DNA of 56,438 nt from Dehalococcoidia bacterium (GTDB lineage: Bacteria > Chloroflexota > Dehalococcoidia > GIF9 > AB-539-J10): assembly GCA_014859205.1 (NCBI GenBank), contig JACUUR010000002.1:1-56438 (forward strand), given 5' to 3'. A program made the position numbers and the translations under genes. Under the pieces are notes generated by a model that had not been told where the DNA came from, made no database searches, and saw only the letters and a list, made by a program, of their open reading frames with translations. This document shows positions 1 to 56,438 of the stretch, in pieces. How positions within the stretch are numbered: position 1 is the stretch's first letter; the number at the start of each line of letters is the position of its first letter.

Positions 1-1
1 T

Positions 2-1240
2 GTTATTCCCGCAGATGACGGATCATATGATGCTGGCACCCACACCATCACCTGGAGCATCGGCACTGTAGCAGCCGGCACAGGAGGCTCCGTCTCCTTC
101 ACCGCCGACATAGTCTCTCCTCTCGATGACGGCACGGTTATATACAACACCGCCACCATCGACTCCGACCAGACCGACCCCGTCGACACCAATACTAGCG
201 AGACCGAGGTGGAATCTGCCCCCGAGCCTCCACCCACACCACCTGCAGCTGCCCTGGGCGGCACGGGTTGCCCCATGCCCAGACATCTCACGGTTGACTG
301 GGATGAGAACATCTCCACCCGACGCCTCTACTCCAATGATCGTCTGACGGCCGATTTGCTGGGGCCGAGCCCCGACGGCAAGCACAGCCTGCTGCTGGAG
401 CGGTTCACCCTCGCACCCATTGTTGACAGAGAGACGCATTACGTTATTACAGTCAGAGAACTCGAGGAGACCCCTTCTTTGCCGCAGAATACTGCGGCCA
501 TTGCGGCCTTTGAGATCGCTCCGGCGGGAGCTTTATTCGACAGGGATATCTTCCTGACCTTCGGCTTTGACCAACTTCCCGACAATGCTGTAGAGGGCAC
601 CCTGCGGATGGCCTATTATGATGATGACGCCGGACTCTGGGAACCGATCGAGAGTGAGCCCGGACAGCCCAACGGTGTGGCAGAACTGACCTTGACCGCA
701 CCCCTGACTCACTTCAGCATCTACGGCGTGCTCGTCGACGTTGCACCACCAACTCCTCTCCTGCCCGCCACCTTCGTGGCCAGCGACCTGACCATTGAGC
801 CCAGCGTGGAACGAATATGGGAGCCGGTCACTTTCGTGACCAGGACCGGCGAGACCACCACTGTCACCGCCAGAATCGCCAACGAGGGCGGCGCGGCAGG
901 CACCTACACCGTTGCGCTGAAGCTGAACGGACAGACGATGGACACCAGGACGCTGACACTGAGTGCCGGGCAGAGCCAGCAGGTGACCTTCACCGTGTCG
1001 GGCCTTGATCCCGGGCAGTACGAGGTGGAGGTCGCCCAGTTGAGCGACAGCTTCACGGCGTCGCGGACCATCAACTGGCCGACCCTGATAATCGTCATAG
1101 TGGTGATCGGGCTGATCAGCGGGGCCGTGGTCTGGGCCGTAAGAAGGAGAAAAGCAAGGCAAGAGCAAAAGGCGATAGCCGGCGCGCAGGCACGGCTATC
1201 GCCCTCCAACCCCCACCCCATCTACTATATGTTCATGTAG
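2..1240 (+). CDS. Cell-surface protein, 5' end cut by the window edge; Ig/CARDB-like domain and C-terminal membrane anchor
   Basis: Frame 2 is open from the window edge (VIPADDGSYDAGTHTITWSIGTVAAGTGGSVSF...), so the GTG at 209 is probably internal. CARDB-like segment TVTARIANEGGAAGTYTVALKLNGQ...GQYEVEV. C-terminal hydrophobic helix LIIVIVVIGLISGAVVWAV followed by RRRK. Confidence 0.6.
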   Translation, partial: VIPADDGSYDAGTHTITWSIGTVAAGTGGSVSFTADIVSPLDDGTVIYNTATIDSDQTDPVDTNTSETEVESAPEPPPTPPAAALGGTGCPMPRHLTVDWDENISTRRLYSNDRLTADLLGPSPDGKHSLLLERFTLAPIVDRETHYVITVRELEETPSLPQNTAAIAAFEIAPAGALFDRDIFLTFGFDQLPDNAVEGTLRMAYYDDDAGLWEPIESEPGQPNGVAELTLTAPLTHFSIYGVLVDVAPPTPLLPATFVASDLTIEPSVERIWEPVTFVTRTGETTTVTARIANEGGAAGTYTVALKLNGQTMDTRTLTLSAGQSQQVTFTVSGLDPGQYEVEVAQLSDSFTASRTINWPTLIIVIVVIGLISGAVVWAVRRRKARQEQKAIAGAQARLSPSNPHPIYYMFM

Positions 1241-1252
1241 AAGTTGTATGGC

Positions 1253-1741
1253 TCAGGCTTCTCGAGCAACATCATAGAGATCGTCGGGGCTCTCTAGATG
1301 GTCGATGTATAAGACCCCTTCGAGATGCTCGATCTCCTGCTCGAGAGCCTGAGCCAGAAGCCCCTGGCCTTTGATACGAAACCATTTGCCCTGCCGGTCC
1401 TGTGCCTTGACCCTCACGGTCACCGCCCTCTTTATCTCCCCAACGTAGCCCGGGATGGACAGGCAGCCTTCCTGCACCGGTCGCTCGCCTTCCTTCTTCA
1501 CTATCTCAGGGTTGATCAGGACTATGGGTTCTCCGGGTTCTGCCTCAGGCAACTCGATCACCGCCACACGAAGCGGCACTCCCACCTGCGGTGCGGCCAG
1601 GCCGGCCCTGTTCGGCTCCGCCCGTACGGTCTCGATCATATCGTCGATCAGCTTCTGAACCGACGCATCGATCCTGGTCACCTTCCTGGCTCGCCGGCGC
1701 AGGATGGGGTCCGGTAGTGTGCGAATCTGTAAGATTGCCAT
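1253..1741 (-). CDS. def: Peptide deformylase family protein with variant QEIEH in place of the HEXXH metal motif
   Basis: 162 aa. PDF motifs GLAAPQVG and EGCLSIPG are present. The third motif reads EQEIEHLEG, with codon CAG (Gln) at 1337-1339 where the first His is expected. Confidence 0.8.
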
Positions 1742-1989
1742 GCTTCTCTGGAGAACGGGTCCCGATCTCCCCCCGGCTGCAATTATACTACTGCCAGCTA
1801 AGGAAAATCACTTTCGAGGTGCGGGGCGGCTCCCCAATGTCGCCCGCGAGGAGATACCAGCCGCCGAACCTCCGGAAGGCTATCTTCCATTGACAGACAA
1901 TAGCTTCTACCCTACCATTACCGTGTCGTGAAGCCCCACCCCTCGATCGCACCAGCCTGCAAGAGGCAGCTTCCGGGGGCTGTTCCACC

Positions 1990-3474
1990 ATGAAGGCCAG
2001 ACCACACGAGTTTGCCGCCATCTTCCGACCGAAGTCGCACGCGGTTATAGGGGCGTCGGCCGATGAGACCAAATTCGGCGGCCTGTTCCTGAGGGCGCTG
2101 CTGACCTTCGGCTACCCGGGCAGGCTTTACCCTGTCAATCCCGGGGAGACGAATATATTCGGGCTGAAGACGTTTGCCCGTGTGGCGGACATACCAGACC
2201 CTGTGGAGTTCGCCACCATAACCACGCCCGCGCCCACCGTGCCGGCCATCGTGGAGGAATGCCTGGCCGGGGGCATCAAGGCCGTCCAGATTCTCAGTTC
2301 AGGCTTCAGAGAGGCAGGTCCTGAAGGACAACGGCTGGAGGAACAGATCGCAGCCACGGCCGCCAGAGGCATTCGCGTTATCGGGCCCAACTGCTTCGGC
2401 GTGTACTCCCCGGCCGGCGGCCTGACCATACTGCCCGGAGCAGCACTGCCCCGTGACAGCGGCACGGTTGCCCTCATCAGTCAAAGCGGCGGGTATGCCA
2501 TCCGCGGGGCAGAACGGGCGTGCGGCTGGGGCATCCGCTTCAGTCAGGTCGTCAGCTATGGCAATGGCTGTGACATCAACGAATGCGATCTGCTGGAATA
2601 CTTCTGCCATGACCCCAACACGAAGATAATGCTAAGCTACATAGAAGGCCCCCGGCAGGGACGGCGTTTCTTCGAGCTTCTCAGGCAGGCCTGCAGAACC
2701 AAGCCGGTGATACTCTGGAAGGGGGGCCTGACCGGAGGGGGAGCGCGGGCCGTGGCCTCTCATACCGGGTCCCTGGCCGCCGACGAAACGGTCTGGGACG
2801 CGCTTTTCCGCCAGACCGGCGCGGTAATGGTCAAGAGCCTTGACGAGATGATCGACACCGCACTGGCCTTCCTGCACTTGCCGCACTACAGCGGCCGACG
2901 CCTGGCCGTGATCGGCGGCGGAGGGGCAATCGGCGTGGCGGCGGCCGATGCCTGCGAGATGGGAGGCCTCTCGGTGCCCCAGTTCTCATTGGAACTGCAG
3001 AGTAGGCTGGAGGCCATGCTGCCCCCGGCCGGCGCCAGTACGCGTAACCCGGTGGATATGGGCAGTCCCTTCCCCCTGCCGTCTGCGTTCAGATCGGTGC
3101 TGGAAACGGTGCTGTCCGAAGGAGAGGTGGACCTGGTCGTAGTCAGCGAACTGTCCCTGTCAGTGGCCGGCCCAGCCATGGCGAGGCGGATGGGAGATTC
3201 CGGACTGCATTCCCTCCTGGCAGGCGCTGTGGCCGAGTCGGCACAGGTGCCAGTCGAGTTGAGGAGGAAGTGGGACAGACCGCTGGTGATGGTGCTACCC
3301 GTGGAATCCGTGTCGGCGGATGACATCGAGGCGGAGGAAGGCCGGCGCAAGGTGGCCGACTACTATCTCAGCCAGGGCATTCCGGTCTTTCTCTCGCTGG
3401 AGCGGGCGGTGAGGGCGCTGGCCAATGTCAGCGGCTACTATGAGCGACGCGAGACCCTGGCATCAGGTGAATGA
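1990..3474 (+). CDS. CoA-binding, ADP-forming acyl-CoA synthetase alpha-like protein (no ATP-grasp beta part)
   Basis: 494 aa. N-terminal CoA-binding Rossmann VIGASADETKFGG, IGPNCFG and SQSGG motifs typical of the NDP-forming acyl-CoA synthetase / succinyl-CoA synthetase alpha fold. No ATP-grasp domain seen in it or in its neighbours. Confidence 0.7.
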   Translation: MKARPHEFAAIFRPKSHAVIGASADETKFGGLFLRALLTFGYPGRLYPVNPGETNIFGLKTFARVADIPDPVEFATITTPAPTVPAIVEECLAGGIKAVQILSSGFREAGPEGQRLEEQIAATAARGIRVIGPNCFGVYSPAGGLTILPGAALPRDSGTVALISQSGGYAIRGAERACGWGIRFSQVVSYGNGCDINECDLLEYFCHDPNTKIMLSYIEGPRQGRRFFELLRQACRTKPVILWKGGLTGGGARAVASHTGSLAADETVWDALFRQTGAVMVKSLDEMIDTALAFLHLPHYSGRRLAVIGGGGAIGVAAADACEMGGLSVPQFSLELQSRLEAMLPPAGASTRNPVDMGSPFPLPSAFRSVLETVLSEGEVDLVVVSELSLSVAGPAMARRMGDSGLHSLLAGAVAESAQVPVELRRKWDRPLVMVLPVESVSADDIEAEEGRRKVADYYLSQGIPVFLSLERAVRALANVSGYYERRETLASGE

Positions 3475-3643
3475 TGGCCTCCTGGCAAGGACGATTGACC
3501 TTGTCCAGATTCGGGATGTAAAATCAGGCTCCAGGATGACAGGACGGAGCCCGATCGCGCCGTGTGACAATCAGTGTCCGGCGACCGCCCTCTACCAGGA
3601 ACTGGCTCTGTACACTGAAACTAATCGCTGAAGGGGGATAGAG

Positions 3644-4447
3644 ATGATCAATCAGGACGCGGTCCGAGTCGATATCAAGGACAACACAGCTACGGTGATG
3701 CTCAACCGGCCGGAGGTGCTGAATGCCTTCAACCGGGACGTCTTCCTGGGGCTGCAACGGGCAGCCAGGGAGATTAAGGAGAACCCTGAGGTGAGAGTGG
3801 CGATAATGACCGGCGCCGGCGAGAAGGCCTTCAGCGCCGGACTGGACCTGAAGATGGCGGCCTCGGGAGGCGGTCTGGCCGACATCTTCCCCCAGTACCG
3901 GCAGGGCTATGACCTGCTCTACGGCCTGAAGACCATCTTCACCGCCTACGAAGAGTTGCCGGTACCGGTTATCGCCGCCATAAACGGCTACTGCCTGGGG
4001 GCTGCCATGGAACTGATACTCTGCTGCGACATGCGCCTGGCCTGCGAGGAGGCCGTGTTCGCCCTTCCTGAGATTCAGCTGGGGGTCATCCCCGACCTGG
4101 GCAGCACGCAGAGGCTGCCCCGCATCGCAGGCCCCGGCATTGCCAGGGAACTCATCCTTACCGGCCGCAGGATCGATGCCGCCGAAGCCCTCCGGGTGAG
4201 GCTGGTGGACCACGTATACCCGAAGGACCAGCTCATGCTCGAGGCCAGGAAGTTGGCCGACGAAATAGCGGCGATCGATCCGCTGCTGATTCAGGGCGCC
4301 AAGAGGGCGACCACGCTGGCGCTGTCAACGCCGCTGGACGTAGGGCTACGCATGGAAACCGACATCTGCCTGGGCTCCGGCAGCGGGGCGACCATAGGGG
4401 CGGCCGCCAAGACCTTCGCCGACAAGCACGAACGCCCGACCAAATAG
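3644..4447 (+). CDS. Enoyl-CoA hydratase/isomerase (crotonase) family protein
   Basis: 267 aa. [29 protein letters not shown] and [10 protein letters not shown] crotonase signatures. GGGGA RBS upstream of the ATG. Confidence 0.85.
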
Positions 4448-4518
4448 CGTTGGAGTGTCTGCCTCACACGTACGCGCCACCTGTGCTGCCGCGCCGCTCC
4501 ACAAACACGGGCCGTGCC

Positions 4519-5502
4519 CTACCTGGTGATACGGGTGCCGGTTCTGCCCTCATGCCCACCCAACGCCGTCTCAGGCAGGGTGATGACCACCTCCCGCTCC
4601 CGCGACGGGTCGGTCTCCTCCAGGAACATTATGGCCGCCCCGATCTTGGGCTCCATGCTGCCCCTGCCGAACTGGCCCTCCGCCAGCAGCTTCTTTGCCT
4701 CGGCAACGGTCAAGGTGCTCAAAGCCTTCTGCTCAGGCGTGGCGAAATCGAGGTATACATGCTCCACAGCGGTAAGGATAAACAACACATCGGCGTCTAT
4801 CTCAATGGCCAGCCGTGCAGAGGCGTAGTCCTTGTCGATCACGGCCTCAACTCCTCGCAGATTCCGATTCGGCTCTCTGACCACGGGGATGCCGCCCCCA
4901 CCAACAGCCACCACTATCTCGCCGGCGTCCAGCATGCTCTTGATGATCCTGGCCTGCTGAATGTGAACCGGCAAAGGTGAGGCGACTACCCGTCTATACC
5001 CGCGGGCACTGTCCTCGACGATATGCCAGCCCTTGTCGCGGCGTAGACGCTCTGCCTCGCTGTCGGAGTAGAAGGGGCCGATGGGCTTGGAGGGGTGCGT
5101 GAAGGCAGGGTCGTTCTCATCAACGACCACCTGGCTTACAACTGTGGTGATCTTATAGGGTCGTCCCGCCTGCCTCAAGGCGTTGGCCAGGGTGTTCTGA
5201 ATCATGTAGCCGATAAACCCCTCGGTGGCGGCTCCGCAGATATCAAGCGGCAACGGCGGCACCTGGGCCTCGGCAATCTCGCTGGCCAAAAGCAGGTTGC
5301 CCACCTGCGGCCCGTTGCCGTGAGTGATGACGATACGGGTTCCGCCGCCAAACAAGCCCAGCAACTCGTCAGCGGTGCGCCTCAGATTGGCATACTGCTC
5401 CTCGACAGTTCCCTTTTCCTTAGCCCTCAGGATGCAGTTGCCTCCCAGTGCAATGACAAAGGTCTTCGGGTTCTTCTCAGACATTCTCTCTTCCTCGCTC
5501 AA
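4519..5502 (-). CDS. arcC: Carbamate kinase
   Basis: 327 aa. IALGGNCIL and ITHGNGPQVG N-terminal motifs and overall collinearity with the carbamate kinase / amino-acid kinase family. Confidence 0.85.
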   Translation of the reverse strand: MSEEERMSEKNPKTFVIALGGNCILRAKEKGTVEEQYANLRRTADELLGLFGGGTRIVITHGNGPQVGNLLLASEIAEAQVPPLPLDICGAATEGFIGYMIQNTLANALRQAGRPYKITTVVSQVVVDENDPAFTHPSKPIGPFYSDSEAERLRRDKGWHIVEDSARGYRRVVASPLPVHIQQARIIKSMLDAGEIVVAVGGGGIPVVREPNRNLRGVEAVIDKDYASARLAIEIDADVLFILTAVEHVYLDFATPEQKALSTLTVAEAKKLLAEGQFGRGSMEPKIGAAIMFLEETDPSREREVVITLPETALGGHEGRTGTRITR

Positions 5503-5555
5503 GCCTGACCGCGATTGAGCTGGATCGTGCCAGGCAATGCGCCATGCCGGCTCCT

Positions 5556-6899
5556 CTAAGACAGCGACAGCGTCCCGCAGAACTCGGATATCACTTCCGC
5601 TAGGCCGGGGGTCCCAATCTCCTCGAGCTCATAGAAAACCCGCGTGCTTGGTCTCTTTATGTCGATTATCCGGCCCAGGTCGATGGGCGTAGCCACAACC
5701 ACCGCGTCGCAGTCGGTGCGGTTGATGGTGGCCTCCAGATGCTTGAGCTGCTCCGCTCCGTAACCCGTAGCAGGCAGAAGCGCGCCGATGTTAGGATAGC
5801 TACGGAAGGCCTCGGCTATGCTCCCAACGGCGTACGGCCTGGGATCCACCATCTCTGCCGCGCCGAACCGACGAGCGGCCACAGTGCCCGCGCCATATGA
5901 CATACCTCCGTGAGTCAGCGTGGGGCCATCCTCGACCACAAGCACCCTCTTGCCTTCAATCAGCTTGGGGTCATCGACCCGGATCACAGACGCAGCGTCG
6001 ATAACCACTGCCTTCGGGTTTGAGCTGGCGATGCTCTCACGTACCTTCTGGACATTCTCGGGTGCGGCGCTATCGATCTTGTTGATGACTATCACATTGG
6101 CCATGCGCAGGTTGATCTCGCCTGGATAATACGAAAGCTCATGGCCGGGCCGGTGGGGGTCAGCAACGGTCATCATCAGGTCGGGACGGTAGAACGAAAA
6201 GTCGTTGTTCCCGCCATCCCAGACTATGACATCACAGCCCTTGGGATCGTCCTCCGCGGCCTTCAGTATGGCCGCGTAGTCGACCCCGGCGTATACGACT
6301 GTGCCCTGTTCCACATGCGGCTCGTACTCCTCTATCTCCTCGATGGTGCAGTTGTGCTTCTGCATGTCGCCCAGTTCGGCAAAGCGCTGCACCCGCTGGC
6401 TGACCAGGTCTCCGTAGGGCATGGGGTGACGCACCGCCACAACCTTCAGCCCCCTGTCTTTGAGCAGCCCTATGATCCGTCTCGAAGTCTGACTCTTGCC
6501 GGCACCTGTTCTGACGGCACACACCGCGATCACAGGCTTCCTGCTCTGGAGCATGGTGTGCTGCAGGCCGAGCATCATGTAGTCGGCTCCAGCGGCGTTG
6601 ACTATTGCGCCAATGTGCATGACATGCTGATAGGAAACGTCGCTATAGGCGAAAACGCACTGATCTGCGTGCAGTCGCTTTATCAGATGGGGCAGTTCCT
6701 CTTCCGCGTAGACGGGGATTCCGTCCGGATAAAGGTGTCCGGCCAGCTCGGACGGGTACTTCTTCCCGGATATGCCGGGTATTTGCCGGGAGCCGGTGAA
6801 GCCCACCACGTTGTATTCTTCATTGTCCCTGAAATAGACATTGAAGTTGTGGAAGTCCCTTCCTGCTGAGCCGAGAATGATGACGTTCTTCTTGGGCAT
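5556..6899 (-). CDS. P-loop protein of the cyclic 2,3-diphosphoglycerate synthetase-like (CPGS-like GTPase) family
   Basis: 447 aa. N-terminus KKNVIILGSAGRDFHNFN and Walker A RTGAGKSQTS. This resembles proteins usually annotated cyclic 2,3-diphosphoglycerate synthase. Family assignment is from memory, not from a search. Confidence 0.5.
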   Translation of the reverse strand: MPKKNVIILGSAGRDFHNFNVYFRDNEEYNVVGFTGSRQIPGISGKKYPSELAGHLYPDGIPVYAEEELPHLIKRLHADQCVFAYSDVSYQHVMHIGAIVNAAGADYMMLGLQHTMLQSRKPVIAVCAVRTGAGKSQTSRRIIGLLKDRGLKVVAVRHPMPYGDLVSQRVQRFAELGDMQKHNCTIEEIEEYEPHVEQGTVVYAGVDYAAILKAAEDDPKGCDVIVWDGGNNDFSFYRPDLMMTVADPHRPGHELSYYPGEINLRMANVIVINKIDSAAPENVQKVRESIASSNPKAVVIDAASVIRVDDPKLIEGKRVLVVEDGPTLTHGGMSYGAGTVAARRFGAAEMVDPRPYAVGSIAEAFRSYPNIGALLPATGYGAEQLKHLEATINRTDCDAVVVATPIDLGRIIDIKRPSTRVFYELEEIGTPGLAEVISEFCGTLSLS

Positions 6900-7047
6900 G
6901 GTCTTGTTCCTCCTATAGTTCTATTCTCCGGGCCGGAAACAACAATCTTACCATATTCCGTCCCTTTGGCAAGGCCGAATCGCCCGAGGCCAAAGGCCTG
7001 ATCGTTCAGAAGCGCGGTTGCTTCAGATACGGTCAGAGGTTATACTA

Positions 7048-8040
7048 ATGTCCACACGCATGACTTGTACGCTCGCTATCGAGAGCCTTGATGATGTTGC
7101 GTCCTCTTGGCATAAGTGGCGTCACTGTCTGAAGTGGGGATCCGTTTTCGTCATTCCCGCCTGGCTGAGAGCCTGGTGGCAGGCATTCGGTGGCGGGGCT
7201 GAGCCGTATCTGCGGGTGATGAGGGAAGGGAACGAAGTCATCGGCTTTGCTCCGCTCCAGATCAAGGAGAAGACGGCCTCTTTTGTCGGCAGCCCCGACG
7301 TGTGCGACTACCTGGACTTCGCCGTCGCGCCTGACAGGGAGAACGATTTCTTTGAGATGCTGCTCGACGACCTGAACGAGGGGGGCGTCAGAAGACTGGA
7401 ACTGGCTCCCGTGCGTTCCGACTCAACCGTGCTTATTCACCTTGCAGGCATGGCCCGCAGCCGGGGATATCAGGTGCTGAGCAGACCGGAGGACGTTTCC
7501 CTGGAACTGGACCTGCCCGCTACGTGGGATGACTATCTGGCAGTACTGGACAAGAAGCAGCGCCACGAAGTGAGGCGCAAGCTGAGGCGCTTGTGGGAGA
7601 CGGAGGATGTGGAATACCGCTGTCTGGCAGCCGATGCGGACGTCGAGCAGCATGTGGACGTCTTCCTGAGGCTCTTCGCGCTGAGCGACGATGACAAGGC
7701 CAGCTTCATGAATAGCCGGATGGAATCATTCTTCAGGTTGCTGGCCTTGGCCATGGCTGAGGTCGGGCTGCTGAGATTAGGCATCCTCCGCGTGGGCGAT
7801 GTGCCGGCGGCGATGACCATGGGTTTTGACTACGATGGCTCGCATTACCTGTACAATAGCGCCTATGACCCGCAGTTCAGCCGCTTGAGCGTGGGACTGC
7901 TATGCAAGGTCCTCTGCCTCAAGGACAGCATCGAGAGAGGCGGGGGCAAATGGGACTTTCTGAAAGGCAGTGAGCCGTATAAGTACCGGCTCGGCGGCCG
8001 TGAAGTGCCCCTTCATAGCTGTGACATAACCACCGGATGA
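7048..8040 (+). CDS. GNAT-fold acetyltransferase, CelD/FemAB-like (Acetyltransf_6-type)
   Basis: About 330 aa. C-terminal GSEPYKYRLG motif and overall CelD-like pattern. ATG at 7048 has GAGGT upstream and is preferred over the TTG at 7018. The stop overlaps the next gene as ATGA. Confidence 0.6.
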   Translation: MSTRMTCTLAIESLDDVASSWHKWRHCLKWGSVFVIPAWLRAWWQAFGGGAEPYLRVMREGNEVIGFAPLQIKEKTASFVGSPDVCDYLDFAVAPDRENDFFEMLLDDLNEGGVRRLELAPVRSDSTVLIHLAGMARSRGYQVLSRPEDVSLELDLPATWDDYLAVLDKKQRHEVRRKLRRLWETEDVEYRCLAADADVEQHVDVFLRLFALSDDDKASFMNSRMESFFRLLALAMAEVGLLRLGILRVGDVPAAMTMGFDYDGSHYLYNSAYDPQFSRLSVGLLCKVLCLKDSIERGGGKWDFLKGSEPYKYRLGGREVPLHSCDITTG

Positions 8041-9338
8041 AGAGAAAGGAGCGCGAAGATCTGATGCCCGGAACTGAACTAAGAATAGCCATGCTCAGTG
8101 CCCATAGCTGCCCCGTGGGCAAGCTGGGGACCAGGGACACGGGCGGCATGAGCGTCTACATCAGGGAGCTCGCCTGCGAACTGGGCAAGCTGGGTCATAC
8201 GGTGGACATCTATACCCGCGTTCACGACCCCGAAGACCGCCAGATCTATGAGCTGGGTCCTAATGCACGGCTGATTCACCTCAGGGCAGGAGAGGACGAG
8301 GAGATACATAAGCTGGCGGTATACTCCCATCTGCCCGACTTTGTGGACAGCCTGGAGGCGTTCAGGCATGAGAGCAAGCTGCGCTACGACCTGATATTCA
8401 GCCATTACTGGCTATCCGGGCTGGCGGGAACAAGTCTGCAGCAAAGCTGGCACGTTCCCCATATTACCATGTTCCACACGTTAGGGGCGGTGAAGAACGC
8501 GGTCAGGGAAGAGACCTGCGCCGCGCATGGGGAGGACGAGCCCGCGCTGCGCATTGAGGCAGAACGGGACCTGGTGCAAAGCTGCCACCGTATCATCGCT
8601 TCGACCGATACCGGCAGGCAGGAGCTTGTCAATTACTACGCCGCAGCACCGGAGAAGATCAGCGTGGTGCCCTGCGGCGTGAATCTGCAGCAGTTCAGGC
8701 CGCTGGACAAAGGGCAGGCCAGACACCGCCTGGGCCTTGCCCCTGCTGACGGTAGCGGACGGAATGGGGATAAGATCGCACTGTTTGTGGGCAGAATGGA
8801 CCCCTTAAAGGGCATAGACAAGCTGATAAGCGCCCTGCCATACCTGGGCGATATTGAGGGACTGAGGCTGGTGGTAATCGGGGGTGATGAGCATACCGGT
8901 CATGAACTGGACGACCTCCGCCAGCTAGCCTGCGATCTCAAGGTAAAGGATTCAGTTGATTTCCTGGGTCTGGTGAAGCATGAGCAACTGCCCCATTATT
9001 ACAGCGCGGCTGACGTATGCGTCGTTCCCTCCTATTACGAGAGCTTCGGACTGGTAGCTCTGGAAGCTCTGGCCTGCGGCACACCGGTGGTGGCCACCGA
9101 TGTAGGCAACCACAGACATGTCATCCGCCAGGGAGAGACCGGGTATGTGATAGCGGACAACCACCCCCGATCTGTTGCCCGAGGCATGGCCCTGTTCCTC
9201 TCCCAGCCCGACCAAGGAAACGGCACGGCTGGTACGACTAGAGCCACAGTACGTGAATTCGGCTGGCCGTACATTACGGAGGCGATCAGCAAGGAGTGCC
9301 GGCAGGCAACGACCGACTATCTTAGGACATGCTCGTAA
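8037..9338 (+). CDS. GT4-family retaining glycosyltransferase, MshA / sucrose-phosphate-synthase-like N-terminus
   Basis: 433 aa. RIAMLSAHSCPVGKLGTRDTGGMSVYIRELACELGKLGHTVDIYTR closely follows the MshA/SPS-type N-terminal pattern. C-terminal ESFGLVALEALACGTPVV is an EX7E motif. Confidence 0.8.
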   Translation: MKRKEREDLMPGTELRIAMLSAHSCPVGKLGTRDTGGMSVYIRELACELGKLGHTVDIYTRVHDPEDRQIYELGPNARLIHLRAGEDEEIHKLAVYSHLPDFVDSLEAFRHESKLRYDLIFSHYWLSGLAGTSLQQSWHVPHITMFHTLGAVKNAVREETCAAHGEDEPALRIEAERDLVQSCHRIIASTDTGRQELVNYYAAAPEKISVVPCGVNLQQFRPLDKGQARHRLGLAPADGSGRNGDKIALFVGRMDPLKGIDKLISALPYLGDIEGLRLVVIGGDEHTGHELDDLRQLACDLKVKDSVDFLGLVKHEQLPHYYSAADVCVVPSYYESFGLVALEALACGTPVVATDVGNHRHVIRQGETGYVIADNHPRSVARGMALFLSQPDQGNGTAGTTRATVREFGWPYITEAISKECRQATTDYLRTCS

Positions 9339-10279
9339 CAACAGATGCCGGCCTGAACCTCAAAACCCAGCGACCGGTACAGGACGCAGGCGGCCCGGTT
9401 CTCGCGGTCCACGGTCAACTCGGCGACCTCCAGACCTTTGTCCTTCACGCGGCTTAACCCGGCCAGCAGCAGTCGGCTGCCTATTCCTCTCCCTCTATAG
9501 TCCGGATCTACTCCCACCATCAATATCCGCCCCTTTCTGGCGCTGGGCGCCCCCTGCTCGCAGCTGGTAACTGTCCAGCAATAGCCGATGGCCCTACCTT
9601 CCCGGTAGACCATGACTATATCCGCCGGCGAACAGCCGTTCGATCGGGTGCCAAAAGCTATCTCCTCTACCGTATTCGGACTATAACCCCAGGCGCCGGC
9701 AAAGGCACGGTTCTGAAGCTGAGTAAGCTGTTCTTCGTCGCCCGGCTGTAGGCAGCGCCACATCAACCCCACCGAGTCAACGTCACCACCCCGGGATGAA
9801 GGCGGCGCCTTCTTAGCAGTCTCGGTCGCACCGGACAGGTCCAGCCTCAGCTCCAGAAACCGCCTCACAGGGATGAATCCCAGTCTCGATAGCACTGCGC
9901 CTGCCACCAAGTTGTCCTCCCTGACGTCCACGTGGGCCACCCTGGCTCCCGATCCTCCGGCCCAGGCCGCAGCATGACTGAGCAGTTCCCTGGCCAGTCC
10001 CTTCCTGCGGTGCTCGGGGGCCACCCAGCAGTCAAGAACCACCCGCCGGATAGCCAGTTCCCGCCTTACGTCCATATAGCCGGCAATGTCCCGGTTCCAG
10101 AGGATGAACAGGTCGTGTTCAGGAGAATAGTTTGGCCGCTGCAGCTGTTCAGCGACGCAATGGGGCAAGACACAGCGTCCGGTCGGGTCCAGGGCCTCGG
10201 CTCTGGCAAGCAATCGCAGATAACTCTCAAAATCTGAAGGCCGGTAATTCCTGATCTCGGCACTAACCTCGTTGATCAT
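9317..10279 (-). CDS. Tandem-GNAT N-acetyltransferase (MshD-like two-domain architecture)
   Basis: 320 aa with two GNAT cores: VAPEHRRKGLARELL and VDPDYRGRGIGSRLL, each followed by a NxxAxxLYxxLGF-like tail. The 3' end overlaps the GT4 gene tail-to-tail by 22 nt. Confidence 0.7.
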   Translation of the reverse strand: MINEVSAEIRNYRPSDFESYLRLLARAEALDPTGRCVLPHCVAEQLQRPNYSPEHDLFILWNRDIAGYMDVRRELAIRRVVLDCWVAPEHRRKGLARELLSHAAAWAGGSGARVAHVDVREDNLVAGAVLSRLGFIPVRRFLELRLDLSGATETAKKAPPSSRGGDVDSVGLMWRCLQPGDEEQLTQLQNRAFAGAWGYSPNTVEEIAFGTRSNGCSPADIVMVYREGRAIGYCWTVTSCEQGAPSARKGRILMVGVDPDYRGRGIGSRLLLAGLSRVKDKGLEVAELTVDRENRAACVLYRSLGFEVQAGICCYEHVLR

Positions 10280-10454
10280 GGTTGACTGACATACGCCACC
10301 CCCGACTCCACCTCAACCTCCGGCGAACCGGCGCTAACGCCCGCAGGCACATCGACCTGCTTTGCCGGTCCTAATTGTAGCAAGGTGAGACGTATCAGAC
10401 AATTTCGACCGGGGCGGACTTTTCAAGACCCGGCCAAGCGCGACAGCCGGAGCA

Positions 10455-10488
10455 TGGTATAATAATGATGTGTAGCCCCACATGTGGG
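10455..10488 (+). promoter_or_regulatory. Candidate extended -10 promoter (TGGTATAAT) followed by the perfect palindrome CCCACATGTGGG
   Basis: TGGTATAAT at 10455-10463. 12-nt palindrome at 10477-10488. Both lie about 85-115 nt upstream of the ATG at 10571. Confidence 0.3.
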
Positions 10489-10570
10489 CAGGCTGACTCC
10501 GCACAAGGGAGGGCCGGCAGACTCATGGAAGTGTTTCATCTTATTCCATGATGGACAACAGGAGGTAGTC

Positions 10571-13270
10571 ATGAGAAGGCGAAAGAGGCTACTGGCGGGT
10601 CTGGTCTCCGTGATTGTCATCTCGGCCTTTATCGTCCCGGCTCCGGTGCAGGTAGATTCATCAGGGCTGGCAGATAGTCCCTGGCCCAAGTTCCGTCACA
10701 ACCCTGAGAACACGGGCAGAAGCCCTTACTCCGGCCCGGCGGTGCCGGAACTCAGGTGGACATTCGGAACGGGCGATGAGATCAGGTCCTCACCCGCCAT
10801 TGGTGCCGACGGCGCCATATATGTCGGCTCCTATGATGGCAACCTCTACGCCGTGAACCCAGACGGCACCCAGAAGTGGAGTTTCACCACCGCAGGACCC
10901 GTCGCCTCCTCTCCCGCCGTCGGCGTTGACGGCACTATATATGTAGGCTCGGACGGCAACAGCCTTTATGCCATAAACCCCGACGGTACCCAGAAGTGGA
11001 GTTTCCCCACAGGCGGCGCCGTGGGCTCCTCACCGGCCATCGCTGCAGCCGGTACGGTCTATTTCGGCTCAGAGGACAATATGCTCTATGCCATAGACCC
11101 GGACGGCACCCAGAAGTGGTCCTTCGCTACCGAGGACGCTGTCCGGTCTTCACCCGCCGTCGCTGCAGATGGCACCGTATATGTCGGCTCCGACGATCAC
11201 AAGCTCTACGCGATCGACCCTGATGGTACTGAACGTTGGACCTTCAACGCGACAGAGGCCGTTGCCTCCTCGCCCGCCATCACCGCCGATGGCGCCGTCT
11301 GTGTCGGGTCCTACGACGGTATCCTGTATGCCATACAGCCGGATGGCAGTGAGAAGTGGACCCTGGCCACGACATGGCCTATCTACTCCTCTCCCGCCAT
11401 AGGCGCCGACGGCACCGTCTATGTCGGCTCCGTTAACGGCAGGCTCTACGCCTTAGACCCCGATGGCACCCAGAGGTGGAGCTTCAATACGGGAGCATCG
11501 ATATACTCGTCGCCCGCCATCGAGGCTGACGGGACCATATACGTGGGCTCGTTTGACGGTTATCTCTATGCCATCAACACAGACGGTACCCAGAACTGGA
11601 GTTTCAACATAGGATCGCCCATCTACTCCTCGCCTGCGGTCGGGCATGACGGCACCATCTACGCGGGGGCACTGGACGGTCAGCTGTATGCGATTGCCCA
11701 GGCGGAACCGGTCTCTTTTCCAGATCCGAACCTTGAAGCAGCCATTCGTGAGGCAATAGGCAAGCCCACCGGCGATATCTATGACCAGGACCTGCAAGGG
11801 CTGACGGGCCTCACCGCCAGGAACAGGAGCATCACGAATCTGACCGGACTGGATCGGGTCAGCAACCTGGCAGTGTTAGACCTTGCCGACAACCAGATTG
11901 TCGATATATCGGCGCTGGCAGAACTGACCGGCCTGACAGACTTGAGTCTTGCCGGAAACCAGATCAGCAATGTATCACCCCTGGCGGAGCTAACCGGCCT
12001 GACAGAGTTGGACCTCGCCAGGAACCAGATAGACGACATCTCGGCCCTGGCCGATCTGACCAGCCTGACAGAGTTGCACCTGGCCACGAACCAGATAGAC
12101 GATATATCAGCCCTGGCCGGTCTCATCAGCCTGACGGTGCTGTCTCTCTGGGCAAACCAGATAAGTGATGTGTCGCCGCTGACAGAACTGACCGATCTGA
12201 CAGGGCTCAGTCTTTCTCAGAATCAGATAGCCGATATATCACCCCTTGCGGAACTGACTGCTCTCACTCAGCTGAACCTCGCGGAGAACCGGATAGCCGA
12301 TATATCCGCGCTGGCCGACCTCACAGGCCTGACAAAGCTGAATCTTGAAGAGAACGAGGTTAGCCAGATACAGGCGGTTGCCGGCCTGACCTCCCTCACG
12401 GAGTTGAACCTGTCCACGAACCAGATAAGCAGCATATCGCCGGTGGCCAGCCTAACAAGCATGATGGTACTGGATCTGTCGTGGAACCGGATCGGCAGCA
12501 TATCCGCACTAGCCGGACTCACCAGCCTGTCAGATCTAGATCTCTCTAGAAACCAGATCAACGACATATCGCCCCTGGCCGACCTCACCGGTCTCACCAA
12601 GCTGGATCTCGGGAGAAACCAGATAAGCGACATGTCACCGCTGGGCAACCTCACCGACCTGGCATGGCTGAGGCTCCGGTGGAATGAGATAAGGGACATT
12701 TCGGTGGCAGTCAACCTCACCAGCCTGTCATATCTAGACCTTTCACTGAACCCGATAAGCGATGTTGCGCCTCTCGTGGATAACGTCGGGTTGGGCGTGG
12801 GCGATATCATCGACGTGAGCTACAATCCATTGAGTGCGGATTCACTCAACACCCATATTCCTGCGCTCCGCGCCAGAGGCGTAACCGTGATCTACGACTA
12901 TGAATCGCCCGGGCCCAGTATATGCTTCATCGCCACCGCCGCCTACGGCACCCCGATGGCCGAGGAGATACAGGTTCTGCGCGAATTCAGAGACACATGC
13001 CTGCTAACCAACCAGCCGGGGAGGACCCTCGTCGCGCTCTACTACGCTATGAGTCCGCCGGTAGCTGAGCTCATAACCGAGCATCCAGTCATGAAGCCGG
13101 TAGTACGGGCCGGGCTTCGGCCCGTAGTGCTCGTGAGCCAGATGGTCGTCAACGCCGATCCGCTCTCAAGACCGGCACTTGTCGGGCTAGGAGGGCTGCT
13201 GGTGGTGCTTGTTCCGCTGGCTCTTGCTGCCCAGGCAATCAGGCCCCGAGGCAAGCCCAGGGCAACCTGA
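10571..13270 (+). CDS. Secreted or anchored protein: signal peptide, 8-blade PQQ/BamB-like beta-propeller, 15 leucine-rich repeats, CFIATAAYG-containing C-terminal module with TM helix
   Basis: ATG at 10571 is preceded by AGGAGG and encodes MRRRKRLLAGLVSVIVISAFIVPAPVQV. Eight ~40-aa repeats (SSPAxGADGTIYVGSxDGxLYAIxPDGTQKWSF). Fifteen 22-aa LRRs (LTxLxLxxNQIxDISxLAxLTx). C-terminus is CFIATAAYGTPMAEEIQVLREFRD ... hydrophobic LVGLGGLLVVLVPLALAA. Confidence 0.85.
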   Translation: MRRRKRLLAGLVSVIVISAFIVPAPVQVDSSGLADSPWPKFRHNPENTGRSPYSGPAVPELRWTFGTGDEIRSSPAIGADGAIYVGSYDGNLYAVNPDGTQKWSFTTAGPVASSPAVGVDGTIYVGSDGNSLYAINPDGTQKWSFPTGGAVGSSPAIAAAGTVYFGSEDNMLYAIDPDGTQKWSFATEDAVRSSPAVAADGTVYVGSDDHKLYAIDPDGTERWTFNATEAVASSPAITADGAVCVGSYDGILYAIQPDGSEKWTLATTWPIYSSPAIGADGTVYVGSVNGRLYALDPDGTQRWSFNTGASIYSSPAIEADGTIYVGSFDGYLYAINTDGTQNWSFNIGSPIYSSPAVGHDGTIYAGALDGQLYAIAQAEPVSFPDPNLEAAIREAIGKPTGDIYDQDLQGLTGLTARNRSITNLTGLDRVSNLAVLDLADNQIVDISALAELTGLTDLSLAGNQISNVSPLAELTGLTELDLARNQIDDISALADLTSLTELHLATNQIDDISALAGLISLTVLSLWANQISDVSPLTELTDLTGLSLSQNQIADISPLAELTALTQLNLAENRIADISALADLTGLTKLNLEENEVSQIQAVAGLTSLTELNLSTNQISSISPVASLTSMMVLDLSWNRIGSISALAGLTSLSDLDLSRNQINDISPLADLTGLTKLDLGRNQISDMSPLGNLTDLAWLRLRWNEIRDISVAVNLTSLSYLDLSLNPISDVAPLVDNVGLGVGDIIDVSYNPLSADSLNTHIPALRARGVTVIYDYESPGPSICFIATAAYGTPMAEEIQVLREFRDTCLLTNQPGRTLVALYYAMSPPVAELITEHPVMKPVVRAGLRPVVLVSQMVVNADPLSRPALVGLGGLLVVLVPLALAAQAIRPRGKPRAT
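10751..11695 (+). repeat. Eight in-frame ~120-nt coding repeats (propeller blades)
   Basis: Periodic recurrence of GACGGCACCCAGAAGTGGAG-type strings and of the peptide repeat DGTQKWSF. Confidence 0.8.
11801..12775 (+). repeat. Fifteen in-frame 66-nt coding repeats (22-aa internalin-type LRRs)
   Basis: Recurring CTGACxGAGTTGxACCTxGCCxxGAACCAGATAxxCGAxATATC units. All are in one reading frame. Confidence 0.8.
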
Positions 13271-13352
13271 GCATTTGACTTCGGGCTCCTGAAAAGCTAA
13301 GCTATTGGCCGTTATCGCCGTGTGTGCCGCACCACCTGAAAGCTCAAAGATA

Positions 13353-14048
13353 ATGACCAGACCCGCTCACGTCATGGTCGTCACACCCCATCCCGATGAT
13401 GCTGAATTCGGCGTCGCCGGTACCGTTGTCCGCTGGACAAGCGAAGGCAGGGAGGTTGTCTACGTGGTGGCCACCAACGGCGACAAGGGTAGCAACGACC
13501 CCGATGTGAGGCCTGAGGAACTGGCCGCCATAAGAGAGCAGGAACAACTAGCGGCTGCAAAACTGCTGGGGGTAAGAGAGGTCATCTTCCTCAGACATCC
13601 CGACCAGTCGCTGGAGGACACGCATGAGTTCAGGAAGGAGATCGTCCGCCTGATAAGGATGTACAGGCCCGAGACGATTGTCACCGCCGACCTGTACCGA
13701 CGCCGCGTATGGCATCGCGACCACCGCATCACCAGCCAGGTAACGCTGGACGCGGTCTACCCCTATGCCAGGAATTCGCCCTCCTACCCCGAGTTGCTCC
13801 AGGAAGGGCTGCAGCCCCATAGTGTTAAAGAGGTATTGCTGTGGGGCGCCGAGGAGCCCAATTACCGCACCGATATCACCGCCACCTTTGACACCAAGAT
13901 CGCTGCGCTGCGCTGTCACAAGAGCCAGCTAAGCGACAACCCCTCGTCACGATGGCCGGAACGGCTCAGAGAACGGCACCAGATGCTGGCGGAGGGCGAG
14001 GATTATGAACTGGCCGAAGCTTTCTACAGGATTGAGATACCGTGGTGA
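13353..14048 (+). CDS. PIG-L/LmbE family N-acetylglucosaminyl deacetylase
   Basis: VMVVTPHPDDAEFGVAGT metal-binding motif and a downstream HRDH. ATG at 13353 gives the usual short N-terminus. Confidence 0.8.
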   Translation: MTRPAHVMVVTPHPDDAEFGVAGTVVRWTSEGREVVYVVATNGDKGSNDPDVRPEELAAIREQEQLAAAKLLGVREVIFLRHPDQSLEDTHEFRKEIVRLIRMYRPETIVTADLYRRRVWHRDHRITSQVTLDAVYPYARNSPSYPELLQEGLQPHSVKEVLLWGAEEPNYRTDITATFDTKIAALRCHKSQLSDNPSSRWPERLRERHQMLAEGEDYELAEAFYRIEIPW

Positions 14049-14115
14049 TGCGGGCCACAGCATGCGGGCAGTATAGAATGCTCCGCAACAAGATTGAGAA
14101 CGCTTCCCGCACATG

Positions 14116-14979
14116 CTAGGTCACGTCTGCCAGGGCCCTATGTAACTGACTGAGAGCCCAGGAATTCTGCTCCAGGTCAAAGCCATCCACCGCGGTCCGT
14201 CTCTGTCCCGAGACCCCATCCACGGCACCTCTAGCTACGATTCGTTGGATAATCTCCTCTTCCCATTCAATCGAGGGCAACAGATTGCGCCTGATCAGCC
14301 TTGACAGTGCGGCCACCAGTCCATACCCTCCCCAGTTGGATACGGAAGCGATGACCAACCTTTCGACCGTGGTCAGGGCGGGCTCGCGCGGCAGGGTCTT
14401 AACTGCCTTCACGTGTTGAGCCAGATTGCCCATGCCGATCTCGTTGCCGCCGTCGCCTATGCCCAGAGTGTTCCGCTGCCCCAGGAAGAGGTGGTCGATC
14501 CTGGCGGTGTACTCGGTTATGTCCTCGCCGGCCATATTCAGGTACTGCCCGCTGCCGTTAAGCCCGGGCCTCTCTATTGAAACGAGGAGGCAGGGTCGGA
14601 TTTCAGCCAGGACTTCCCTGGCGAACCTCTGGCTGGAGTCATGGTCGGCTATAGGGAAATCGACCACCCTGTCATCTCCCACGATGTCAGGCGAGAACAG
14701 GGGCAGGGTGCGCCTATCGGTAACGTAGACTACCTCCAGGCCCAATCGGTGCAGCGCTCCGCCTACGGCCAGCGCGCCCGGCGGACCGTCGGTCTCCGGA
14801 GCCCCGGAACGGGGTACGTAGAAGCCGGTGGTTATCATCACCGGCCCCTGGCCCGCCTTCGCCCTCTCGAGAGCAAATGCGGCCGCCTGATGACAGTAAT
14901 CGGCAGGAAGGTAGTCCCTGAGGGCCGATATGCCCCTACGGTCGTGACTGAGGATTATGTCCTCTACTAACATGGCCAT
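14116..14979 (-). CDS. DUF4392 protein (C-terminal-half homologue of D-glutamate cyclase)
   Basis: 287 aa. TGFYVPRSGAPETDGPPGA and IGDGGNEIGMGN motifs are characteristic of DUF4392. Confidence 0.65.
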   Translation of the reverse strand: MAMLVEDIILSHDRRGISALRDYLPADYCHQAAAFALERAKAGQGPVMITTGFYVPRSGAPETDGPPGALAVGGALHRLGLEVVYVTDRRTLPLFSPDIVGDDRVVDFPIADHDSSQRFAREVLAEIRPCLLVSIERPGLNGSGQYLNMAGEDITEYTARIDHLFLGQRNTLGIGDGGNEIGMGNLAQHVKAVKTLPREPALTTVERLVIASVSNWGGYGLVAALSRLIRRNLLPSIEWEEEIIQRIVARGAVDGVSGQRRTAVDGFDLEQNSWALSQLHRALADVT

Positions 14980-15054
14980 CTACTTACGGAGGGCTGCTTT
15001 CCAGCCCTGACCTCCCGGTTGTCCTCACAATCCGCGAACTGCGGTCAGGGCCAA

Positions 15055-16005
15055 CTAACTGTCTTGCCCCAGGCACTGCCTCAGGTCGTCCAGGGTGTGC
15101 TCGTATTCCCTCCGCAACCGGTAGGCCTCCTGCTGTGTAACCTCCGTGAACCTCACGATACGTCCCGTCTCGGCTTGGGCGAGTCCGGGCAGGTCAACTG
15201 TACAGACGGTCGCGATCTTGGCATAGCCCCCCGTGGTCTGCCGGTCGGCCAGAAGGATTATGGGCAGCCCGTCTCCCGGCACCTGCACCGCTCCCGGCGG
15301 AATACCGTCGGACACGATGTCCGCTCCAGACTTATGCTCTATGGGCGGCCCCTCCATTCGAAAGCCCATGCGGTCGGCCTGGACCGACAGCGAATACTCG
15401 GACTCCAGGAAGGTGCGGATACCGTGCTCGGTGAAGTAGTCGTCCTGTGGACCGAGCACGACCCGTAGCTCCTTGTGGGCCTGACACTGCGGAATGTACC
15501 GAGGCGGCAGTCTTCGCCGCGGCGTTTTCGCGAAAACCGGTCCACCGTGTAGCCGGTCTCCTGCCAGCAGAGCCCTCCCCCCCAAGCCGCCCAGACGCGA
15601 CCTGATATAGGTGGACCTGCTGCCCATGACTTCGGGGACATCTATCCCGCCGGCTACGGCCAGATAGCTCCGGCACCCACTCACCGGGTGGCCAAATGAG
15701 ACGGTGTCGCCGGCATGGACCTCTACCGCCTGCCACATGGGAAGCGGGTCCTCGTTCAAGGCAGGACTGAGATCAGCGCCCGTAACAGCCACCGCCGTAT
15801 CGGCAAGGACGCGCAAGCGGGGCCCCAGCAGCGTGACCTCCAGGCAGGCTGCGCCTTCTTCGTTGGTCAACAGCAGATTGGCTACGATGAGTGCATAGCT
15901 ATCCATAGCCCCCGAGACAGGCACTCCATACTGCTGATAACCATGCCGGCCTCCGTCCTGAACGGTGGTTAGAAAGCCGGGCTGAACTACCTCAAATATC
16001 TCCAA
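15055..16005 (-). CDS. pxpC: 5-oxoprolinase subunit C (KipA / allophanate hydrolase subunit 2 family)
   Basis: 316 aa. FLTTVQDGGRHGYQQYGVPVSGAMD N-terminus and GGYAKIATV motif. Overlaps pxpB by 14 nt. Confidence 0.85.
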   Translation of the reverse strand: MEIFEVVQPGFLTTVQDGGRHGYQQYGVPVSGAMDSYALIVANLLLTNEEGAACLEVTLLGPRLRVLADTAVAVTGADLSPALNEDPLPMWQAVEVHAGDTVSFGHPVSGCRSYLAVAGGIDVPEVMGSRSTYIRSRLGGLGGRALLAGDRLHGGPVFAKTPRRRLPPRYIPQCQAHKELRVVLGPQDDYFTEHGIRTFLESEYSLSVQADRMGFRMEGPPIEHKSGADIVSDGIPPGAVQVPGDGLPIILLADRQTTGGYAKIATVCTVDLPGLAQAETGRIVRFTEVTQQEAYRLRREYEHTLDDLRQCLGQDS

Positions 16006-16747
16006 CCTGCCCCTCCGGTCTCAACGACGTCTTCTTCGCCAGGTAGGCCCCCTGCTCCACCTGCTCCTGTATGTCTGTGAACTCCTGAGCAGTCACGGGC
16101 ACAAACCTCACATAGTCGCCCATGCGCAACAGGGCCGGGGGCTCCTTCAGGGGATGAAACAACTGCAGGGGAGTTCTGCCGATGAGCCGCCAGCCTCCGG
16201 GGCTCTCCGTCGGGTATATGCCGGTCTGGTCTCCGGCTATTCCGACCGACCCGGCCGGTATCTTCGCCCGCGGCGTTGCCAGCCTCGGGGTGGCTATGCG
16301 CGAAGACATACCCCCTAGATAGGCAAAGCCCGGAATAAAGCCCAGCATGTAGATCAGATAAGCCCTGTCCGAATGAAGACGGACCACCTCATCCCGGGGG
16401 AGTCCATTATGCCGGGCCACGAAGCCCAGGTCTGGACCGTATTCGCCGCCATAGGCAACGGGAATGTCAGTCACCGCTGGCTGGGGCACCCGACCACTCT
16501 CCGCATCGCAGGCCAGAGCTTCCAGCTGGGACCTCACCTCTGAAGGGCTTGCCCGCAGCGGCCGATAGTAGACCAGCAGCGAGCGATAGGTGGGAACCGT
16601 CTCCACCAACCACGGCGGCCCGGCCTTCTGTATGGCAAGCTGACACTGCCTGACCCGGCGGTTCAGTTCAGGGTCAATGGCGTTCCCGAACTCGACGTAC
16701 AGGGCGCCGTCTCCGCCCGGTAGAAAACGCGGTCTCTCATAAATCAT
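15992..16747 (-). CDS. pxpB: 5-oxoprolinase subunit B (KipI / allophanate hydrolase subunit 1 family)
   Basis: 251 aa. GDGALYVEFG, VPTYRSLLVYY and GFIPGFAYLG motifs. Confidence 0.85.
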   Translation of the reverse strand: MIYERPRFLPGGDGALYVEFGNAIDPELNRRVRQCQLAIQKAGPPWLVETVPTYRSLLVYYRPLRASPSEVRSQLEALACDAESGRVPQPAVTDIPVAYGGEYGPDLGFVARHNGLPRDEVVRLHSDRAYLIYMLGFIPGFAYLGGMSSRIATPRLATPRAKIPAGSVGIAGDQTGIYPTESPGGWRLIGRTPLQLFHPLKEPPALLRMGDYVRFVPVTAQEFTDIQEQVEQGAYLAKKTSLRPEGQVGDI

Positions 16748-16763
16748 GGCCCGGTATCGGGTT

Positions 16764-17531
16764 CTACAGACAGAGGCTACCCATGGGCACTATGGTCACG
16801 CCGGCTGCCTCCAGTCGCTGCCGCAAGGTTCGCGCTAGTTCTGCCGCTCCCGGCGTATCGCCGTGCAGGCAGATGGTGTCTGCCGGCATCTCAACCTCCT
16901 CGCCGGTTATGGCTGTCACTCTGCCTTCAGTCACCAACCTCACGACCCTGGCCATCACATCCTCCATTTCATGGATCACCGCCCCACGAACGCTACGTGG
17001 CACGAGGGTGCCGTCGGTGTTCACCGCCCGGTCGGCAAAGGCCTCGCGGGCCACCCTTAAGCCCAGATCCCGGCCTGCCCTGATCCAAGCCGAGCCCGCC
17101 ATGCCCACCAGAATCAGGTCGGGGTCGGCGTCTCTCACCGCCCCGGCCACCGCTCTGGCCAGTTCCTCATTCCTGGCACCCATGTTATACAGAGCACCAT
17201 GGGGTTTGACATGCTGGAGCTTCTTTGCAGCGGTGAAGCACTGAAGAGCACCTATCTGGTAGGTGACGTAGTCCCTGACCTCGTCAGGACTGACCATCAT
17301 CTCTCTCCGTCCGAAGCCAATGATGTCGGCAAGCCCGGGATGAGCGCCGATGGCCACGCCGGCCGCCTCAGCCAGGCGCACCGTCCGCCTCATGTACATC
17401 GGATCGCCGGCATGAAAACCGCAGGCGATGTTTGCTGAAGATATAAATGGCATGATCTCTTCATCAAAGCCCAGCCTGTAGATCCCGAAGCCTTCGCCTA
17501 TATCACAGTTCACATCGAGTTTCCTGTCCAT
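16764..17531 (-). CDS. pxpA: 5-oxoprolinase subunit A (LamB/YcsF family)
   Basis: Starts MDRKLDVNCDIGEGFG with GAGGGAG upstream. The track ORF start at 17651 is a spurious extension. ACGFHAGDP motif present. Confidence 0.85.
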   Translation of the reverse strand: MDRKLDVNCDIGEGFGIYRLGFDEEIMPFISSANIACGFHAGDPMYMRRTVRLAEAAGVAIGAHPGLADIIGFGRREMMVSPDEVRDYVTYQIGALQCFTAAKKLQHVKPHGALYNMGARNEELARAVAGAVRDADPDLILVGMAGSAWIRAGRDLGLRVAREAFADRAVNTDGTLVPRSVRGAVIHEMEDVMARVVRLVTEGRVTAITGEEVEMPADTICLHGDTPGAAELARTLRQRLEAAGVTIVPMGSLCL

Positions 17532-17592
17532 CCGTGTTCTCCCTCTGAAGGTAAGCGCCCGCCAGGAAGTCAGAGCCTGAACGGGTAGCCTG

Positions 17593-18372
17593 CTAGAAAG
17601 CAGCCAGGTCCTCATCCAGAATATCGGTGACAAACATGTGCCCCGGCGCATGAGTTATCATCAGCCGGGGCCTGGACCTTAAGGCCGCGGCCTGGGAGGT
17701 CACGCCGCACGCCCAGAACACAGGAACCTCATCCTCCCCAATCTCCACATAATCCCCGTAGTCCGGACGTCTGATATCCCTGATGCCGATCCTGTCGGGA
17801 TCGCCCATATGCAGCGGGGCCCCATGGGCCTGCGGAAATCGGGAAGTTATCTGAACGCACCTCACCAGTTTCGACTCCTGAATCGGTCTCATGCTCACAA
17901 CCACGGGACCGGAGAACACGCCCGCCGGCCTGGCCTCGAGGCTGCTCACGTACATGGCCACATTCTTCCCCTGCTCGATGTGCCGCAAGCGTATCGCGGC
18001 TCTTGTCAAGGCTGACTCAAAGGTAAAACTGCAGCCCAGCAGAAAGCAGACCAGGCCATCGCTCCAGTAGTCCATGGCATCCCCGGCCTCGCACAGCAGT
18101 TCACCGTTTCTGTAGACTCGGTATAAGGGCAGGTCGGTTCTGAGGTCAGCGCCTCTAGCCGTCCACGTCGGCTCGTATCCCCCGGCTTCGGTGACCTCCA
18201 GCACCGGGCAGGGCCCGGGATTGCGCTGGCAGAAGAGCAGGAAATCAAAGGCCAGGTCCTGAGGCAGCATGACCAGGTTGGCCTGTGCATACCCCGGAAC
18301 CAGGCCACTGGTGGGCCGAACCAGCTCACCCCGCCGGATAAGGGCCCTCACTTCCTGGGGCGTTTCGCACAT
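17593..18372 (-). CDS. DUF1445 putative hydro-lyase (N-terminal-half homologue of D-glutamate cyclase; YcsI-like)
   Basis: 259 aa. PTSGLVPGYAQANLVMLP and FLLFCQRNPGPCPVLEV motifs are typical of UPF0317/DUF1445. Confidence 0.75.
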   Translation of the reverse strand: MCETPQEVRALIRRGELVRPTSGLVPGYAQANLVMLPQDLAFDFLLFCQRNPGPCPVLEVTEAGGYEPTWTARGADLRTDLPLYRVYRNGELLCEAGDAMDYWSDGLVCFLLGCSFTFESALTRAAIRLRHIEQGKNVAMYVSSLEARPAGVFSGPVVVSMRPIQESKLVRCVQITSRFPQAHGAPLHMGDPDRIGIRDIRRPDYGDYVEIGEDEVPVFWACGVTSQAAALRSRPRLMITHAPGHMFVTDILDEDLAAF

Positions 18373-18458
18373 AGGGACGATCAGTTGCCGACCTCCACCT
18401 CCAGCACCGCCGTCGCCAGTTCAAGCCAGCACCGGTATGATACTACACGGCATCCATG

Positions 18459-19784
18459 TCAACAACAGCCCGGCAATTCTCCAATAGCTCCCTCCGCCAT
18501 GGCATCGCCAATGGCCCTGACCAGAGCCTGCACAGTCCTGTCGATATCCTCTTCGGTGTGCGCAGCCGACAGTATGAACATCCTGCCCTGCTGCGAGTGA
18601 ATGCCATACTGGAGAAGGTACATGCCGAGTTTGTGCTTCTCCTCGCTTCCGGCCAGAAGCTTCCTGCTGTCCATGGTGGGCGGATTCCCGGCGGTATCCA
18701 CCTCAAAGTCAACAGGACCGAAATAGACATGGATAATGGACCTGCCGTAGAGGCGCCAATTGTATCGGCACTTCCGCAGTGCCTCATTGCCGGCCCGCCG
18801 CATGTAGGCCCCAGTCTCATTCACCCTTCTCTGAACCGAGCCGTCCTTGAGCAGCCTGCAGGCGGCGACACCGGCCGCGCAGACGATGGGCATCGCGTTC
18901 CAGGTGCCGGAGTGGCGGATCCAGCGCGCAGGCGGAAACCCGGGGGTCAACATGCCCATGACCTCAGCCCGACCGGTCAGCGCCCCGGCGGGCATTCCCC
19001 CCGCCACGCACTTGCCCAGCGAGGTCAGGTCGGGCTTCAGTCCCATCAGGCCGGCCCAACCACCGGGGCCGTCACGGAAGCCTGTAACCACTTCGTCCAG
19101 AAGCCAGACAGTGCCATGTTCCCCAGCCATGGGACCCAGGGCGCGGATGAAATCAGGCTGCCAGGGTACCTGGCCAGCCATATGGGCGCCGCCGGCCTCG
19201 GTGAGCACCGCGGCGAACTGCCGCGTGGCCAGTTCATCCTCCAGCACCTTGAGGTCATGCGGAGGTATAATCCTGGTCTTGGTGTCAACGGCGCCCGGTG
19301 CATGTGGAGCCACCAGTTCGTCCGCCCAGCCGTGGAAGTTCTCCTCGAACCTGAGGACTGCAGTTCTGCCGGTGAAGGCACGGGCAATCCTGATGCCCAT
19401 CATGTTGGCTTCCTGCCCGCAGGCAAAGAACTCAACCCTCTCCGCATTCGGCACCATGCTCTTTATCAACTCGGCCCACTCGATCTCCAGTTGATGCGAG
19501 GCACTGTACAGTGTGCCCTTAGCCGCCTGTTCCTGAATCGCCTTCACTACGGCCGGATGGCAATGGCCCAGTATCAAGGCACCATGCCCGTTTCTGAACT
19601 CGATATATTCGTGCCCATCCACATCCCAGATCCTGGAGCCCCGAGCATGAGTCATATAAGGACCAAACGGCTCCCACATACGGCCGACATGCGTAACTCC
19701 TTTTGCCGCAAAGTGCTGGAGCGCCCTTTCGTGAAGCTGCTTTGATCTTGGATGTGACCTAATGTACTCGTCGATGACTGTCAT
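18459..19784 (-). CDS. Class III PLP-dependent aminotransferase (glutamate-1-semialdehyde aminomutase-like)
   Basis: 441 aa. LDEVVTGFR and PDLTSLGKCVAGGMP (PLP lysine) motifs. Confidence 0.8.
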   Translation of the reverse strand: MTVIDEYIRSHPRSKQLHERALQHFAAKGVTHVGRMWEPFGPYMTHARGSRIWDVDGHEYIEFRNGHGALILGHCHPAVVKAIQEQAAKGTLYSASHQLEIEWAELIKSMVPNAERVEFFACGQEANMMGIRIARAFTGRTAVLRFEENFHGWADELVAPHAPGAVDTKTRIIPPHDLKVLEDELATRQFAAVLTEAGGAHMAGQVPWQPDFIRALGPMAGEHGTVWLLDEVVTGFRDGPGGWAGLMGLKPDLTSLGKCVAGGMPAGALTGRAEVMGMLTPGFPPARWIRHSGTWNAMPIVCAAGVAACRLLKDGSVQRRVNETGAYMRRAGNEALRKCRYNWRLYGRSIIHVYFGPVDFEVDTAGNPPTMDSRKLLAGSEEKHKLGMYLLQYGIHSQQGRMFILSAAHTEEDIDRTVQALVRAIGDAMAEGAIGELPGCC

Positions 19785-19854
19785 GGCCGTGCCTTACTCC
19801 CCGGTCCAGTTAGTCGCAGCTATCGTGTCACAGAACGTGGCCCCGCCGTGCTAA

Positions 19855-20496
19855 CTAGCCCGACTGCCAGGTTACGTCGCCACACAGGCCGGGACCATGA
19901 TGTCGAGAGGCGAAGATAGCAAACGCCTCTTTCTCGGTCTTCAACAAGGTCGGTTCCCCGTGCCCGGGGTGTATCTGAGTGTCGTCCGGCAGCGGGAATA
20001 TCTTCGCGGTGATGGACTCAACTATCTGCCTGAAATCCGCCGGGGAGTTAGTCCTGCCCGGTCCGCCGGGAAAGATGGTGTCGCCCGAGAGCAGGAAGCG
20101 GCCAATCCTGAAGCACAGACTACCCGGGGTGTGCCCCGGGGTATGCAGCACGGCCAGTTCAAGCTCTCCTAACCTGACCGTGTCACCATCACCGAGCAAT
20201 ATCTCCGGCGGCGGCATGAGCACGGATGCGTCTGCAACGTGGGCCGCCAGAGGGACGTCCAGCTGAGATCGCAGCTGGGCAAGGGCACCGATATGATCAA
20301 GGTGGCTGTGGGTCAAGAGTACGTATCTCGGGATATTGCCTCCAAGTGCAGCCAGGATCGTGTCCGCCTGCGCGGGCGCATCTACCACCGCGGTCTCACG
20401 GGTCTGTCTACAGGTCACTATATAGGCGTTAGTGCCGAAAGGACCCAGCACAAGCTTCTCGATACCGACAGCATCGTCTTCAGCCAGGATGGTCAT
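19855..20496 (-). CDS. MBL-fold metallo-hydrolase (glyoxalase II-like)
   Basis: 213 aa. THSHLDH (HxHxDH), HTPGHTPGS and a C-terminal HPGHG. Confidence 0.8.
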   Translation of the reverse strand: MTILAEDDAVGIEKLVLGPFGTNAYIVTCRQTRETAVVDAPAQADTILAALGGNIPRYVLLTHSHLDHIGALAQLRSQLDVPLAAHVADASVLMPPPEILLGDGDTVRLGELELAVLHTPGHTPGSLCFRIGRFLLSGDTIFPGGPGRTNSPADFRQIVESITAKIFPLPDDTQIHPGHGEPTLLKTEKEAFAIFASRHHGPGLCGDVTWQSG

Positions 20497-20620
20497 AGTC
20501 CACCGCTACCTCATTAGGATAGCCAACGACCATTATAGCATGAGATAAAGGGCACCGAGCGCAAGCCAGGCGGGAGCATCTCGTTGACAGTGGGCCCGGG
20601 GCAGGCTAAAATGCCTCTCA

Positions 20621-21883
20621 GTGTACCACAAGGCTGTGCTCGGGAATGGCATGCGAATCATCACCAGTGCCATGCCCCACAGCCATTCAGTATGCCTGGT
20701 CATCCTGGTGGGTGCAGGCTCCTGCTACGAGAGCAACCATGAGGCCGGCATATCCCACTTCGCCGAACACCTGTTCTTCAAAGGCACTCAGAAACGACCC
20801 ACATTCAAGGAGATAACGCAGGCCATTGAAGGGGTTGGCGGCATCCTCAATGCCGGCACAGACAAGGAGATGACGATCTTCTGGTGCAAGGTTGCCAGTC
20901 CGCACTTCGACATCGCCCTCGACGTATTGTCGGACCTCCTGCTCAATTCACGATTTGATGAGAAAGAGATGGAACAGGAGCGGCGGGTCATCATCGAGGA
21001 GATCAACATGAACCTCGACATCCCTCAGCAGAGGGTGAATGCGCTCATAGATGAGCTATTATGGCCCGAACAACCGCTGGGGCGGGAGGTCATCGGATGC
21101 AAGGAGACCGTCTCCTCAATAACCAGGCAGCAACTGCTGGACCACGTTGCCCGCAGATACCAGCCCAGCAATACAGTAATCAGCATTGCGGGCAACATAC
21201 AGCATGATGAGGCCATGGCCCGCGTCGAGCCACTGTTCGAGAAGTGGGCTCCCGGGCAGATAACGACCGGCTATGAGGTCAACGATAATCAGACTGCACC
21301 CAGATTGCGAATAGAGTCCAAGGACATTGAGCAAGCACATATCTGCCTGGCTGTACACGGGTTTTCTCACTCTCACCTCAGGCGTTTTCCCCTGGACCTG
21401 CTCAGCACGGTGCTGGGCGGTGGAATGAGCAGCCGGCTGTTTACCGAGATAAGAGAACGCAAGGGATTGGCCTATGACATTCATAGCTATACGGAGCACT
21501 TTCTTAACTCGGGGGCATTCACCGTCTATGCCGGGGTTGACCCCGGGAAGGTGGAGACAACCGTGACCGCCATCATCGAGGAGATAGCCCAGGTCAAGCA
21601 GGGAGTCAGCGCCGACGAACTGACCAGGGCCAAGGAACTGTCCAAGGGAAGACTGTATCTGCGGCTTGAGGACAGCAGGAACGTGGCTCTATGGAATGGC
21701 AGTCAGGAACTGCTGTTAGACAAGATCCTGAGCGTCGACGATGTCATTGCCATTGTGGATGCTATTACCGCAGATGAGTTGAGAGACGTGGCCGAGGAGA
21801 TACTGACGGACAGCGGGCGCAATCTAGCCATAACCGGGCCTGTCAGGGACGATGAGCCGTTAAGGCGGTTACTGCGAATATGA
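20621..21883 (+). CDS. M16 (pitrilysin/insulinase) family zinc peptidase
   Basis: 420 aa. Inverted zinc motif HFAEHLFFKGT (HxxEH) and the downstream EEIN glutamate region. GTG start. Confidence 0.85.
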   Translation: MYHKAVLGNGMRIITSAMPHSHSVCLVILVGAGSCYESNHEAGISHFAEHLFFKGTQKRPTFKEITQAIEGVGGILNAGTDKEMTIFWCKVASPHFDIALDVLSDLLLNSRFDEKEMEQERRVIIEEINMNLDIPQQRVNALIDELLWPEQPLGREVIGCKETVSSITRQQLLDHVARRYQPSNTVISIAGNIQHDEAMARVEPLFEKWAPGQITTGYEVNDNQTAPRLRIESKDIEQAHICLAVHGFSHSHLRRFPLDLLSTVLGGGMSSRLFTEIRERKGLAYDIHSYTEHFLNSGAFTVYAGVDPGKVETTVTAIIEEIAQVKQGVSADELTRAKELSKGRLYLRLEDSRNVALWNGSQELLLDKILSVDDVIAIVDAITADELRDVAEEILTDSGRNLAITGPVRDDEPLRRLLRI

Positions 21884-21893
21884 GCACAAAGCA

Positions 21894-21925
21894 GAGGACC
21901 GCCTGACGGCGGTCCTCCGTTTTGT
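21894..21925 (+). terminator. Rho-independent terminator between convergent M16 peptidase and groEL
   Basis: GAGGACCGCC-TGAC-GGCGGTCCTC is a perfect 10-bp stem followed by CGTTTTGT. The reverse strand has a weaker T tract. Confidence 0.6.
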
Positions 21926-21944
21926 CAGCGCAATCTGCGGCTGT

Positions 21945-23567
<1,623 letters not shown>

Positions 23568-23584
23568 TCAGTTACCTCCTTTTG

Positions 23585-23875
23585 CTAACTCTTCTTGGCC
23601 AGGATATCACCTTCACGCATGATAACCAGTTCTTCACCATCTAGCTTGAACTCAGTGCCCGCATATTTCGAGTAGATAACCTTGTCGCCCTTCTTAACAT
23701 CCATGGCTATGCGCTTGCCGTCCTCGGTCAACCTGCCCGGGCCAGCGGCGATTATCTTCCCTTCCTGAGGCTTCTCCTGAGCCGTATCCGGTAGCACTAT
23801 CCCCCCCTTGCTCACCTCTTCCTTGGGGGTGGGTTTTATGACTACCCTGTCGCCCAAAGGTTCTATTTTAGGCAT
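23585..23875 (-). CDS. groS: Co-chaperonin GroES (Cpn10)
   Basis: 96 aa. [10 protein letters not shown]...[24 protein letters not shown], located 17 nt upstream of groEL. Confidence 0.95.
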
Positions 23876-23899
23876 GTTCCCTCCTTTCTCAGATATATA

Positions 23900-23926
23900 T
23901 TAGCACTCTGCCCATGAGATTGCTAA
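23900..23926 (-). promoter_or_regulatory. CIRCE operator (HrcA binding inverted repeat) in the groES leader
   Basis: TTAGCACTC-N9-GATTGCTAA against the consensus TTAGCACTC-N9-GAGTGCTAA (one mismatch). It lies between the predicted -10 box and the groES start. Confidence 0.8.
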
Positions 23927-23931
23927 CCGTC

Positions 23932-23960
23932 ATTATAACAAGAAAACAAAAAAATGCAAA
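23932..23960 (-). promoter_or_regulatory. Sigma-70-like promoter for groES-groEL
   Basis: The minus strand reads TTGCAT-16 nt-TATAAT (or TTTGCA-17 nt-TATAAT) immediately upstream of CIRCE. Confidence 0.5.
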
Positions 23961-23990
23961 CAGAATCCGGTCTCACTCGGCGGATTCATG

Positions 23991-24019
23991 TTGCATTGTT
24001 ACACGCAACCGTGTATAAT
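23991..24019 (+). promoter_or_regulatory. Sigma-70-like promoter for the XRE regulator; predicts a leaderless or near-leaderless mRNA
   Basis: TTGCAT (23991-23996), 17-nt spacer, TATAAT (24014-24019). The ATG at 24028 is only 8 nt past the -10 box and has no SD. Confidence 0.5.
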
Positions 24020-24027
24020 GCCAGGCA

Positions 24028-24267
24028 ATGCAGCCAGAGAAGAGACGCAGAAAACAATGGAGCAGCGACGAAATCAGGGCCCTGAGGCAGCACCTGAACC
24101 TGACCCAGACAAAGCTGGCCCAGGAGTTGGGGACACGCCAGCAGACGATAAGCGAGTGGGAGCAGGGCATGTATCGCCCCCGAGGAGCATCCGCTACCCT
24201 GCTCAGCATAGTCGCTGAGCGCAGCGGCTTCAGCTACACGACCGGACAGAAACAAGATGGTGCGTAG
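24028..24267 (+). CDS. XRE-family helix-turn-helix transcriptional regulator
   Basis: 79 aa. LTQTKLAQELGTRQQTISEWEQG is a canonical Cro/C1-type HTH. Confidence 0.7.
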   Translation: MQPEKRRRKQWSSDEIRALRQHLNLTQTKLAQELGTRQQTISEWEQGMYRPRGASATLLSIVAERSGFSYTTGQKQDGA

Positions 24268-24357
24268 CAGAACGGCCGCCCCGCTATCTCCACGATCCAT
24301 GGCCGTATTCCCGGATTGAGGCCGCCGGTGCAAGGCACCACTTGATCTATTTCGCCC

Positions 24358-25677
24358 ATGGCTACACGAAAACGGATAGAGCTCACTGAAAGGCAGGTAG
24401 CGGTGGTGTGGCAGCAGATAGTGGGACGGAACTTGGCCTGCACCGGAGATGAGCCGATCAAGGTAATCTACCCGGGCAGGGCCAACGGCGACAAGGGGCC
24501 TGATTTCCGGGATGCAGTTATCAGGCAGCAATCCAGCCTGGCCAGAGGTGACGTAGAGGTTCATGTCAGGTCCAGCGACTGGTATGGGCACGAACACCAC
24601 GCCGACGCCGAGTACAATGATGTCATCCTCCATGTAGTGATGTGGCACAACTGCAACTCGATCACCCTGCTGCAGAGCGGCAGATCGGTGCCCGTCCTAT
24701 CCCTAAGTCAGGCACTACAACACCAAGCTTATCTGCTGCCTCATAGGCTGGCCTGCTTCCAGACACCTGGCCAGCCCGACAGGAAGCGTCTGCTCGGTTC
24801 TCTGAGTTCTGCCGGTGAAGAAAGATTCAGGCATAAGGCAGCACGTTTCCGGGAGGATCTCGTTGGCCTGACCGCGAGGGAGGAGGCGGGGCAGGTGCTG
24901 TTCCGGGGCATGATGAGGGCTCTGGGCTACGCCAAGAATACAAGTCCCTTTGAAGAGCTTGCCGACAGAATGCCGCTCAAAGGTCTGGAGGCTGGACAGG
25001 GTCTGGCCGTCAAACAAGCCTTGTTGTTGGGCACAGCCGGCCTATTGCCCTCACAGAGATGGCCTGACGAAAGCGTCAGCGCCCCGGAAGTCCAGAAGCT
25101 GGAGCAGACCTGGCGATCAGCGCGTGAGAGCCTTAGGACCATGAGCAAAGAGGACTGGAACCTATCCCATATATACCCCAACAACTCTCCTGTCCGGCGC
25201 ATCATCGCCCAGAGCCATCTCCTTGAGCGCTACCGCAAAGACGGCCTGCTCACTGCGATGATCGACCTCGTCATGAAGACGCCGCTGCCCAAGGGACAAC
25301 ATACACTGGAGAATGGCCTGACTGTGGCCGGCCGTGGATACTGGCGGGACCACTTCGATTTCGCCGCCAGAAGCAGAACAAGGATGTCGGCCCTGCTGGG
25401 AAACAACAAGGCCCGCGAACTCGCGGTGAACGTGGCCCTGCCCTTTGCCTACTCGTGGGGGCAGCTAACCGGGGAGACGGGTCTGGCCGAGAGAGCCCTG
25501 GAAGTCTACCGCAGTTATCCGCGGTTGACCGATAACTGTATAACGCTTCACATGAAGAAGCAGTTCGGCCTGGAAGGGCCCTCTGGCCTCACCGCGTGCC
25601 ATCAGCAGGGTCTCATTCATATCTTCAGGTGCTACTGTCGCGAGGGGAGATGCTCGCAGTGTCCTCTAGTCGCTTGA
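24358..25677 (+). CDS. DUF2851 family protein
   Basis: 439 aa. PGRANGDKGPDFRDAVI...GDVEVHVRSSDWYGHEHHADAEYNDVILHVV matches the DUF2851 signature as I recall it. Cys-rich C-terminus CYCREGRCSQCP. Confidence 0.6.
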   Translation: MATRKRIELTERQVAVVWQQIVGRNLACTGDEPIKVIYPGRANGDKGPDFRDAVIRQQSSLARGDVEVHVRSSDWYGHEHHADAEYNDVILHVVMWHNCNSITLLQSGRSVPVLSLSQALQHQAYLLPHRLACFQTPGQPDRKRLLGSLSSAGEERFRHKAARFREDLVGLTAREEAGQVLFRGMMRALGYAKNTSPFEELADRMPLKGLEAGQGLAVKQALLLGTAGLLPSQRWPDESVSAPEVQKLEQTWRSARESLRTMSKEDWNLSHIYPNNSPVRRIIAQSHLLERYRKDGLLTAMIDLVMKTPLPKGQHTLENGLTVAGRGYWRDHFDFAARSRTRMSALLGNNKARELAVNVALPFAYSWGQLTGETGLAERALEVYRSYPRLTDNCITLHMKKQFGLEGPSGLTACHQQGLIHIFRCYCREGRCSQCPLVA

Positions 25678-25722
25678 ACAAGCCGGAGCGAACCCCGGAG
25701 TCAGAATCGATGACAGCATGAT

Positions 25723-25751
25723 TTGACAAAGTCTCAGATACCCGCTAAGAT
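25723..25751 (+). promoter_or_regulatory. Candidate sigma-70-like promoter of the ldh/2-oxoacid oxidoreductase leader
   Basis: TTGACA (25723-25728), 17-nt spacer, TAAGAT (25746-25751). About 200 nt upstream of the start codon. Confidence 0.4.
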
Positions 25752-25908
25752 GCCAGCGGAGGGCAATTCCGTGTCAGGGAGCGACATGTCAACACACGTT
25801 CCTTGACATGCTACCGTATGCAATCAGGGATTGTTTCCGGGGTGGTCATTATCACATTAGCAGCCGGGATGAGACTGGTGTCCATCCCGGCGATAGATGT
25901 GCCAATAG

Positions 25909-25942
25909 GGGGTCTCCATTATCTGGAGACTCCTAGTTTTTT
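25909..25942 (+). terminator. Intrinsic terminator-like hairpin 10 nt upstream of the ldh RBS (candidate attenuator)
   Basis: GGGGTCTCCA-TTATC-TGGAGACTCC is a 10-bp stem with one G-U pair, followed by TAG and then TTTTTT (25937-25942). AGGAGG at 25952-25957, TTG start at 25964. Confidence 0.55.
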
Positions 25943-25963
25943 GTCAGGCACAGGAGGTAGGAG

Positions 25964-27091
25964 TTGAACGACATCCAGAAGAAGCTAATCGAGTACCTTG
26001 AGTCGGAGCACAAGTTCACCCAGATGGTGCTCTGGAACGACGAGAGGCTGGGGCTGCAGATAAGCATCATCGTGGATGACACGACGCTGGGCCCCGGCAT
26101 CGGCGGGACGAGGTGGCGGCCGTTTCCCACCAGAACAGAGGCCCTCGTCGATAACAGCCGCCTGGCCAGGGACATGACACATAAGCTGGCCATGGCCTTG
26201 GGAGAGGATACGGAGCTGGCGCAGGCCGGCGTTGGTTTCGGCGGGGGTAAGGCGGTGATCAGCGGCGAGCCGACCAGGGATAGGGGCAAGCGAAAGGAAC
26301 AACTGACGGCTTACGCGCAACTGATAAACAGCCTGGGCGGCAGGTACGTCACCTCGATCGATGTGGGAACGACCGTGGAAGACATGATAATGATGAAAGA
26401 GGTGACCAAGTGGGTGGCGGGACTGCCCCACGAGATGGGGGGCAGCGGCGATCCCTCGCCGGCCACGGCCATGGGGGTGGTGTGGGGGATGAAGGCCTGC
26501 CTGGAAGCGGTGTTCGGCACGCAGTCCTTCAAGGATAGGACCATCGCCATACAGGGGATAGCGGGCAAGGTGGGCAGCAGTTTGGCCAGGATGCTTGCCT
26601 CCGAGGGAGCAATACTGCTCGGTTCGGACATCAACGAGGCGGGCGCTCAGCAGGTAGCCAAAGAGGTCGGCGCCAGGCTGGTTCCCTCAGACCAAATACA
26701 CCACCAACAATGCGACATCTTCTCCGCCAATGCTTACGGCGGCGTACTCAACGACGACACAATTCCTCAGCTCAGGTGCCGAATCGTGGCTGGCGCGGCC
26801 AATAACCAGTTGTGGGAACCCCGAAAACACGCGGCAATGCTGCACGACAGGGGCATTCTGCATGCCCCCGAATTCTGGATAAACGGCGGAGGGGTGATAA
26901 ACGTTGCCCATGAGTTTCATCCGCAGGGATACTCTCAGGACAGGGCATTTGCCGACATAAAGAGGATCTATAACCGGGGCAAGGAGATGATTGAGACTTC
27001 CCGGAAGGACAAGATTTCACTGTACATGGCCGCAATGAAACTGGCTGAAGAGAGAGTGAGAAGAGCCAGAGACGGTAAGACAGCCAGCTAG
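25964..27091 (+). CDS. Leucine/valine/phenylalanine dehydrogenase family (Glu/Leu/Phe/Val DH)
   Basis: 375 aa. DDTTLGPGIGGTRW and GFGGGKAVI (catalytic Lys) motifs, NAD Rossmann IQGIAGKVGSSLA. TTG start with AGGAGG 6 nt upstream. Confidence 0.85.
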   Translation: MNDIQKKLIEYLESEHKFTQMVLWNDERLGLQISIIVDDTTLGPGIGGTRWRPFPTRTEALVDNSRLARDMTHKLAMALGEDTELAQAGVGFGGGKAVISGEPTRDRGKRKEQLTAYAQLINSLGGRYVTSIDVGTTVEDMIMMKEVTKWVAGLPHEMGGSGDPSPATAMGVVWGMKACLEAVFGTQSFKDRTIAIQGIAGKVGSSLARMLASEGAILLGSDINEAGAQQVAKEVGARLVPSDQIHHQQCDIFSANAYGGVLNDDTIPQLRCRIVAGAANNQLWEPRKHAAMLHDRGILHAPEFWINGGGVINVAHEFHPQGYSQDRAFADIKRIYNRGKEMIETSRKDKISLYMAAMKLAEERVRRARDGKTAS

Positions 27092-27184
27092 GAGAGGCGG
27101 CCCCGAACTCGCGCTGTCCCTCTGGCGGTTCCTGCGGAAGGCAGGAGCCAGGCGATCAGAAGACTTCAAGACAGGGCTGATGCT

Positions 27185-27418
27185 ATGCCGAGAGGAGCGA
27201 TAATAGTTGATAAGGAACGGTGCAAGGGTTGCGGGCTATGCCTGGTTTTCTGCCCCCAAGACGTGCTCGCCTTTTCGGGAGAGCACAACCGCAGCAGCTA
27301 CGATGTGGTTTGCATGAAACATCCCGAACAATGTACCGGCTGCGGATTCTGCGCCCAGACATGTCCCGACATAGCGATTGAGGTCTACCGGCAGAAGAAG
27401 CCTAAGGATGGGAGCTGA
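27185..27418 (+). CDS. 2-oxoacid:ferredoxin oxidoreductase delta subunit (2x[4Fe-4S] ferredoxin)
   Basis: 77 aa. CKGCGLCLVFCP and CTGCGFCAQTCP motifs. Confidence 0.8.
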   Translation: MPRGAIIVDKERCKGCGLCLVFCPQDVLAFSGEHNRSSYDVVCMKHPEQCTGCGFCAQTCPDIAIEVYRQKKPKDGS

Positions 27419-28475
27419 TACCATAGACAAAGTCCTGATGACGGGGAATGAGGCCATGGCCGAGGCGGGCATCCGCGCCGGCTGCCGGGCCTATTTCGGC
27501 TATCCCATCACGCCGCAGAATGAGCTTCTGGAGTATATGTCAGCCCACATGCCGCAGGCAGGTGGGGCCTTCATCCAGGCAGAGAGCGAGATCGCGGCCA
27601 TCAACATGTGCTACGGTGCCTCGGCTGCGGGCGTGCGCACAATGACTTCATCATCGAGCCCCGGGATCAGCCTGAAGATGGAGGGGATATCCTATATTGC
27701 CGGCGCCGACCTGCCCTGTGTCATCGTCAATGTAGTGCGCGGCGGCCCGGGCCTGGGCAATATTGCCCCGGCCCAGGGCGATTACTTCCAGGCAACCAAG
27801 GGAGGAGGACACGGCGACTACCGCATGATAGTACTAGGTCCCTCAACCATACCGGAGGCTACTGAGCACGTAATGCTGGCCTTTGAACTGGCGGACAAGT
27901 ACCGGGGCCCGGTGATGATTCTGGCCGATGGGATGCTTGGACAGATGATGGAGCCGGTTGTCCTACCGAAACCCGTCGACCCGGCCACATTGCCGGCCAA
28001 GCCATGGGCTCTCACAGGCGCTAAGGGAAGAGAGCCCAATATCGTTACCAGCTTCTACCTGGACCCCGAAGAGCTCAACATGATGGACGTCAAGCGCGAG
28101 AGTCGATATCGGCAGATAGAGGAGCAGGAGGTGCGCTACGAAGAGCACGAGACTGCTGATGCCACCGTTGTCATCGCAGCCTACGGCTCTGTGGCCCGGA
28201 TCGCCAGGACCGTGGTGAAGATGGCCAGAGGCGAAGGGATCAAACTCGGCCTGCTGCGGCCGATCAGTCTGTGGCCCTTCCCTTATGCGCCGCTGCGTGC
28301 CATCGCCGATCGTGTCGACGCCATCCTTACCGTGGAGATGAACGCAGGCCAGATGGTGGAGGACGTGCGCCTGGCGGTAGCCGAGCGAGCTCAGACCCCA
28401 TTCTACGGCGTGCTCGGCGGCCTGGTACCCACCCCCAAGGATATCCTCAGAGAGGTGAAGCGCTATGCCGGTTAG
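27408..28475 (+). CDS. 2-oxoacid:ferredoxin oxidoreductase alpha subunit
   Basis: LMTGNEAMAEAGIRAGCRAYFGYPITPQNE N-terminus. ATG at 27408 overlaps the delta-subunit stop. The track start at 27378 is probably an extension. Confidence 0.85.
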   Translation: MGADTIDKVLMTGNEAMAEAGIRAGCRAYFGYPITPQNELLEYMSAHMPQAGGAFIQAESEIAAINMCYGASAAGVRTMTSSSSPGISLKMEGISYIAGADLPCVIVNVVRGGPGLGNIAPAQGDYFQATKGGGHGDYRMIVLGPSTIPEATEHVMLAFELADKYRGPVMILADGMLGQMMEPVVLPKPVDPATLPAKPWALTGAKGREPNIVTSFYLDPEELNMMDVKRESRYRQIEEQEVRYEEHETADATVVIAAYGSVARIARTVVKMARGEGIKLGLLRPISLWPFPYAPLRAIADRVDAILTVEMNAGQMVEDVRLAVAERAQTPFYGVLGGLVPTPKDILREVKRYAG

Positions 28476-29232
28476 TACAGAGAACATGGTCAAGGTATTC
28501 GAACGACCGAACAGCCTCAATGAATCCCAGTTCAGCTATTGCCCGGGTTGCCATCATGGGGTAGTTACCCGCATCGTCGCCCAGACCATTGACGAACTCG
28601 AGATTCGGGAACGCACTGTGCTGGTGGCGCCTGTGGGTTGTTCAGTCAGCATGTACCAGTGGTTTCGCTGCGACGGAACCCAGGCCTCTCACGGCCGGGC
28701 ATGTGCGGTAGCAACCGGCCTGAAGCGAGTCAACCCGAACCTCATCGTTTTCACCTATCAGGGCGACGGCGACCTGGCCGCCATCGGGACGGCGGAATCC
28801 ATCCACGCCGCCAATCGGGGCGAGAACATAACAGTCATCTTCATCAACAACCAGATCTATGGTATGACCGGAGGGCAGATGGCCCCCACCACCCTACTAG
28901 GACAGTGGGCCACCAGTTGTCCGGACGGCCGTGAAGGCAGCCTGGCCGGTTACCCGCTTCGGTTTGCCGAGATGGTGGCCCAACTGGAAGCGCCGGTCTA
29001 CGTTACCCGCCAATCGGTCTACGACCAGAAGCGTATCATGGCCACAACCCGGGCCATTATGAAGGCGTTCCGGTATCAGGTGGAGGGCAAGGGGTACGCC
29101 CTGGTGGAGGTCCTCACCAACTGCCCCACTAACTGGAAGATGGGTCCGGTTGAGGCCAATCGTCGGCTGGCAGATGAGGTGGTCAAGACATTCCCGCTAG
29201 GCGACCTCGTGGACAGGGGGCAAAGTGGATAA
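28465..29232 (+). CDS. 2-oxoacid:ferredoxin oxidoreductase beta subunit (TPP-binding)
   Basis: 255 aa. YCPGCHHG, GDGDLAAIG and INNQIYGMTGGQ motifs. Overlaps the alpha-subunit stop. Confidence 0.85.
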   Translation: MPVSTENMVKVFERPNSLNESQFSYCPGCHHGVVTRIVAQTIDELEIRERTVLVAPVGCSVSMYQWFRCDGTQASHGRACAVATGLKRVNPNLIVFTYQGDGDLAAIGTAESIHAANRGENITVIFINNQIYGMTGGQMAPTTLLGQWATSCPDGREGSLAGYPLRFAEMVAQLEAPVYVTRQSVYDQKRIMATTRAIMKAFRYQVEGKGYALVEVLTNCPTNWKMGPVEANRRLADEVVKTFPLGDLVDRGQSG

Positions 29233-29761
29233 TACATTCATATTTGCTGGCTTCGGAGGCCAGGGGGTTATACTGGCAGGCAAGCTCCTGGCCCAGGCGG
29301 GAACAGAATACGGCCTACACGTGACCTGGCTTCCATCCTACGGCCCGGAGATGAGGGGTGGGACGGCAAACTGCACAATAGTCCTCTCTGACGAACCCAT
29401 CGGCTCACCTGTGGTGGATACGCCCACCGGCCTCATCGCCATGAACCTCCCTTCTCTCGACAGATTCGAAAAGGCTGTGGCCGGATCGGGCACCATAGTA
29501 GTCAACTCCTCCCTGGTAGCGCGCCAGGTAGAGCGCGAAGACGTGCGAGCCCTAGCACTGCCGCTTAACGACATCGCTGCCTCGCTGGGCAACCCCAGAG
29601 CCGCCAACATGGTCGCGTTGGGCGCCCTGGTTAAGGCCACCGGAGCAGTGCCCCTAGAGACAGTGCAGAGGGCAGTAACCACCATGCTGGGACACAAGGC
29701 CAGCAGCGAGCTCATCGAAGTGAACAAGCGAGCACTGGCAGCCGGCTACGAGGCCGTGTAG
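29225..29761 (+). CDS. 2-oxoacid:ferredoxin oxidoreductase gamma subunit
   Basis: 178 aa. FAGFGGQGVILAGKLLAQAG and YGPEMRGG motifs. GTG start overlaps the beta-subunit stop. Confidence 0.85.
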   Translation: MDNTFIFAGFGGQGVILAGKLLAQAGTEYGLHVTWLPSYGPEMRGGTANCTIVLSDEPIGSPVVDTPTGLIAMNLPSLDRFEKAVAGSGTIVVNSSLVARQVEREDVRALALPLNDIAASLGNPRAANMVALGALVKATGAVPLETVQRAVTTMLGHKASSELIEVNKRALAAGYEAV

Positions 29762-29891
29762 CCTGATTGCCAGCCAGTTGAATGGCAGGCATGCCTAATA
29801 GCTGCATCCCAAGGCTGAGAACACAACCGTATCACCCGGACCACAAGCCCATCAGCAAAATTCATCGAGCCCGACAAGACAGGCCCCGGCG

Positions 29892-30878
29892 TCAACCGAT
29901 ACTCAGGCTCGACACCACATCCAGATCATAGCCGCTGCTTGCGCCGGCACGGAGATGGTAGTAGCCGCAGGCGGCCACCATAGCGGCATTGTCGGTGCAT
30001 AAGTGGGAAGGGGGAATGAGCACCGGCACCGGCGACTTGGCCACAAAACGCGCCGTCAGCGATTTGTTGGCTGCCACTCCACCGCTGAGCAGAATCTGCC
30101 GCACTCCTGACTGTCTGGCGGCTTCAACCGTCTTGGCCACCAGAACCTCGATTACAGCCGTCTGAAAGCTTGCCGCGGCGTCAGGCACGGAAACCCCTCC
30201 CTTATCAACAAGATGCCACAGGGCGGTCTTCAGTCCACTGAAGCTGAAATCATGGCTGTTCCTGAGCCAGGCCCGGGGTAGGGACAAGGACGGCGTTCCT
30301 GAGCTGGCGGCCCGTTCAATGGCCGGCCCCCCTGGGTAGCCCAGGCCCAGGATCCTGGCCGCCTTGTCAAACGCCTCGCCAGCAGCGTCATCGCGGGTCC
30401 GCCCCAACTTCTCATATCGCCCATGGCCCTTCATCAGCACCAGATCGCTGTGTCCGCCGGAGACAATCAGGCAGAGGCAGGGGAAATCCACGCTTCCCGA
30501 GTCGCCTGCTGAAGGTGATTCAAGCCAATTGGCGTATATATGCGACTCAAGGTGGTTGACCCCGATAAGAGGCAGCTTCCTGGCCAGGGCGACCGCCTTG
30601 GCTATGTTCACACCGACCAGCAGCGACCCGGCCAACCCCGGACCGAAGGTCACGGCAATGCCGTCGATGTCACGCCAATCCACATCCCTCATTGCCTGCT
30701 CGATCACCGGGATGATGGTGAGTAGATGCTGTCTTGAGGCAACCTCAGGGACTACGCCACCGTAGCGCGCATGAATGTCTATCTGTGAAGCCACCACATT
30801 GGACAGGATCCGTCTGCCGTCCTCCACCACGGCAGCAGCCGTCTCATCACACGAAGTTTCAATACCCAAGACTTTCAT
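29892..30878 (-). CDS. tsaD: tRNA N6-adenosine threonylcarbamoyltransferase
   Basis: Starts [27 protein letters not shown] metal motif and SGGVAAN. The upstream 29 codons in the track ORF are a spurious extension. Confidence 0.9.
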
Positions 30879-31057
30879 CTTCGTTCTATTCCCTTGACAC
30901 CGGCACATATCTAAGACCCGGAACAACAACAGACCGCAAAGCCGCGCGGTGTGCATCTCCAGCACTGCCAGGGCCTCTCTGATTCAGCTGTAAGGACTCA
31001 CACTCTGCATAGATCACTGGTCACCATGGGGTTTGGCAGATACACAGCACCACAGCG

Positions 31058-32224
31058 CTACACGCCTGCCTCTCCCGCTCTCCTGACGGCGTATTGCAGG
31101 GCCAGCGGCGCAAAGAAGCCATACACGCCTGTCGTTGTCGCCATGATGGTGATGATCCTGCCTCCAAGCTCATGTCCCGACAGTGCTTGAGCCGCAAGAA
31201 AGGCAAGGCCCATAACAACGCCTGCCTGGTTCAGCAATGCAAACCCAAGGTATCGCCTAGCTTTGGGCTCAGCACCTGACAAGGAAGCTCCTACTCGGCA
31301 ACCCACCACCATGCCGATGGTTCTGCCCGCACAGTATACAAGCACCACCGGCCATACGAGGTGAAACAATGAGAAGTCCATGGCCATACCGATTGCCGCG
31401 AAAAAAAGAACGAATACTGGCGTCATAATGCTGTCCACCAGTTGATTGGCGCGATTGCCAATCTGGGCATTCAGGTTTATCACTGCGGCCCCCAAAGACA
31501 TACACGCGAGGATGGTTGAGACTCCTATCATCTCTGCAAGTCCCCAGCACAGCACGATGACCGCCACAAAGACAATGAAGAGGTGCTCGGAGGAGAGCGA
31601 GATCTTCTTTGTGAAGCCGGAAACAGCTATCCCCAGCGCCAGCCCCAGTCCCATGCCGCCGAGGATCTCCCACAAGGGGGAAGAAAGAGAAGAAGACAGG
31701 CTTGCCTCTACACCCGACAACATCTGGGCCAGTACAATCCCCATCGAGAAGATAATCACCACGACCGCATCAGCCAACCCCACCATGGCCATGGTAATAT
31801 CCGTAAGGGTTCCTTTTGCCCTCAGGTCCCTTAATACGGCGATCGTACCGGCAGGGCTGGCTGCAGGCGCCAGCGACCCGAGGATAATGGAAAGCGGGAG
31901 ATCCTTGGTCAGCAGGTAGACAAAACCCCATACCGCAACAGAGGTGACGAGCACCTGCGTAACCAGTATGATCACCACCTGTCTACCTATCCGCCTTAGG
32001 AAGACCGAGGAAAAGGTAGATCCCACCGTATATGCCACAAAGGCCAGTGTTACACCGGTGATGATGACGCTGAACTGTGCAGGGGCACTGAAATGCAAGA
32101 CCTGGCCTATGACAATGCCTGAGATGAGATATGCCAGGATTTCCGTTAAGCGCAGCCTGCGTAGTGCCCTTCCCAGTATGAATCCCAGTATCAGAATCAA
32201 GCCAACAAGAACATAGATGTTCAT
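31058..32224 (-). CDS. Cation:proton antiporter (CPA2 / Kef-NapA-like)
   Basis: 388 aa and almost entirely hydrophobic, with multiple predicted TM helices. Start overlaps the upstream CBS gene stop as ATGA. Confidence 0.7.
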   Translation of the reverse strand: MNIYVLVGLILILGFILGRALRRLRLTEILAYLISGIVIGQVLHFSAPAQFSVIITGVTLAFVAYTVGSTFSSVFLRRIGRQVVIILVTQVLVTSVAVWGFVYLLTKDLPLSIILGSLAPAASPAGTIAVLRDLRAKGTLTDITMAMVGLADAVVVIIFSMGIVLAQMLSGVEASLSSSLSSPLWEILGGMGLGLALGIAVSGFTKKISLSSEHLFIVFVAVIVLCWGLAEMIGVSTILACMSLGAAVINLNAQIGNRANQLVDSIMTPVFVLFFAAIGMAMDFSLFHLVWPVVLVYCAGRTIGMVVGCRVGASLSGAEPKARRYLGFALLNQAGVVMGLAFLAAQALSGHELGGRIITIMATTTGVYGFFAPLALQYAVRRAGEAGV

Positions 32225-32682
32225 CCCGCGTTCATGAACTTATATCGGAGGTTCCTGACCAGCAACTGTATTGTTATTTCGCCCAAGAGCGCTTTTCCCT
32301 CATCTACAACTGCCAGCCGACGGATATCGAAGGACGAAAGCTTCCCCACGATGTCCGCCACGATATCCTCGGGCGAGCATAAGACGGGTTCATGCGTCAT
32401 CACATCCCGAACAAGGCTCTCTGTATGCAACATGTCAGCCCTGGAAATCCCGAACAGCCTTTCCTTTCTTTGCCCCGGAGGAACAATCAGCCGCAGAATA
32501 TCGTGCTCTGTTACCACGCCAACCACCTTCATATCCTGTATATTGTTGACTACCCACGCATGTGCGTTCTCAGATAGTTTGGTAAGGAACTCGACCCAGG
32601 TGGCGTTCTCCGCCACAAACGGAGTATCATGAATAGGTGTCATTATCTCCTTTACCGTTAGCTTGTAGAGTTCTTCCATCAT
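32221..32682 (-). CDS. CBS-pair domain protein
   Basis: Two CBS-like units (VKEIMTP...VVGVVTEHDILR and VRDVMTHEP...LLGEITIQLLVR). ATG at 32682 is preceded by GAGGAG. Translationally coupled to the antiporter. Confidence 0.7.
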   Translation of the reverse strand: MMEELYKLTVKEIMTPIHDTPFVAENATWVEFLTKLSENAHAWVVNNIQDMKVVGVVTEHDILRLIVPPGQRKERLFGISRADMLHTESLVRDVMTHEPVLCSPEDIVADIVGKLSSFDIRRLAVVDEGKALLGEITIQLLVRNLRYKFMNAG

Positions 32683-32905
32683 GGTCTCCTCAGGTAACCG
32701 GCATACCACGAGGGGTTAGAACGTCCCTTCAGCCGCCTAAGGTACGATAGCTCTGCCGACGACTATGTGCGCGTAACGATATCCCGGCTGGACAAAACGT
32801 GTATGCCGGCATTCTAATACAGAAGGCGACCTCAGGCAAGCAACAACGAGTTGCCCTGTGGTGTTCATTATGCTAGCGTAGCCCCAGATTGCAGACGTCC
32901 TGAAC

Positions 32906-33508
32906 ATGACATCTATCATTCTGGCAGGTGGGAGAAGCACCAGGCTGGGCCGGAGCAAGGCTCTCCAAGTTGTCGGGGACAGAACCCTGATACAGTGGGT
33001 TGTCGACCGCCTAGCCGTCCTGAGCACGGAGATCATCATAGCAACTGCCCATGGAGAGGCCATCCCCTGCTCGTCGCCCGTGACCATGAGAACTGTGGCG
33101 GATGTCTACCCCGACGGGGGGCCGCTGGGAGGGATCTACACCGGGCTGGCCTCTTCGTCTGGCGCCCGGGCCATCATAGTTGGCTGCGACACGCCCTTTC
33201 TGAACGTCGAGCTACTTGCTCATATGATGCGGATCTCACCGGAGTTCGACGTTGTGGTTCCGCGGGTAGGAGACAAGGTAGAGCCGCTATGCGCGGTGTA
33301 CTCCAGGCGCTGTATGGACACCATAAGGGGCCTGCTGGATGAGAACGAACTGAGAATCACCACGCTTTTTGGCCTGGTGAGCGTCAGATACATCGAGGTG
33401 TCTGAGATAGACACGTTCGATCCGGAGCACCTGAGCTTCCTCAATGCCAACAGCCAGACCGACCTGGAGAGGGCCAGAAGGCTGGCAGCCGAAAGAGGCC
33501 TGAGCTAG
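32906..33508 (+). CDS. mobA: Molybdenum cofactor guanylyltransferase
   Basis: 200 aa. IILAGGRSTRLGRSKA nucleotide-binding motif and VGCDTPFL. Its stop overlaps the convergent mvhD stop within CTAG (33505-33508). Confidence 0.8.
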   Translation: MTSIILAGGRSTRLGRSKALQVVGDRTLIQWVVDRLAVLSTEIIIATAHGEAIPCSSPVTMRTVADVYPDGGPLGGIYTGLASSSGARAIIVGCDTPFLNVELLAHMMRISPEFDVVVPRVGDKVEPLCAVYSRRCMDTIRGLLDENELRITTLFGLVSVRYIEVSEIDTFDPEHLSFLNANSQTDLERARRLAAERGLS

Positions 33509-33939
33509 GACTGACTGCCTACGGTGTCCCGCAAGGGACTGGGGCCGAGCTTCTTGATCTCCGAGACGAAATCGGTCACCACCTGGGCAAACCTCTGCCC
33601 CTCGGCGGCCGAGACCCACTCCAGCCTCAGCCGCTCGGACTCGATTCCCAGCTCAAGCAGCAGCTTCTTCAGCAGCAGCATCCTGCGCCGGGTCTTGTAG
33701 TTCCCCTCTAGATAGTGACAATCCCTGGGGTGGCATCCCCCTACAAACACGCCGTCAGCTCCCAAACGAAAGGCGTGCAGGATATACAGGGGGTCAACCG
33801 CTCCCGAACACATAAGCCTTATCATCCTCAAGTTGGGCGGATATTGAAGCCGGCTTATTCCGGCAAGGTCAGCCCCCGCATATGCGCACCAATTGCAGCA
33901 GAAGCCGATAATCTTGGGCTCAAAACTATCCGTCATCAT
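33505..33939 (-). CDS. mvhD: MvhD/FlpD-like [2Fe-2S] electron-transfer protein (copy 2)
   Basis: 144 aa. IIGFCCNWCAYAGADLAG...RLMCSGAV...VFVGGCHPRDCHY is the MvhD signature. ATG at 33937-33939 overlaps the hdrL TGA (ATGATGA). The track ORF start at 34143 is an extension. Confidence 0.85.
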   Translation of the reverse strand: MMTDSFEPKIIGFCCNWCAYAGADLAGISRLQYPPNLRMIRLMCSGAVDPLYILHAFRLGADGVFVGGCHPRDCHYLEGNYKTRRRMLLLKKLLLELGIESERLRLEWVSAAEGQRFAQVVTDFVSEIKKLGPSPLRDTVGSQS

Positions 33940-36900
33940 ACTCCTGCCAGAGCCGCACTGAGCGCAGCTGAGATCTCCTCCCTCGTGAATCCTCGCTGCT
34001 GGACAGCCCCGGACGGACAGGCAGCGCAGCAGGTGCCGCAGCCCTTGCATAGAGCCGCATTCACCACAGAGACCCCCTTCTCCCGATCCACAGCGATCGC
34101 TACGTAAGGACACATGGCCTCGCATATGCCGCAACCGGTACATATCTTCTCGTTCACAGAAGCAACAATGCCTTCTCCGGTTACGGCATCCTTGACCAGC
34201 ACTAGAGAGGCGCGGGCAGCAGCAGCCTTAGCCTGGGCAATGCTTTCCTCGATGGTCTTCGGTGCGTGGGCCAGTCCACAGACAAACACCCCGTCGGTGG
34301 CGAAGTCAACCGGGCGCAGCTTCACATGCGCCTCCAGGAAGAAGCCGTCCTGGTTCAGAGGCACCTTGTACAGCATGGCCAGTTCGTTGGCTTCAGGCGA
34401 AGGAACCATGGCTGCACTCAGCGCCAGGATATCGGCATCGATCACCACGTTCTGCCCCAGCACAGGGTCATAGGTCTCGACACCAAGCAGGAACCTGCTG
34501 TCCCTTCTTCTCTGACTGACCCGGGGCTTGTTCTCCAGATCATAGCGCACGAAGATGACACCCTTCTGCCTCGCCTCCTCATAGTACTTCTCGCTGAACC
34601 CGTAAGTTCGCACATCTCGATAGAGGATGTAGATGTTCATGTCGGGCTTCATCTCTTTGAGCCTCAGGGCATTGTTGATTGCCCTGTTGCAGCACACCCT
34701 GGAGCAGTAGGGTCGGTTCTCATCCCGGCAGCCAACGCACTGGATCATAACCAGGTTGTCGCAGTTCACGATATCAGGAGCCTTCTTCAGCAGCTCTTCC
34801 TCAAGCTCAAGCTGAGTAAGCACCCTCGGGTCTTTGCCATACAGATACTCCTCGGGTTTGTACTCCTCCGCTCCGGTGGCGATTATGGTCACGCCGTGTT
34901 CCAGCTTCTCCACCACCCTGCCGCGGTACCTCATGACCTCTGTCGTGAAGTTGCCCACATACCCGTGGACATCGACTATCCAGGTGTCGGTATACACCCT
35001 GATCCTGGGATGCTCCTGCACCTTGTGTATAAGCCCATCCAGAAACTCCTGAATATCCTCACCCTCAAGGCCGAAGTGTATTCTTCTGGTTATGCCGCCC
35101 AGCACGTTGCTTCTCTCGATCAGATCAACCTCGAATCCCTGTTCTGCCAATGTCAGTGCGCTGGTCATCCCGGCTACGCCTCCCCCGATAACCAACGCCC
35201 GGTGGTTGACCGGCAAGGCCACCGGTGTGAGCGGTTCGATCAACGCCGCCTTAGCCACCGCCATTCTCACCAGGTCCTCTGCCTTTACGGTCGCTTCTTC
35301 CTGCTCATGCATATGTACCCATGAACACTGGTCCCGGATGTTCGCCATCTCGAACAGATACGGGTTCAGCCCGGCCTGCCTGATTGTCTCCCTGAACATG
35401 GGCTCATGCGTCCTGGGAGTACAGGAAGCCACCACAACCCTGTTCAGCCTGTATTCCTCAATGGCTTTCTTGATCTTCTCCTGTGTGTCCTGAGAGCAGG
35501 TGAAGAGATTTCTTTCGGCATATTCCACGTTAGGCAGGGTCCTGGCATAGTCGGCGACCTCGGGCACATCCAGGTATCCGCCAATGTTAACTCCGCAGTG
35601 ACAGACGAAAACACCGATTCTGGGCTCCTCCCCGCTAACATCTCTCTCAGGGGGATACTCCTTTGTTCTGGTCAATGTCCCTCTCGCCGGAGCCAGCAAG
35701 GCAGAGATCTCCCCCGCCGCCGCACTTGCCTGCACTACAGTCTCAGGAATGTCCTTGGGAGCCGAGAAAGCTCCGCAGACGAATATCCCGGGCTGGGAAG
35801 TCGTCATGGGCAGGAACGGTTGTGTCTGGCAGAAACCGTACGGGTTGATCTGAACACCGCCCTTCCTGGCAAGCTCCACCAGTTCCGGCGAAGACTGAAA
35901 GCCTACAGAAAGGACCACCATGCTGAATCGCTCGGTCGTCACGGTGCCGTCCTCGGTGGCGAACTTGACCACCAGGTCCCCGCTGCTGTCGGCCGATTCG
36001 ATGCTGTAGACCTTCGATCTGACGAAGTTGATTCCGCTTTCTTCCTTGGCGCGCTCATAGTACTTGTCGAAATCCTTGCCATGAGTCCTGATATCCATGA
36101 AAAAGATGGTGATGTCTAGAGGCACGGTGCTATGCTCCTTGGCAATCACAGCCTCCTTGATGGCGTAGGTACAACAAACGGAAGAGCAGTAAGGCCGGTT
36201 ATGACTTGGATCCCTGGAACCGACGCACTGTATGAATGCTATCCTTTGCGGTGGCGTCAAGTCTGAGGGCCTGAGCAAGGTCCCCTGGTAAGGACCAGTG
36301 GCGCCCAGGATGCGCTCAAACTCGATGCTGTTCACCACATTAGGATATTTCCGATAGCCAAGCTCATATTGAACCGAAGGGTCAAAAAGATCATACCCGG
36401 GGGCGAACACGACAGCGCCCACGTTCAGGTCCAGGTATTCATCCTGCATCTCGTATTCGATGGCCTGCGCGGTGCAGCGCGCCGCACACTCCTGGCACTG
36501 AAAACAACCCTCGATCTGTGAGGCCAGGCATCTCTCAGCCTCTTCTCTGGCCTCGGAGACGGAATAACCCAGCTCAACCTCTTCAAAGCTCTTGATCCGT
36601 TCCTCCGGGTCCAGCTCTTTCATAGGAACCCTGTTTCTGGAAGGCACACGCTGCCTCAGCGCCGCAAGCTCTACCTCACTGAGCTTCTTCAGTTGCCTCT
36701 CCTCCTCCTTAGGCGACAGAGGTTCTCCCCTCAGATATTCATCTATGGAACGGGCCGCCTGCTTACCGGCCGCTATAGCCTCAATAGCGATGGATGGTCC
36801 GCTGACTGCATCACCACCGGCAAAAATCCCATCCACGCTACTGGCCAGAGCCCCATCCGTTACGATCGTTCCCCCGCGAGAAATCTGTATGCCGGACTCC

Positions 36901-38411
36901 CGAGCGAAATCAAGAATCGAGGCTTGCCCCAGGGCAGTGATAACGGTATCAACGTCGACCATGAACTCCGAACCTGGAACCGCGACAGGGCGGCGACGTC
37001 CGCTGGCATCAGGCTCGCCGAGTTCCATCCTGACGCACTCCATCCCTGAGGTCCTCCCGCCTTCAATGATGATTCCGGTGGGGTTGGTCAGAAACACCAT
37101 CTCGATCCCCTCTTCCTCAGCACCCCTTACCTCCGAAGGCGTGGCCGGCATCTCGTCCCTTGAGCGCCGATAGATAACCTTTACGTCGGACCCCAAACGC
37201 CTGGCCACCCTGGCAGCATCAACCGCGGTATTGCCTCCACCCACTACCGCCACCCTCTGTCCCAGTTCAACCTCCTCGCCCATGTTGGCACGCCACAGGA
37301 AGTCGATAGCGTTGATAACCTGCGGTGAATCGCCTCCAGGGATGTCAAGCTTCGTACCACCATGAGCGCCGGTGGCGATGAACACGGCCTCATGGGATGT
37401 TCTAAGCGCCTCCAGTTGTATGTCCTCTCCTATTCTGCTGTTTGTCCTTATCTCGACTCCCAGTCTTCTTATGTAGTCTATCTCTTTGTTGAGTATAGCT
37501 TTGGGCAGGCGATACTCGGGAATGCCCACCCTGAGCATGCCTCCCGGTTCCGGCATGGCCTCGAATATGGTTACTTCATAGCCTGCCAGGGCAAGGTCGT
37601 GGGCTGCGGCCAGGCCTGCCGGACCGCTGCCGATAATGGCGATCTTCCTCCCGTTTCTGGTGATCTCGGGCACCTCGACAGCATCGATATCGATCTGGTC
37701 GGTGACAAATCTCTTCAGTTCCCTGATTGCTATAGAGTCATCCATCTGCGCCCGATTGCAGGCCTTCTCACAGGGGGCATAGCAGACGCGGCCGCAAACA
37801 ATAGGGAGCGGATTGGTGCTTCTTATCAGGTCATACGCTTCCTTGATCTTGCCGTCGGCGATCAACCTGGCATAGCCCTGAATATTCATGTGAATAGGGC
37901 AGGCGTCGCTGCAGGCTGCCTTACAGGGCCTGTCAGCCCGCCTGTCGATCACATAAGTGTTGGGCACAGATTGTAGGAAGGGGGTGTAAATCGCCTTGCG
38001 CTGCACCAAGCCCTGGTCGTACTCGTTCTTCATCGTAACCGGGCAACCCTGAGCACATAGGCCACATCCCGTGCATTTCGCTCCATCAACGAACCTGGCC
38101 TTCTTCTTCACCGATACTATGAAGTTGCCCGGCCGCCCCTTGATATCCAGCAGCTCAGAGTAGGTCAGAAGCTCAATATTGAGGTGTCTGCCGCACTCCA
38201 CCAGTTTGGGCGATAGAATACACATGGAGCAATCGTTGGTGGGGAAGGTCTTGTCCAGTTGGGCCATGACTCCGCCGATGGAGGGAGTCCTCTCCACGAG
38301 GTAGACATAGTATCCAGACTCAGCAAGGTCCAGCGATGTCTGAATACCCCCTATGCCTCCCCCTACGACAAGAACCGCTCCTACTGTGCCGTTTCCGTCT
38401 TGCTTATCCAT
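33936..38411 (-). CDS. HdrL-like giant flavoprotein: HdrA FAD unit with inserted GltD/NfnB-like NAD(P)H module, fused to a second complete HdrA unit
   Basis: 1491 aa. aa 1-160 are the HdrA core (VVGGGIGGIQ, SIGGVMAQLDKTFPTNDCSMCIL, CTGCGLCAQGCP). aa ~160-565 are GltD-like (CGRVCYAPCEKAC, IAIIGSGPAGL, VAVVGGGNTAVD, FAGGDAV). aa ~630-905 are the rest of HdrA (IQCVGSRD, YCSSVCC). aa ~928-1491 are a second HdrA (IGVFVCHCGVNIGG, ANIRDQCSWVH, VIGGGVAGM, IQCVGCRD, YCSRVCC, CTGCGICEAMCP, CKGCGTCCAACP). Confidence 0.85.
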   Translation of the reverse strand: MDKQDGNGTVGAVLVVGGGIGGIQTSLDLAESGYYVYLVERTPSIGGVMAQLDKTFPTNDCSMCILSPKLVECGRHLNIELLTYSELLDIKGRPGNFIVSVKKKARFVDGAKCTGCGLCAQGCPVTMKNEYDQGLVQRKAIYTPFLQSVPNTYVIDRRADRPCKAACSDACPIHMNIQGYARLIADGKIKEAYDLIRSTNPLPIVCGRVCYAPCEKACNRAQMDDSIAIRELKRFVTDQIDIDAVEVPEITRNGRKIAIIGSGPAGLAAAHDLALAGYEVTIFEAMPEPGGMLRVGIPEYRLPKAILNKEIDYIRRLGVEIRTNSRIGEDIQLEALRTSHEAVFIATGAHGGTKLDIPGGDSPQVINAIDFLWRANMGEEVELGQRVAVVGGGNTAVDAARVARRLGSDVKVIYRRSRDEMPATPSEVRGAEEEGIEMVFLTNPTGIIIEGGRTSGMECVRMELGEPDASGRRRPVAVPGSEFMVDVDTVITALGQASILDFARESGIQISRGGTIVTDGALASSVDGIFAGGDAVSGPSIAIEAIAAGKQAARSIDEYLRGEPLSPKEEERQLKKLSEVELAALRQRVPSRNRVPMKELDPEERIKSFEEVELGYSVSEAREEAERCLASQIEGCFQCQECAARCTAQAIEYEMQDEYLDLNVGAVVFAPGYDLFDPSVQYELGYRKYPNVVNSIEFERILGATGPYQGTLLRPSDLTPPQRIAFIQCVGSRDPSHNRPYCSSVCCTYAIKEAVIAKEHSTVPLDITIFFMDIRTHGKDFDKYYERAKEESGINFVRSKVYSIESADSSGDLVVKFATEDGTVTTERFSMVVLSVGFQSSPELVELARKGGVQINPYGFCQTQPFLPMTTSQPGIFVCGAFSAPKDIPETVVQASAAAGEISALLAPARGTLTRTKEYPPERDVSGEEPRIGVFVCHCGVNIGGYLDVPEVADYARTLPNVEYAERNLFTCSQDTQEKIKKAIEEYRLNRVVVASCTPRTHEPMFRETIRQAGLNPYLFEMANIRDQCSWVHMHEQEEATVKAEDLVRMAVAKAALIEPLTPVALPVNHRALVIGGGVAGMTSALTLAEQGFEVDLIERSNVLGGITRRIHFGLEGEDIQEFLDGLIHKVQEHPRIRVYTDTWIVDVHGYVGNFTTEVMRYRGRVVEKLEHGVTIIATGAEEYKPEEYLYGKDPRVLTQLELEEELLKKAPDIVNCDNLVMIQCVGCRDENRPYCSRVCCNRAINNALRLKEMKPDMNIYILYRDVRTYGFSEKYYEEARQKGVIFVRYDLENKPRVSQRRRDSRFLLGVETYDPVLGQNVVIDADILALSAAMVPSPEANELAMLYKVPLNQDGFFLEAHVKLRPVDFATDGVFVCGLAHAPKTIEESIAQAKAAAARASLVLVKDAVTGEGIVASVNEKICTGCGICEAMCPYVAIAVDREKGVSVVNAALCKGCGTCCAACPSGAVQQRGFTREEISAALSAALAGV

Positions 38412-38426
38412 AACAATACCTTCACA

Positions 38427-38894
38427 TTACAGCTTCTGCAGCACCTTCTTAGCCAGTTCGGCGGGCTCGAAATCGCCTCCCTGGGCTCTCGAGTCGGCGA
38501 CGCCGCTAACCATCTGGTGACGCAGCTTCTGGCAGAATACGTCGATCTCCCTGACCTTCTCCGGAAAGGACGGGGCTACGTACCCTTCTCTGACTGCCAT
38601 GCCTCTCAAAGCCTTCATGATATCGGCAAAATCAACGTTCTGAGGGCAGTGGGCCTGGCAGCTGTAACACTGAATGCAGAACCAGATCGTATCTGACGAC
38701 AAAACCTCTCTCCTCAACCCCAGAAGAACCATCCGGATTATGCGACGGGGGTTAAACTTCTGGTCTATGTCAGAAACCGGACAGCTGGCTGTACAGAGAC
38801 CACAGGCGAAGCAAAGCCTGATCCTCTCTCCTCCAGGCTCATCGGCAACGTCGTATTTGAATCTGGTGTCCAGTTCGTTCAAAGCTACAGTCAT
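38427..38894 (-). CDS. HdrC-like 2x[4Fe-4S] ferredoxin-domain protein
   Basis: 155 aa. CFACGLCTASCP and CIQCYSCQAHCP in the HdrC-type helical arrangement. AAGGAGG RBS. Confidence 0.7.
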   Translation of the reverse strand: MTVALNELDTRFKYDVADEPGGERIRLCFACGLCTASCPVSDIDQKFNPRRIIRMVLLGLRREVLSSDTIWFCIQCYSCQAHCPQNVDFADIMKALRGMAVREGYVAPSFPEKVREIDVFCQKLRHQMVSGVADSRAQGGDFEPAELAKKVLQKL

Positions 38895-38928
38895 CTTCGC
38901 CTCCTTGATGCCGTTCAGGCCGGAACCA

Positions 38929-39822
38929 CTACGCTAGTCCGGCGGCCTCCAGTATCTCCGGTACCCTGTCCTCCCGTCCGATAAACATGATGTGTACCCC
39001 ATCACAGACGTTCTGTTCCTTGATCTGCCTTATCAGGCGGGCAGCCATCTCTATGCCCTTGGCGACGCCGGTGCCCTTGGGGGCCTCGGCCAGTTCATCG
39101 ATCAGGGACTGAGGGATGAAGATGCCGGGAACATTCTCGTTCATATATGAGGCCATCTTCACGCCGATGACGGGTACTATGCCCCCCAGTATCTTTACGT
39201 CTTGATCGATCTTGCGGACGAACTCCGTGAACCTCTTGAGTTCATCGAGATCATAGACAGCCTGGGTCTGGATGAAATCAACTCCCGCTCTGAGCTTCTT
39301 CTCAACCTTGATGAGCTGGGGTTCAAGTGGATCCGACGAAGGCGAAGCAGATGTGCCGATACAGAAATCAACCGCCCCGTCCAGCTCATTGCCTGCCATG
39401 TCCTTGCCTGAACTCAGAGTATGTACAAGATGAATGAGCTGCACCGAATCGAGGTCGAACACCTGTTTTGCCTCTTTGTGGTCACCTACGTCAACCGAGT
39501 CGCCGGTGAGACAGAGCACGTTACTGATACCCCGGGAATAGGCAAACAGGAGATCCGCCTGAATGGCCAGACGATTCCTGTCGCGGCAGGTTATCTGCAG
39601 CACCGGCTCGCCACCGTGTTCTTTAATCAGAAGACAAACCCCCACCGATGGATAACGCATCACCGAGCTCTGATTGTCGGTCACATTCAGGGCGTCGACC
39701 TTATCCTTGAGAAGCTCAATATGCTCTATAGTCTTGGCCACATTGGAGCCTTTTCCAGGCGCGGCCTCAGCAGTTACCACGAATTTCTTTGTCTTGAGAG
39801 TTTCCCTAAAAGGCGTTGCCAT
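38929..39822 (-). CDS. metF: Methylenetetrahydrofolate reductase, MetF (MetV-associated type)
   Basis: 297 aa. FVVTAEAAPGKG, ALNVTDN, ITCRDRNR and LCLTGD motifs of the MTHFR TIM barrel. Confidence 0.85.
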   Translation of the reverse strand: MATPFRETLKTKKFVVTAEAAPGKGSNVAKTIEHIELLKDKVDALNVTDNQSSVMRYPSVGVCLLIKEHGGEPVLQITCRDRNRLAIQADLLFAYSRGISNVLCLTGDSVDVGDHKEAKQVFDLDSVQLIHLVHTLSSGKDMAGNELDGAVDFCIGTSASPSSDPLEPQLIKVEKKLRAGVDFIQTQAVYDLDELKRFTEFVRKIDQDVKILGGIVPVIGVKMASYMNENVPGIFIPQSLIDELAEAPKGTGVAKGIEMAARLIRQIKEQNVCDGVHIMFIGREDRVPEILEAAGLA

Positions 39823-39833
39823 TCATCACCCCC

Positions 39834-40493
39834 TTAAGCTCTGGCCGCCTGGACCCTGCCGGGCCTTTTGACCGCCCGGTAATTCTTGGGCGAGTAATAC
39901 TCACGCATCAGGTCAAGTCTACCCTGCTTCTCCAGCCTGCGATATATAAGCACCCAGCCACAATCCTTATCAGGGTCTATCTCGCACTTACCACCCTTCC
40001 TGGTACCGCCGCAGGGACCGTTCAGCAGCCCCTTGGCACAACGAACCATAGGGCAGACCCCCCCGGTTCGATCCAGCAGGCAGTCACCACAGGCGCCGCA
40101 CATCTCCACCCAAAGCCCCTCTGTCTCCGGCATGCCGATGAAGGTGGTGTTGACTGCGGGCAGAACTGGCTTGTCCTCAAACCGTTCAGCCATAGTCTGT
40201 ACTCCCGCCCCGCAGGCCAGCGAGAGCACTGCGTCAACCTGAGCCACCTGCTCGCTGAGCTCTTCTATCATCTCTTTCTCACACTGCCGCTCAACCGTTG
40301 CTTCGGATGTTACGATTTCATTTCCCTCTGCGTCGCGGGCCAGTCTCAGTTCTGAGGCGAGTATCCCTACCTCCTTCTCCCCGCCGGCCCAACACACTGC
40401 CACGCAGGTTGCACAACCTGCCACAAGCACTCTCTTGTAAGGGGCTAACTCCTGTCTGATCTCTTCCAGTGACTTCCGTTCAGCGATTATCAT
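39834..40493 (-). CDS. metV: MetV, MTHFR C-terminal-domain (zinc-ribbon / Fe-S) small subunit
   Basis: Cys-rich CGACGDCLLDRTGGVCPMVRCAKGLLNGPCGGTRKGGKCE...CGW is the MTHFR_C signature. ATG at 40493 with GGGAGG upstream. Overlaps the mvhD end by 14 nt. Confidence 0.75.
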   Translation of the reverse strand: MIIAERKSLEEIRQELAPYKRVLVAGCATCVAVCWAGGEKEVGILASELRLARDAEGNEIVTSEATVERQCEKEMIEELSEQVAQVDAVLSLACGAGVQTMAERFEDKPVLPAVNTTFIGMPETEGLWVEMCGACGDCLLDRTGGVCPMVRCAKGLLNGPCGGTRKGGKCEIDPDKDCGWVLIYRRLEKQGRLDLMREYYSPKNYRAVKRPGRVQAARA

Positions 40494-40884
40494 CTTGCCT
40501 CCCTGGACTCTGTGATGTTGCCTTTGTTGTCTCTTCTGTAGCTGCGACAAATTTATGGGGCGCATTCGGACTGAGGTTGACCATCACTGCAGATCTGCCC
40601 TCCAACCCGATCTCTTTCAATAGCATCTGGCAGTGTTTCACCCTTTCACCTGCTCTTATGTTCCCGGTAATATGATGACAAGCTCCATCTTCGCATCCCA
40701 TTACCAGCACCGCCGAGGCGCCCTTCTCAAACGCCCGCAGGATATGGATGACGTCCACCCGGCCGGCGCAGGGAACACGAACTATCCGCACCGCCTCCGG
40801 GTAATGAAGTCCCAGTTTTCCCGCCAGGTCGGCGGCCGGATAGGCAGAATGCTGACAACAGAAAGCTACAATAGCTCCCTTCAT
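40480..40884 (-). CDS. mvhD: MvhD/FlpD-like [2Fe-2S] protein (copy 1)
   Basis: 134 aa. IVAFCCQHSAYPAADLAG...VPCAGRV...VLVMGCEDGACHH. ATG overlaps the upstream stop as ATGA. The track ORF start at 41223 is an antisense-frame extension. Confidence 0.8.
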   Translation of the reverse strand: MKGAIVAFCCQHSAYPAADLAGKLGLHYPEAVRIVRVPCAGRVDVIHILRAFEKGASAVLVMGCEDGACHHITGNIRAGERVKHCQMLLKEIGLEGRSAVMVNLSPNAPHKFVAATEETTKATSQSPGRQDDNR

Positions 40885-42527
40885 CCTTCTCCCAAGGCCT
40901 CGATCTGGGCCAGCATCTGATCGTCTCTGTAGTCCTGAAACTCGATTGCCTTGGCCGGACAGATAGCGACACAAATGCCACAGGCGTAGCACGCCAGATC
41001 CGATATAGCGGCCACTTCCTTGCCACCATCTGTCCCCATCAACTGGATTGCACCGTGTGGACAGACACGGATGCAGGTTAGGCAAGCTACGCACTTCTGC
41101 GGGTCTGCCTTGACTCTCTCGATCTCCACCGCAATCGTGCCGGCAGACAGCAGTTCCTGTATGCTGACAACAGCGCAGGAGATATCGGCCAACAGCCGGC
41201 CGACGTCGGACTGGCCGCGGCACTCGCCCACAAAGAACAACCCCCGCTTCTCGGAAGCTACGGGATAGAGGTGCACGTTTTCATCCTGGTAGAAGCCCCG
41301 GGCGTCCAGGCGAACACCGAGTAGAGAACCCAGAAGCCGTGTCCCTTCAGATGGAAACAGGAGTTCCTCCGCCACCAGAAGCTCGCAGTTGACAACGGCG
41401 TCTTCACCCAGGAGGACATCTCTGGCCTCCACCGCTATCCGTTCGTTATCCGTGCTAACCTTCGGAGGACCGGAACACTTCACGAACACGACCCCACAAT
41501 CCCTGGCCTCCCGATACAGACGCTCTGCTCCCTGGCTATCAACCTTGACATCCTTGCAGAACACGTATACTTCACTCCCCCACGCTCTACGGGCTGCCAG
41601 AGCATTACTGAGGCTGGCAAGCGTGGAAAAGCGAGAGCTATCGTCCACAAAATCGAACACGAAACCTATGGCATCTGGCTTCGTGCCCGACAACGGGGCG
41701 CCCAGCATATCCCGAAGCTGCTCCTGGGAGACAATATTCATTCCGGAAACCGCCTCGCCCTTAGTTCCCGTTATTGGCGCCAGAGCAGACCCGGTACGGA
41801 AGCCGGTGGCAAGCACTATCGCCCCGAACTTGCGGCAGCGATTCTCCCCGTTCCTGCTCATGGTTACAATGAAGTCTCCCATCGTCCCCCTTACTGCCAC
41901 TATCCGGGCAGAGTTGATCATCTCGATGTTCTCGTCTCGCTCCGCCGCAGCTACCATTGAACTCATGTCTAATCGACACAAGCTATCCAATTCCTGATCC
42001 CCGCCTCCTGCGGTCCCTGCGTCTACAAGCAGAGTTGTACACACTCCCGTCGAAGAAAGCCGTAGCGCCGTGCTGAATGCCGAAAACCCACCACCAACCA
42101 CCAAAACGCCCCTTTCCACAGGCAGATCCTTCTTCTCTACCGGATGGAGCAGTCTCCCTCCGTTTACAGCCATCCTGACGAGTTCCACAGCCTTTGCCGT
42201 AACGTCACCTTCATGAGCCCAGGAGCATTGTTCCCTTATGTTTGCCATAGAGAGGAGATGCTCATTCAGGCCGGCATCTTCCAGTGCCCGCCATAGAACA
42301 TGTTCCTCGAACTCAGGAGAACATGCCGCAACAACCACCCTATCTATGTTCTCCTCCTTGATACGGGAGACCATCTGCTCCCTTCCTGCCTTGCTGCAGA
42401 GATTGGAGCTCAAGTTGACGCAGGCGACGCCGGGCATCTCCGTCACCCTGGCCGCAACGGCATCAAAATCAATATTCTTCATGCCTCCGCCGCAGTTGCA
42501 GAGGAAGACGCCTATCCTTGTTTCCAT
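40881..42527 (-). CDS. HdrA-like protein, second-unit type (N-terminal Cys domain + FAD-like domain + C-terminal 2x[4Fe-4S] ferredoxin)
   Basis: 548 aa. IGVFLCNCGGG, VVAACSPEF, ANIREQCSWAH, VVGGGFSA, CVACLTCIRVCP and CYACGICVAICP. Collinear with aa ~928-1491 of the 1491-aa protein. Confidence 0.75.
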   Translation of the reverse strand: METRIGVFLCNCGGGMKNIDFDAVAARVTEMPGVACVNLSSNLCSKAGREQMVSRIKEENIDRVVVAACSPEFEEHVLWRALEDAGLNEHLLSMANIREQCSWAHEGDVTAKAVELVRMAVNGGRLLHPVEKKDLPVERGVLVVGGGFSAFSTALRLSSTGVCTTLLVDAGTAGGGDQELDSLCRLDMSSMVAAAERDENIEMINSARIVAVRGTMGDFIVTMSRNGENRCRKFGAIVLATGFRTGSALAPITGTKGEAVSGMNIVSQEQLRDMLGAPLSGTKPDAIGFVFDFVDDSSRFSTLASLSNALAARRAWGSEVYVFCKDVKVDSQGAERLYREARDCGVVFVKCSGPPKVSTDNERIAVEARDVLLGEDAVVNCELLVAEELLFPSEGTRLLGSLLGVRLDARGFYQDENVHLYPVASEKRGLFFVGECRGQSDVGRLLADISCAVVSIQELLSAGTIAVEIERVKADPQKCVACLTCIRVCPHGAIQLMGTDGGKEVAAISDLACYACGICVAICPAKAIEFQDYRDDQMLAQIEALGEG

Positions 42528-42542
42528 CAATCGTTCCCCTGA

Positions 42543-43811
42543 TCAGCTATCGCAAGGGCTCGCAGCACACTCCAGCATCTCCAGTGCACTGGAGGCAGCA
42601 GCCATCCCATGAGCCACGGCATCAGGTATGTCCCTGGGGCCCTGACAGGTCCCGGCAAGGAAGATCCCTTTCACGGTGGTCTCATTCGAGCCGAACGGAT
42701 CCGCCGTAGCGTAGAATCCGTCGTCGGCCATATTGATGCCCAGGGTCCGGGCCAAGTCCCAGGAGTTCCTACTGGGGGAAATGCCCACAGAAAGGACCAC
42801 CAGGTCAAAGATGTCCCGGCAGACCCTGGTCTGGGAGATATCCTCAAACTTGACCTCTAGCTCTCCGGACGCAGTCTGCAGGATTTCGACGGGCACGCCC
42901 CGCACAAACCGTATGCTCCCCTTGTATTCCTCGTAAAACTGAGCAAAGCCTTTCCCTGCAGTCTGCAGGTCGATGTAGAAAATGGTTACCTCGGTGTCGG
43001 GACTGCGATGCTTGATAAGCCCTCCAAGCTTCATAGCATACTTACAGCACACATGTGAGCAATAACCATGATGCTTGTCTCTGGAGCCGACACACTGAAC
43101 GAAGGCAACCCTCCGGGGCTCCTCCCCGTTACTCCGAAGTCTTAGTTGGCCCTCGCGGCTCAGAATGTGCTCCACATCCAGGCCTGTCAGCACGTTGGGG
43201 TATCTGCCGTAACCCAGGGAGCCTTTCTCCCTGGCGTCAAAGACATCAAAGCCGGTGGCGACAATAACGGCCCCGACGTTCAACTCCTGCCCCTTTGCCT
43301 TGCGCTCGAGATCAATGGCCTCAGTGGGGCAGGTCTCACGACAAAGACTGCATTGTTGCCCGTTGAAGCGCAGACAACGTCCTTCATCAAGAACGTAGCA
43401 GAAGGGTGTCGCCTCGGCGGGAGGCGCATAGATCGCCACGGGGTCAGCGGGGCAGACCTCAGCGCAGAGGCCACAGGCTATACATCTCTCTGCATCGACA
43501 TACCCCGGCTGCTGAGTTATCTCAACGCGAAAGCTACCGGCCTCGCCGCTGAGCCTCTTCACTGTGGAGTTGGTCAGGAGCCTGATTCGAGGGTGGAGTA
43601 GCGCCTCTTTGATCTTGTCGGGCACCACACAGGCAGAACACCTGACACAGATATCCGTTGCCTTACAGCAAAAGCGGGCACTGTGTCCGCCAACCACCGC
43701 CTCCTTCTCCACCAAATATACGCTGACGCCGGCTTTGGCCAACTCCAGAGCAGAAGAAATGCCTGATATGCCTGAACCGATAACTAGAGCGTTCCTGCTG
43801 TCGGAGTCCAC
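42543..43811 (-). CDS. HdrA-like FAD/Fe-S protein, first-unit type (no GltD insertion)
   Basis: 422 aa. VIGSGISGISSALELAKAG, CIACGLCAEVCP, CSLCRETCP, VQCVGSRD, YCSHVCC. GTG start. Ends in TGA, in frame with the next gene. Confidence 0.8.
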   Translation of the reverse strand: MDSDSRNALVIGSGISGISSALELAKAGVSVYLVEKEAVVGGHSARFCCKATDICVRCSACVVPDKIKEALLHPRIRLLTNSTVKRLSGEAGSFRVEITQQPGYVDAERCIACGLCAEVCPADPVAIYAPPAEATPFCYVLDEGRCLRFNGQQCSLCRETCPTEAIDLERKAKGQELNVGAVIVATGFDVFDAREKGSLGYGRYPNVLTGLDVEHILSREGQLRLRSNGEEPRRVAFVQCVGSRDKHHGYCSHVCCKYAMKLGGLIKHRSPDTEVTIFYIDLQTAGKGFAQFYEEYKGSIRFVRGVPVEILQTASGELEVKFEDISQTRVCRDIFDLVVLSVGISPSRNSWDLARTLGINMADDGFYATADPFGSNETTVKGIFLAGTCQGPRDIPDAVAHGMAAASSALEMLECAASPCDS

Positions 43812-43849
43812 TTCTTTTTATACTGCCGGCCTTGTCGTTCTACTCCCCG

Positions 43850-44251
43850 CTACTTTCTAAGCAAGTCTTCTATTCTTCTGAGCAGTTCCGGAGGGTCGAC
43901 CGGCTTTTGAAGATAGTCCTCTGCCTCCATCATCATTCCCTCGCGCATAGAAAGGTGTATCTTATCTCTATCTTCCGGGTACACCGTGAGCATCAACACA
44001 GGGATGTCGGAGAAGAAATGATATTTCTCGTCGGTCTTGAGTTCCCGACAGACCTCAAACCCATGCTTCCCCGGCATTACCACGTCCAGGATGATCAAAT
44101 CAGGTCGCTCCTCCACCACGCTGCGCAGCCCTTCGCTTCCATCATAGGCCGACACCACCTGATAGGACCTGGGCTCAAGGATTTGCCTCACCACTATGTG
44201 CACATCCGGGTCATCATCAATCAGCAGAATCTTAGTTTGTTCAGGCATCAT
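43850..44251 (-). CDS. Stand-alone CheY-like receiver protein
   Basis: 133 aa. ILLIDDDPD...LIILDVVMPGKHGFEV with no output domain. Start overlaps the upstream stop as ATGA. Confidence 0.85.
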   Translation of the reverse strand: MMPEQTKILLIDDDPDVHIVVRQILEPRSYQVVSAYDGSEGLRSVVEERPDLIILDVVMPGKHGFEVCRELKTDEKYHFFSDIPVLMLTVYPEDRDKIHLSMREGMMMEAEDYLQKPVDPPELLRRIEDLLRK

Positions 44252-44643
44252 TGTCCTCCTTTGGAGAGAAGCTTCTCAACGCGCTCGAGAAGAATGAAGG
44301 GTTCAATGGGTTTTTCGATGTAGTCATCAACGCTCAGTTCATGGCCCAGCTCCAGCTCATAGCGCCGGTGACTGGCCTCCTCCCTGATTGAGCTTATCAC
44401 CAGGATAGGGACATCCGGATATTCCCTGTTCTGGCTATCCCGCAGTGCTTTCACCACAGCAAAGCCATCCATGCCCGGCATCAGGAGGTCCAGCAGCATT
44501 AACTGTGGCCTTTCCTCCTGCAAACGTCTCAACGCCTCATATCCGTCGCAAGCCTCAATCACGTCATACTGACGAGACCTCAGCACACTGGCAATCGCCA
44601 GCCTCATATCGGGGTCATCATCCACTATTAGGATCTTTGCCAT
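44248..44643 (-). CDS. Stand-alone CheY-like receiver protein
   Basis: 131 aa. KILIVDDDPD...LMLLDLLMPGMDGFAV with no output domain. Confidence 0.85.
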   Translation of the reverse strand: MAKILIVDDDPDMRLAIASVLRSRQYDVIEACDGYEALRRLQEERPQLMLLDLLMPGMDGFAVVKALRDSQNREYPDVPILVISSIREEASHRRYELELGHELSVDDYIEKPIEPFILLERVEKLLSKGGQ

Positions 44644-45796
44644 CTGTTTCTACCCGGCCAGCCTCGGTCTCTTTGGGCAGAATGAACGTGAACCTGCTTC
44701 CCTTGCCTGTCTCAGGGCAGGGACTGGTCGCCCATATTCTACCACCATGAGCTTCGATTATCTGCTTGCTAATCGAGAGCCCCAGACCGGCCCCCCTCTT
44801 CTCTACATCCAGGCCCTTGTAGAAGCCGTCAAATACCCGGGGCAGGTCATCGGTCGGGATTCCCGTTCCCGTGTCGACCACATCAACCTGCACGTAGCCA
44901 GCGCGATCCCTGGTCTTAACCGTGACCCCGCCACAGGGAGTAAACTTAATGGCATTGCTCAACAGGTTCGTCAATACCTGCTTAAGCCGGCCAGCACTCC
45001 CCAGGATTAAGGGAAGCTCCTGAGGGCCCTCATAGGACAGTTCCAGTCCCTTCTCCTGGGCCAGGGGGCGCATTATCTCAACGCAGTCCTCTACCATCTT
45101 GGTAAGGCAAACTTCCTCGGTCCTGAACCCGCCGAAATCAACCCGTGAGAAATCGATCATGTTGCTTATCAGATTGAGCAGGTCGGAAAGCCTCTTGCTG
45201 CTCCTCTGCACTATGTTCTTCTGCTCTTCGGTTAGTTCCCCCACAAAACCATCCAGCAAGAGCCGGTTGTAGCTTTCGGCTGCAGCCAGAGGAGCCTTAA
45301 GGTCATGGAAGATTACCGACAGGATACGCTCCATTGTCTGTTTGGTATGCTGCTGCCTCCTGGCGACCACTTTGGCAAGGTTATTGGCTACCTTGTAACC
45401 CATCCCAGGATTCTCATCCAGCAGCGCCTTAAGCTCGTCGCCGTCCAGAGCGATGATCTCGGTCTTCTCCAGACAGCGACCGGAGGACGTAAGAACATGC
45501 GGCTCCATGAGCGCCGACCAGCAGAAGCTGCTGCCCTCGGAAAGCACGTCGATCGTCGCCCGTTCCACAGAGCTACGGCTGAGAGCCAGGTCGGTTTCCA
45601 GGGCCACCCTGCCGGACTTGAGAGTCTGGACGTAGTTGCACTGCCCTCCCTCACAGAACATGACCGTGCCGGACTCGAAGGACTGTTCCTGGCAGATCGG
45701 CAGCAGTTTGTTCAGTTCATCGTCGGTCAAGTCGTGGAAGAGCTCAGACGACCGCAACGTATCCTTGACTGAGTTGGATTGGGCTGTAGCTTCCAT
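44618..45796 (-). CDS. Soluble sensor histidine kinase with an N-terminal cyclic-nucleotide-binding-like (Crp-type) domain
   Basis: cNMP-like beta-barrel region ELFHDLTDDELNKLLPICQEQSFESGTVMFCEGG...LKSGRV. H-box FHDLKAPL. N/G boxes LLSNAIKFT, DTGTGIP, GAGLGLSISKQI. No TM segments. The start is uncertain: the ATG at 45796 is chosen to avoid overlapping the divergent metF. Confidence 0.7.
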   Translation of the reverse strand: MEATAQSNSVKDTLRSSELFHDLTDDELNKLLPICQEQSFESGTVMFCEGGQCNYVQTLKSGRVALETDLALSRSSVERATIDVLSEGSSFCWSALMEPHVLTSSGRCLEKTEIIALDGDELKALLDENPGMGYKVANNLAKVVARRQQHTKQTMERILSVIFHDLKAPLAAAESYNRLLLDGFVGELTEEQKNIVQRSSKRLSDLLNLISNMIDFSRVDFGGFRTEEVCLTKMVEDCVEIMRPLAQEKGLELSYEGPQELPLILGSAGRLKQVLTNLLSNAIKFTPCGGVTVKTRDRAGYVQVDVVDTGTGIPTDDLPRVFDGFYKGLDVEKRGAGLGLSISKQIIEAHGGRIWATSPCPETGKGSRFTFILPKETEAGRVETDGKDPNSG

Positions 45797-45923
45797 GGGC
45801 CGCCGAACATTATAGGCGCTTTTGGATGTAAATGCAAAACTATGAAGGCAGTGCAGTGCCCAGGTGTTGCCCGAAACCCGTCGTTCTGGCATACTGTATC
45901 GAAATCCCGCCGGGAGTTCGAAC

Positions 45924-46847
45924 ATGAAGGTAGACAGCAATCTAGCCAGAGTACTGGAGGCAGGTCACTTCGCCGTTACTGCCGAGGTCAGTCCCCCCCA
46001 GAACACAGAACTCCAAGGCATCCGTGAGAAGGCGTCCATGATCAAGGGATTTGCCGACGCCGTCAACATACCTGATGGACAGGCAGCGGTGGTAGCGATG
46101 GCAAGCTGGGCGGGTTGCCTCGTAGCTAGCGAGGAGGGCCTGGACCCCATCATCCACATGACCTGCCGGGACCGAAACCGGATCGCCCTGCAAATGGACG
46201 TCCTGGCGGCGTCCGCCTTCGGCATCGCCAACATACTCTGCCTATCAGGGGATCCCATATCCTTTGGCAGCCATCCTCAGGCAGCACCCGTCTTCGACCT
46301 GGATTCTATCCAGTTGATCAGGACCGTGAAGGGACTCAGAGACGAGAGGAAGTTCGATAACGGAGAACTCATCGTGGGAGCAGAGCCCAGGCTTTTCATC
46401 GGGGCAGCCATAGACCCCTTCGTACGTCCACTGGACTCCGCAGTGGAACGCCTCAAGGCCAAGGTTGAGGCCGGAGCTGACTTCATCCAGACCCAGCCTG
46501 TGTACAACATGGAAGGATTCAGAACCTGGATGGAGTTGGTCCGAGCAGAGAGATTGCACAAGGACGTCAAGATCCTGGCCGGCCTCACTCCGATAACGTC
46601 TCTGGCAGCGGCAAGATACATGAAGATGAAGGTCAGCGGTGTGGACATACCCGACATGATCATTGAACGCCTCAAGAGTGCCCGTAACAAGGAAGAGGCT
46701 GCAGAGGAGGGACTGAAGATTGTGGTGGAAACCATAGAGCAGCTAAGGCAACTCGAGGGGGTGGCCGGCGTCCACATCATGACCCTGCAGCGAGAGGAGC
46801 TTATACCCAGGATCTGCAGCGCTGCAGGGCTTCACCCGCGCCCCTGA
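45924..46847 (+). CDS. metF: Methylenetetrahydrofolate reductase paralogue (stand-alone MetF)
   Basis: 307 aa. FAVTAEVSPPQ, AVNIPDG, MTCRDRNR and LCLSGD. GGGAG RBS 7 nt upstream of the ATG at 45924. Confidence 0.8.
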   Translation: MKVDSNLARVLEAGHFAVTAEVSPPQNTELQGIREKASMIKGFADAVNIPDGQAAVVAMASWAGCLVASEEGLDPIIHMTCRDRNRIALQMDVLAASAFGIANILCLSGDPISFGSHPQAAPVFDLDSIQLIRTVKGLRDERKFDNGELIVGAEPRLFIGAAIDPFVRPLDSAVERLKAKVEAGADFIQTQPVYNMEGFRTWMELVRAERLHKDVKILAGLTPITSLAAARYMKMKVSGVDIPDMIIERLKSARNKEEAAEEGLKIVVETIEQLRQLEGVAGVHIMTLQREELIPRICSAAGLHPRP

Positions 46848-46908
46848 TCAACCGCACGTCGCATCCCTCCCTGATTCGCGGTAACCAAAGAGGAGCAGGG
46901 ACCTACGA

Positions 46909-49872
46909 CTACCACTTCTCCTGTGTTAGCCGCAACACCAGCCAGGTCCTCAGGCGTTCGTCCAGCTTGCCAACCCATGACTCTATCTTGCGTATATCTC
47001 CGCTCATGAGGGCGGCTCTCTCCTCCGAAGTCAGTTCGTATTCCTTCAGCGCCTCGGCCGGGTTCTCAGCCAATCGGGCCAGGAAGGCGTTGTCCCGGGC
47101 AGCTCTGTCAAGCACCCCCAGCACCGCATTCACCGCAGATACCTTGTACTCGGGGATCTTGGCCACAGGATCAAGGGCATCATTGGTAAGGATGTTTACC
47201 GCTGCCTCATGCCAGTGGAAAGGCATGAACACAACTCCGGGAGGCGATTTCTCGGTGATATGAACCGGCGTCTCAACTCTACCCCTCTTGGACGAAACCA
47301 CTACCTCGTCACCCTCAACAAGCCCCAGCTTGAGCGCGTCGTCGGGATGCATTTCCATTGCTCCGCCCGGACGCAGTTGACTTAGCACGTTAGCCCTGCG
47401 GCTCATGGTGCCTGTATGCCAGTGCTCCAGTATACGTCCGGTAGTGAGAACCAGAGGGTACCCCTTGGATACGGATTCGGCCGGCGGGGCATAACTCACC
47501 GCGTGGAACTTGCCCTTGCCTCGGGCAAAACCGTCCCGATAGAGGAACGGAGTGCCGGGATGCAGGGCATCCGGACAGGGCCATTGCAGGCCATCCCGAC
47601 CGAGACGGTCGAAGCTGACGCCGCCGTAGATAGGAGCTAGCGAGGCGATTTCCTCCATTATCTGGTCGGCACTCCGGTAGTCGAACGGCTCTCCCATCTT
47701 CTCGGCCAGGGAGCAGATGATCTGCCAATCAGGCCTGGCCTCGCCGGGAGGCATAAGCGCCTGCCGCACTTTCTGAATCCGCCTCTCCGTGTTGGTGAAG
47801 GTCCCATCCTTCTCTGCGAAGGAAGCGGCAGGAAACACCACATCAGCCATCCAACCGGTCTCGGACAGGAATATATCCTGAACCAGGAGGAAGTCGAGTT
47901 TGCCCATAGCCTGCCTGGCATGCTCAAGGTGAGGCTCGCTTAGCATGGGGTTCTCACCCATCACATACAGCCCTCTGATGTCTCCCCGGAGCACGCCGTT
48001 GGCAACCTCGGTAACCGTCACTCCAGCGCGGTCGCTTAGTTTGCGTCCCCAGGCGCATTCGAACTTCGTCCTGACGGCGGGGTCATCGACTCTTTGATAA
48101 CCGGGATAGACATTAGGCAGCGCTCCCATATCGCAGGCGCCCTGGACATTGTTCTGCCCCCGGAGAGGGCAGAATCCGGTGCCCTCCCTGCCCATGTTGC
48201 CGGTGAGTAACAGCAGGTTTGCCACACTCTTGACGTTGTCTGTGCCAGTCGTGTGCTGGGTTATGCCCATGCCGTAGAGAATGCAGGCGCTGTTGGCCTC
48301 TCCAAACAGCCGGGCTGCTGCCTCTATATCGGCCTGGCGCACCCCGGTTACAGACTCCGCGGTGGCAAGATCATACCCTTCCAGAAGCTGCCGTAATTCG
48401 TCGAAGCCCTCGGTACGCTCCCTGATGAAGTCCTTATCCTCAAGACCTTCTCTGAGGATTACGTGCATCAGGCCGTTGATGAGAGCAACGTCTGTGCCCG
48501 GCCTGTGGGCGAGTCTGACGCTGGCATATTCGCTGAGTTCGATGGAGCGAGGGTCAGCCACTATGAGCTTGGCTCCTGCCAACCTCACCCTTCGCTTGAT
48601 CATCGAGCCAATGATGGGATGACATTCAGTAGGATTGGAGCCGATCACGAAGAAGAGATCGGTCTTCTCGAAATCGGAATAAGAATTGGTCATCGCGCCC
48701 TGTCCGAAGGCGGCGATGCCCCCAACCACAGTAGAGGCATGGCACAGTCGGGCGCAGTGGTCGATGTTGTTGGTGCCTATCACGGCACGCACGAATTTCT
48801 GCATGACGTAATTATCTTCGTTGGTGCACTTTGCCGAGCTTAAGGCAGCGATGCTATCGGGTCCGTAAGCTTGCTTGAGACTTAGCAGCCTTTCTGCCGC
48901 CAGGCCAAGCGCCTCCTCCCAGGTAGCTTCACGGAATATCTCCTGTACCCGTCCGTTGTGACCTGCCTCCCGGGCGACGCCTGGCAAGCGGATCAACGGC
49001 GTCTTCAGTCTTTCAGGATGATTCACGAAATCATATCCCCAGCGTCCTTTTACACACAGGCTTCCCCTGTTGGCCGGCCCTTCGGAGTCGCCGCGCACCG
49101 ACACGATCCTGTTGTCTCGAACTCCCAGGTACATGGAGCAGCCCACTCCACAGTAGGGGCAAATGGTCTTGACCTCCTCAGCGGGTGGCTTCTCCCACTT
49201 GGGCGCCAGCGCCCCGGTAGGACATCGCGCCACACATTCACCACAAGACCTGCAAATCGACTCGGCGATCGGCCTGTCACCAAACGTGGCTACCTTTGCC
49301 GAGCTTCCCCGGAAGGCCAGATCAACAGCGCCGACCACGGCTATTTCGTGGCACGCCCGTATGCACCGGGCGCAGAGGATGCACTTGTTCGGGTCTCGCG
49401 TGAAGGCGGGATGGCTTCTATCCAGAGGTAGCACCTGAGTGCTTCTCCGTAACCGGTCCATATGCTCCTGCTCAACGCCTAGATATCGAGCAACCTTAAG
49501 GAGTTCACAGTCCTGGTTTCTGGTACAAGTTATACAATCCCCGTGATGATTGGCACTGATAAGCTCCATAGTCGTTCGCCGTGACCGAGTAACCCTGGGC
49601 GTGTCAGAATGCACCACCATGCCATCAGTGGCTGGTGTAGTGCACGAGCTAACCAGACCCCGCATGCCCTCGATCTCAACGACGCACAGGCGGCAACCTC
49701 CGTAAGGCTTGAGGTCAGGGTCATGACACAGCGTGGGGATGTAGATGCCAGCTTGCAGGGCCGCTTCCAGCACCGTAGCTCCAGCTCTGGCTATGACCTC
49801 GCTGTCATTGATCGTCAGCCTGATGACCTCCGCCTTTGCGTGATGGGTTTGCGCCGCGATAACTGTAGCCAT
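46909..49872 (-). CDS. fdhA: Formate dehydrogenase catalytic subunit, Cys-type, with N-terminal NuoG-like Fe-S domains and a ~70-aa C-terminal helical extension
   Basis: N-terminal 2Fe-2S (CRLCVVEI) and CILCARCIRAC, CRSCGECVARCP, CPYCGVGC clusters. Active-site HCARLCHAST has TGC at 48742-48744 where selenoproteins carry TGA. ATG at 49872 with AAGGAGG upstream. C-terminal tail ...FLARLAENPAEALKEYELTSEERAAL...QEKW. Confidence 0.9.
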   Translation of the reverse strand: MATVIAAQTHHAKAEVIRLTINDSEVIARAGATVLEAALQAGIYIPTLCHDPDLKPYGGCRLCVVEIEGMRGLVSSCTTPATDGMVVHSDTPRVTRSRRTTMELISANHHGDCITCTRNQDCELLKVARYLGVEQEHMDRLRRSTQVLPLDRSHPAFTRDPNKCILCARCIRACHEIAVVGAVDLAFRGSSAKVATFGDRPIAESICRSCGECVARCPTGALAPKWEKPPAEEVKTICPYCGVGCSMYLGVRDNRIVSVRGDSEGPANRGSLCVKGRWGYDFVNHPERLKTPLIRLPGVAREAGHNGRVQEIFREATWEEALGLAAERLLSLKQAYGPDSIAALSSAKCTNEDNYVMQKFVRAVIGTNNIDHCARLCHASTVVGGIAAFGQGAMTNSYSDFEKTDLFFVIGSNPTECHPIIGSMIKRRVRLAGAKLIVADPRSIELSEYASVRLAHRPGTDVALINGLMHVILREGLEDKDFIRERTEGFDELRQLLEGYDLATAESVTGVRQADIEAAARLFGEANSACILYGMGITQHTTGTDNVKSVANLLLLTGNMGREGTGFCPLRGQNNVQGACDMGALPNVYPGYQRVDDPAVRTKFECAWGRKLSDRAGVTVTEVANGVLRGDIRGLYVMGENPMLSEPHLEHARQAMGKLDFLLVQDIFLSETGWMADVVFPAASFAEKDGTFTNTERRIQKVRQALMPPGEARPDWQIICSLAEKMGEPFDYRSADQIMEEIASLAPIYGGVSFDRLGRDGLQWPCPDALHPGTPFLYRDGFARGKGKFHAVSYAPPAESVSKGYPLVLTTGRILEHWHTGTMSRRANVLSQLRPGGAMEMHPDDALKLGLVEGDEVVVSSKRGRVETPVHITEKSPPGVVFMPFHWHEAAVNILTNDALDPVAKIPEYKVSAVNAVLGVLDRAARDNAFLARLAENPAEALKEYELTSEERAALMSGDIRKIESWVGKLDERLRTWLVLRLTQEKW

Positions 49873-49888
49873 TGCTGCCTCCTTGTCG

Positions 49889-52800
49889 TTAGTCTTCCTC
49901 AAGGTCACATCTCAGGCACCGGCTCGCTTCCTCCATCGCCGCCTCCCTGCTCAGGCCGAGTTCGACCTCTGCAAAGCCGCCAAGGCGTTCGCATAAGGCC
50001 AACGTCGACACGCAGACCCGGTGTCTTTCACCTTCCTGGAGCTCGGGAAGTGCCTCCAGGTCTTCGGCCGGGGCCAGCACTTCATCTATTATGCCCGTAC
50101 CGCCCAGATACTTATCTATGGAAACCGCCGCCTGCCTTCCAGCGGCAATAGCCTCGATGACGGTGGCAGGGCCGGTCACCGCATCTCCACCCGCAAACAC
50201 GCCATCCCTGCCTGTAGCCAGAGAGTCAGGGTCTGACTCAAACGTGTTGCCGCCTTTCAGCGACAGGCCAAATGTACTGGCAGCCTCCGGCATCTGACCG
50301 ATAGCAGCGATAATGGTGTCAAATGCCATGCTGAACTCACTGCCCGGAAGCATAACCGGGCGCCTTCTGCCGCTGAAGTCCGCCTCCCCGAGCTCCATGC
50401 GAACGCAGGTCAGGTCCATGGTGCCGCTTCTTCTCTCAATTCTGGCGGGGGCAGCCAGGAACTCAAACTTCACGCCCTCATGTATTGCCTCCTCTATCTC
50501 CTCACTGCTTGCCGGCATCTCATCCCTGGTGCGACGGTAGATAACTGTCACTGCGCCGGCACCGAGGCGGAGTGCACTGCGAGCGACATCGATGGCCGCG
50601 TTGCCACCCCCGACAACAGCCACGTCCCTGCCTGCACTTACCGGGCTGCCACTGTTTACCTCCCTGAGGAACGCGACGCCCTCTATCACTCCGGGGCATG
50701 CCTCTCCCTCAATCCCCAGTTTGGTGCCTTGATGGGCACCGATAGCCAGGAAAACGGCATGATAGCCATCTCCAAGAAGGTCATCAACAGAGCTAATGCG
50801 TGTGTTTGTCCTTATCTCAACGCCTGCGCTCCGTATATCCCCGATCTCCTGGGCCAGTATTTCTCTGGGCAGACGATACTCGGGAATTCCATATCTCATC
50901 ATGCCTCCAGGCTCGGACAGCGCCTCGAAAACGGTAACACCATGCCCTCGCCTGGCCAGGTAATAGGCGGCGGTCAGTCCGGCCGGGCCAGCACCTATTA
51001 CTGCAACTCGTTTCCCGGTGGGAGCAACTGCCCTGACTTTCAGTTTCCAGAGCCCGTTTCCTTGTTCAGCCGCAGCTCGCTTAAGAGCCCTTATGGCGAT
51101 GGTTTCGTCGACCTGTCCCCTTCGACACTTCGCTTCACAGGGATGCGGACAGACATGCCCGCAGATGGAGGGGAACGGTATCTTCTCCCTGATTACAGCC
51201 AGAGCAGAATCAAACTGCCCCAGGCCGATGAACCGGAGATAACGGGGCACATCTACGCCGGCAGGACAAGTATGGCTGCAGGGAGCCTTGACCAGTCCTT
51301 TGCACACGGCAGCGGAACAATGGTGTCTCTTGATATGATCCTCGTATTCCCTACGAAAGTGACGTATACTGGTAAGCACAGGATTAGGAGCCGTTTGTCC
51401 CAGGCCGCATAGGGAACCATCCTTGACCGATTCTGCCAGCTCCTCAAGCAACTCAATGTCATCAGGCCTACCCCTGCCATTGGCTATGTCCTCCAGTATG
51501 TCAAGCATCTGCTTGGTGCCCCAGCGACAGGGGATGCATTTGCCACAGGACTCGAGTTGGGTGAAGGAGAGGAAGAAACGGGCCATGTCAACCATGCAGG
51601 TGTCCTCATCCGTCACCACCATACCTCCCGAGCCCATGATCGATCCTGCCGCAGCCAGGGACTCATAGTCGATAGGCAGATCGAGCAAGCTGGCCGGGAG
51701 ACAACCTCCCGATGGTCCGCCGGTCTGTACTGCCTTGAAGCGCTTGCCGCCGGGCACGCCTCCTCCGATCTCGAAGATAAGCTCCCGCAGCGTAACTCCC
51801 ATAGGTATCTCTATCAAACCGGCATTGGCGACCTTGCCTGTCAGAGCGAAGACGGCAGTGCCCTTGCTCTTCTCAGTGCCGATGCTCGCGTACCAGTCTG
51901 CGCCCTTGCCTACTATCACGGGAATGGAGGCAAGGGTCTTCACATTGTTGATATTGGTGGGCTTTCCCCACAGTCCTGATTGTGCCGGAAAGGGCGGACG
52001 ACTACGGGGCATACCCCTCTTTCCCTCAATCGACGCCATCAATGCCGTCTCCTCACCGCAGACAAAGGCCCCGGCACCCTCCTTGATATGCAGGGTGAAA
52101 TCGAACTGCGACCCCAAGATATTCTTACCCAGGAACCCTTTCTCGCCAGCCTGCCCGATGGCAATACGCAAACGCTTCATGGCTAAGGGATACTCAGCGC
52201 GGCAATACACATATCCTTCGCTGGACCCGATCGCATAGGCAGCAATGGCCAGCCCCTCTATAACTGTATGCGGGTCAGCCTCCATGATGCTCCGGTCCAT
52301 AAACGCGCCGGGGTCGCCCTCGTCAGCATTGCAGATCACATACTTCTGGCTTCCGCTTGAGTTGCGACAGAACTCCCACTTGAGGGCCGTGGGGAAGCCA
52401 GCACCACCCCGACCTCGCAGGCCCGACCGCCTGATCTCCTCGATCACCGCCTCGGGAGTCATCTCGAACAGCGCCTTCTTCAGCGCGTCATAGCCGCCGG
52501 TGGCGATGTAATCCTCGATCCTTTCAGGGTTAATGTGTCCACAGTTACGCAGGATTAGCCGACTCTGCCTCTTATAGAAGTTGACTTCTCGATAGGTCGC
52601 GATTGCTTCGCCAGTGGCCGGGTCTTGATAGAAAAGACGCTCCACCCATATGCCCCGTTTCAGATGAGAGTTGACGATCTCGGCCGCATCCTCGACCCTA
52701 ACATGAGTGTAGAAGATACCTTCAGGCTCGACAACCACTATCGGTCCCTGCTGGCAGAAGCCATGGCAACCCGTGAAGTCCACCTCGACATTGCTCAGGC

Positions 52801-52930
52801 CTTCCTGACGCACCCCGTCCTCGAGTGCCCTGCGGATATCCTCCGACCTGGAGGACGTACAGCCTGTGCCCTGACAGACAAGCACCCTCATGCGCCCCCT
52901 GGAATCGACGCCCTGAATTCTCTCGATCAC
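49889..52930 (-). CDS. NuoF/HydB-like NAD(P)H-FMN subunit fused to a C-terminal GltD/NfnB-like FAD-NAD(P)H module
   Basis: 1013 aa. N-terminal thioredoxin-like 2Fe-2S (VCQGTGC...CHGFC). NuoF motifs [24 protein letters not shown]. aa ~540-945 are GltD-like ([43 protein letters not shown]). GTG start with GGAGG upstream, overlapping the nuoE stop. Confidence 0.85.
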   Translation of the reverse strand: [1013 protein letters not shown]

Positions 52931-53445
52931 TGCTTACCTCCGGAGTGCTGCAGTAGGTCAGTTGCCTTTCTGGGATTCATCTCGCCGTGTGTCTCATTGT
53001 TCACCACCATTGTTGGCGCCAGTGCACAGGCACCGATGCAGGCCACTGTCTCCAGACTGTATTCCAGGTCCGAGGTACTCTCACCCGGCTTGATGCCCAG
53101 ATGCTTCTCGACTTCACGGAGTATGCGAGGGCCACCCCGCACGTGACAGGCAGTGCCTCGACAAACCCTGATGATGTTCCGACCCGAAGGAACCAGCTTA
53201 AACTGGGCATAAAAGGTCGCTACGGCGAAGACCGTGCTTTCCGGCAGAGTGAAGAATCCGGCTATCCTCTTCATCGCCTGTTCCGGCAGATAGCCTAACG
53301 CCTGCTGAACTTGCTGCAACACGGGGATGAGTTCATCCTCCCTGCCTTCGCAGCCGGACAGTATCCTGTCGAGGCGTTCCTCAGCATTCACCCCCTGCTC
53401 AGTCTGGAGCACCTGCAAGTCTTGCGTGGTCGACGGGCTTATCAT
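52927..53445 (-). CDS. NuoE/HydC-like thioredoxin-fold [2Fe-2S] subunit
   Basis: 172 aa. IPVLQQVQ...RVCRGTACHVRG...ETVACIGACALAP is the NuoE cysteine pattern. Confidence 0.85.
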   Translation of the reverse strand: MISPSTTQDLQVLQTEQGVNAEERLDRILSGCEGREDELIPVLQQVQQALGYLPEQAMKRIAGFFTLPESTVFAVATFYAQFKLVPSGRNIIRVCRGTACHVRGGPRILREVEKHLGIKPGESTSDLEYSLETVACIGACALAPTMVVNNETHGEMNPRKATDLLQHSGGKQ

Positions 53446-53460
53446 GTTGCACCTCGCTGT

Positions 53461-53745
53461 TCACCATTTCTCCTGAGACAGCCGGCACCAAAGCCAGGTA
53501 GCTAGCCTGGTGTCTAGCTTGCCGATCCAGGATTCTATGGTTCTGATATCTCCGCTGGCCAGTGCGGCTCTCTCCTCGGCAGTCAAGCAGTAGTACTCCT
53601 TGAGAGCCTCGTGGGGGTCCTCGGCCAATCTCGCCAGGAACTCGGACTCGCTGGCCGCTCTCTCCAGGACAGCGACTAACTCGTCTCGACCTGGCCTTGC
53701 CTGCACCTCAGCCCCTTCGTGCGTTACTTGAAGCGATCTGGTCAT
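53461..53745 (-). CDS. Small helical protein of unknown function, paralogous to the C-terminal tail of FdhA
   Basis: 94 aa from the ATG at 53745 (GGGAGG RBS 8 nt upstream). ...FLARLAEDPHEALKEYYCLTAEERAALASGDIRTIESWIGKLDTRLATWLWCRLSQEKW aligns along its length with FdhA residues ~928-999. Confidence 0.6.
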   Translation of the reverse strand: MTRSLQVTHEGAEVQARPGRDELVAVLERAASESEFLARLAEDPHEALKEYYCLTAEERAALASGDIRTIESWIGKLDTRLATWLWCRLSQEKW

Positions 53746-53865
53746 TTTCTTTGCCTCCCTTCTTTTCTTTTCCATGCTTATTCTAGTATTCGCGGTTCCG
53801 CCCGACATCGTACATAGGTTGGAATCTTGAGTAGCACCTTGGTTACGTACAAAAGGGCAGTCGCC

Positions 53866-53894
53866 TTGCCTGAAAGTACACATGCGCTTATAAT
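53866..53894 (+). promoter_or_regulatory. Candidate sigma-70-like promoter for the NarL-type two-component operon
   Basis: TTGCCT (53866-53871), 17-nt spacer, TATAAT (53889-53894). About 20 nt upstream of the TTG start at 53915. Confidence 0.35.
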
Positions 53895-53914
53895 GGCCTG
53901 CGGACGCCGGAGAA

Positions 53915-54598
53915 TTGGGTACAAAGAATAGGTTAACGGTCTTGATCGCTGACGATCACCCTCTGGTACGCGAGGCACTGCATCAGGCACTGGAGGCCGA
54001 GGAGGACCTGGAGGTTGTGGCTGAGGCCTGTGACGGCGAGGAGGCGGTTAAGCTTGCCTCCGAGTTGAGGCCTGACGTGGCCGTGATGGACATTGTGATG
54101 CCCAAACTCAACGGTATAGAGGCCACCAGAAAGATCAAAGAGGTCGCCCCTGACATAGCGATTCTGATTCTCACTGCCTACGATGACGATGAGTATGTGC
54201 TGGGCCTGCTGGATGCTGGAGCAGCAGGTTATCTCCTCAAGAGCGCCAGAGGACGCGACCTGGCCGGAGCCATTCGAGCCATCAAGTCAGGTGAGTCCGT
54301 GCTCCATCCCAAGATTATCGCCAAGCTGCTGAAGCGAGCGATGGTGGCGCCGGCTCAGGAGCACAGAGCCTCGGACCTGCTGAGCGACCGTGAAATGGAG
54401 GTCCTGAGACTGGTCGCTCTGGGGATAGGCAACAGGGAGATAGCAGCAAAGCTGTTTCTGAGCCAGCGCACTGTTAAGGCTCATCTCACCAATATCTTCA
54501 ACAAGCTCAACGTGGCCTCGCGCAGTGAGGCGATTGTCAAAGGACTACAATGGGGATTGATAACTCTAGAAGATTCCGGCGAAAGGCCCCGCGGCTAG
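53915..54598 (+). CDS. NarL/FixJ (LuxR-type HTH) response regulator
   Basis: 227 aa. VLIADDHPLVREAL...DVAVMDIVMPKLNG receiver domain plus LSDREMEVLRLVALGIGNREIAAKLFLSQRTVKAHLTNIFNKL HTH. TTG start is uncertain. Confidence 0.85.
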   Translation: MGTKNRLTVLIADDHPLVREALHQALEAEEDLEVVAEACDGEEAVKLASELRPDVAVMDIVMPKLNGIEATRKIKEVAPDIAILILTAYDDDEYVLGLLDAGAAGYLLKSARGRDLAGAIRAIKSGESVLHPKIIAKLLKRAMVAPAQEHRASDLLSDREMEVLRLVALGIGNREIAAKLFLSQRTVKAHLTNIFNKLNVASRSEAIVKGLQWGLITLEDSGERPRG

Positions 54599-56067
54599 GC
54601 AATCCGCACTTCTGGATCATAACCGTCCTGTTCGTCTTTCTGACCATATCTCATTTCACCGAGGTACTATCACACTTACCATTCCTGGGGCACATCTCGA
54701 TGCCCGCAGCCCTGGAACTGTCACGTCACAGTCTGGAGCGGCTGTTATATCTCCTGTTGATGCTCTACGCAGGCTGGGCGCTGGGGCTTATCGGGGGTGT
54801 CGTGCTATGGACGTCAAGCGCCGCGGCCATGCTGCTTCGCACCTTCATCATCTCGCCCAATTTCAGAGATGCTTTGATGGAAAGCCTGGCTAGCCTGGCT
54901 GTTGGCGCCCTCGCCATCACCCTCATGGCCACCTACCGGCAGAACCAGCGACAACAGCGCAAACTGGAAAAGGCGATCAGAGACGGCGAGTTGGCCCGGC
55001 GGAACTATGAAGAGCTGTTTGCTAACGCTAGCGACGCCATCTGGGTTCACGATATGGAGGGGAAGATCACCCTGGCCAACAAGGCCTGTGAAAAGCTGAC
55101 CGGTTACCCGATCTCAGAGCTGACTGGCAAGAACGTACGCGATTTTATCGCCATGGAGGCGCTGCCTTTGACGAGGGAGGTGAAAGACAGGCTGCTAAGA
55201 GGAGAGGCTATGGACCAGAGGTATGAGCGCAGACTGATCAAGAAGGACGGGTCTGAAGCGATCATACAGTTGTCCACCCGCCTCATCGTCAGTGACGGCG
55301 AGCCTCAGGCCTTTCAGCACCTGGCCCGTGATATCACTGAGGAGCGAAGATTGCAGGACAATCTGCAGTTCTACCTGAGACAGGTTCTACAGGCACAGGA
55401 GGAGGAGCGCAAGCGCCTTGCCCGTGAACTCCATGACGACGCGTCTCAGCAGACACTGCTGCTAACGCACGGCATAGATAACCTCGCCAGCAGGATTGAG
55501 AAGTATCTGCCCGAAGAGCTCCGAGATGATTTGGGCAGACTGCATGGTCTCTCCCAACAGACGTACGACAGCATCAAGCGCTACGCTCAGGCTCTGAGGC
55601 CCCGCATCCTGGACGACCTGGGCCTCGTGCCGGCCATCAAATGGCTGGCGCAGGAAGTCCATGAACTCAGCGGAATCGAGATAGAGGTGCAGACGGATAC
55701 CATCCCGCCACTGGCTCCAGAGATTCAGCTGGTCTTGTTCCGCATCGTTCAGGAGGCACTGAACAATATCCATAGGCACTCGCGCGCTTCTGAAGCCACC
55801 GTTCAAGTGCAGTGCACGGACAACGAGATCAACGTCACCATTACCGACAACGGCAAGGGTTTTGAGATTCCCAAGCAGTTGAGTGACTTCACCCGTCGCG
55901 GTATGCTGGGCCTCACCGGCATGGCGGAGCGAGCTCAGTTAGTAGGCGGACACCTTGATGTCCGTTCCGGGGAAGGGAAGGGGACCGAGTTGCGGGTGAC
56001 GGTACCTACACGGCTCTACACCCCGGCCGGGAGTCAAAGTGAACAGCGGCAGAAGGCCAGCGATTGA
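54550..56067 (+). CDS. Membrane sensor histidine kinase, HisKA_3 (NarX/DegS) type with a PAS domain
   Basis: Hydrophobic N-terminal segments. PAS region YEELFANASDAIWVHDMEGKITLANKACEKLTGY. H-box RKRLARELHDDASQQ. HATPase region EALNNIHRHS...DNGKGF...GLTGMAERAQLVGG. The start overlaps the regulator gene by 49 nt and is uncertain. Confidence 0.8.
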   Translation: MGIDNSRRFRRKAPRLGNPHFWIITVLFVFLTISHFTEVLSHLPFLGHISMPAALELSRHSLERLLYLLLMLYAGWALGLIGGVVLWTSSAAAMLLRTFIISPNFRDALMESLASLAVGALAITLMATYRQNQRQQRKLEKAIRDGELARRNYEELFANASDAIWVHDMEGKITLANKACEKLTGYPISELTGKNVRDFIAMEALPLTREVKDRLLRGEAMDQRYERRLIKKDGSEAIIQLSTRLIVSDGEPQAFQHLARDITEERRLQDNLQFYLRQVLQAQEEERKRLARELHDDASQQTLLLTHGIDNLASRIEKYLPEELRDDLGRLHGLSQQTYDSIKRYAQALRPRILDDLGLVPAIKWLAQEVHELSGIEIEVQTDTIPPLAPEIQLVLFRIVQEALNNIHRHSRASEATVQVQCTDNEINVTITDNGKGFEIPKQLSDFTRRGMLGLTGMAERAQLVGGHLDVRSGEGKGTELRVTVPTRLYTPAGSQSEQRQKASD

Positions 56068-56189
56068 GGGCAAGAACAGACTAACCACACAGTGTGTAGT
56101 GACCCGATGCTTCACCTTCGACTCAGTGTGTTGTCACTTTATACAGCCTGCTCACGCCTTCTCAACCCTGACTGCGGCAAGTTTGAACT

Positions 56190-56438
56190 CTGGGATCTTG
56201 GCTGCCGGGTCACGCTCGGGGCTGGGCAAGACGCTTCCTGCCGCCTCATCACAACCAAGAAGACGTGAGCAGGCGCGGGAAACCGGCCGGGGATCGCGAG
56301 AGCCCAGTACGGGCTGGGGATGATGCATATGCCACCCACGGCAGCCGGGGAGGTACTGGAGATCGTCGTGCGCCGTTACGAAGAGGGGGCGATCATCATG
56401 ACGACCAACCGTCCTCTGGAGGACTGGGGCCAGGTGCT
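56190..56438 (+). pseudogene. istB: Decayed IS21-family istB (AAA+ helper ATPase) remnant, running off the window edge
   Basis: Frame 2 encodes a Walker-A-like GSRSGLGKT (GLGKT at 56219-56233) and stops at 56321-56323. Frame 1 then encodes EVLEIVVRRYEEGAIIMTTNRPLEDWGQV, which matches the IstB C-terminal LFxxIxxRYExxSxIxTxNxxxxxW pattern. The spacing between the two is too short and a frameshift is needed. No istA lies upstream. Confidence 0.45.

Follow-up and report, generated by a model that had tools for sequence, protein, structure and literature searches.

The minus-strand gene train between positions 43811 and 33505 is reasonably likely to encode a Wood-Ljungdahl methylene-THF/methyl-THF oxidoreductase, built as an Hdr-type flavin/iron-sulfur machine without HdrB. 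Judging from its gene content, the candidate enzyme would use NAD(P)H and probably ferredoxin, through flavin-based bifurcation or confurcation that would not need HdrB. The genes of MetF and MetV lie between those of two paralogous Hdr modules, and homology and synteny are the basis on which complex formation, stoichiometry, direction of electron flow and bifurcation are proposed here. The window is the whole stretch of 56,438 nt analysed from a contig of a Dehalococcoidia bacterium.

Eight tightly packed genes make up the train in the 5' to 3' order hdrA1, hdrA2, mvhD1, metV, metF, hdrC, hdrL-like and mvhD2 (Table 1), and the coordinates given by an earlier sequence-only reading were confirmed. 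The ATG of hdrA2 lies 15 nt from hdrA1 (12 nt for the TTG one codon upstream), the starts of mvhD1 and mvhD2 overlap the stops of hdrA2 and hdrL, respectively, as ATGA, mvhD1 and metV overlap by 14 nt, and the metV-metF, metF-hdrC and hdrC-hdrL spacers are 11, 34 and 15 nt. Every junction is an overlap or at most 34 nt. SD-like purine-rich motifs were found ahead of seven of the eight starts, and that of hdrA1 was weak. In a promoter and terminator scan of 32.5-47 kb, the counts, which say little for an organism of this kind, were not above those of shuffled sequences, and no intergenic terminator was found within the train. The Rfam and tRNA scans of the window gave no matches.

The train extends upstream on the same strand into a cNMP-binding histidine kinase and two single-domain response regulators, which overlap each other or lie no more than 38 nt from hdrA1. 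These genes are conserved as the train is, as judged in the loci whose contigs reach that far. The metF2 product is 38% identical to MetF and its gene is a conserved neighbour of the train; the MetF of an Anaerolineae cluster is closer to this paralogue (50%). The formate dehydrogenase set, kept upstream in several loci, consists of FdhA (999 aa), whose N-terminus is NuoG-like, a NuoF-GltD/NfnB-like fusion (1013 aa) and NuoE (172 aa), and this set and the second MTHFR provide a Wood-Ljungdahl context in the window.

Table 1. Genes of the train and its neighbourhood in the window.
Feature	Coordinates	Strand	Product and profile matches
hdrA1	42543..43811	-	422 aa; Pfam Pyr_redox_2 + Fer4
hdrA2	40881..42527	-	548 aa; HdrA-type by Pfam
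mvhD1	40480..40884	-	134 aa; MvhD/FlpD [2Fe-2S] adaptor, PF02662 2e-39
metV	39834..40493	-	219 aa; PF12225 about 1e-34 to 2e-34
metF	38929..39822	-	297 aa; PF02219 9e-39, full profile
hdrC	38427..38894	-	155 aa; Fer4_8/Fer4_17
hdrL-like	33936..38411	-	1491 aa; three Pyr_redox_2 stretches + Fer4_20
mvhD2	33505..33939	-	144 aa; PF02662 (FlpD) 3e-56
cNMP-binding histidine kinase	45940-44618	-	Pfam
CheY-like single-domain response regulator	44643-44248	-	Pfam
CheY-like single-domain response regulator	44251-43850	-	Pfam
metF2	45864..46847	+	327 aa; PF02219 2e-43; divergently transcribed MTHFR paralogue without its own metV
Formate dehydrogenase set	46909..53445	-	Pfam

MetF, the predicted catalytic subunit of a methylene-THF reductase, matched the MTHFRs in the PDB at about 1e-10, and a look-up of its exact sequence in public assemblies returned no record. 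MetV corresponds to the Cys-rich small subunit of the acetogen-type MTHFR, with 13 Cys conserved in 30-32 of 32 sequences; all 120 matches listed in a MetV profile search aimed at relatives outside Dehalococcoidia belonged to that same clade. HdrC has two CX2CX2CX3C motifs, whose eight Cys are present in 20/20 sequences, followed by a short C-terminal tail, and it matched PDB HdrC at 2e-23 (residues 8-110 against 15-115). With 94.7 bits (5e-27) against a cut-off of 160 for TIGR03290, it is a relative and not an equivalog; its motifs and its similarity to methanogen HdrC identify it, at the sequence level, as a true HdrC homologue. The chain is short in comparison with the methanogen proteins (183-191 aa) and with the 243-aa HdrC of a related locus, L036, and no CCG/HdrB part is fused or adjacent to it. 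A small Fe-S protein of another related locus, L040, was considered as an HdrC orthologue and rejected, as it showed no BLAST similarity to the HdrC of the window. That protein has as neighbours a cytochrome c3 and a 219-aa protein whose sequence suggests that it is embedded in a membrane.

HdrA1 comprises the HdrA core only, namely the thioredoxin-reductase-like FAD domain and the inserted 2x[4Fe-4S] ferredoxin domain, and lacks the N-terminal domain and the C-terminal ferredoxin domain. It matched residues 142-562 of PDB HdrA (E 9e-96), has the motif CVGSRD..CSHVCC and an extra conserved Cys cluster (C48/C49, C55, C58 and C61), and its Cys are conserved in 18-20 of 20 orthologues. HdrA2 pairs the N-terminal Cys domain of HdrA with a C-terminal ferredoxin domain of the 2x[4Fe-4S] type, and the TrxR-like domain between them is degenerate. 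It aligned to PDB HdrA at 1-236 and 411-649 only. Its TrxR-like domain keeps GxGxxA and lacks both the inserted ferredoxin domain and the CxGxRD..CSxxCC cluster motif; this FAD-proximal motif was found in 0/120 close and 0/29 distant relatives, and HdrA2 is assigned on its sequence to an old, diverse subfamily that lost this [4Fe-4S] motif. HdrA2 is also the fastest-evolving protein of the operon: its identity is 53-70% (42% in L026), as compared with ~80-90% for MetF and MetV. In-frame HdrA2-MvhD1 fusions were found at 6 of 21 loci and in 66 of 120 protein clusters, about half of the relatives, and this natural fusion argues for physical association. Both MvhD paralogues have the five conserved Cys expected of a [2Fe-2S] protein of this family.

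The N-module of the HdrL-like protein is an HdrA core (aa 1-160 and about 600-910) whose inserted ferredoxin domain is interrupted, between its two 4-Cys motifs, by an NfnB/GltD-like NAD(P)H-FAD-2x[4Fe-4S] module (aa about 160-600, roughly nt 36612-37934). In the C-module (aa 929-1491), an HdrA N-domain is followed by a TrxR domain that keeps the cluster motif intact and by a ferredoxin domain at the C-terminus. The protein matched Pyr_redox_2 (2e-63, covering 2-291 of 291) and Fer4_20 (7e-20) in Pfam, HdrA (5e-204) and NfnB (4e-105) in the PDB, and TIGR01316 gltA below its cut-off (2e-121 over 34-449 of 449). In the insert, Fer4_20 and the FAD and NAD(P)H Rossmann folds are full length, and the stretch 'VIYRRSRDEMPA' after the second Rossmann fold is presumably NADPH-like, to judge by NfnB/GltD sequences.

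Comparison of the two modules showed that HdrA1 matches HdrL residues 23-172 and 638-906 (40% identity over the latter) and that HdrA2 is colinear with HdrL 929-1480. On these alignments, HdrA1 plus HdrA2 is a split, NfnB-less paralogue of HdrL, and each of the two modules is an asymmetric pseudo-dimer. HdrA1 and the HdrL N-module are the halves to which the sequence assigns an FAD, along with the FAD-proximal cluster motif and the inserted ferredoxin domain; HdrA2 and the HdrL C-module, the complementary halves, have the cluster domain at the N-terminus and a ferredoxin domain at the C-terminus, and each is followed by an MvhD. A GxGxxG FAD domain with CxGxRD..CSxxCC was present in HdrA1 and in both HdrL modules and absent from HdrA2, neither HdrA1 nor HdrA2 unites all four HdrA domains in one homodimer-forming polypeptide, and all NCBIfam HdrA models scored far below their cut-offs. 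The gene composition proposed by the sequence-only reading (MetFV, two HdrA systems each with an MvhD, a lone HdrC and a built-in NAD(P)H module) was borne out by the Pfam and PDB matches. Its two different HdrA systems do exist, but as paralogues of each other and as asymmetric pseudo-dimers, not simple HdrA; likewise, two modules are present, but because HdrA2 lost the FAD-proximal cluster motif they are probably two single-circuit modules at most, and not two complete bifurcation modules.

A synteny survey recovered the same colinear order in about 28 species-representative Dehalococcoidia-type loci, with 53-94% amino acid identity per gene, and also on metagenome contigs. Because the order recurs in this way, the arrangement is not a matter of chance. 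The uniqueness implied by the first description was overstated, as the operon is very common in metagenomes, where the HdrA2 orthologue forms >840 clusters at 90% identity. The cofactor-ligand Cys are invariant across the orthologues, and adjacency or overlap of mvhD and metV was kept in every lineage examined, namely Dehalococcoidia, Anaerolineae (L029), L036 and L040. Two sister species (L027 and L009) lack the NfnB insert. In its place, at exactly that position, they have a polyferredoxin extension and an FdhA gene of its own (679 aa), and what is left of HdrL has gained a new N-terminal extension; the sequences indicate a swap of the donor module. Genes of the pathway adjoin several related loci: fchA-folD-fhs directly downstream of the L029 cluster, CODH/ACS-acsE directly upstream of the L040 set, and folD after the HdrA2-MvhD fusion in L039.

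In the proposed mechanism, NAD(P)H would deliver a hydride to the NfnB-like FAD of HdrL, from which single electrons would travel along Fe-S clusters to the FAD of the HdrA type in HdrL. One path from this FAD would lead through MetV to the MetF flavin and reduce methylene-THF (about -200 mV); the other would lead to the free inserted ferredoxin domain of HdrA1 and reduce ferredoxin. MvhD would probably dock MetV onto the Hdr module, at the place taken by the hydrogenase in methanogens, and HdrC, having no HdrB, would do no more than conduct electrons, from one module to the other or to MetV. The net reaction would be 2 NAD(P)H + CH2-THF + Fd(ox) -> 2 NAD(P)+ + CH3-THF + Fd(red), reversible, with confurcation when the pathway runs oxidatively; in the sister species, formate would take the place of NAD(P)H through the FdhA inserted at the same site. 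Since there are two MvhD, one MetV and one HdrC, the assignment of MvhD to MetV and of HdrC as the wire between modules is one of several topologies. The AlphaFold2 model of MetV was of low confidence (mean pLDDT 56) and therefore lends no structural support to any docking idea. With NADH at standard potentials, bifurcation to ferredoxin is close to neutral thermodynamically, as has been discussed for the Moorella enzyme, and this counts against the main reading.

Tentatively, and with considerable doubt, the eight proteins may form one self-contained supercomplex in which two single-circuit HdrA pseudo-dimers stand in series through HdrC, with the NAD(P)H/formate cassette as the entry and MvhD-MetV-MetF and the HdrA1 ferredoxin domain as the exits. 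If this is true, HdrB would be dispensable for Hdr-type bifurcation, and ferredoxin would be the long-sought second acceptor of Hdr-linked methylene-THF reductases.

The two modules might not work together, because related loci show either module type alone with MetFV: L040 encodes an HdrA1-like/HdrA2-like/MvhD/MetV/MetF set and no HdrL, and L029 and L036 encode a double HdrA-MvhD-MetV-MetF set and no HdrA1/HdrA2, so that each type is sufficient elsewhere. The train might thus encode two co-regulated, unjoined enzymes, of which HdrA1-HdrA2-MvhD1-MetV-MetF, perhaps with HdrC, would be the reductase, and HdrL-MvhD2, perhaps with HdrC, a second enzyme, an NAD(P)H:ferredoxin or NAD(P)H:X oxidoreductase, that keeps the redox carriers of the pathway in balance. 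Double-HdrA proteins form a large family of many length classes, and HdrA2-like proteins occur in a context without MTHFR (L041), both of which agree with such a division. We nevertheless regard it as unlikely, as in about 28 species metVF-hdrC always lies between the two modules, all in a single overlapping train without interruption, a single HdrC is available for two modules, and HdrL-MvhD2 by itself has no obvious high-potential acceptor.

The absence of HdrB was examined in several ways. A six-frame search of the 56-kb window for the CCG tripeptide revealed no HdrB-type CCG domain, and Pfam scans of ~48 ORFs across the window matched PF02662, PF12225 and PF02219, as the sequence-only reading had anticipated, and left the CCG domain (PF02754) unmatched. 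A CCG-motif regex together with tblastn using an HdrCB query recovered the Anaerolineae HdrCB as a positive control and no other. No CCG/HdrB was found within +/-10 kb of the cluster in the ~28 species-level Dehalococcoidia genomes with the same gene order, whereas the positive controls from Anaerolineae (L028/L029) and from one other lineage (L036) keep a CCG protein in the equivalent cluster; in the related Anaerolineae loci it is an HdrC-HdrB fusion. The MetV N-domain was considered as a cryptic HdrB/CCG-like fold on account of its 'GCATC' and 'LACGAG' motifs, and this was unsupported: Pfam at E<=10 gave no CCG match, and a Foldseek search of the low-confidence MetV model against the PDB gave none at E<=1e-3 and only generic flavodoxin-like folds. 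The lack of a CCG-domain ORF noted from the letters of the window is thus upheld, and the absence of HdrB from the cluster is a conserved, derived trait of an entire clade of Dehalococcoidia and no accident of the window.

A conventional Moorella-type MetFV-HdrABC-MvhD enzyme with its HdrB encoded elsewhere in the genome is quite improbable on this evidence. The search spanned 56 kb of the genome and +/-10 kb of the relatives, the Anaerolineae and L036 relatives do have their CCG proteins in the cluster, and HdrC is retained with its eight Cys invariant, all of which would suit a distant hdrB; against it, the CCG protein is missing at every Dehalococcoidia locus, with the remainder of the cluster strictly conserved, and HdrC is shortened and alignable over residues 8-110 only. 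Because HdrB is fused to HdrC in those Chloroflexota relatives that have it, loss of the CCG part would take a single deletion event. It is very improbable that NAD(P)H merely reduces methylene-THF through a long Fe-S/flavin wire without bifurcation, the duplicated Hdr parts being structural relics or regulatory: the lost cluster motif and fast evolution of HdrA2, the existence of non-bifurcating HdrA homologues (PDB 6tjr is among the matches) and the exergonic transfer from NAD(P)H to CH2-THF by itself would fit, but HdrA1 and the HdrL N-module keep every HdrA core feature, as well as an inserted ferredoxin domain that is intact and free and for which no role other than reducing ferredoxin is known, and some 40 Fe-S Cys ligands stay conserved from species to species.

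The HdrB-less reductase favoured here shares its parts with several known systems. One is the MetFV-HdrABC-MvhD ('type III') MTHFR reported from Moorella thermoacetica and Sporomusa ovata: in both cases MetF, MetV, an HdrA-type flavoprotein, HdrC and MvhD are encoded together, with mvhD directly upstream of metV and in a Wood-Ljungdahl context. The Dehalococcoidia version, from an uncultured Chloroflexota host, differs in that HdrB is absent, two pseudo-dimers (one split, one fused) stand in for HdrA, MvhD occurs twice, and NAD(P)H would bind at an NfnB/GltD module spliced into HdrL. Homology to the methanogen MvhAGD-HdrABC and Fdh-Hdr complexes (PDB 5odc, 7bkb, 8rvu and 9sfi) extends over the HdrA domain set (N-domain, TrxR-FAD, inserted Fd and C-terminal Fd), HdrC and MvhD, and in the sister species over a formate dehydrogenase variant. 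Unlike the methanogen HdrA homodimer, the proteins here are a heterodimer or a fusion whose halves keep complementary domains; there is no hydrogenase and, as HdrB is missing, no heterodisulfide site, and the donor module is inserted in the ferredoxin-domain arm instead of being attached through MvhD. HdrL residues about 160-600 correspond to a complete NfnB/GltD unit (PDB 4ylf, 5jca, 9n5u, 8oh5 and 9bov, fused forms included), but no NfnA partner is present and the module is an insertion inside the HdrA ferredoxin domain.

The 'HdrL' of sulfate reducers (Desulfobacterium autotrophicum) and BamE of the class II benzoyl-CoA reductase are large HdrA homologues. Like the present protein, they reportedly have two HdrA modules in one polypeptide of at least 1000 aa, some with an NAD(P)H-binding insert, whereas the protein here lies in a metVF operon beside an unfused paralogous pair. 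QmoABC of sulfate reducers also does without HdrB: a short HdrA core (QmoA-like) stands beside a longer HdrA with a fused MvhD-like domain (QmoB-like) and an Fe-S protein resembling HdrC; here there is no membrane (HdrE-like) domain and no aprAB neighbourhood, and the partner is MetFV. HdrC matched the qmoC model at positions 4-100 of 360 only (3e-18), and no qmoA or qmoB model was among the best 25 NCBIfam matches listed for HdrA1 or HdrA2. Membership in QmoABC was rejected, as the 155-aa HdrC has no QmoC membrane haem-b domain and the window has no apr genes. Heterodimeric or tandem HdrA paralogues are reported to occur in ANME archaea, where complementary domain loss similarly gives an asymmetric dimer with one functional circuit; the present system is bacterial and MetFV-linked and has a second, fused copy with NfnB.

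No redox step of the Wood-Ljungdahl pathway is more exergonic than that of the methylene-THF reductase, and we know of no settled account in the acetogen literature of the physiological electron carriers of the Hdr-linked ('type III') enzymes or of the role of HdrB in them. A natural variant without HdrB, with a recognisable NAD(P)H entry (formate in the sister species) and one free ferredoxin-type exit, gives a defined stoichiometry to test and a minimal set of parts for structural work, and could help to explain the link between this step and energy conservation. The asymmetric HdrA1/HdrA2 pair and the cassette-like exchange of NfnB for FdhA show how Hdr-type bifurcating modules evolve. The Dehalococcoidia of sediments and groundwater, in which the operon is very abundant, are believed to run the pathway under extreme energy limitation, and the energy balance of the operon therefore bears on how these bacteria make a living.

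The train comprises eight co-directional ORFs, whose identities were assigned by Pfam, NCBIfam and PDB sequence searches. A distance of 15 nt separates hdrA1 from the ATG of hdrA2, the genes mvhD1 and metV overlap by 14 nt, and the spacers metV-metF, metF-hdrC and hdrC-hdrL are 11, 34 and 15 nt, respectively; the junctions hdrA2-mvhD1 and hdrL-mvhD2 are ATGA overlaps. SD-like purine runs were found before seven of the eight starts, the motif before hdrA1 being weak. The ORF calls, identities and junction spacings bore out the sequence-only reading of eight tightly packed genes on one strand.

Features of the gene train and its neighbours in the window
Feature	Product	Length (aa)	Window position	Strand
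Gene train	Eight co-directional ORFs		43811 to 33505	-
hdrA1	HdrA-like	422		-
hdrA2	HdrA-like	548 (from ATG)		-
mvhD1	MvhD/FlpD	134		-
metV	MetV (PF12225)	219		-
metF	MetF (PF02219)	297		-
hdrC	True HdrC homologue	155		-
hdrL	Two HdrA modules and a complete NfnB/GltD-like module	1491		-
mvhD2	Second MvhD	144		-
Kinase and receivers	cNMP-binding histidine kinase and two stand-alone CheY-like receivers		43850-45940	-
metF2	Second MTHFR		45864-46847	+
Formate dehydrogenase set	Three subunits with unusual fusions		46909-53445	-
FdhA	NuoG-like 2Fe-2S/4Fe-4S N-terminus	999	within 46909-53445	-
NuoF fusion	NuoF fused to GltD/NfnB-like domain	1013	within 46909-53445	-
NuoE	NuoE		within 46909-53445	-
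2-Oxoacid:ferredoxin oxidoreductase	POR_N/PFOR_II, TPP_enzyme_C and POR gamma		27378-29761	+

Scanning species-representative genomes with MetV yielded 33 loci, about 28 of which were MAGs labelled Dehalococcoidia or Chloroflexota; two were labelled Deltaproteobacteria or Acidobacteriota, probably through binning errors. The order kinase-RR-RR-hdrA1-hdrA2-mvhD1-metV-metF-hdrC-hdrL-mvhD2 was constant in these Dehalococcoidia-type loci, including the two labelled otherwise, wherever the contig reached. It was flanked by a convergent mobA downstream and by metF2 and FDH genes upstream, and was repeated on independent metagenome contigs (L034, L035 and L038). Identity to the window was highest in MetF, MetV and MvhD2 (76-94%) and lowest in HdrA2 (53-70%; 42% in locus L026). 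The family is abundant in metagenomes: HdrA2 falls into over 840 clusters when grouped at 90% identity, and MetV-like proteins numbered more than 7,900, the best 120 all belonging to the window's clade. Source annotations were generic ('heterodisulfide reductase subunit A', 'ferredoxin', 'methylenetetrahydrofolate reductase C-terminal domain-containing protein'). In locus L010, hdrA2 (7986-9609) and hdrL (12152-16556) each occur as two adjoining pieces in different frames, which more likely result from frameshifts in the assembly than from true pseudogenes.

The kinase and receivers, 38 nt from hdrA1, are strictly kept upstream as part of the conserved unit and hint at dedicated regulation of its redox enzyme. 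The neighbouring metF2, divergent from the kinase, is 38% identical to metF, lacks a metV and is conserved across the clade; the MetFs of the Anaerolineae and L040 clusters are closer to it than to the in-train MetF. The L034 counterpart of the formate dehydrogenase set is one 1349-aa FDH-NfnB-like fusion adjoining a third MTHFR and a DUF3786 gene. The 2-oxoacid:ferredoxin oxidoreductase genes are consistent with a ferredoxin-based metabolism.

HdrA1 corresponds to methanogen HdrA residues 142-562 (9e-96), comprising the FAD/thioredoxin-reductase-like core and the inserted two-cluster ferredoxin domain. HdrA2 corresponds to residues 1-236 and 411-649: it retains the N-terminal Cys domain and the C-terminal ferredoxin domain, and its TrxR-like domain lacks the inserted ferredoxin. 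HdrA1 matched HdrL at residues 23-172 and 638-906 (40% identity), and HdrA2 matched residues 929-1480 colinearly (27% identity); hdrA1 and hdrA2 together are therefore an unfused, NfnB-less paralogue of HdrL. Judged by domain content, each Hdr module is an asymmetric pseudo-dimer whose halves retain complementary domains. The sequence-only reading had described two different HdrA systems, each with an MvhD, one of them with a built-in NAD(P)H module. The two modules and two MvhDs stand, but the modules are paralogous rather than different. The NAD(P)H module was confirmed as a complete NfnB/GltD unit (TIGR01316 covered 34-449 of 449) at about residues 160-600 of HdrL, between the four-Cys motifs C113-C123 and C636-C646 of the inserted ferredoxin domain.

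The CxGxRD..CSxxCC motif is kept in HdrA1 and both HdrL modules and missing from HdrA2. It was found in none of 120 close HdrA2 relatives and none of 29 distant ones (standalone or MvhD-fused, 32-42% identity); double-HdrA proteins retain one or two copies. Because the loss extends throughout close and distant relatives, degenerate HdrA2 proteins constitute a long-established subfamily and do not reflect gene decay. HdrA2 shows no variation in the Cys residues of its N-domain or in the eight Cys residues of its C-terminal part. HdrA1 carries an extra conserved five-Cys stretch at residues 48-61 (window 43628-43670; FCCKATDICVRCSAC, pattern FCCK-x5-C-x2-C-x2-C), where canonical HdrA has only DCSxC. 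This motif, common to the HdrA1-like protein of L040 (39% identical), may represent an additional Fe-S site, or a relocated one, that makes up for the cluster missing from HdrA2. In the window, HdrA2 and MvhD1 are encoded by two genes (overlap at 40881-40884). Six of 21 related loci (L004, L005, L007, L013, L015 and L027) and, of the 120 nearest protein clusters, 66 (P0007 and others) have the two fused in frame as one protein of 670-678 aa, which argues for direct contact between them.

In every lineage examined, mvhD lies immediately upstream of metV. The Anaerolineae loci L028 and L029 encode a double HdrA without NfnB (1033 aa), mvhD, metV and metF; an HdrC-HdrB fusion (PF02754, 3e-19) comes next, and behind it lie fchA, folD and fhs. 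These loci are the relative with HdrB and locate the cluster in the methyl branch. A 5.18-Mb long-read genome (L036/L037) carries hdrC (243 aa), a CCG protein (135 aa), MTHFR, a double HdrA (1007 aa), mvhD, metV and MTHFR. Within a CODH/ACS-acsE operon, and after CODH/ACS and acsE, L040:6969-16811 encodes an HdrA1-like protein without the inserted ferredoxin (343 aa), an HdrA2-like protein, mvhD, metV and two MTHFRs, with neither CCG nor HdrL in this interval. Farther along are genes for a 219-aa protein whose sequence suggests that it is embedded in the membrane, for a small Fe-S protein and a cytochrome c3, and for a second MetV-MTHFR pair; the cluster may be a membrane-linked variant. A donor swap occurs in two sister species of the window's own clade, the NfnB/GltD insert being replaced by a formate-dehydrogenase cassette in L027:11989-18273 and L009:4358-9524. 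There, three ORFs take the place of the single HdrL gene: an HdrA N-part with an extra polyferredoxin (358 aa), a separate 679-aa FdhA (Mo/W-bisPGD; 54% identical to the window FdhA) and, as the remainder, a 1054-aa protein that has gained an N-terminal extension of about 130 aa. In other Dehalococcoidales (L033:3378-6387 and L032:513-3662), genes for [NiFe] hydrogenase small and large subunits lie near cdhD and immediately precede a distant metV (37-38% identical), which suggests a hydrogenase-linked MetV variant; these contigs end before any downstream metF is visible.

The proposed absence of any CCG-domain ORF from the window held in three independent tests: a six-frame search of the whole window for the CCG tripeptide, a regex (CX(25-50)CC[GSAT]X(25-50)CXXC) combined with tblastn using the HdrC-HdrB fusion of a related locus as query, and Pfam scans of about 48 ORFs spanning the window. 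Both regex and tblastn were able to detect the domain, since they recovered the L028 and L029 controls.

The gene content, Wood-Ljungdahl neighbourhoods and conservation make it very likely that the operon functions as a methylene-THF/methyl-THF oxidoreductase. In the methanogen HdrABC-MvhAGD structure of Wagner and colleagues from 2017, electrons reportedly cross between two HdrA protomers, entering from MvhD at the C-terminal ferredoxin domain of the first protomer and reaching the FAD-proximal cluster and FAD of the second; from FAD they continue along one of two branches, through the N-domain cluster to HdrC or through the inserted ferredoxin domain to ferredoxin. By this logic, each pseudo-dimer of the window would retain exactly one such cross-protomer circuit. 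Since the ferredoxin arm would be hard-wired in HdrL to the NAD(P)H (or formate) module and free in HdrA1, the model would place NAD(P)H entry at HdrL and ferredoxin at HdrA1; MetFV would hang on an MvhD arm, and HdrC without HdrB would act as an electron wire. We favour a single complex that would work as a reversible bifurcating reductase, dependent on NAD(P)H and coupled to ferredoxin. The sequences themselves establish the parts, their paralogy and conservation, the fusions and the donor swap; the single complex, the roles of its arms and bifurcation are inferred from them. The main alternative is two co-regulated enzymes rather than one, and it is supported by other lineages, in which MetFV is accompanied by just one or the other module type. 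A distal hdrB, encoded elsewhere in the genome, is possible; no CCG domain was detected within 10 kb of the train in the conserved-order loci (about 28 Dehalococcoidia/Chloroflexota MAGs and two labelled otherwise).

Among described systems, the Moorella/Sporomusa MetFV-HdrABC-MvhD enzyme comes closest. The window locus differs from it in lacking the HdrB expected of that family, in how HdrA is built, in the number of MvhDs and in the NAD(P)H site. A sequence search found no MetV relative, and so no MetFV-Hdr structure, among the PDB entries covered, and we know of no characterised enzyme of this composition. The locus shares principles with methanogen Hdr, Nfn-type modules, double-HdrA proteins (HdrL, BamE), the HdrA heterodimers proposed for ANME archaea, and Qmo, which likewise lacks HdrB and combines a short HdrA with a fusion of HdrA to MvhD and an HdrC-like protein.

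Follow-up and report, generated by a model that had tools for sequence, protein, structure and literature searches.

An HdrL-type double HdrA flavoprotein with a nested NfnB/GltD-like module, a candidate core for a MetVF-linked complex

HdrL and related systems

The electron partners of MetVF-type methylene-tetrahydrofolate (methylene-THF) reductases, and energy conservation at that step, are a live question in the bioenergetics of the Wood-Ljungdahl pathway. In later accounts of the type IV methylene-THF reductase of Moorella thermoacetica, MetFV-HdrABC-MvhD, HdrA is given as the site of NADH oxidation, and electron bifurcation to a second acceptor is proposed (Mock et al., 2014, via PMC5861303, PMC8760232). 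The name HdrL was given in Desulfobacterium autotrophicum HRM2 to a large heterodisulfide reductase/glutamate synthase fusion that has a pyridine-nucleotide site and whose gene precedes mvhD (Strittmatter et al., 2009; PMC2702500). Other authors have tied HdrL to DsrABC, HdrABC or FdhAB. In the literature to 2025 we found no HdrL biochemistry and no purification of the protein, the 2009 hypothesis alone being cited, and the PDB holds only single-module relatives of HdrL and no HdrL structure. In ANME archaea, HdrA-NfnB fusions (HdrA9-11) and fused or tandem HdrAs (HdrA3/4, 5/6 and 12/13) have been described (Chadwick et al., 2022; PMC9012536).

Here we describe an hdrL gene in a 56,438-nucleotide stretch of DNA (the window, meaning the whole stretch analyzed). 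The gene lies at 33936..38411 on the minus strand, where the ORF list and the translation give a complete 1491-aa ORF running from an ATG to a TGA stop, with a GAAGG ribosome-binding site about 9 nt 5' of the ATG and a stop that overlaps the start of the next gene as ATGA. The minus-strand translation has no internal stops and the plus-strand translation of the same span has many, which bears out the ORF proposed by the initial annotation (there given with no strand); all the motifs named in that annotation are found in the translation. Among PDB sequences HdrA 5odc_A matches best (E = 5.5e-204, over four stretches), and NfnA, StnC, NfnB and GltD chains match with E = 1e-136 to 5e-72, so that, judged from the sequence, homology to both groups is far above chance. 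The product is a large iron-sulfur flavoprotein of HdrL type, and we hold its architecture and its membership in HdrL with very high confidence.

Like HRM2 HdrL and Sfum_0824 of Syntrophobacter fumaroxidans (PMC5947623), to which it is likened by description, the protein is a large fusion of HdrA and glutamate synthase small subunit that has a pyridine-nucleotide site, is predicted to be soluble and is directly followed by mvhD. All three features published for HdrL are therefore present (HdrA-homologous regions, a glutamate-synthase-small-subunit-like domain with a pyridine-nucleotide site, and mvhD downstream), in keeping with the resemblance to the HdrL of sulfate reducers suggested at the outset, a comparison made with the published description of HRM2 HdrL. 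Orthologues from Desulfobacteraceae and Desulfococcaceae, at about 50% identity, have the same architecture. The window protein differs from HRM2 HdrL and Sfum_0824 in having Cys rather than selenocysteine at position 64, in its neighbors (MetV, MetF and an HdrC-like protein, as opposed to DsrABC or HdrABC) and in its host, which is probably a Dehalococcoidia-type member of the Chloroflexota and not a sulfate reducer.

The ideas that apply to this protein are already published: HdrL itself (2009), the insertion of NfnB into a ferredoxin domain, and fused complementary HdrAs, including that of Moorella (2022). Since the HdrL type is already named, hdrL adds a good further member to an established family and does not define a novel type of enzyme, and we rejected the pseudo-heterodimer described below as a new insight because it is already in print together with the NfnB insertion. 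The published proposals are unchanged by hdrL; its value is that of a well-annotated instance with a corrected domain map.

Domain map of the fused polypeptide

HMMs, PDB sequence matches and two AlphaFold models agree on three flavin modules, as first annotated: HdrA unit 1, an NfnB/GltD-like module and HdrA unit 2. The first part of unit 1 (aa 1-160; 37932..38411, minus strand) comprises the FAD fold GGGIGG at aa 17-22, the segment DKTFPTNDCSMC at aa 53-64 (the motif DKTFPTNDC61SMC64) and the first half of the inserted ferredoxin domain, with CTGCGLCAQGCP at aa 113-124 and the cysteines C113, C116, C119 and C123. The N-terminal CHCG domain is absent ahead of GGGIGG, and unit 1 thus begins at its FAD Rossmann fold, as had been noted. 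The second part (aa 634-905; 35697..36512, minus strand) holds the other half of the ferredoxin domain (C636, C639, C642 and C646), the rest of the thioredoxin-reductase fold and C729...C742xxxC746C747. In the PDB sequence match, aa 14-157 correspond to residues 147-290 of Methanothermococcus thermolithotrophicus HdrA and aa 634-837 to residues 291-494, which puts the break in unit 1 between the two Cys motifs of the ferredoxin domain.

All eight cysteines of the split domain are invariant in 47 homologues. The NfnB/GltD-like module is, by sequence, nested between the two Cys motifs, neither of which is lost; the initial annotation, which placed it in the stead of the inserted ferredoxin domain, has to be corrected on this point. 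It had the chain resume with the CVGSRD/YCSSVCC core, which is indeed present at aa 729-747 but is preceded by the second ferredoxin motif, CFQCQECAARC (aa 636-646). The interruption was correctly placed after the first ferredoxin motif, near aa 160, the module starting at aa 161; its length is about 473 aa (161-633) rather than the roughly 400 first estimated. Similarly, in ANME HdrA9-11 an NfnB-like insertion of about 500 aa breaks the inserted ferredoxin domain (PMC9012536).

The nested module (36513..37931, minus strand) matches Pfam Fer4_20, Pyr_redox_2 and Pyr_redox over aa 163-549, scores 559.2 against NCBIfam NF009410 (cut-off 516) and matches 9bov_A with E = 2e-136; the HMM results thus agree with its description as GltD/NfnB-like. 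Its own two Cys groups (163/167/171 and 206/210/214/218) and two dinucleotide folds (GxGxxG/A at 261-266 for FAD and 391-396 for NADPH), which had been claimed for it, were located, and YRRSRDEMPA at aa 414-423 forms part of the predicted NADPH fold. Foldseek places NfnB/GltD small-subunit chains 4ylf_B, 5jca_L and 6s6s_E on this fold at TM 0.79-0.82 (normalized by target) and 9bov_A at 49% identity and an rmsd of 2.5 A.

The latter chain belongs to the closest counterpart with a solved structure, NfnA (NfnL-like domain) of Bfu-type NfnABC/StnABC (PDB 9bov, 9n5u, 8oh5; PMC11829005), and the likeness runs the full length of the nested module and takes in the C-terminal 'EAxRCL' segment, the three-Cys-plus-Lys cluster ligands and the YRRxRxEMPA NADPH-site motif. 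In NfnABC, NADPH binds beside an FAD that is a plain NADPH input and not the bifurcation site, and electrons exit singly through a cluster ligated by three Cys and one Lys (PMC11829005). C108, C147, C151 and K170 of 9bov_A align to C171, C210, C214 and K233, which are predicted to ligate one of two [4Fe-4S] clusters; the other would be held by C163, C167 and C218 and probably C628. Unlike the hdrL module, nested in an HdrA ferredoxin domain, that of NfnA is joined to a formate-dehydrogenase-like domain and passes electrons to a NuoF-type FMN site. No NfnA partner subunit (FNR-like, [2Fe-2S]) was found among the scanned window proteins and no GltB large subunit in the window, and the locus accordingly lacks the pairings of an NfnAB transhydrogenase and of a glutamate synthase.

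Unit 2 consists of an N-terminal MvhD-like domain (aa 928-1065; 35217..35630, minus strand) with C937, C939, C972, C997 and C1029 that aligns to HdrA 2-169 and bears CHCGVNIGG at aa 937-945; an FAD domain of thioredoxin-reductase fold (aa 1066-1407; 34191..35216, minus strand) with GGGVAG at aa 1076-1081; and a C-terminal 2x[4Fe-4S] ferredoxin domain (aa 1408-1491; 33939..34190, minus strand). The last aligns to HdrA 471-638, matches Pfam Fer4_9, Fer4_10 and Fer4_7 at aa 1417-1469 and has its eight cysteines within aa 1424-1465. The FAD domain superposes on 5odc_A (Foldseek TM 0.77, 39% identity), and in the MAFFT alignment with HdrA it keeps C1225...C1236xxxC1240C1241. In the same alignment both the Cys197 motif and the inserted ferredoxin domain are absent, 'HFGLEGEDIQE' standing in place of the DCSxC motif. 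Unit 2 therefore has the CHCG domain, FAD fold and C-terminal clusters and lacks DKTFPTxDCSMC, all as annotated, but it is not the full HdrA unit that had been described, the inserted ferredoxin domain being missing too.

The two units are complementary. Cys197 of HdrA is a trans ligand of the cluster in the N-terminal domain of the partner HdrA (PMC9012536); by alignment its equivalent in unit 1 is Cys64 (codon at 38220..38222, minus strand). This residue is present in unit 1, which lacks an N-terminal domain, whereas unit 2 possesses that domain but not the Cys197 equivalent, and because of this complementarity the sequence fits a reading of the product as two HdrA-like FAD units joined covalently into an asymmetric 'heterodimer'; the arrangement is that described for fused heterodimeric HdrAs (Chadwick et al., 2022). 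Such complementarity between halves is shared with the fused and tandem ANME HdrAs (PMC9012536). The fusions described there, however, carry the N-terminal domain in the first half and Cys197 in the second, an order reversed in hdrL, and hdrL differs further from the ANME proteins in joining the NfnB insertion and the complementary HdrA halves in one chain and in sitting in a bacterial metVF operon.

Each domain of methanogen HdrA (PDB 5odc, 8rvu, 7bkb) occurs once or twice in hdrL, namely the FAD domain of thioredoxin-reductase fold, the cluster motif CxGxRD...CSxxCC, the N-terminal domain, and the inserted and C-terminal ferredoxin domains. In contrast to the methanogen homodimer, where they are repeated, the accessory domains are shared out between the two fused units, so that neither unit combines N-terminal domain, Cys197, inserted and C-terminal ferredoxin domains as a canonical HdrA does. 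hdrL also scores below the curated HdrA cut-offs (NF040770, 989.8 against 1100; NF041778, 715.9 against 1400; NF041891, 688.1 against 1300).

The AlphaFold model of aa 1-1200 (pLDDT 85.7, pTM 0.78) superposes on HdrA 8rwn_A at a Foldseek TM of 0.94 over 901 alignment columns, the superposition spanning the insert. Removal of the insert gave a model with pTM 0.87, which indicates that the two HdrA units pack confidently, and with TM 0.77 to 5odc_A and 0.95 to 8rwn_A. The superposition on HdrA and NfnB-type structures that had been suggested as a check thus upholds the proposed modules. One polypeptide combines a pyridine-nucleotide site with two HdrA-type FAD folds, as first annotated and as the located motifs confirm, and it may hold two bifurcating flavins. 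When fully loaded, each chain would be expected to carry three FAD and about nine [4Fe-4S] clusters.

Conservation and distribution

A long ORF of this kind could in principle be an assembly chimera, or a fusion of separate hdrA, gltD and hdrA genes by a frameshift or lost stop, and split forms do exist naturally, such as the pair of unfused HdrA-like genes (A1 and A2) in the window itself; one related locus (L061) also has a TAG in the inter-unit linker. However, three independent assemblies carry an orthologue of 89% identity as a single 1491-aa gene, with the gene order unchanged; more than 100 protein clusters match hdrL at 55-89% identity with 98-100% query coverage and lengths of 1475-1497 aa; and the insertion point of the nested module is identical across all phyla. 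Additionally, 55 of 70 related loci have a single stop-free frame, and 14 more contain only the known TGA (selenocysteine) codon, which stands at the codon for Cys64. Because that orthologue keeps the gene order in three assemblies and full-length relatives occur in many phyla, a misassembly is not a tenable account of hdrL; as far as the comparative sequence data reach, the chimera reading appears refuted, and we give it next to no chance. The comparative test of chimerism and frameshift thus came out in favor of a real fusion.

Proteins of this type are widespread, with 599 confirmed stretches in species-representative genomes from many phyla. The carriers, hundreds of species genomes, include Bacillota, Desulfobacterota, Acidobacteriota, Chloroflexota and Asgard archaea among others, and the closest named relatives of the window gene are Dehalococcoidia. 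Sets of 21 and 47 homologues show no variation in any of the cluster cysteines, in K233, in the YRR motif or in the four dinucleotide folds.

Gene neighborhood and proposed role

The genes run in the order hdrA-like pair, mvhD, metV, metF, hdrC-like, hdrL, mvhD, all on the minus strand. A1 (422 aa; 42543..43811) is the unfused counterpart of unit 1, with the FAD fold, the Cys197 equivalent, the inserted ferredoxin domain and CVGSRD and no N-terminal domain; A2 (548 aa; 40881..42527, the ORF also given as 40881-42530) is by alignment the unfused counterpart of unit 2. Selenocysteine read-through of the in-frame TGA between their ORFs was considered but rejected, since this codon falls within the linker between the units, with an ATG (METRIGVFLCNCGG) four codons after it, and since gene callers on related contigs report two genes. 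Next come an mvhD of 134 aa (40480..40884; Pfam FlpD, E = 4e-40), whose ATG overlaps the stop of the preceding gene as ATGA, metV (219 aa; 39834..40493; Pfam PF12225, the MTHFR C-terminal/MetV domain, E = 1.7e-34) and metF, for the methylene-THF reductase catalytic subunit (297 aa; 38929..39822; Pfam MTHFR, E = 9e-39). Downstream of metV and metF come the hdrC-like gene, hdrL and the second mvhD, separated by short gaps or overlapping at ATGA. The HdrC-like 2x[4Fe-4S] protein (155 aa; 38427..38894; Pfam Fer4_8 and Fer4_17) ends 15 nt upstream of hdrL and matches the NCBIfam HdrC models with scores below their cut-offs, and the mvhD after hdrL encodes a 144-aa FlpD-family protein (33505..33939; Pfam FlpD, E = 2.6e-56) whose ATG overlaps the hdrL stop.

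MetF, MetV, MvhD, an HdrC-like protein and a double HdrA are all shared with the Moorella type IV enzyme, whose fused HdrA, in the accounts cited above, oxidizes pyridine nucleotide and holds two FAD. The window, however, has no HdrB, has a dedicated NfnL-type NADPH module in hdrL and adds a further HdrA pair, which is split and is accompanied by an MvhD of its own. The genes metF, metV, mvhD and hdrA-like are thus together in one cluster and hdrB is not; as no HdrB/CCG-domain protein occurs among the scanned window ORFs, the cluster is an incomplete type IV set. Relative to methanogen HdrA, too, hdrL has no HdrB partner, and of the usual HdrB and HdrC only the low-scoring HdrC-like protein is nearby.

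To judge by domain content and gene order, the product of hdrL would most likely serve as the part that binds NADPH at the core of a methylene-THF reductase complex of the Moorella type (type IV). As a whole, the account of an HdrL-type double HdrA with a nested NADPH module at the core of a MetVF-linked complex seems to us somewhat probable. Its parts differ in strength: that the nested module serves as NADPH input is likely, physical and functional coupling of HdrL to MetVF is an evenly balanced call, and bifurcation with ferredoxin is a tentative proposal. The preference for NADPH over NADH would follow solely from the likeness of the module to NADPH-using relatives. A hydride from NADPH would pass to the FAD of the nested module, and single electrons would travel through its two clusters to the two clusters of the split ferredoxin domain, then to the cluster shared by the N-terminal domain of unit 2 and Cys64 of unit 1, and on to an HdrA-type FAD. 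The latter would connect to MetV-MetF, and probably also to ferredoxin, by way of the [2Fe-2S] cluster of MvhD, the C-terminal ferredoxin domain and the HdrC-like protein. Such a complex would couple NADPH, methylene-/methyl-THF and a low-potential carrier by electron bifurcation or confurcation, and would amount to a type IV methylene-THF reductase that contains its own pyridine-nucleotide site and has no HdrB. The sequence does not tell the direction of flow, and the nested module could instead accept electrons and reduce NADP+, because the inserted ferredoxin domain of the methanogen enzyme has been described as a low-potential exit to ferredoxin (PMC9012536).

A MvhD gene lies 3' of HdrL in 53 of the 61 related loci with enough downstream DNA, a much tighter pairing than that with MetV and/or MetF, found near HdrL in 35 of 70 loci. 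HdrL-MvhD might consequently be a self-contained NADPH:ferredoxin (Nfn-like) oxidoreductase or redox-balancing module that exchanges electrons with the neighboring MetVF only via soluble carriers; the NADPH subunits of the NfnABC and Stn transhydrogenases are the nearest relatives of the nested module, and purified MetVF enzymes use reduced ferredoxin in vitro. We consider this unlikely, given the close packing of the genes in a single operon, the HdrC-like connector that separates metF from hdrL, the recurrence of the gene order in distant phyla (two Bacillota loci are arranged as in the window) and the co-purification of the Moorella fused HdrA with MetFV in the accounts cited above. Because about half of the loci are without MetVF within 8 kb and other partners have been published, HdrL-MvhD may be a general module with interchangeable partners.

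One such partner would be a thiol/disulfide reductase system acting on DsrC or a heterodisulfide-like substrate, for which HdrL would oxidize NAD(P)H, as proposed for sulfate reducers from hdrL1-mvhD-dsrABC in Db. autotrophicum (PMC2702500) and from HdrABC/HdrL in S. fumaroxidans, detected only with sulfate (PMC5947623). The adjoining HdrC-like gene agrees with that role, but the scanned window ORFs include no HdrB/CCG protein and no dsr, apr or qmo genes. The neighbors are instead MetV, MetF, a second MTHFR and a formate dehydrogenase, which together represent the methyl branch of the Wood-Ljungdahl pathway, and the nearest named relatives are Dehalococcoidia; for this locus we judge a disulfide role quite improbable.

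Returning to the MetVF-linked reading, its widest form is doubtful: the whole operon would encode one HdrB-less supercomplex in which two serially connected HdrA heterodimer modules couple NADPH, not NADH, to methylene-/methyl-THF and ferredoxin. If true, it would supply the energy-coupling partner and second substrate, both long sought, of MetVF-type reductases in organisms that use the Wood-Ljungdahl pathway but are not classical acetogens. Since it is of the Cys type (selenium-free) and lies in a compact operon, the window hdrL is a convenient template for heterologous expression. Variants of 1657-1691 aa also occur in the HdrL family.

Domain architecture of HdrL

The hdrL gene (33936..38411, minus strand) was recovered by the ORF finder as an ATG-initiated frame of 1491 aa, with a GAAGG ribosome-binding site ~9 nt 5' of the ATG and a stop TGA that shares bases with the ATG of the next gene (ATGA). 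At these coordinates the plus-strand translation is stop-rich and the minus-strand translation runs without interruption; the initial annotation, which left the strand unstated, had placed the gene exactly, stop codon included, and all the motifs it quoted are present at their positions in the minus-strand translation.

Domain boundaries were drawn from phmmer matches to PDB sequences, with Pfam and NCBIfam in agreement. HdrL residues 14-157 align with residues 147-290 of M. thermolithotrophicus HdrA, 634-837 with HdrA 291-494, 928-1095 with HdrA 2-169, and 1311-1476 with HdrA 471-638, while residues 162-640 match NfnA (9bov), StnC (8oh5), NfnB (4ylf_B), NfnI-L (5jca_L) and GltD, bearing out the proposal that the central segment is GltD/NfnB-like. 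The first HdrA part (unit 1; aa 1-160 and 634-905) is interrupted at the junction of HdrA residues 290 and 291. This break separates the two CxxCxxCxxxC motifs belonging to the inserted ferredoxin domain, CTGCGLCAQGCP (aa 113-124) and CFQCQECAARC (aa 636-646), and neither motif varies in sets of 21 and 47 full-length homologues. Because the break falls between two motifs that are both kept, the NfnB/GltD-like module (aa 161-633) is nested in the inserted ferredoxin domain and does not substitute for it. The outline first proposed for the protein holds, with two domain-level errors: the supposed replacement of this domain, and the description of the second HdrA part (unit 2; aa 928-1491) as full. 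Alignment of both units with the M. thermolithotrophicus HdrA sequence, rebuilt from phmmer alignments, revealed that the N-terminal and C-terminal domains are present in unit 2 and missing from unit 1, and that the inserted ferredoxin domain and the DCSxC motif are missing from unit 2; both units retain the FAD fold and the CxGxRD...CSxxCC cluster motif.

The AlphaFold2 model of aa 1-1200, based on a 47-sequence alignment, had a mean pLDDT of 85.7 and a pTM of 0.78. In Foldseek comparisons, the best PDB match of the nested module was NfnA of C. saccharolyticus NfnABC (9bov_A; 49% identity, rmsd 2.5 Å, 488 columns), followed by StnC, T. sibiricus NfnA, NfnI-L, NfnB and GltD, with target-normalised TM of 0.79-0.82 for the last three. 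Unit 1 matched M. marburgensis HdrA (8rwn_A) with TM 0.94 and rmsd 2.1 Å in a 901-column alignment that spans the insert. When the insert was spliced out, the resulting 1018-aa model reached a pTM of 0.87, indicating that units 1 and 2 pack confidently, and matched 8rwn_A (TM 0.95, rmsd 1.6 Å) and 5odc_A (TM 0.77, 39% identity). The DKTFPTND loop (aa 48-61, ~38229-38270) that precedes Cys61 and Cys64 has pLDDT <50 in both models, yet is invariant, which is consistent with a loop that may become ordered solely when a cluster or flavin binds. The phmmer matches to PDB sequences included no HdrL and no fused HdrA chain.

The NfnL-like segment of NfnA is the closest match of the nested module (E = 2e-136), and because this match extends to the C-terminal EAxRCL segment, aa 161-633 constitute one unit. 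In NfnABC, the NADPH site adjoins the FAD of the NfnL-like part, which the authors regard as the chain end and not the bifurcating site, and single electrons exit via cluster A7, ligated by Cys108, Cys147, Cys151 and Lys170 (PMC11829005). These ligands align to C171, C210, C214 and K233 of HdrL, which are invariant among the 21 and 47 homologues, and NfnA and HdrL also have in common the NADPH-fold motif YRRxRxEMPA, likewise invariant. Given the NfnABC arrangement, the shared cluster ligands and the shared motif, the nested module is, on sequence grounds, a probable NADPH input (or output) device.

Family spread and the trans-ligand position

HdrL has matches in more than 100 protein clusters (1475-1497 aa; 55-89% identity, 98-100% query coverage), with named clusters in Dehalococcoidia, Chloroflexi and Thermodesulfobacteriota. 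At least 599 stretches were confirmed in a scan of one genome per species, and the best 80 of these derive from Bacillota (including the cultured Desulfotruncus arcticus DSM 17038), many Desulfobacterota, Acidobacteriota, Chloroflexota, Planctomycetota, Spirochaetota, an Asgard archaeon and others. Within these best 80, 70 copies have the identical four-part order and insertion point; 55 of the 70 are free of in-frame stops and 14 contain a single TGA. Moreover, three independent metagenome assemblies contain an 89%-identical orthologue, each time called as a single gene of 1491 aa and flanked by identical neighbours. The concern that the frame might be a chimeric misassembly is thus answered by full-length relatives in many phyla and by the recurrence of this orthologue. 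The window protein is a new member of a named, widespread and biochemically uncharacterised family, which the literature of 2018 and 2025 still regards as hypothetical; the logic of the protein's architecture has been published before. Desulfobacterium autotrophicum HRM2 and Syntrophobacter fumaroxidans are further cultured carriers.

Two kinds of variant were also observed. A Dehalococcoidales locus (L061, ~8034-12374) has a TAG in the inter-unit linker with a new Met after it, and is a naturally split form with unit 1 and the NfnL module followed by unit 2. Four relatives of 1657-1691 aa (P0102, P0111, P0116, P0120), each with a single local alignment that spans just 75% of the query, presumably bear an extra domain or a rearrangement.

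Each of the 14 TGA codons takes the place of the codon for window Cys64 (the second Cys in DCSMC and the counterpart of HdrA Cys197), identifying these fourteen orthologues as selenoprotein forms of HdrL; the window protein is the Cys form. The TGA-bearing genes (loci L009, L019, L025, L027-L030, L032, L033, L035, L053, L062, L065 and L074) are mostly of Desulfobacterales type. The N-terminal-domain cluster of an HdrA is ligated by Cys197 from its partner HdrA, Cys197 and the N-terminal domain have been lost in a complementary way where HdrAs are tandem or fused, and the HdrA of Moorella MetFV-HdrABC-MvhD is of the fused kind (Chadwick et al., 2022, PMC9012536). Window HdrL fits this complementarity exactly, but with its units in the reverse order to those of the ANME fusions.

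The hdr/met operon and a proposed electron path

The minus-strand operon, with genes separated by short gaps or overlapping as ATGA, comprises A1 (422 aa, unit-1-like HdrA), A2 (548 aa, unit-2-like HdrA), mvhD (134 aa), metV (219 aa), metF (297 aa), an hdrC-like gene (155 aa), hdrL and a second mvhD (144 aa). The best match of A1 is unit 1 (40% identity) and A2 matches unit 2 (27% over 559 aa), implying that the division of labour between the units is older than their fusion. A1 and A2 (40881-43811, minus strand) are an unfused paralogue of the HdrL core, located 5' of it and with its own MvhD (40480-40884, minus strand). A1 has the Cys197 equivalent and the inserted ferredoxin domain and lacks the N-terminal domain; A2 has the N-terminal domain and C-terminal ferredoxin domain and lacks Cys197 and the CxGxRD...CC motif. 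The in-frame TGA between A1 and A2 was considered as selenocysteine and rejected, being a true stop in the linker.

MvhD follows HdrL in 53 of the 61 loci with enough flank, and MetV-MetF follow in 23 of 53. MetV or MetF is near HdrL in half of the 70 loci (35), an HdrC-like gene lies immediately 5' of HdrL in 22, and the gene order of the window recurs in two Bacillota loci, L026 and L067. Several loci also have, adjoining HdrL, fused "double HdrA" genes of ~1008-1083 aa without the GltD module and with a contiguous inserted ferredoxin domain. Such insert-less genes, each followed by mvhD, were seen in L005, L007, L028, L044, L058, L061, L064, L070, L075, L077 and L078, and most archaeal loci (Bathyarchaeia, Thermoplasmatota, Nitrososphaeria) have this form. 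The window ORFs scanned contained no gene for an HdrB/CCG protein, NfnA or GltB, and no dsr gene.

Moorella has a type IV methylene-THF reductase, summarised as MetVF-HdrCBA-MvhD, with an HdrA containing two FAD as the NADH-oxidising subunit and, in these summaries, an unknown second acceptor (PMC5861303, PMC8760232). The cluster in the window seems to encode a variant of this enzyme: similarly, it has a fused double HdrA, MvhD and an HdrC-like connector, whereas the dedicated, putative NADPH module and the lack of HdrB set it apart. In the most likely working, electrons would pass from NADPH to the FAD of the nested module and, via that module's two clusters, to the pair in the split ferredoxin domain. 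Next would come the cluster that the N-terminal domain and Cys64 share, and then an HdrA FAD, from which branches via MvhD, the C-terminal ferredoxin domain and the HdrC-like protein would lead to MetVF and ferredoxin. Each HdrL chain is predicted to contain about 3 FAD and about 36 Fe. We infer the direction (bifurcation or confurcation), the third substrate and the physical association with MetVF. Since the inserted ferredoxin domain of the methanogen enzyme is described as a low-potential exit (PMC9012536), NADP+ could, by analogy, be an acceptor in HdrL instead of NADPH being the donor. The value of the finding lies in the MetVF question, where this clean, selenium-free operon could serve expression and structural work.

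Flanking genes

Directly 5' of the hdr/met operon (43850-46847 region) are two single-domain response regulators and a cNMP-binding histidine kinase, and beyond these regulators a second, divergent MTHFR gene (45864-46847, plus strand), an arrangement repeated in the orthologous contigs L081 and L082. Upstream of the operon, a formate dehydrogenase cluster (46909-53445, minus strand) encodes a 172-aa NuoE-like protein, a 1013-aa fusion of NuoE-like, NuoF and GltD/NfnL-like parts, and a 999-aa FdhA with a NuoG-like N-terminus that passes TIGR01591; it is a Bfu-like enzyme with the second NfnL-type module of the window. Elsewhere the window contains a 928-aa beta-propeller/LRR protein (10484-13270, plus strand), D-glutamate cyclase and PxpABC-like 5-oxoprolinase genes (14116-18372, minus strand), three 2-oxoacid:ferredoxin oxidoreductase subunits (27378-29761, plus strand), and a 140-aa ORF (53461-53883, minus strand) with a sub-threshold match to a Frankia-type ribosomal peptide family.

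Follow-up and report, generated by a model that had tools for sequence, protein, structure and literature searches.

The minus strand of the window, the whole stretch of 56,438 nucleotides of DNA from an uncultured Chloroflexota (Dehalococcoidia) bacterium analysed here, carries at 46909-53745 an operon that we read, with a probability of about 0.5, as encoding a soluble, cytoplasmic, Mo- or W-dependent formate dehydrogenase (FDH)/CO2 reductase linked to the Wood-Ljungdahl pathway, which would be built on the Bfu scaffold and would use both NAD(H) and NADP(H), without a canonical ferredoxin site. By sequence, it appears to belong to a widespread variant of the bifurcating Bfu enzymes, in which the part that passes electrons to ferredoxin has been swapped for an NADPH-binding flavin module. 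If this is true, formate and CO2 are linked to both pyridine-nucleotide pools. It was already known that Stn/NfnABC combines these domains, and that archaeal hydrogenases contain NuoF-type HydB with a glutamate-synthase domain.

Four closely packed, unbroken ORFs make up the operon, just where an earlier note had placed them: a 94-aa helical protein of the NHLP clan (53461..53745), a 172-aa NuoE-like [2Fe-2S] subunit of the BfuC/HydC type (52927..53445), a 1013-aa NuoF::GltD fusion joining a BfuB-type FMN subunit to a C-terminal NADPH/FAD module (49889..52930), and a Cys-type FdhA, all on the minus strand. Of these genes, described as translationally coupled in the earlier note, only the nuoE/fusion pair overlaps (GTGA, the GTG start of the fusion gene overlapping the nuoE stop); the others are separated by 15-16 nt. 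FdhA most likely starts at ATG 49872, with the RBS AAGGAGG, giving 987 aa (987/988 aa according to gene callers on syntenic contigs), and fdhA therefore does not overlap the fusion gene. The small protein starts at ATG 53745, with the RBS AGGGAGG.

Domains were assigned with Pfam and NCBIfam profiles. The fusion begins with a thioredoxin-like 2Fe-2S domain (aa 10-87, 52670..52903, PF01257 match), followed by Complex1_51K (166-337), SLBB and NADH_4Fe-4S (448-532), directly after which come Fer4_20 (538-623) and then Pyr_redox_2 (641-931); together with the FMN and FAD motifs, these domains bear out the proposal of a NuoF-like FMN subunit with a C-terminal GltD/NfnB-like module. The N-terminal [2Fe-2S] ligands (Cys19/24/55/59) are invariant in 33 relatives and line up with those of canonical bifurcating BfuB. 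The NuoF core (aa 126-535, 51326..52555, TIGR01959 514 bits) comprises a Rossmann-like FMN/NAD(H) fold, the SLBB domain and a four-helix bundle holding the ligands of the B1/N3 [4Fe-4S] cluster (Cys462, 465, 468 and 508); its FMN module is intact, and GLRGRGGAGFPT, NADEGDPGAF and CGEETAL do not vary among the 33 relatives. By analogy with complex I, the Glu of CGEETAL at the FMN site suggests that the nucleotide bound there is presumably NADH. The 172-aa protein is NuoE-like (PF01257, 160 bits), with all cluster ligands invariant across relatives, and its best solved relatives are bifurcating C subunits (7t2r_C 167 bits, 8a6t_C 162; FdsG 6tg9_G 92). The NuoF half scores from 830 to 618 bits against HydB/NfnB/StnB chains and 428 bits against FdsB. 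In terms of sequence, the NuoE and NuoF parts are thus closest to the bifurcating Bfu subunits (HydABC, Stn/NfnABC), not to the non-bifurcating FdsBG.

In canonical BfuB, the C-terminal B3/B4 domain is reported to be the ferredoxin branch, essential for bifurcation (PMC10021017, PMC11829005). Alignment reveals that both of its CxxCxxCxxxCP motifs are absent from the fusion, and that the GltD domain begins at the same point: a GltD/NfnL-type 2x[4Fe-4S] domain (aa 548-623, 51062..51289, PF14691 79 bits, Cys551/555/590/594/598/602) sits exactly where B3/B4 would be, a key point that the earlier note had missed. The bifurcating character that it put forward as one option can accordingly not be inferred, since the B3/B4 domain is gone and the GltD Fe-S domain stands in its place. 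The fusion nevertheless keeps the Cys ligands of B1 and of the N-terminal 2Fe-2S cluster, together with the His/Cys set of the Zn linker. This last element (His532/Cys538/Cys543, 51302..51337) aligns with the H...C....C of the canonical BfuBs P0132, P0133 and P0138, is invariant in relatives, and corresponds to the loop that in bifurcating BfuB holds the Zn (B2) site described in PMC10021017. The N-terminal domain and the Zn linker belong to the proposed ferredoxin 'trap' (PMC11829005), and ferredoxin may therefore still take part.

The domains that bind FAD and NADP(H) (aa 641-943, 50102..51010, PF07992 98 bits) carry the motifs GAGPAG (646), GGGNAA (774) and YRRT (798); the last two are of the NADPH type and are shared with the modules that bind NADPH in NfnA/StnC (on the NADPH-type GxGxxA motif, see PMC7483475). 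Beyond them, a C-terminal tail (aa 944-1013, 49892..50101) aligns with NfnA/StnC residues 503-567, up to their EASRCLEC motif, and ends in an invariant RCLRCD motif; Cys1005 and Cys1008 of this tail are invariant across relatives. The best solved relatives of the module are the GltD insert of NfnA (9bov_A 415 bits, 9n5u_A 408) and StnC (8oh5_C 375), with lower scores for NfnL (4ylf_B 305 bits) and GltD (189). In NfnSL, the GltD-type [4Fe-4S] pair forms the ferredoxin branch. With an intact FMN module and an FAD module bearing NADPH-type motifs, the idea of two dinucleotide sites in one FDH is a fair reading, but the premise from which it had been drawn, namely a single nucleotide site in characterised NuoEF-type modules, leaves out Stn/NfnABC, with its FMN/NAD and FAD/NADPH sites. 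The AF2 model bearing on the geometry of the GltD clusters relative to the FMN/C1 centre is poor (pTM 0.44).

FdhA matches TIGR01591 with 835 bits (cut-off 666) and shows the domains Fer2_4, NADH-G_4Fe-4S_3, Fer4 dicluster, Molybdop_Fe4S4, Molybdopterin and Molydop_binding. Its NuoG-like N-terminal part (aa 1-235, 49168..49872; Fer2_4, NADH-G_4Fe-4S_3, Fer4_Nqo3) holds a [2Fe-2S] cluster, a His-ligated [4Fe-4S] cluster (HHGDCITCTRNQDC) and 2x[4Fe-4S], and is followed by the catalytic Mo/W-bis-PGD domain (aa 236-917, 47122..49167, TIGR01591) with Cys377, His378 and Arg571. Both the N-terminal clusters and the active-site Cys had been predicted correctly: the Cys377 codon is TGC (48742-48744), within the motif CARLC-H-AS (aligned with the Cys/His metal ligands of solved FDHs), and the catalytic Arg is present (LRGQNNVQG). 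FdhA aligns end to end with Methylorubrum extorquens FDH1 alpha (7vw6_A, 797 bits) and Rhodobacter capsulatus FdsA (6tg9_A, 751), with conserved active-site motifs.

How does this assembly compare with known systems? The closest is Stn/NfnABC, purified and solved (PMC7483475, PMC10482914, PMC11829005) from Sporomusa ovata (8oh5), Caldicellulosiruptor saccharolyticus (9bov) and Thermococcus sibiricus (9n5u), whose domain inventory is that of the window: a NuoE-like protein, a NuoF-like protein that has an FMN/NAD site and begins with a thioredoxin-like domain, an FAD/NADPH module of the GltD type, and an Fe-S scaffold resembling NuoG/FDH. Its chains are among the best solved relatives of all three window proteins, and its GltD module is the closest to ours, tail included. 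However, in Stn/NfnABC this module forms an insert of the A subunit, behind its [2Fe-2S] domain, the B subunit retains B3/B4, and the FDH-like domain is pterin-free and inactive (PMC10482914, PMC11829005), whereas in the window the module lies at the C-terminus of the B subunit, replacing B3/B4, and the FDH active site is intact. An FDH on a BfuBC-type NuoEF core, as in the window, is found in the characterised bifurcating Fdh-Bfu HylABC-FdhF2 of Gottschalkia acidurici, and in that of Carboxydothermus hydrogenoformans, a type 1 enzyme by prediction (PMC9304861). FdhA of the window is laid out as in type 1, the BfuA subunit housing the pterin site along with clusters A1-A5; these Fdh-Bfu enzymes, in contrast, have one nucleotide site and B3/B4, and use ferredoxin, while here a second flavin/nucleotide module replaces B3/B4. 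The non-bifurcating, NAD+-dependent FdsABG(D) (Rhodobacter capsulatus 6tga, Cupriavidus necator) and FDH1 (7vw6) share with the window FdhA, whose best solved relatives they are, an active site with Cys-His and Arg and a cluster chain of the NuoG type, but their beta and gamma subunits score about half of the bifurcating B and C subunits against the window proteins, and they lack the cluster-binding N-terminal domain, the Zn linker and the GltD module, all three present here.

Other enzymes, likened here by their descriptions (PMC5736913, PMC7483475), join a GltD-type NADPH/FAD module to a subunit of the molybdopterin or FDH type, as in the window: the NADP-dependent FdhAB of Moorella thermoacetica, SfrAB of Geobacter sulfurreducens and NsoABC of Thermococcus litoralis. 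FdhAB and SfrAB lack a NuoEF FMN module, and their GltD part is described as a separate subunit or an A-subunit insert. A GltD-type module on a NuoEF-type diaphorase is known from 'HoxP' subunits (PMC9751293 supplement), and a glutamate-synthase-like domain from the NuoF-type HydB of archaeal group F hybrid [FeFe]/[NiFe] hydrogenases (PMC11216029). A replacement of B3/B4 is not pointed out in the text consulted on these GltD-bearing systems. The catalytic partner is a hydrogenase in group F HydB, HoxP and group A2, but an FDH in the window. Group A2 [FeFe] hydrogenases are those called 'glutamate synthase-linked'.

A search for the fusion and its co-occurrence with fdhA, as the earlier note had advised, recovered more than 120 protein clusters (70-85% identity, 1004-1025 aa, covered in full) in independent assemblies (JGI, ENA, NCBI, Logan); with clustering at 50% identity, at least 14 clusters contain it. 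Operons that combine NuoE, the fusion and FdhA are present in Dehalococcoidia, Anaerolineales, Planctomycetota and Desulfobacterota, and the same operon lies on the syntenic contigs L084, L085 and L004. The fusion is thus genuine, and its reading as an assembly or frameshift artefact, or as part of a decaying, non-functional operon, was rejected as having next to no chance of being right, given the open frames, the same length in over 120 independent clusters, the invariant cofactor ligands and the synteny; nothing was found in favour of decay, the sole hint being a frameshifted remnant of the FdhA tail in a relative, L001. Across many phyla, the partner of the fused subunit is FdhA, an [FeFe]-hydrogenase or a glutamate-synthase-like protein, and NuoE-fusion-HydA operons contain counterparts with 51-61% identity to the window fusion; the role of the fused subunit may therefore exceed the FDH-centred model.

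The surroundings agree with a role in the Wood-Ljungdahl pathway, a context seen in the window, L001 and L085 and passed over in the earlier note. A methyl-branch cluster (33505..43811, minus strand, Pfam) encodes HdrA-like proteins, MetV, MetF, an HdrC-like protein, a 1491-aa GltD+HdrA-like protein and MvhD, and in L001 CODH/ACS and MetVF genes immediately precede those for NuoE, the fusion and FdhA. The mobA reported nearby is indeed a MobA-like NTP transferase gene for molybdopterin-guanine dinucleotide synthesis (32906..33508, plus strand, PF12804 112 bits), and a mobA-like gene lies directly 3' of fdhA in L001.

In the proposed mechanism, FdhA would act as a BfuA-type subunit, holding the pterin active site plus five Fe-S clusters in a chain, while the NuoE-like protein would take the part of BfuC, and the 1013-aa protein that of a BfuB still equipped with its thioredoxin-like [2Fe-2S] domain, FMN/NAD(H) site, B1 cluster and Zn-site linker. 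The C-terminal 2x[4Fe-4S] domain, from which ferredoxin receives low-potential electrons in characterised members of the family, is replaced by the GltD/NfnL-type module (2x[4Fe-4S], FAD, NADP(H)). Formate electrons may flow along the FdhA chain to the FMN/B1/C1 centre, and there be divided between NAD+ at the FMN and NADP+ via the GltD clusters and FAD, for example as 2 formate + NAD+ + NADP+ = 2 CO2 + NADH + NADPH; CO2 reduction would be the reverse flow. The sequence itself shows which genes are present, the order of their domains, the cofactor motifs, their conservation and the genomic setting; that the subunits form a complex, and which of NAD and NADP each flavin serves, is inferred, and the two nucleotide reactions may or may not be obligately coupled. 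In a relative, a GltD module is inserted into an FdhA whose active site is intact, which supports NADP(H) as partner of CO2 reduction in this lineage. There is no thermodynamic need for bifurcation in such a NAD+/NADP+ split, and the retained bifurcation-type N-terminal domain and Zn linker are therefore unexplained by the proposed model.

Could these elements still serve ferredoxin? A ferredoxin-dependent bifurcating enzyme with four substrates, an FDH and a Stn-type transhydrogenase in one complex, with formate and NADPH both as mid-potential donors to NAD+ and ferredoxin, is a possible though doubtful reading, in which ferredoxin would dock at the distal [4Fe-4S] of the GltD part (as it does on the NfnL subunit of NfnSL) or within the trap of the BfuB N-terminal and BfuC C-terminal domains. 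It is favoured by the placement of the NuoE/NuoF halves in the bifurcating clade, with the N-terminal [2Fe-2S] domain and Zn linker that non-bifurcating homologues lack (PMC9304861), by the likeness of the GltD-type cluster pair to the ferredoxin branch of NfnSL (see also PMC5736913), by the precedent of a bifunctional Bfu, the FdhFeFe-Bfu of C. autoethanogenum (PMC9304861), and by the suggestion of Greening and colleagues that ferredoxin is accepted at the glutamate-synthase domain of fused HydB (PMC11216029). However, the canonical docking domain (B3/B4, with its Lys-rich loop) is missing, the operon contains no ferredoxin gene, and the closest GltD relatives, Stn/NfnABC, use the module as NADPH input and not as a ferredoxin site (PMC10482914).

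That thermodynamics demand no coupling also speaks for a simple, non-coupled NAD(P)H-dependent FDH, which we judge unlikely, with the two flavin sites serving as independent, alternative points of entry and exit on one Fe-S wire (dual cofactor specificity), or with the GltD site alone being physiological, as in Moorella FdhAB or SfrAB-type enzymes, and NuoEF mainly a scaffold. SfrAB and NsoC pair FDH-like catalytic subunits with GltD-like NADPH subunits (PMC7483475), Moorella FdhB has an NADP-binding domain (PMC5736913), and the single-polypeptide FdhA-GltD of a relative demonstrates that a GltD module can by itself be connected to an FDH. Yet the invariance of the FMN-site motifs, B1 and the NuoE ligands speaks for use of the NAD(H) site, and the three-subunit form is kept in the lineage side by side with the simpler fused FdhA-GltD form, which suggests a distinct function.

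Divergent from the operon lie a NarL/LuxR-type response regulator (53915-54598, plus strand) and a PAS/HisKA_3 histidine kinase (54550-56067, plus strand), both assigned with Pfam and found at the same position in L084 and L085, which are candidate regulators of the operon (53915..56067). FdhA itself extends past the end of solved FDHs by a 70-aa NHLP-like tail (46909..47121 with the stop codon, minus strand, weak PF14407 match), to which the 94-aa protein is paralogous (69% identity), a relationship missed in the earlier note. The latter, rightly described as small and helical, matches NF038399 of the NHLP clan (42.6 bits, cut-off 40), and its single-sequence AF2 model is all-helical with low confidence; FdsD has no detectable similarity to it. 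The FdhA tail is kept in L084, L085 and L004, and the 94-aa gene in L084 and L085, with two copies in L004. Because they are paralogous and occur or are lost together, which is the sole basis for the proposal, the 94-aa protein and the FdhA tail are probably a helical docking or oligomerisation pair.

Enzymes of the electron-bifurcating Bfu family (HydABC, Stn/NfnABC and Fdh-Bfu) are the least understood class of bifurcating enzymes, and the way in which low-potential electrons leave their FMN/cluster centre is still debated. The formate dehydrogenase (FDH) operon of the window, together with the large family to which its fused NuoF::GltD subunit belongs, offers a natural experiment in this respect, in which an NADP(H)/FAD module has taken the exact place of the ferredoxin-exit domain and the remainder of the bifurcating core is retained. 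Can such a core run without ferredoxin? Are NAD(H) and NADP(H) obligately coupled in it? How are electrons supplied to the first CO2-fixation step of the Wood-Ljungdahl pathway in uncultured Chloroflexota?

The operon lies on the minus strand at 46909-53745 and consists of four closely packed genes, as the earlier note had described it, and all the domains named there were recovered by Pfam and NCBIfam. The first gene, coding for a 94-aa protein, starts at ATG 53745 behind the ribosome-binding site AGGGAGG, and is followed after a 15-nt gap by that of a NuoE-like protein of 172 aa (53445-52927), whose stop is overlapped (GTGA) by the GTG start of the gene for the 1013-aa fusion (52930-49889). 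A 16-nt gap containing the ribosome-binding site AAGGAGG separates the latter from fdhA, whose most likely start is ATG 49872 (987 aa), and not the upstream GTG 49908 of the 999-aa maximal open reading frame; in syntenic contigs, gene callers give 94, 172, 1012/1013 and 987/988 aa for the four genes. Consensus scans for promoters and terminators gave no signal over shuffle background, and Rfam scans, run on the entire window and on the operon leader, had no hits and thus no Moco/Wco riboswitch.

Membership of the Bfu family was judged by the definition of Schut et al. (PMC9304861), in which sites B2 to B5 tell true Bfu enzymes from non-bifurcating NuoEF enzymes. Against B subunits of bifurcating enzymes with solved structures, the NuoF half of the fusion (aa 13-550) scores 830 bits with the NiFe-HydB of Acetomicrobium mobile, 746 and 700 bits against the HydB of Acetobacterium woodii and Thermoanaerobacter kivui, and 686 bits against both NfnB of C. 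saccharolyticus and StnB of S. ovata, versus only 428 bits against the non-bifurcating FdsB. The NuoE-like subunit behaves in the same way (C subunits of bifurcating enzymes give 167 and 162 bits, FdsG gives 92), and has the PF01257 domain (160 bits) and the four Cys of a BfuC-type C1 [2Fe-2S] cluster. Complex1_51K and NADH_4Fe-4S domains, carrying the FMN/NAD and B1 sites of a BfuB, are found in the fusion, together with the invariant B1 [4Fe-4S] ligands Cys462, 465, 468 and 508. Predicted ligands of an N-terminal thioredoxin-like [2Fe-2S] domain (Cys19, 24, 55 and 59) are likewise invariant and align with those of canonical BfuBs, and an invariant His532/Cys538/Cys543 loop aligns with the B2 site, the loop that binds Zn in HydB (PMC10021017). 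Within the window's own clade, all predicted cofactor ligands are invariant.

Directly after the Zn loop, canonical BfuBs aligned with the fusion carry a domain of the bacterial-ferredoxin type, whose two CxxCxxCxxxCP motifs correspond to clusters B3 and B4; this domain is the low-potential path to ferredoxin and its docking site, and its deletion abolishes bifurcation (Katsyv et al., PMC10021017; Feng/Schut et al., PMC11829005). No CxxCxxCxxxC motif, and hence no B3/B4 pair, occurs anywhere in the fusion. Its matches to HydB and NfnB chains end at about residue 550, where the Fer4_20 domain of GltD begins, so that the GltD Fe-S domain (Cys551, 555, 590, 594, 598 and 602) starts exactly where the B3/B4 domain would. 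Since the N-terminal, B1 and Zn-loop ligands are kept but B3/B4 is missing, the window enzyme, on the evidence of these alignments, descends from the bifurcating lineage but has lost one of its defining features: an NADP(H)/FAD module stands in place of the ferredoxin-exit domain.

The GltD half (aa 544-1009) combines PF14691 (Fer4_20, 2x[4Fe-4S]) and PF07992, as in GltD/NfnL-type modules, with the FAD motif GAGPAG, the NADPH-type motif GGGNAA and YRRT, as in NfnA and StnC. Its closest matches (415, 408 and 375 bits) are the NADPH modules inserted in these two proteins, with an alignment that takes in a 65-residue tail up to a common RCLxC motif, while it is less similar to NfnL (305 and 285 bits) or to the GltD of glutamate synthase (189 bits). 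The position of the module is nevertheless different, as it is inserted in the A subunit of Stn/NfnABC, between the [2Fe-2S] and NuoG-like domains, whereas it is fused to the B subunit in the window; true Stn-type layouts were recovered in the comparison loci L041, L043 and L055. An AlphaFold2 model of the whole fusion, built with 33 relatives of at least 70% identity, was too poor to judge the packing of GltD against NuoF (pLDDT 65, pTM 0.44).

FdhA matches TIGR01591 over its full length (835.2 bits, cut-off 666), and is thus a Mo/W-bis-PGD FDH alpha subunit of the FdsA/FdhF type. It aligns end to end with FDH1 of Methylorubrum extorquens (7vw6_A, 797 bits) and with FdsA of Rhodobacter capsulatus (6tg9_A, 751 bits), and Cys377-His378 (CARLCHAS) as well as the catalytic Arg571 (LRGQNNVQG) match the same residues of solved FDHs. 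The TGC codon at 48742-48744, which the earlier note had placed at the active site, is that of Cys377 and aligns with the metal-ligand Cys/His of FDH1 and FdsA. Motifs for a [2Fe-2S], a His-ligated [4Fe-4S], two further [4Fe-4S] and a pterin-domain [4Fe-4S] cluster are those of a BfuA-type NuoG-like chain. In Stn/NfnABC, the FDH-like domain is pterin-free and inactive, whereas the active-site residues are intact in the window; similarity of FdhA to NfnA and StnC is limited to residues 110-585 (about 290 bits), in contrast to its end-to-end alignment with true FDHs.

A different arrangement was encountered in L085, a locus from a close relative of the window organism, where a single polypeptide of 1349 aa (2734-6783), encoded beside metVF, has a GltD module inserted after the N-terminal [2Fe-2S] domain of FdhA. 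This is the layout of StnC, but with an intact FDH active site (CARLCHAP, RGQNNVQG), which StnC lacks; the protein is a candidate one-subunit NADPH-dependent CO2 reductase.

The earlier note had named an assembly or frameshift artefact as a risk to its reading, and had advised searching databases for the fusion. An artefact is ruled out by independent clusters of the same length, by the operons of relatives and by the invariant ligands, and the fusion is both real and widespread. More than 120 clusters with 70-85% identity, full coverage and lengths of 1004-1025 aa were retrieved from a collection of 5.8 billion proteins, and stem from independent JGI, ENA, NCBI and Logan assemblies with the same architecture; the few that are named read 'NuoF [Chloroflexota bacterium]'. 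At least 14 further full-length clusters (36-51% identity), partly from Desulfobaccales, were added when the 50%-identity representatives were searched exhaustively with HMMER. The names given for the sources of cluster members are generic, and no characterised relative could be recognised from them. In GTDB species genomes scanned with an alignment spanning the NuoF-GltD junction, the intact junction was found in at least Dehalococcoidia, Anaerolineales, Armatimonadota, Actinomycetota, Desulfobacterota, Omnitrophota, Bacteroidota, Planctomycetota, Zixibacteria, Ignavibacteriales and a Lokiarchaeon, the best among the matches listed being a Dehalococcoidia MAG with 70% identity over the junction.

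What does the fused subunit work with? When all fetched loci were searched by tblastn with the parts of the window, the co-occurrence with fdhA was recovered, the full fusion adjoining FdhA in three loci from Dehalococcoidia (L001, L004 and L006), in one each from a deltaproteobacterium (L008), Anaerolineales (L018) and Planctomycetota (L020), and in L084 and L085. It adjoins the [FeFe]-hydrogenase HydA in L002, L005 (Armatimonadota), L009, L012, L014 (Omnitrophota), L015 and L030. A third class of partners is present in a Lokiarchaeon (L017, 7740-11435) and a Bacteroidota MAG (L023, 7927-10233), in which two genes come after those of NuoE and the fusion, one for a NuoG-like Fe-S protein of 235 aa and one for a 526-aa protein bearing the signature of the glutamate-synthase FMN domain (PF01645). 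The BfuC/BfuB::GltD unit, found with FdhA, HydA and a glutamate-synthase-like partner, is therefore a modular diaphorase with several catalytic partners, and current labels such as 'NADH-quinone oxidoreductase subunit F' or 'FAD-dependent oxidoreductase' mask a widespread formate- and hydrogen-metabolising module. In a rough neighbour-joining tree of the NuoF core, fusion proteins fall into partner-specific subclades interspersed with plain BfuBs, with short internal branches.

Some details of these loci deserve mention. NuoE and NuoF::GltD precede HydA in the hydrogenase loci, whose genomes carry the annotations Armatimonadota, Chitinivibrionales, Omnitrophota, Prolixibacteraceae and Ignavibacteriales, among others, and a glutamate dehydrogenase gene comes next after the partner genes of the Lokiarchaeon. 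Truncated forms also occur beside HydA, in which only the last ~90 residues of NuoF (query aa 445-535, the four-helix-bundle region) are joined to GltD; they were seen in gut Lachnospiraceae, Acutalibacteraceae and Collinsella (L022, L024, L025, L026 and L039). Such proteins look like shortened versions of the fusion, and the group A2 hydrogenases called 'glutamate synthase-linked' may be their counterpart.

The earlier note credited characterised NuoEF modules with a single nucleotide site, which is incomplete, because Stn/NfnABC holds both an FMN/NAD and an FAD/NADP site in one complex, with the same domains as in the window (PMC7483475, PMC10482914, PMC11829005). Literature searches found no description of an FDH-linked NuoF-GltD fusion, only related cases, and a search for Moth_2314 was without result. 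Greening and colleagues modelled the HydB of an archaeal hybrid hydrogenase as NuoF plus a glutamate-synthase domain, with ferredoxin guessed as acceptor (PMC11216029), Nobu et al. noted that Hox and HydBC modules can carry an attached subunit with a GltD domain (PMC9751293 supplement), and NfnL-like domains in proteins annotated as FDH and FeFe hydrogenase were mentioned in the T. sibiricus NfnABC paper (PMC12018979). As such attachments had already been noted, the FDH-linked fusion is not categorically new.

The genomic context supports a role of the operon in CO2/formate interconversion for the Wood-Ljungdahl pathway, since it lies among genes of this pathway both in the window and in relatives. 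In the window, these include a methyl-branch cluster (metF, metV, hdrA-like, hdrC-like and mvhD; 33505-43811) and a second MTHFR gene convergent with fdhA, and a 2-oxoacid:ferredoxin oxidoreductase gene and mobA, whose proximity had been pointed out before, are also near. In L001, whose fusion is 80% identical, CODH/ACS, cooC and metVF genes are directly followed by NuoE, the fusion and FdhA, and then by mobA. Synteny with the window is seen in L084 and L085; it extends to the divergently transcribed genes of the NarL-type regulator and the PAS kinase, and in L085 to the convergent MTHFR gene as well.

Signalling genes flank the operon on both sides, with a cNMP-binding histidine kinase (44618-45940, minus strand) separated from fdhA by the MTHFR gene, and a NarL/LuxR response regulator and PAS/HisKA_3 kinase on the other flank (53915-56067, plus strand), an arrangement kept in L085 and partly in L084. 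Within the metF/metV/hdr/mvhD cluster, a 1491-aa protein (33936-38411, minus strand) also contains a GltD-type module (Fer4_20, aa 163-240; Pyr_redox_2, aa 256-549), and beyond it a second, HdrA-like FAD domain around residue 1072, with a 4Fe-4S dicluster at the C-terminus; two different redox complexes of the same pathway thus bear GltD modules in this organism.

Taken together, we favour an enzyme linking formate/CO2 to NAD(H) at the FMN and to NADP(H) at the FAD, without the canonical ferredoxin site, with a probability of about 0.5. Formate would be oxidised at the Mo/W centre of FdhA, and electrons would run through the cluster chain of FdhA to the FMN/B1/C1 centre, and from there to NAD+ at the FMN and, via the GltD clusters and the FAD, to NADP+; the same route would be used backwards for CO2 reduction. 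Formation of the complex, the electron path, NAD at the FMN and the stoichiometry are what we infer in this scheme. The one feature pointing to NAD at the FMN site is the conserved Glu of CGEETAL, which would suggest NAD(H) by analogy with complex I. In the searched text of Katsyv et al., no usable determinants of NAD versus NADP at this site were found.

A ferredoxin-dependent enzyme with four substrates would fit the kept N-terminal domain and Zn linker, which are parts of a proposed ferredoxin trap, and has to be set against the missing B3/B4 path; we consider it rather unlikely. An FDH with uncoupled dual specificity, or one that is effectively NADPH-only, seems unlikely. Doubtful to a greater degree, and bolder, is the idea that BfuC/BfuB::GltD forms a ferredoxin-independent bifurcating module, with a pyridine nucleotide on one branch of the Bfu-type flavin/cluster centre, and that coupling is obligate here, for example as 2 NADPH + NAD+ + CO2 = 2 NADP+ + NADH + formate. 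If this were true, endergonic CO2 reduction would be pulled by the exergonic transfer of electrons from NADPH to NAD+. NADPH alone would then suffice for formate production in Wood-Ljungdahl organisms, with no need of reduced ferredoxin or H2, and in other phyla the module would power H2 or glutamate-synthase chemistry.

The first protein of the operon, previously described as a small helical protein, does appear helical in a low-confidence single-sequence AF2 model (pLDDT 61), but is not generic, as it carries an NHLP-clan domain (NF038399, 42.6 bits) paralogous to the FdhA tail, being 69% identical to a 70-aa C-terminal extension of FdhA past the end of solved FDHs. The free copy (53461-53745) and the tail (46912-47121), both on the minus strand, are jointly present in the window and in L084, L085 and L004, the last with two free copies (domains at 3405-3629, 3850-4074 and 10462-10677). 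Both are absent from L006, L018 and L020, and L001 is without a free copy and has only a frameshifted remnant of the tail (15761-15883). A docking or oligomerisation role may be envisaged for the pair. Identity with FdsD was rejected, similarity to it not being detected. A RiPP precursor is unlikely, as neither copy has a core peptide, both ending with the domain (...QEKW), and no maturation genes lie nearby; one copy, moreover, tails a 987-aa enzyme, and the neighbours are redox and regulatory genes. Elsewhere in the window, and unrelated to the operon, D-glutamate cyclase-like/5-oxoprolinase-type genes (GLUCM-like_C, CT_A_B, CT_C_D, LamB_YcsF, D-Glu_cyclase) are present at 14116-18372 on the minus strand.

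Follow-up and report, generated by a model that had tools for sequence, protein, structure and literature searches.

The stretch of DNA analysed here (the window) comprises 56,438 nucleotides of contig JACUUR010000002.1 from a Dehalococcoidia bacterium (assembly GCA_014859205.1). On its minus strand it encodes a formate dehydrogenase (FDH) operon with the gene order F, NuoE-like subunit, NuoF-like/GltD fusion and FdhA-T, in which F is a free-standing copy and T a tethered copy of the same small module. The features of the operon and its surroundings are as follows.

53461..53745, minus strand: F, the free copy, assigned to the Os1348 family; first gene of the FDH operon
F, layout: residues 1-22, variable low-confidence N-terminus; residues 23-94, predicted six-helix module
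F, signature of the free type: EYY...K/T79...A82...W86-C87...QEKW
52927..53445, minus strand: NuoE-like [2Fe-2S] subunit, starting 15 nt past the F stop in the same reading frame
49889..52930, minus strand: NuoF-like FMN/NADH subunit with a GltD/NfnB-like FAD/NAD(P)H domain, 1013 aa
46909..49908, minus strand: fdhA, 999 aa; NuoG-like Fe-S N-terminus, Mo/W-bis-PGD catalytic subunit and T
46912..47127, minus strand: T, the tethered copy; C-terminal 72 residues of FdhA, then stop
T, signature of the tail type: EY...E79...R82...V86-L87...QEKW
53915..54598, plus strand: LuxR-type response regulator (REC and GerE), divergent from F
54550..56067, plus strand: PAS histidine kinase (HisKA_3), paired with the LuxR-type regulator
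45864-46847: MetF, downstream of the FDH operon
32906-33508: mobA

The FdhA that carries T scores 835 bits against the Fdh-alpha equivalog model TIGR01591 (cut-off, 666 bits), and its ligand motif, HCARLCHAST, is of the Cys type. Further downstream lie genes for a cNMP-domain kinase, two receiver-only proteins, HdrA-like proteins, MetV and a second MetF, as well as for a 1491-aa HdrA/GltD-type fusion, MvhD and MobA. Pfam scans detected no FocA among the window genes. A tblastn search with both modules in six frames found no third copy in the window, the next best match having an E value of 0.15. The first-pass annotation had suggested the neighbouring Hdr/MetFV proteins as a docking partner of the module; this suggestion is not supported, since none of the HdrA-like, MvhD, MetF and MetV proteins in the window carries the module by the same search.

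F consists of 94 codons and a stop, with the same translation as in the first-pass annotation, and starts at an ATG at 53745 that is preceded, 8 nt upstream, by a GGGAGG Shine-Dalgarno sequence. A longer open reading frame of 140 aa, with an ATG at 53883, is an unlikely source of the product; the start at 53745 is preferred because of its ribosome-binding site and because most homologues are of 94 aa. It had been estimated by eye that the two modules agree in about 50 of 70 positions and end alike in QEKW. BLASTP bears this out, with 51 of 74 residues identical and 61 of 74 similar, one gap of 1 aa and an E value of 7e-34; QEKW-stop ends both F and the FdhA tail. At the nucleotide level the two are 69% identical, and 23 of the 51 residues that they share are encoded by different synonymous codons. 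By these values the duplication is old and is maintained by purifying selection at the protein level; it is neither a recent repeat nor a product of gene conversion.

In FdhA, T follows directly on the last strand of the molybdopterin cap domain, with no linker in between (...IPEYKVSAVN-AVLGVLDRAA...). When the window FdhA is aligned to the solved FDHs 7vw6, 6tg9, 9t1s, 7qv7 and 7bkb, the match ends at its residues 926-929, and with FdhF (1aa6) at 937, around ...KVSAVNA. Because all these alignments stop there, the tail is an add-on, without counterpart in any solved FDH, in agreement with the earlier proposal that canonical FdhA ends near ...PEYKVSAVNA.

The resemblance of the module to Os_1348 and other NHLP proteins that the first-pass annotation named was confirmed with the NCBIfam model NF038399 ("Os1348 family NHLP clan protein"), against which F reaches 43.9 bits and the FdhA tail by itself 55.1 bits, both above the curated cut-off of 40 bits. 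Two relatives, P0181 and P0209, score 50.4 and 43.5 bits, respectively; the FocA tail of locus L005, described below, stays under the cut-off at 34.4 bits (E 1.7e-8). In a Pfam scan the module matched PF14407 at sub-threshold level only. NF038399 is a model of 63 positions that stops before the last helix of the module, and the conserved end ...TWLxxRLxQEKW falls outside it; this end is a feature of the present subfamily. The AlphaFold model of the window F has six helices and modest confidence (pLDDT 62.8). Foldseek with this model gave as its top match 6lk7, the structure of Os1348, at E 0.79 and TM 0.44/0.61, which is weak; next came SonA in complex with SonM, and LigA/DesB, likewise at E values near 1. 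A sequence search of the PDB with the module gave no more than a marginal match, to 6lk7 (E 0.4). Membership of the Os1348 family follows from the curated sequence model, with which the weak fold evidence is consistent.

Os1348 of Pseudomonas sp. Os17 (PDB 6LK7) is a protein of 85 aa with six helices; in the crystals it forms a homodimer that is stable by PISA, with an interface composed of helices 1, 4, 5 and 6, and its gene adjoins GNAT, HEXXH-peptidase and SagB-type genes. A role as a modified precursor has been proposed for it (PMC7726476). Both copies in the window score above the cut-off of its family, and six is also the number of helices predicted for the module. They differ from it in that Os1348 is free-standing and linked to antibiotic activity, whereas the module described here occurs as a free and fused pair, always with formate genes and no modifying enzymes, carries one more conserved helix at its end, with QEKW as the last residues, and shows low direct similarity to Os1348 (E 0.4). 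Other structured helical members of this clan are the leaders of ribosomally synthesized peptides (RiPPs), such as SonA with SonM, and NHLPs with YcaO or halogenases, which engage a partner enzyme (PMC12455567, PMC12537861). Those leaders, however, have at their C-terminus a variable core peptide, which undergoes modification and release, whereas the present module has no core, no cleavage site and no modifying enzyme. As to the likeness to LigA that the first-pass annotation also named, LigA and DesB recur as weak fold matches, and the Pfam scan gave no LigA match. LigA, a separate chain of the protocatechuate 4,5-dioxygenase LigAB, is likewise a small helical protein, and DesB chains of ~400 residues align with the module over ~70 columns in the fold search (E around 1, a lead only), but the chemistry and context of these enzymes are unrelated. 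LigA caps the catalytic subunit of its enzyme, and DesB is the fused counterpart.

At E<=0.001, homologues of F fall into 842 clusters. Among those listed, most have 94-102 aa, and those with an NCBI name belong to Dehalococcoidia or Chloroflexota MAGs. With the tail as query, C-terminal fragments of FdhA with the module were recovered (P0121-P0128 and others) together with free forms of 108-121 aa. The window operon is repeated in loci L002-L004, including the regulator-kinase pair and a tailed FdhA of 987 aa. In loci L005-L007, the gene immediately after F codes instead for a FocA-type formate/nitrite transporter of 418 aa, which has the module at its own C-terminus, ...TWLASRQAQEKW. A census with one genome per species yielded 76 loci, or 77 with the window; 75 of the 76 are titled as Dehalococcoidia, Dehalococcoidales, Chloroflexota, Chloroflexi or Chloroflexia MAGs, and the remaining one is an unclassified bacterial MAG. 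For this census the module HMM was run on all stop-to-stop open reading frames and the hosts were classed against reference proteins; the loci were screened for the FocA, NuoE/NuoF/FdhA, GltD and regulator-kinase classes only, and neighbours outside those classes stayed unclassified.

F occurs with FocA-T in 46 of the 77 loci, with NuoE-NuoF-FdhA-T in 19, and alone in 12, so that the pair is found more often on FocA-type channels than on FdhA. In the 12 loci with F only, a contig end or, in L030, a frameshift comes before T would be reached; the downstream genes cut off in this way are NuoE/NuoF/FdhA or FocA, except in L036 and L070, which have no classifiable downstream gene up to the end of the contig. 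Wherever the contig is long enough, T stands at the end of the unit (65 of 65 free copies in the 76 species-representative loci and the window). The gap between F and the next gene is typically 0-30 nt. For 66 free copies a divergent LuxR-type regulator is encoded at most 700 nt away, in FDH-type and FocA-type units alike, the window among them.

The census loci also contain 25 FdhA paralogues without a tail, which end 6-19 residues past the catalytic domain. F is found at the operon head of none of these 25, as opposed to 19 of the 19 tailed FdhAs (Fisher p 7e-13, with kinship between loci ignored). Because the loci of this census had been seeded from F, a reverse census was carried out in which metagenome contigs were scanned with the FdhA C-terminus and loci with at least 7.5 kb upstream were kept; here F accompanies 9 of 10 tailed and 0 of 13 tail-less FdhAs (p 1e-5, again with kinship between loci ignored). 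The tenth tailed FdhA (L090) is no exception to the rule, as the last 7 codons of F are kept at a breakpoint, which is where homology to a sister contig begins. Neither is P0129 (71 aa, L001) a stand-alone tail: stop codons come immediately before ...ALDPVAKIPEFKVSAIKA, and the 71 aa are the remnant of a truncated fdhA 3' end. The co-occurrence of F and T is essentially exceptionless, and its reach is lineage-wide, far beyond the window, taking in formate channels as well as formate dehydrogenases. The two are functionally inseparable, in the sense that co-occurrence speaks of functional coupling, direct contact being a separate matter. That the free and tethered copies work together, as the first-pass annotation had supposed, is strongly, if indirectly, supported by their co-occurrence and co-absence in the censuses; the founder of the Os1348 family forms a stable homodimer. 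A matched pair of this kind in Dehalococcoidia suggests that formate metabolism has an accessory or regulatory partner system not described before.

Comparison of 87 free and 63 tethered modules separates the two classes. F copies from FDH-type and FocA-type units share 75% identity with one another, and 76-77% within each type. The tails form separate groups, with 83% identity within FdhA tails and 70% within FocA tails. Mean identity is 68% between F and FdhA tails, 56% between F and FocA tails, and 59% between the two kinds of tail. An extra Tyr at position 51 is found in 97% of F (EYY) and is absent from 100% of T (EY). At position 86, F has Trp (89%) and T most commonly Thr or Ile; at position 79, Lys (66%) stands against Glu (90%), and at position 82, Ala (70%) against Arg or Lys. 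Position 31 is Ala in all F (100%) and Arg in FocA tails. The most conserved part of both classes is the C-terminus ...RLxQEKW, in which Q, E and K reach 98% and the final W 92-98%. The last helix, one of those that build the Os1348 interface, contains 4 of the 8 class-specific positions, a marginal result (p 0.05); the Os1348 interface helices taken together contain 6 of the 8, which is not a significant enrichment (p 0.34). One MAG has F genes that are 98.7% identical in nucleotide sequence ahead of a FocA-T unit and an FDH-T unit on separate contigs. Judging by these sequences, the same F evidently serves both kinds of unit, and F and T are distinct, old, selected paralogue classes, which argues for heterotypic over strictly homotypic pairing.

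Other carriers of the module, to which the first-pass annotation had looked for a clue to its role, were collected by an exhaustive profile search (500 representative proteins, E<=0.001). The module is attached to FocA (P0261) and to C-terminal fragments of FdhA (P0273, P0294, P0328), and in P0315 and P0333 it precedes NuoE, that is, F is fused with its downstream neighbour. Seven proteins combine one or two receiver domains with the module (P0267, P0277, P0312, P0344, P0354, P0374, P0375), P0228 has an HTH domain followed by two modules, and P0229 an Fe-S domain followed by two modules. In locus L051, a protein composed of REC and an F-type module is encoded directly upstream of FocA-T, and the REC-module protein P0312 lies directly upstream of an FNT transporter that itself has a receiver domain. 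The neighbours of P0344 are kinases and sigma-54 regulators, and no formate gene is visible in its surroundings; P0277, P0229 and P0315 are on short contigs, where the context is uninformative. The receiver-domain and HTH fusions suggest a link to regulation. P0228 is a singleton on a contig of 915 nt; the model of its tandem reaches pLDDT values of 96 and about 90 for the two modules, with a much deeper alignment than that of the monomer, to which this confidence may simply be owed, so that it does not prove pairing. In this model helix 6 of the first module continues into helix 1 of the second, and a Foldseek search with it gave no clearer Os1348 match.

In our reading, for which we see a somewhat better than even chance, the module is an Os1348-family (NHLP-clan) six-helix protein-protein interaction domain and not a peptide precursor in these loci, and F binds T, with an accessory or regulatory role on formate-handling proteins. 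F would bind T in a 1:1 ratio as a heterodimer equivalent to the Os1348 homodimer, and the two together would cap the enzyme or channel with a small helical structure at its cytoplasmic face. On FdhA, to which T is attached rigidly at the end of the cap domain, the structure would sit on that domain beside the C-terminus, in the region that matches the FdsD site; on FocA it would sit on the C-terminus, with T hanging from the cytoplasmic end past the Y-L-R motif. The likeliest outcome would be that F serves to control formate flux or assembly. Some lineages have F joined to a phospho-receiver domain, and a regulatory role is suggested by the receiver-domain and HTH fusions together with the adjoining two-component system.

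Placed in this way, an F-T cap would be well positioned to influence formate access in FdhA as well as FocA, because of the position of FdsD in a related enzyme and the requirement for the C-terminus of E. coli FocA. In the Rhodobacter FDH, the 71-aa FdsD binds near the FdsA C-terminus and locks the cap, at the entry of a hydrophilic substrate tunnel (PMC7171172), and in E. coli FocA the last six C-terminal residues are needed for translocation (PMC5572259). FdsD of R. capsulatus FdsGBAD (PDB 6TG9/6TGA) resembles the module in being a ~70-aa helical accessory at the C-terminal cap domain of FdsA (PMC7171172), and T starts directly at the end of the same cap domain. However, FdsD is a four-helix bundle and a single free subunit, and is not found with FocA. 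Searches for a relation between the two gave no match of the module to FdsD in the Pfam scan at E<=1 and no 6tg9/6tga FdsD chain among the fold matches. The Pfam family of FdsD is presumably PF11390.

A more specific possibility, which we advance only tentatively, is that F and T form a dedicated partner-switch or gating system in which F would bind the same docking domain on channel and FDH, coordinating formate uptake with oxidation or coupling the two, and in which F would, in some lineages, be under two-component or phosphorylation control. A parallel is offered by glnK and amtB. GlnK is a PII trimer that binds the AmtB channel directly, and glnK is encoded upstream of the channel that its product plugs. 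The two systems share a conserved two-gene unit with the gene for a small soluble protein immediately upstream of that for the channel; they differ in that the channel here bears its own copy of the small protein's fold as a likely docking site. If F and T do act as a partner switch, an NHLP-clan domain would for the first time have a function outside RiPPs, and a regulatory subunit would for the first time be described for an FNT channel other than in the PflB-FocA case.

It is also conceivable, if rather improbable, that the modules build a scaffold or metabolon: T on FocA and on FdhA would be bridged by F as an adaptor, and FDH would dock onto the channel so that formate is handed over or CO2-derived formate exported. 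One module type is indeed present on two proteins that handle one substrate and whose termini are both cytoplasmic (PMC5572259), and the region near the FdsA C-terminus of the R. capsulatus enzyme is the entry of the hydrophilic substrate tunnel (PMC7171172). The F copies behave as one interchangeable group across both operon types, and one MAG has near-identical F genes ahead of its FocA-T and FDH-T units. However, each operon has its own F, as self-contained F-T pairs predict; F has no evident second interaction surface, its N-terminus being variable and of low confidence; and FocA-T is absent from the window.

There is a similarly small chance that F acts mainly in signalling, as a regulator within the adjacent two-component system that T would sequester or release according to flux or abundance, with feedback on operon expression. 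The divergent LuxR-type regulator/kinase pair beside 66 free copies in both operon types fits this model, and so do the invariably promoter-proximal position of F, the existence of REC-F and HTH-module-module fusions, and the occurrence of REC-module proteins beside kinases and sigma-54 regulators in places where no formate gene is seen. Transporter co-sensing by DctA-DcuS and GlnK-AmtB offers parallels. The fusions of F to NuoE (P0315, P0333), on the other hand, make F look like a structural part of an enzyme complex, and the model overlaps with the heterodimer reading in that F-T binding is still required.

Decidedly unlikely is a homotypic or competitor arrangement, of the kind raised in the first-pass annotation, in which FdhA or FocA would oligomerise through contacts between T modules and free F would compete for these, limiting the oligomers. 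Such contacts would match the homodimer of Os1348 (PMC7726476) and the dimerisation of the R. capsulatus FDH via FdsA (PMC7171172), and F is 68% identical to FdhA tails, but the differences between F and T look complementary and not mimetic (Lys79 against Glu79, Ala82 against Arg or Lys82, the bulky Trp86 against smaller side chains), FocA forms its pentamer with no domain of this kind, and a mere competitor would not need the strict 1:1 gene linkage. To a maturation chaperone, with T as an assembly tag and F holding FdhA until the Mo/W cofactor is inserted, a role also suggested for FdsD, we give very little probability: bis-MGD insertion is promoted by FdsD, whose binding site is close to the FdsA C-terminus (PMC7171172), and mobA is present in the window (32906-33508), but the majority partner, FocA, has no cofactor to insert, the module has no sequence or fold similarity to FdsD, and T is kept in the mature reading frame with an invariant end. 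The least probable reading of all makes F a ribosomal peptide precursor, with the C-terminal QEKW as core peptide to be modified, in line with the proposal for Os1348: F belongs to the NHLP clan and has sub-threshold PF14407 matches, and in Pseudomonas the Os1348 gene has GNAT, HEXXH-peptidase and SagB-type neighbours (PMC7726476), but this reading is disfavoured because no modifying-enzyme gene lies near either copy or elsewhere among the window's annotated genes (Pfam scans found no YcaO, SagB-type, lanthionine-synthetase, radical-SAM or HEXXH genes), because the C-terminus is invariant, with neither a hypervariable core nor a Gly-Gly type cleavage motif, and because the same domain ends a 999-aa enzyme and a membrane channel, the recognised neighbours being always formate genes.

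What is new here is that a known domain family occurs in a strictly conserved split architecture and in a new biological context. The Os1348 family has so far been linked only to peptide antibiotics, and the present module is found on formate proteins; a family annotated as RiPP precursors would also lead a separate life as a protein-protein docking domain. Within the literature searched, coverage of which was incomplete and gives no proof of novelty, no work came up that connects formate dehydrogenase or FocA to NHLP or nitrile-hydratase-like domains. Anaerobic and subsurface communities, in which Dehalococcoidia are abundant, use formate as a central currency, and the regulation of cytoplasmic Wood-Ljungdahl-linked FDHs and of FNT channels outside enterobacteria is largely uncharted. 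Two domains of ~70 aa shared by a channel and an enzyme offer an experimentally tractable handle for binding. In genome mining, open reading frames of this kind would be false positives for natural-product precursors. Where the free proteins have public names, these are "Os1348 family NHLP clan protein" or "hypothetical protein", and the module tails on FdhA and FocA go unnamed; P0378, the only tailed FocA with an NCBI name, is a "formate/nitrite transporter family protein".

Two further features of the loci may be added. Some loci have two copies of F per T, and for these the simple 1:1 picture may be incomplete. F is in frame with the next gene in 12 of 27 NuoE cases and 27 of 58 FocA cases, compared with about one-third expected; as a hint of readthrough this excess is, by such a rough estimate, modest at best.

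The region between the gene for the free 94-aa Os1348-family module protein (F) and the divergently transcribed LuxR-type regulator gene contains sequence blocks that are conserved across 28 related loci, including the following two:

53854-53872, palindrome-like element; consensus AGGGCA-N7-TGCCCT, window copy CAGGCAAGGCGACTGCCCT
53887-53894, second conserved intergenic block, ATTATAAG

The left arm of the window copy of the palindrome-like element is imperfect relative to the consensus. For the LuxR-type regulator, these intergenic blocks are candidate operators or promoter elements.

On its other side, F shares a reading frame with the NuoE-like gene, and at their junction (53443-53463) only a TGA stop and five codons separate the two. 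By raw count, such an in-frame, stop-only junction is found in 12 of the 27 NuoE cases among the related loci, where about one third would be expected, and natural F-NuoE fusions occur outside the window (P0315 and P0333). At L090, a locus with a tailed FdhA from the metagenome census, F is reduced upstream of nuoE to its final seven codons (RLSQEKW and stop; 4862-4885), and unrelated sequence takes the place of the remainder of F and of the regulator genes. This locus represents either a real deletion, leaving a formate dehydrogenase (FDH) with the tethered module copy (T) but without F, or a chimeric assembly. The 71-aa P0129 (L001, 7932-8216), listed as a protein in databases, was rejected as a separate architecture: it is a 3' remnant of a gene for tailed FdhA that has otherwise been deleted, and it adjoins a selenocysteine FDH of the FdnGHI type and a [NiFe] hydrogenase cluster.

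Beyond the kinase-regulator pair, related loci carry a tail-less FDH paralogue, and a second FdhA-like gene has the matching placement in the window:

56152-56438, minus strand, 3' end of the second FdhA-like gene, at the right edge of the window

This gene has the canonical end (...DPAAKIPEFKLAAVRVEKA and stop) without the tail, and only its last ~30 codons match tail-less FdhA (63% identity). Because the ~60 codons before the matching end gave no match in any frame, the gene may be frameshifted or degenerate in the window.

Several other electron-transfer and signalling genes of the window encode fusions or regulators:

49889-52930, minus strand, 1013-aa fusion of a NuoF-like subunit with a GltD/NfnB-like FAD/NAD(P)H domain
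33936-38411, minus strand, 1491-aa fusion of GltD-like (Fer4_20 and Pyr_redox_2), HdrA-like FAD and C-terminal ferredoxin domains
43850-45940, minus strand, response regulators of 133 and 131 aa that consist of a receiver only, plus a histidine kinase bearing a cyclic-nucleotide-binding domain

Whereas the window NuoF-like subunit carries the GltD/NfnB-like domain, its L002 counterpart is a 636-aa NuoF-ferredoxin protein, so the diaphorase side of this FDH differs among close relatives, possibly altering nucleotide specificity or enabling bifurcation. The 1491-aa protein, preceded by MetF/MetV and followed by MvhD (33505-34143), is an unusually large electron-transfer protein of the Wood-Ljungdahl methyl-branch cluster. 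The signalling genes lie between Hdr-like genes and MetF, and the module is absent from both receiver-only proteins.

Some loci in which T is the tail of a FocA-type formate channel (L005, 5385-10596; L042, L037, L048, L053, L057 and L069) have an extra F copy that lies upstream of their F-FocA-T pair at a distance of ~4.2 kb. At this position in L005, a degenerate 75-aa module-like ORF heads a cluster encoding a cNMP-binding protein, acetyl-CoA synthetase and a SatP-type acetate channel. With the extra copy, each T is accompanied by two F-like genes, and in L005 there is a tie to acetate uptake. On the contig with P0312 (JGI 3300042731), a 456-aa formate/nitrite transporter (FNT) family protein itself bears a receiver (REC) domain, and ahead of its gene lie those for a REC-module protein, a double-REC protein and a Pyr_redox-REC fusion; here a phosphorelay looks to be connected straight to the FNT channel.
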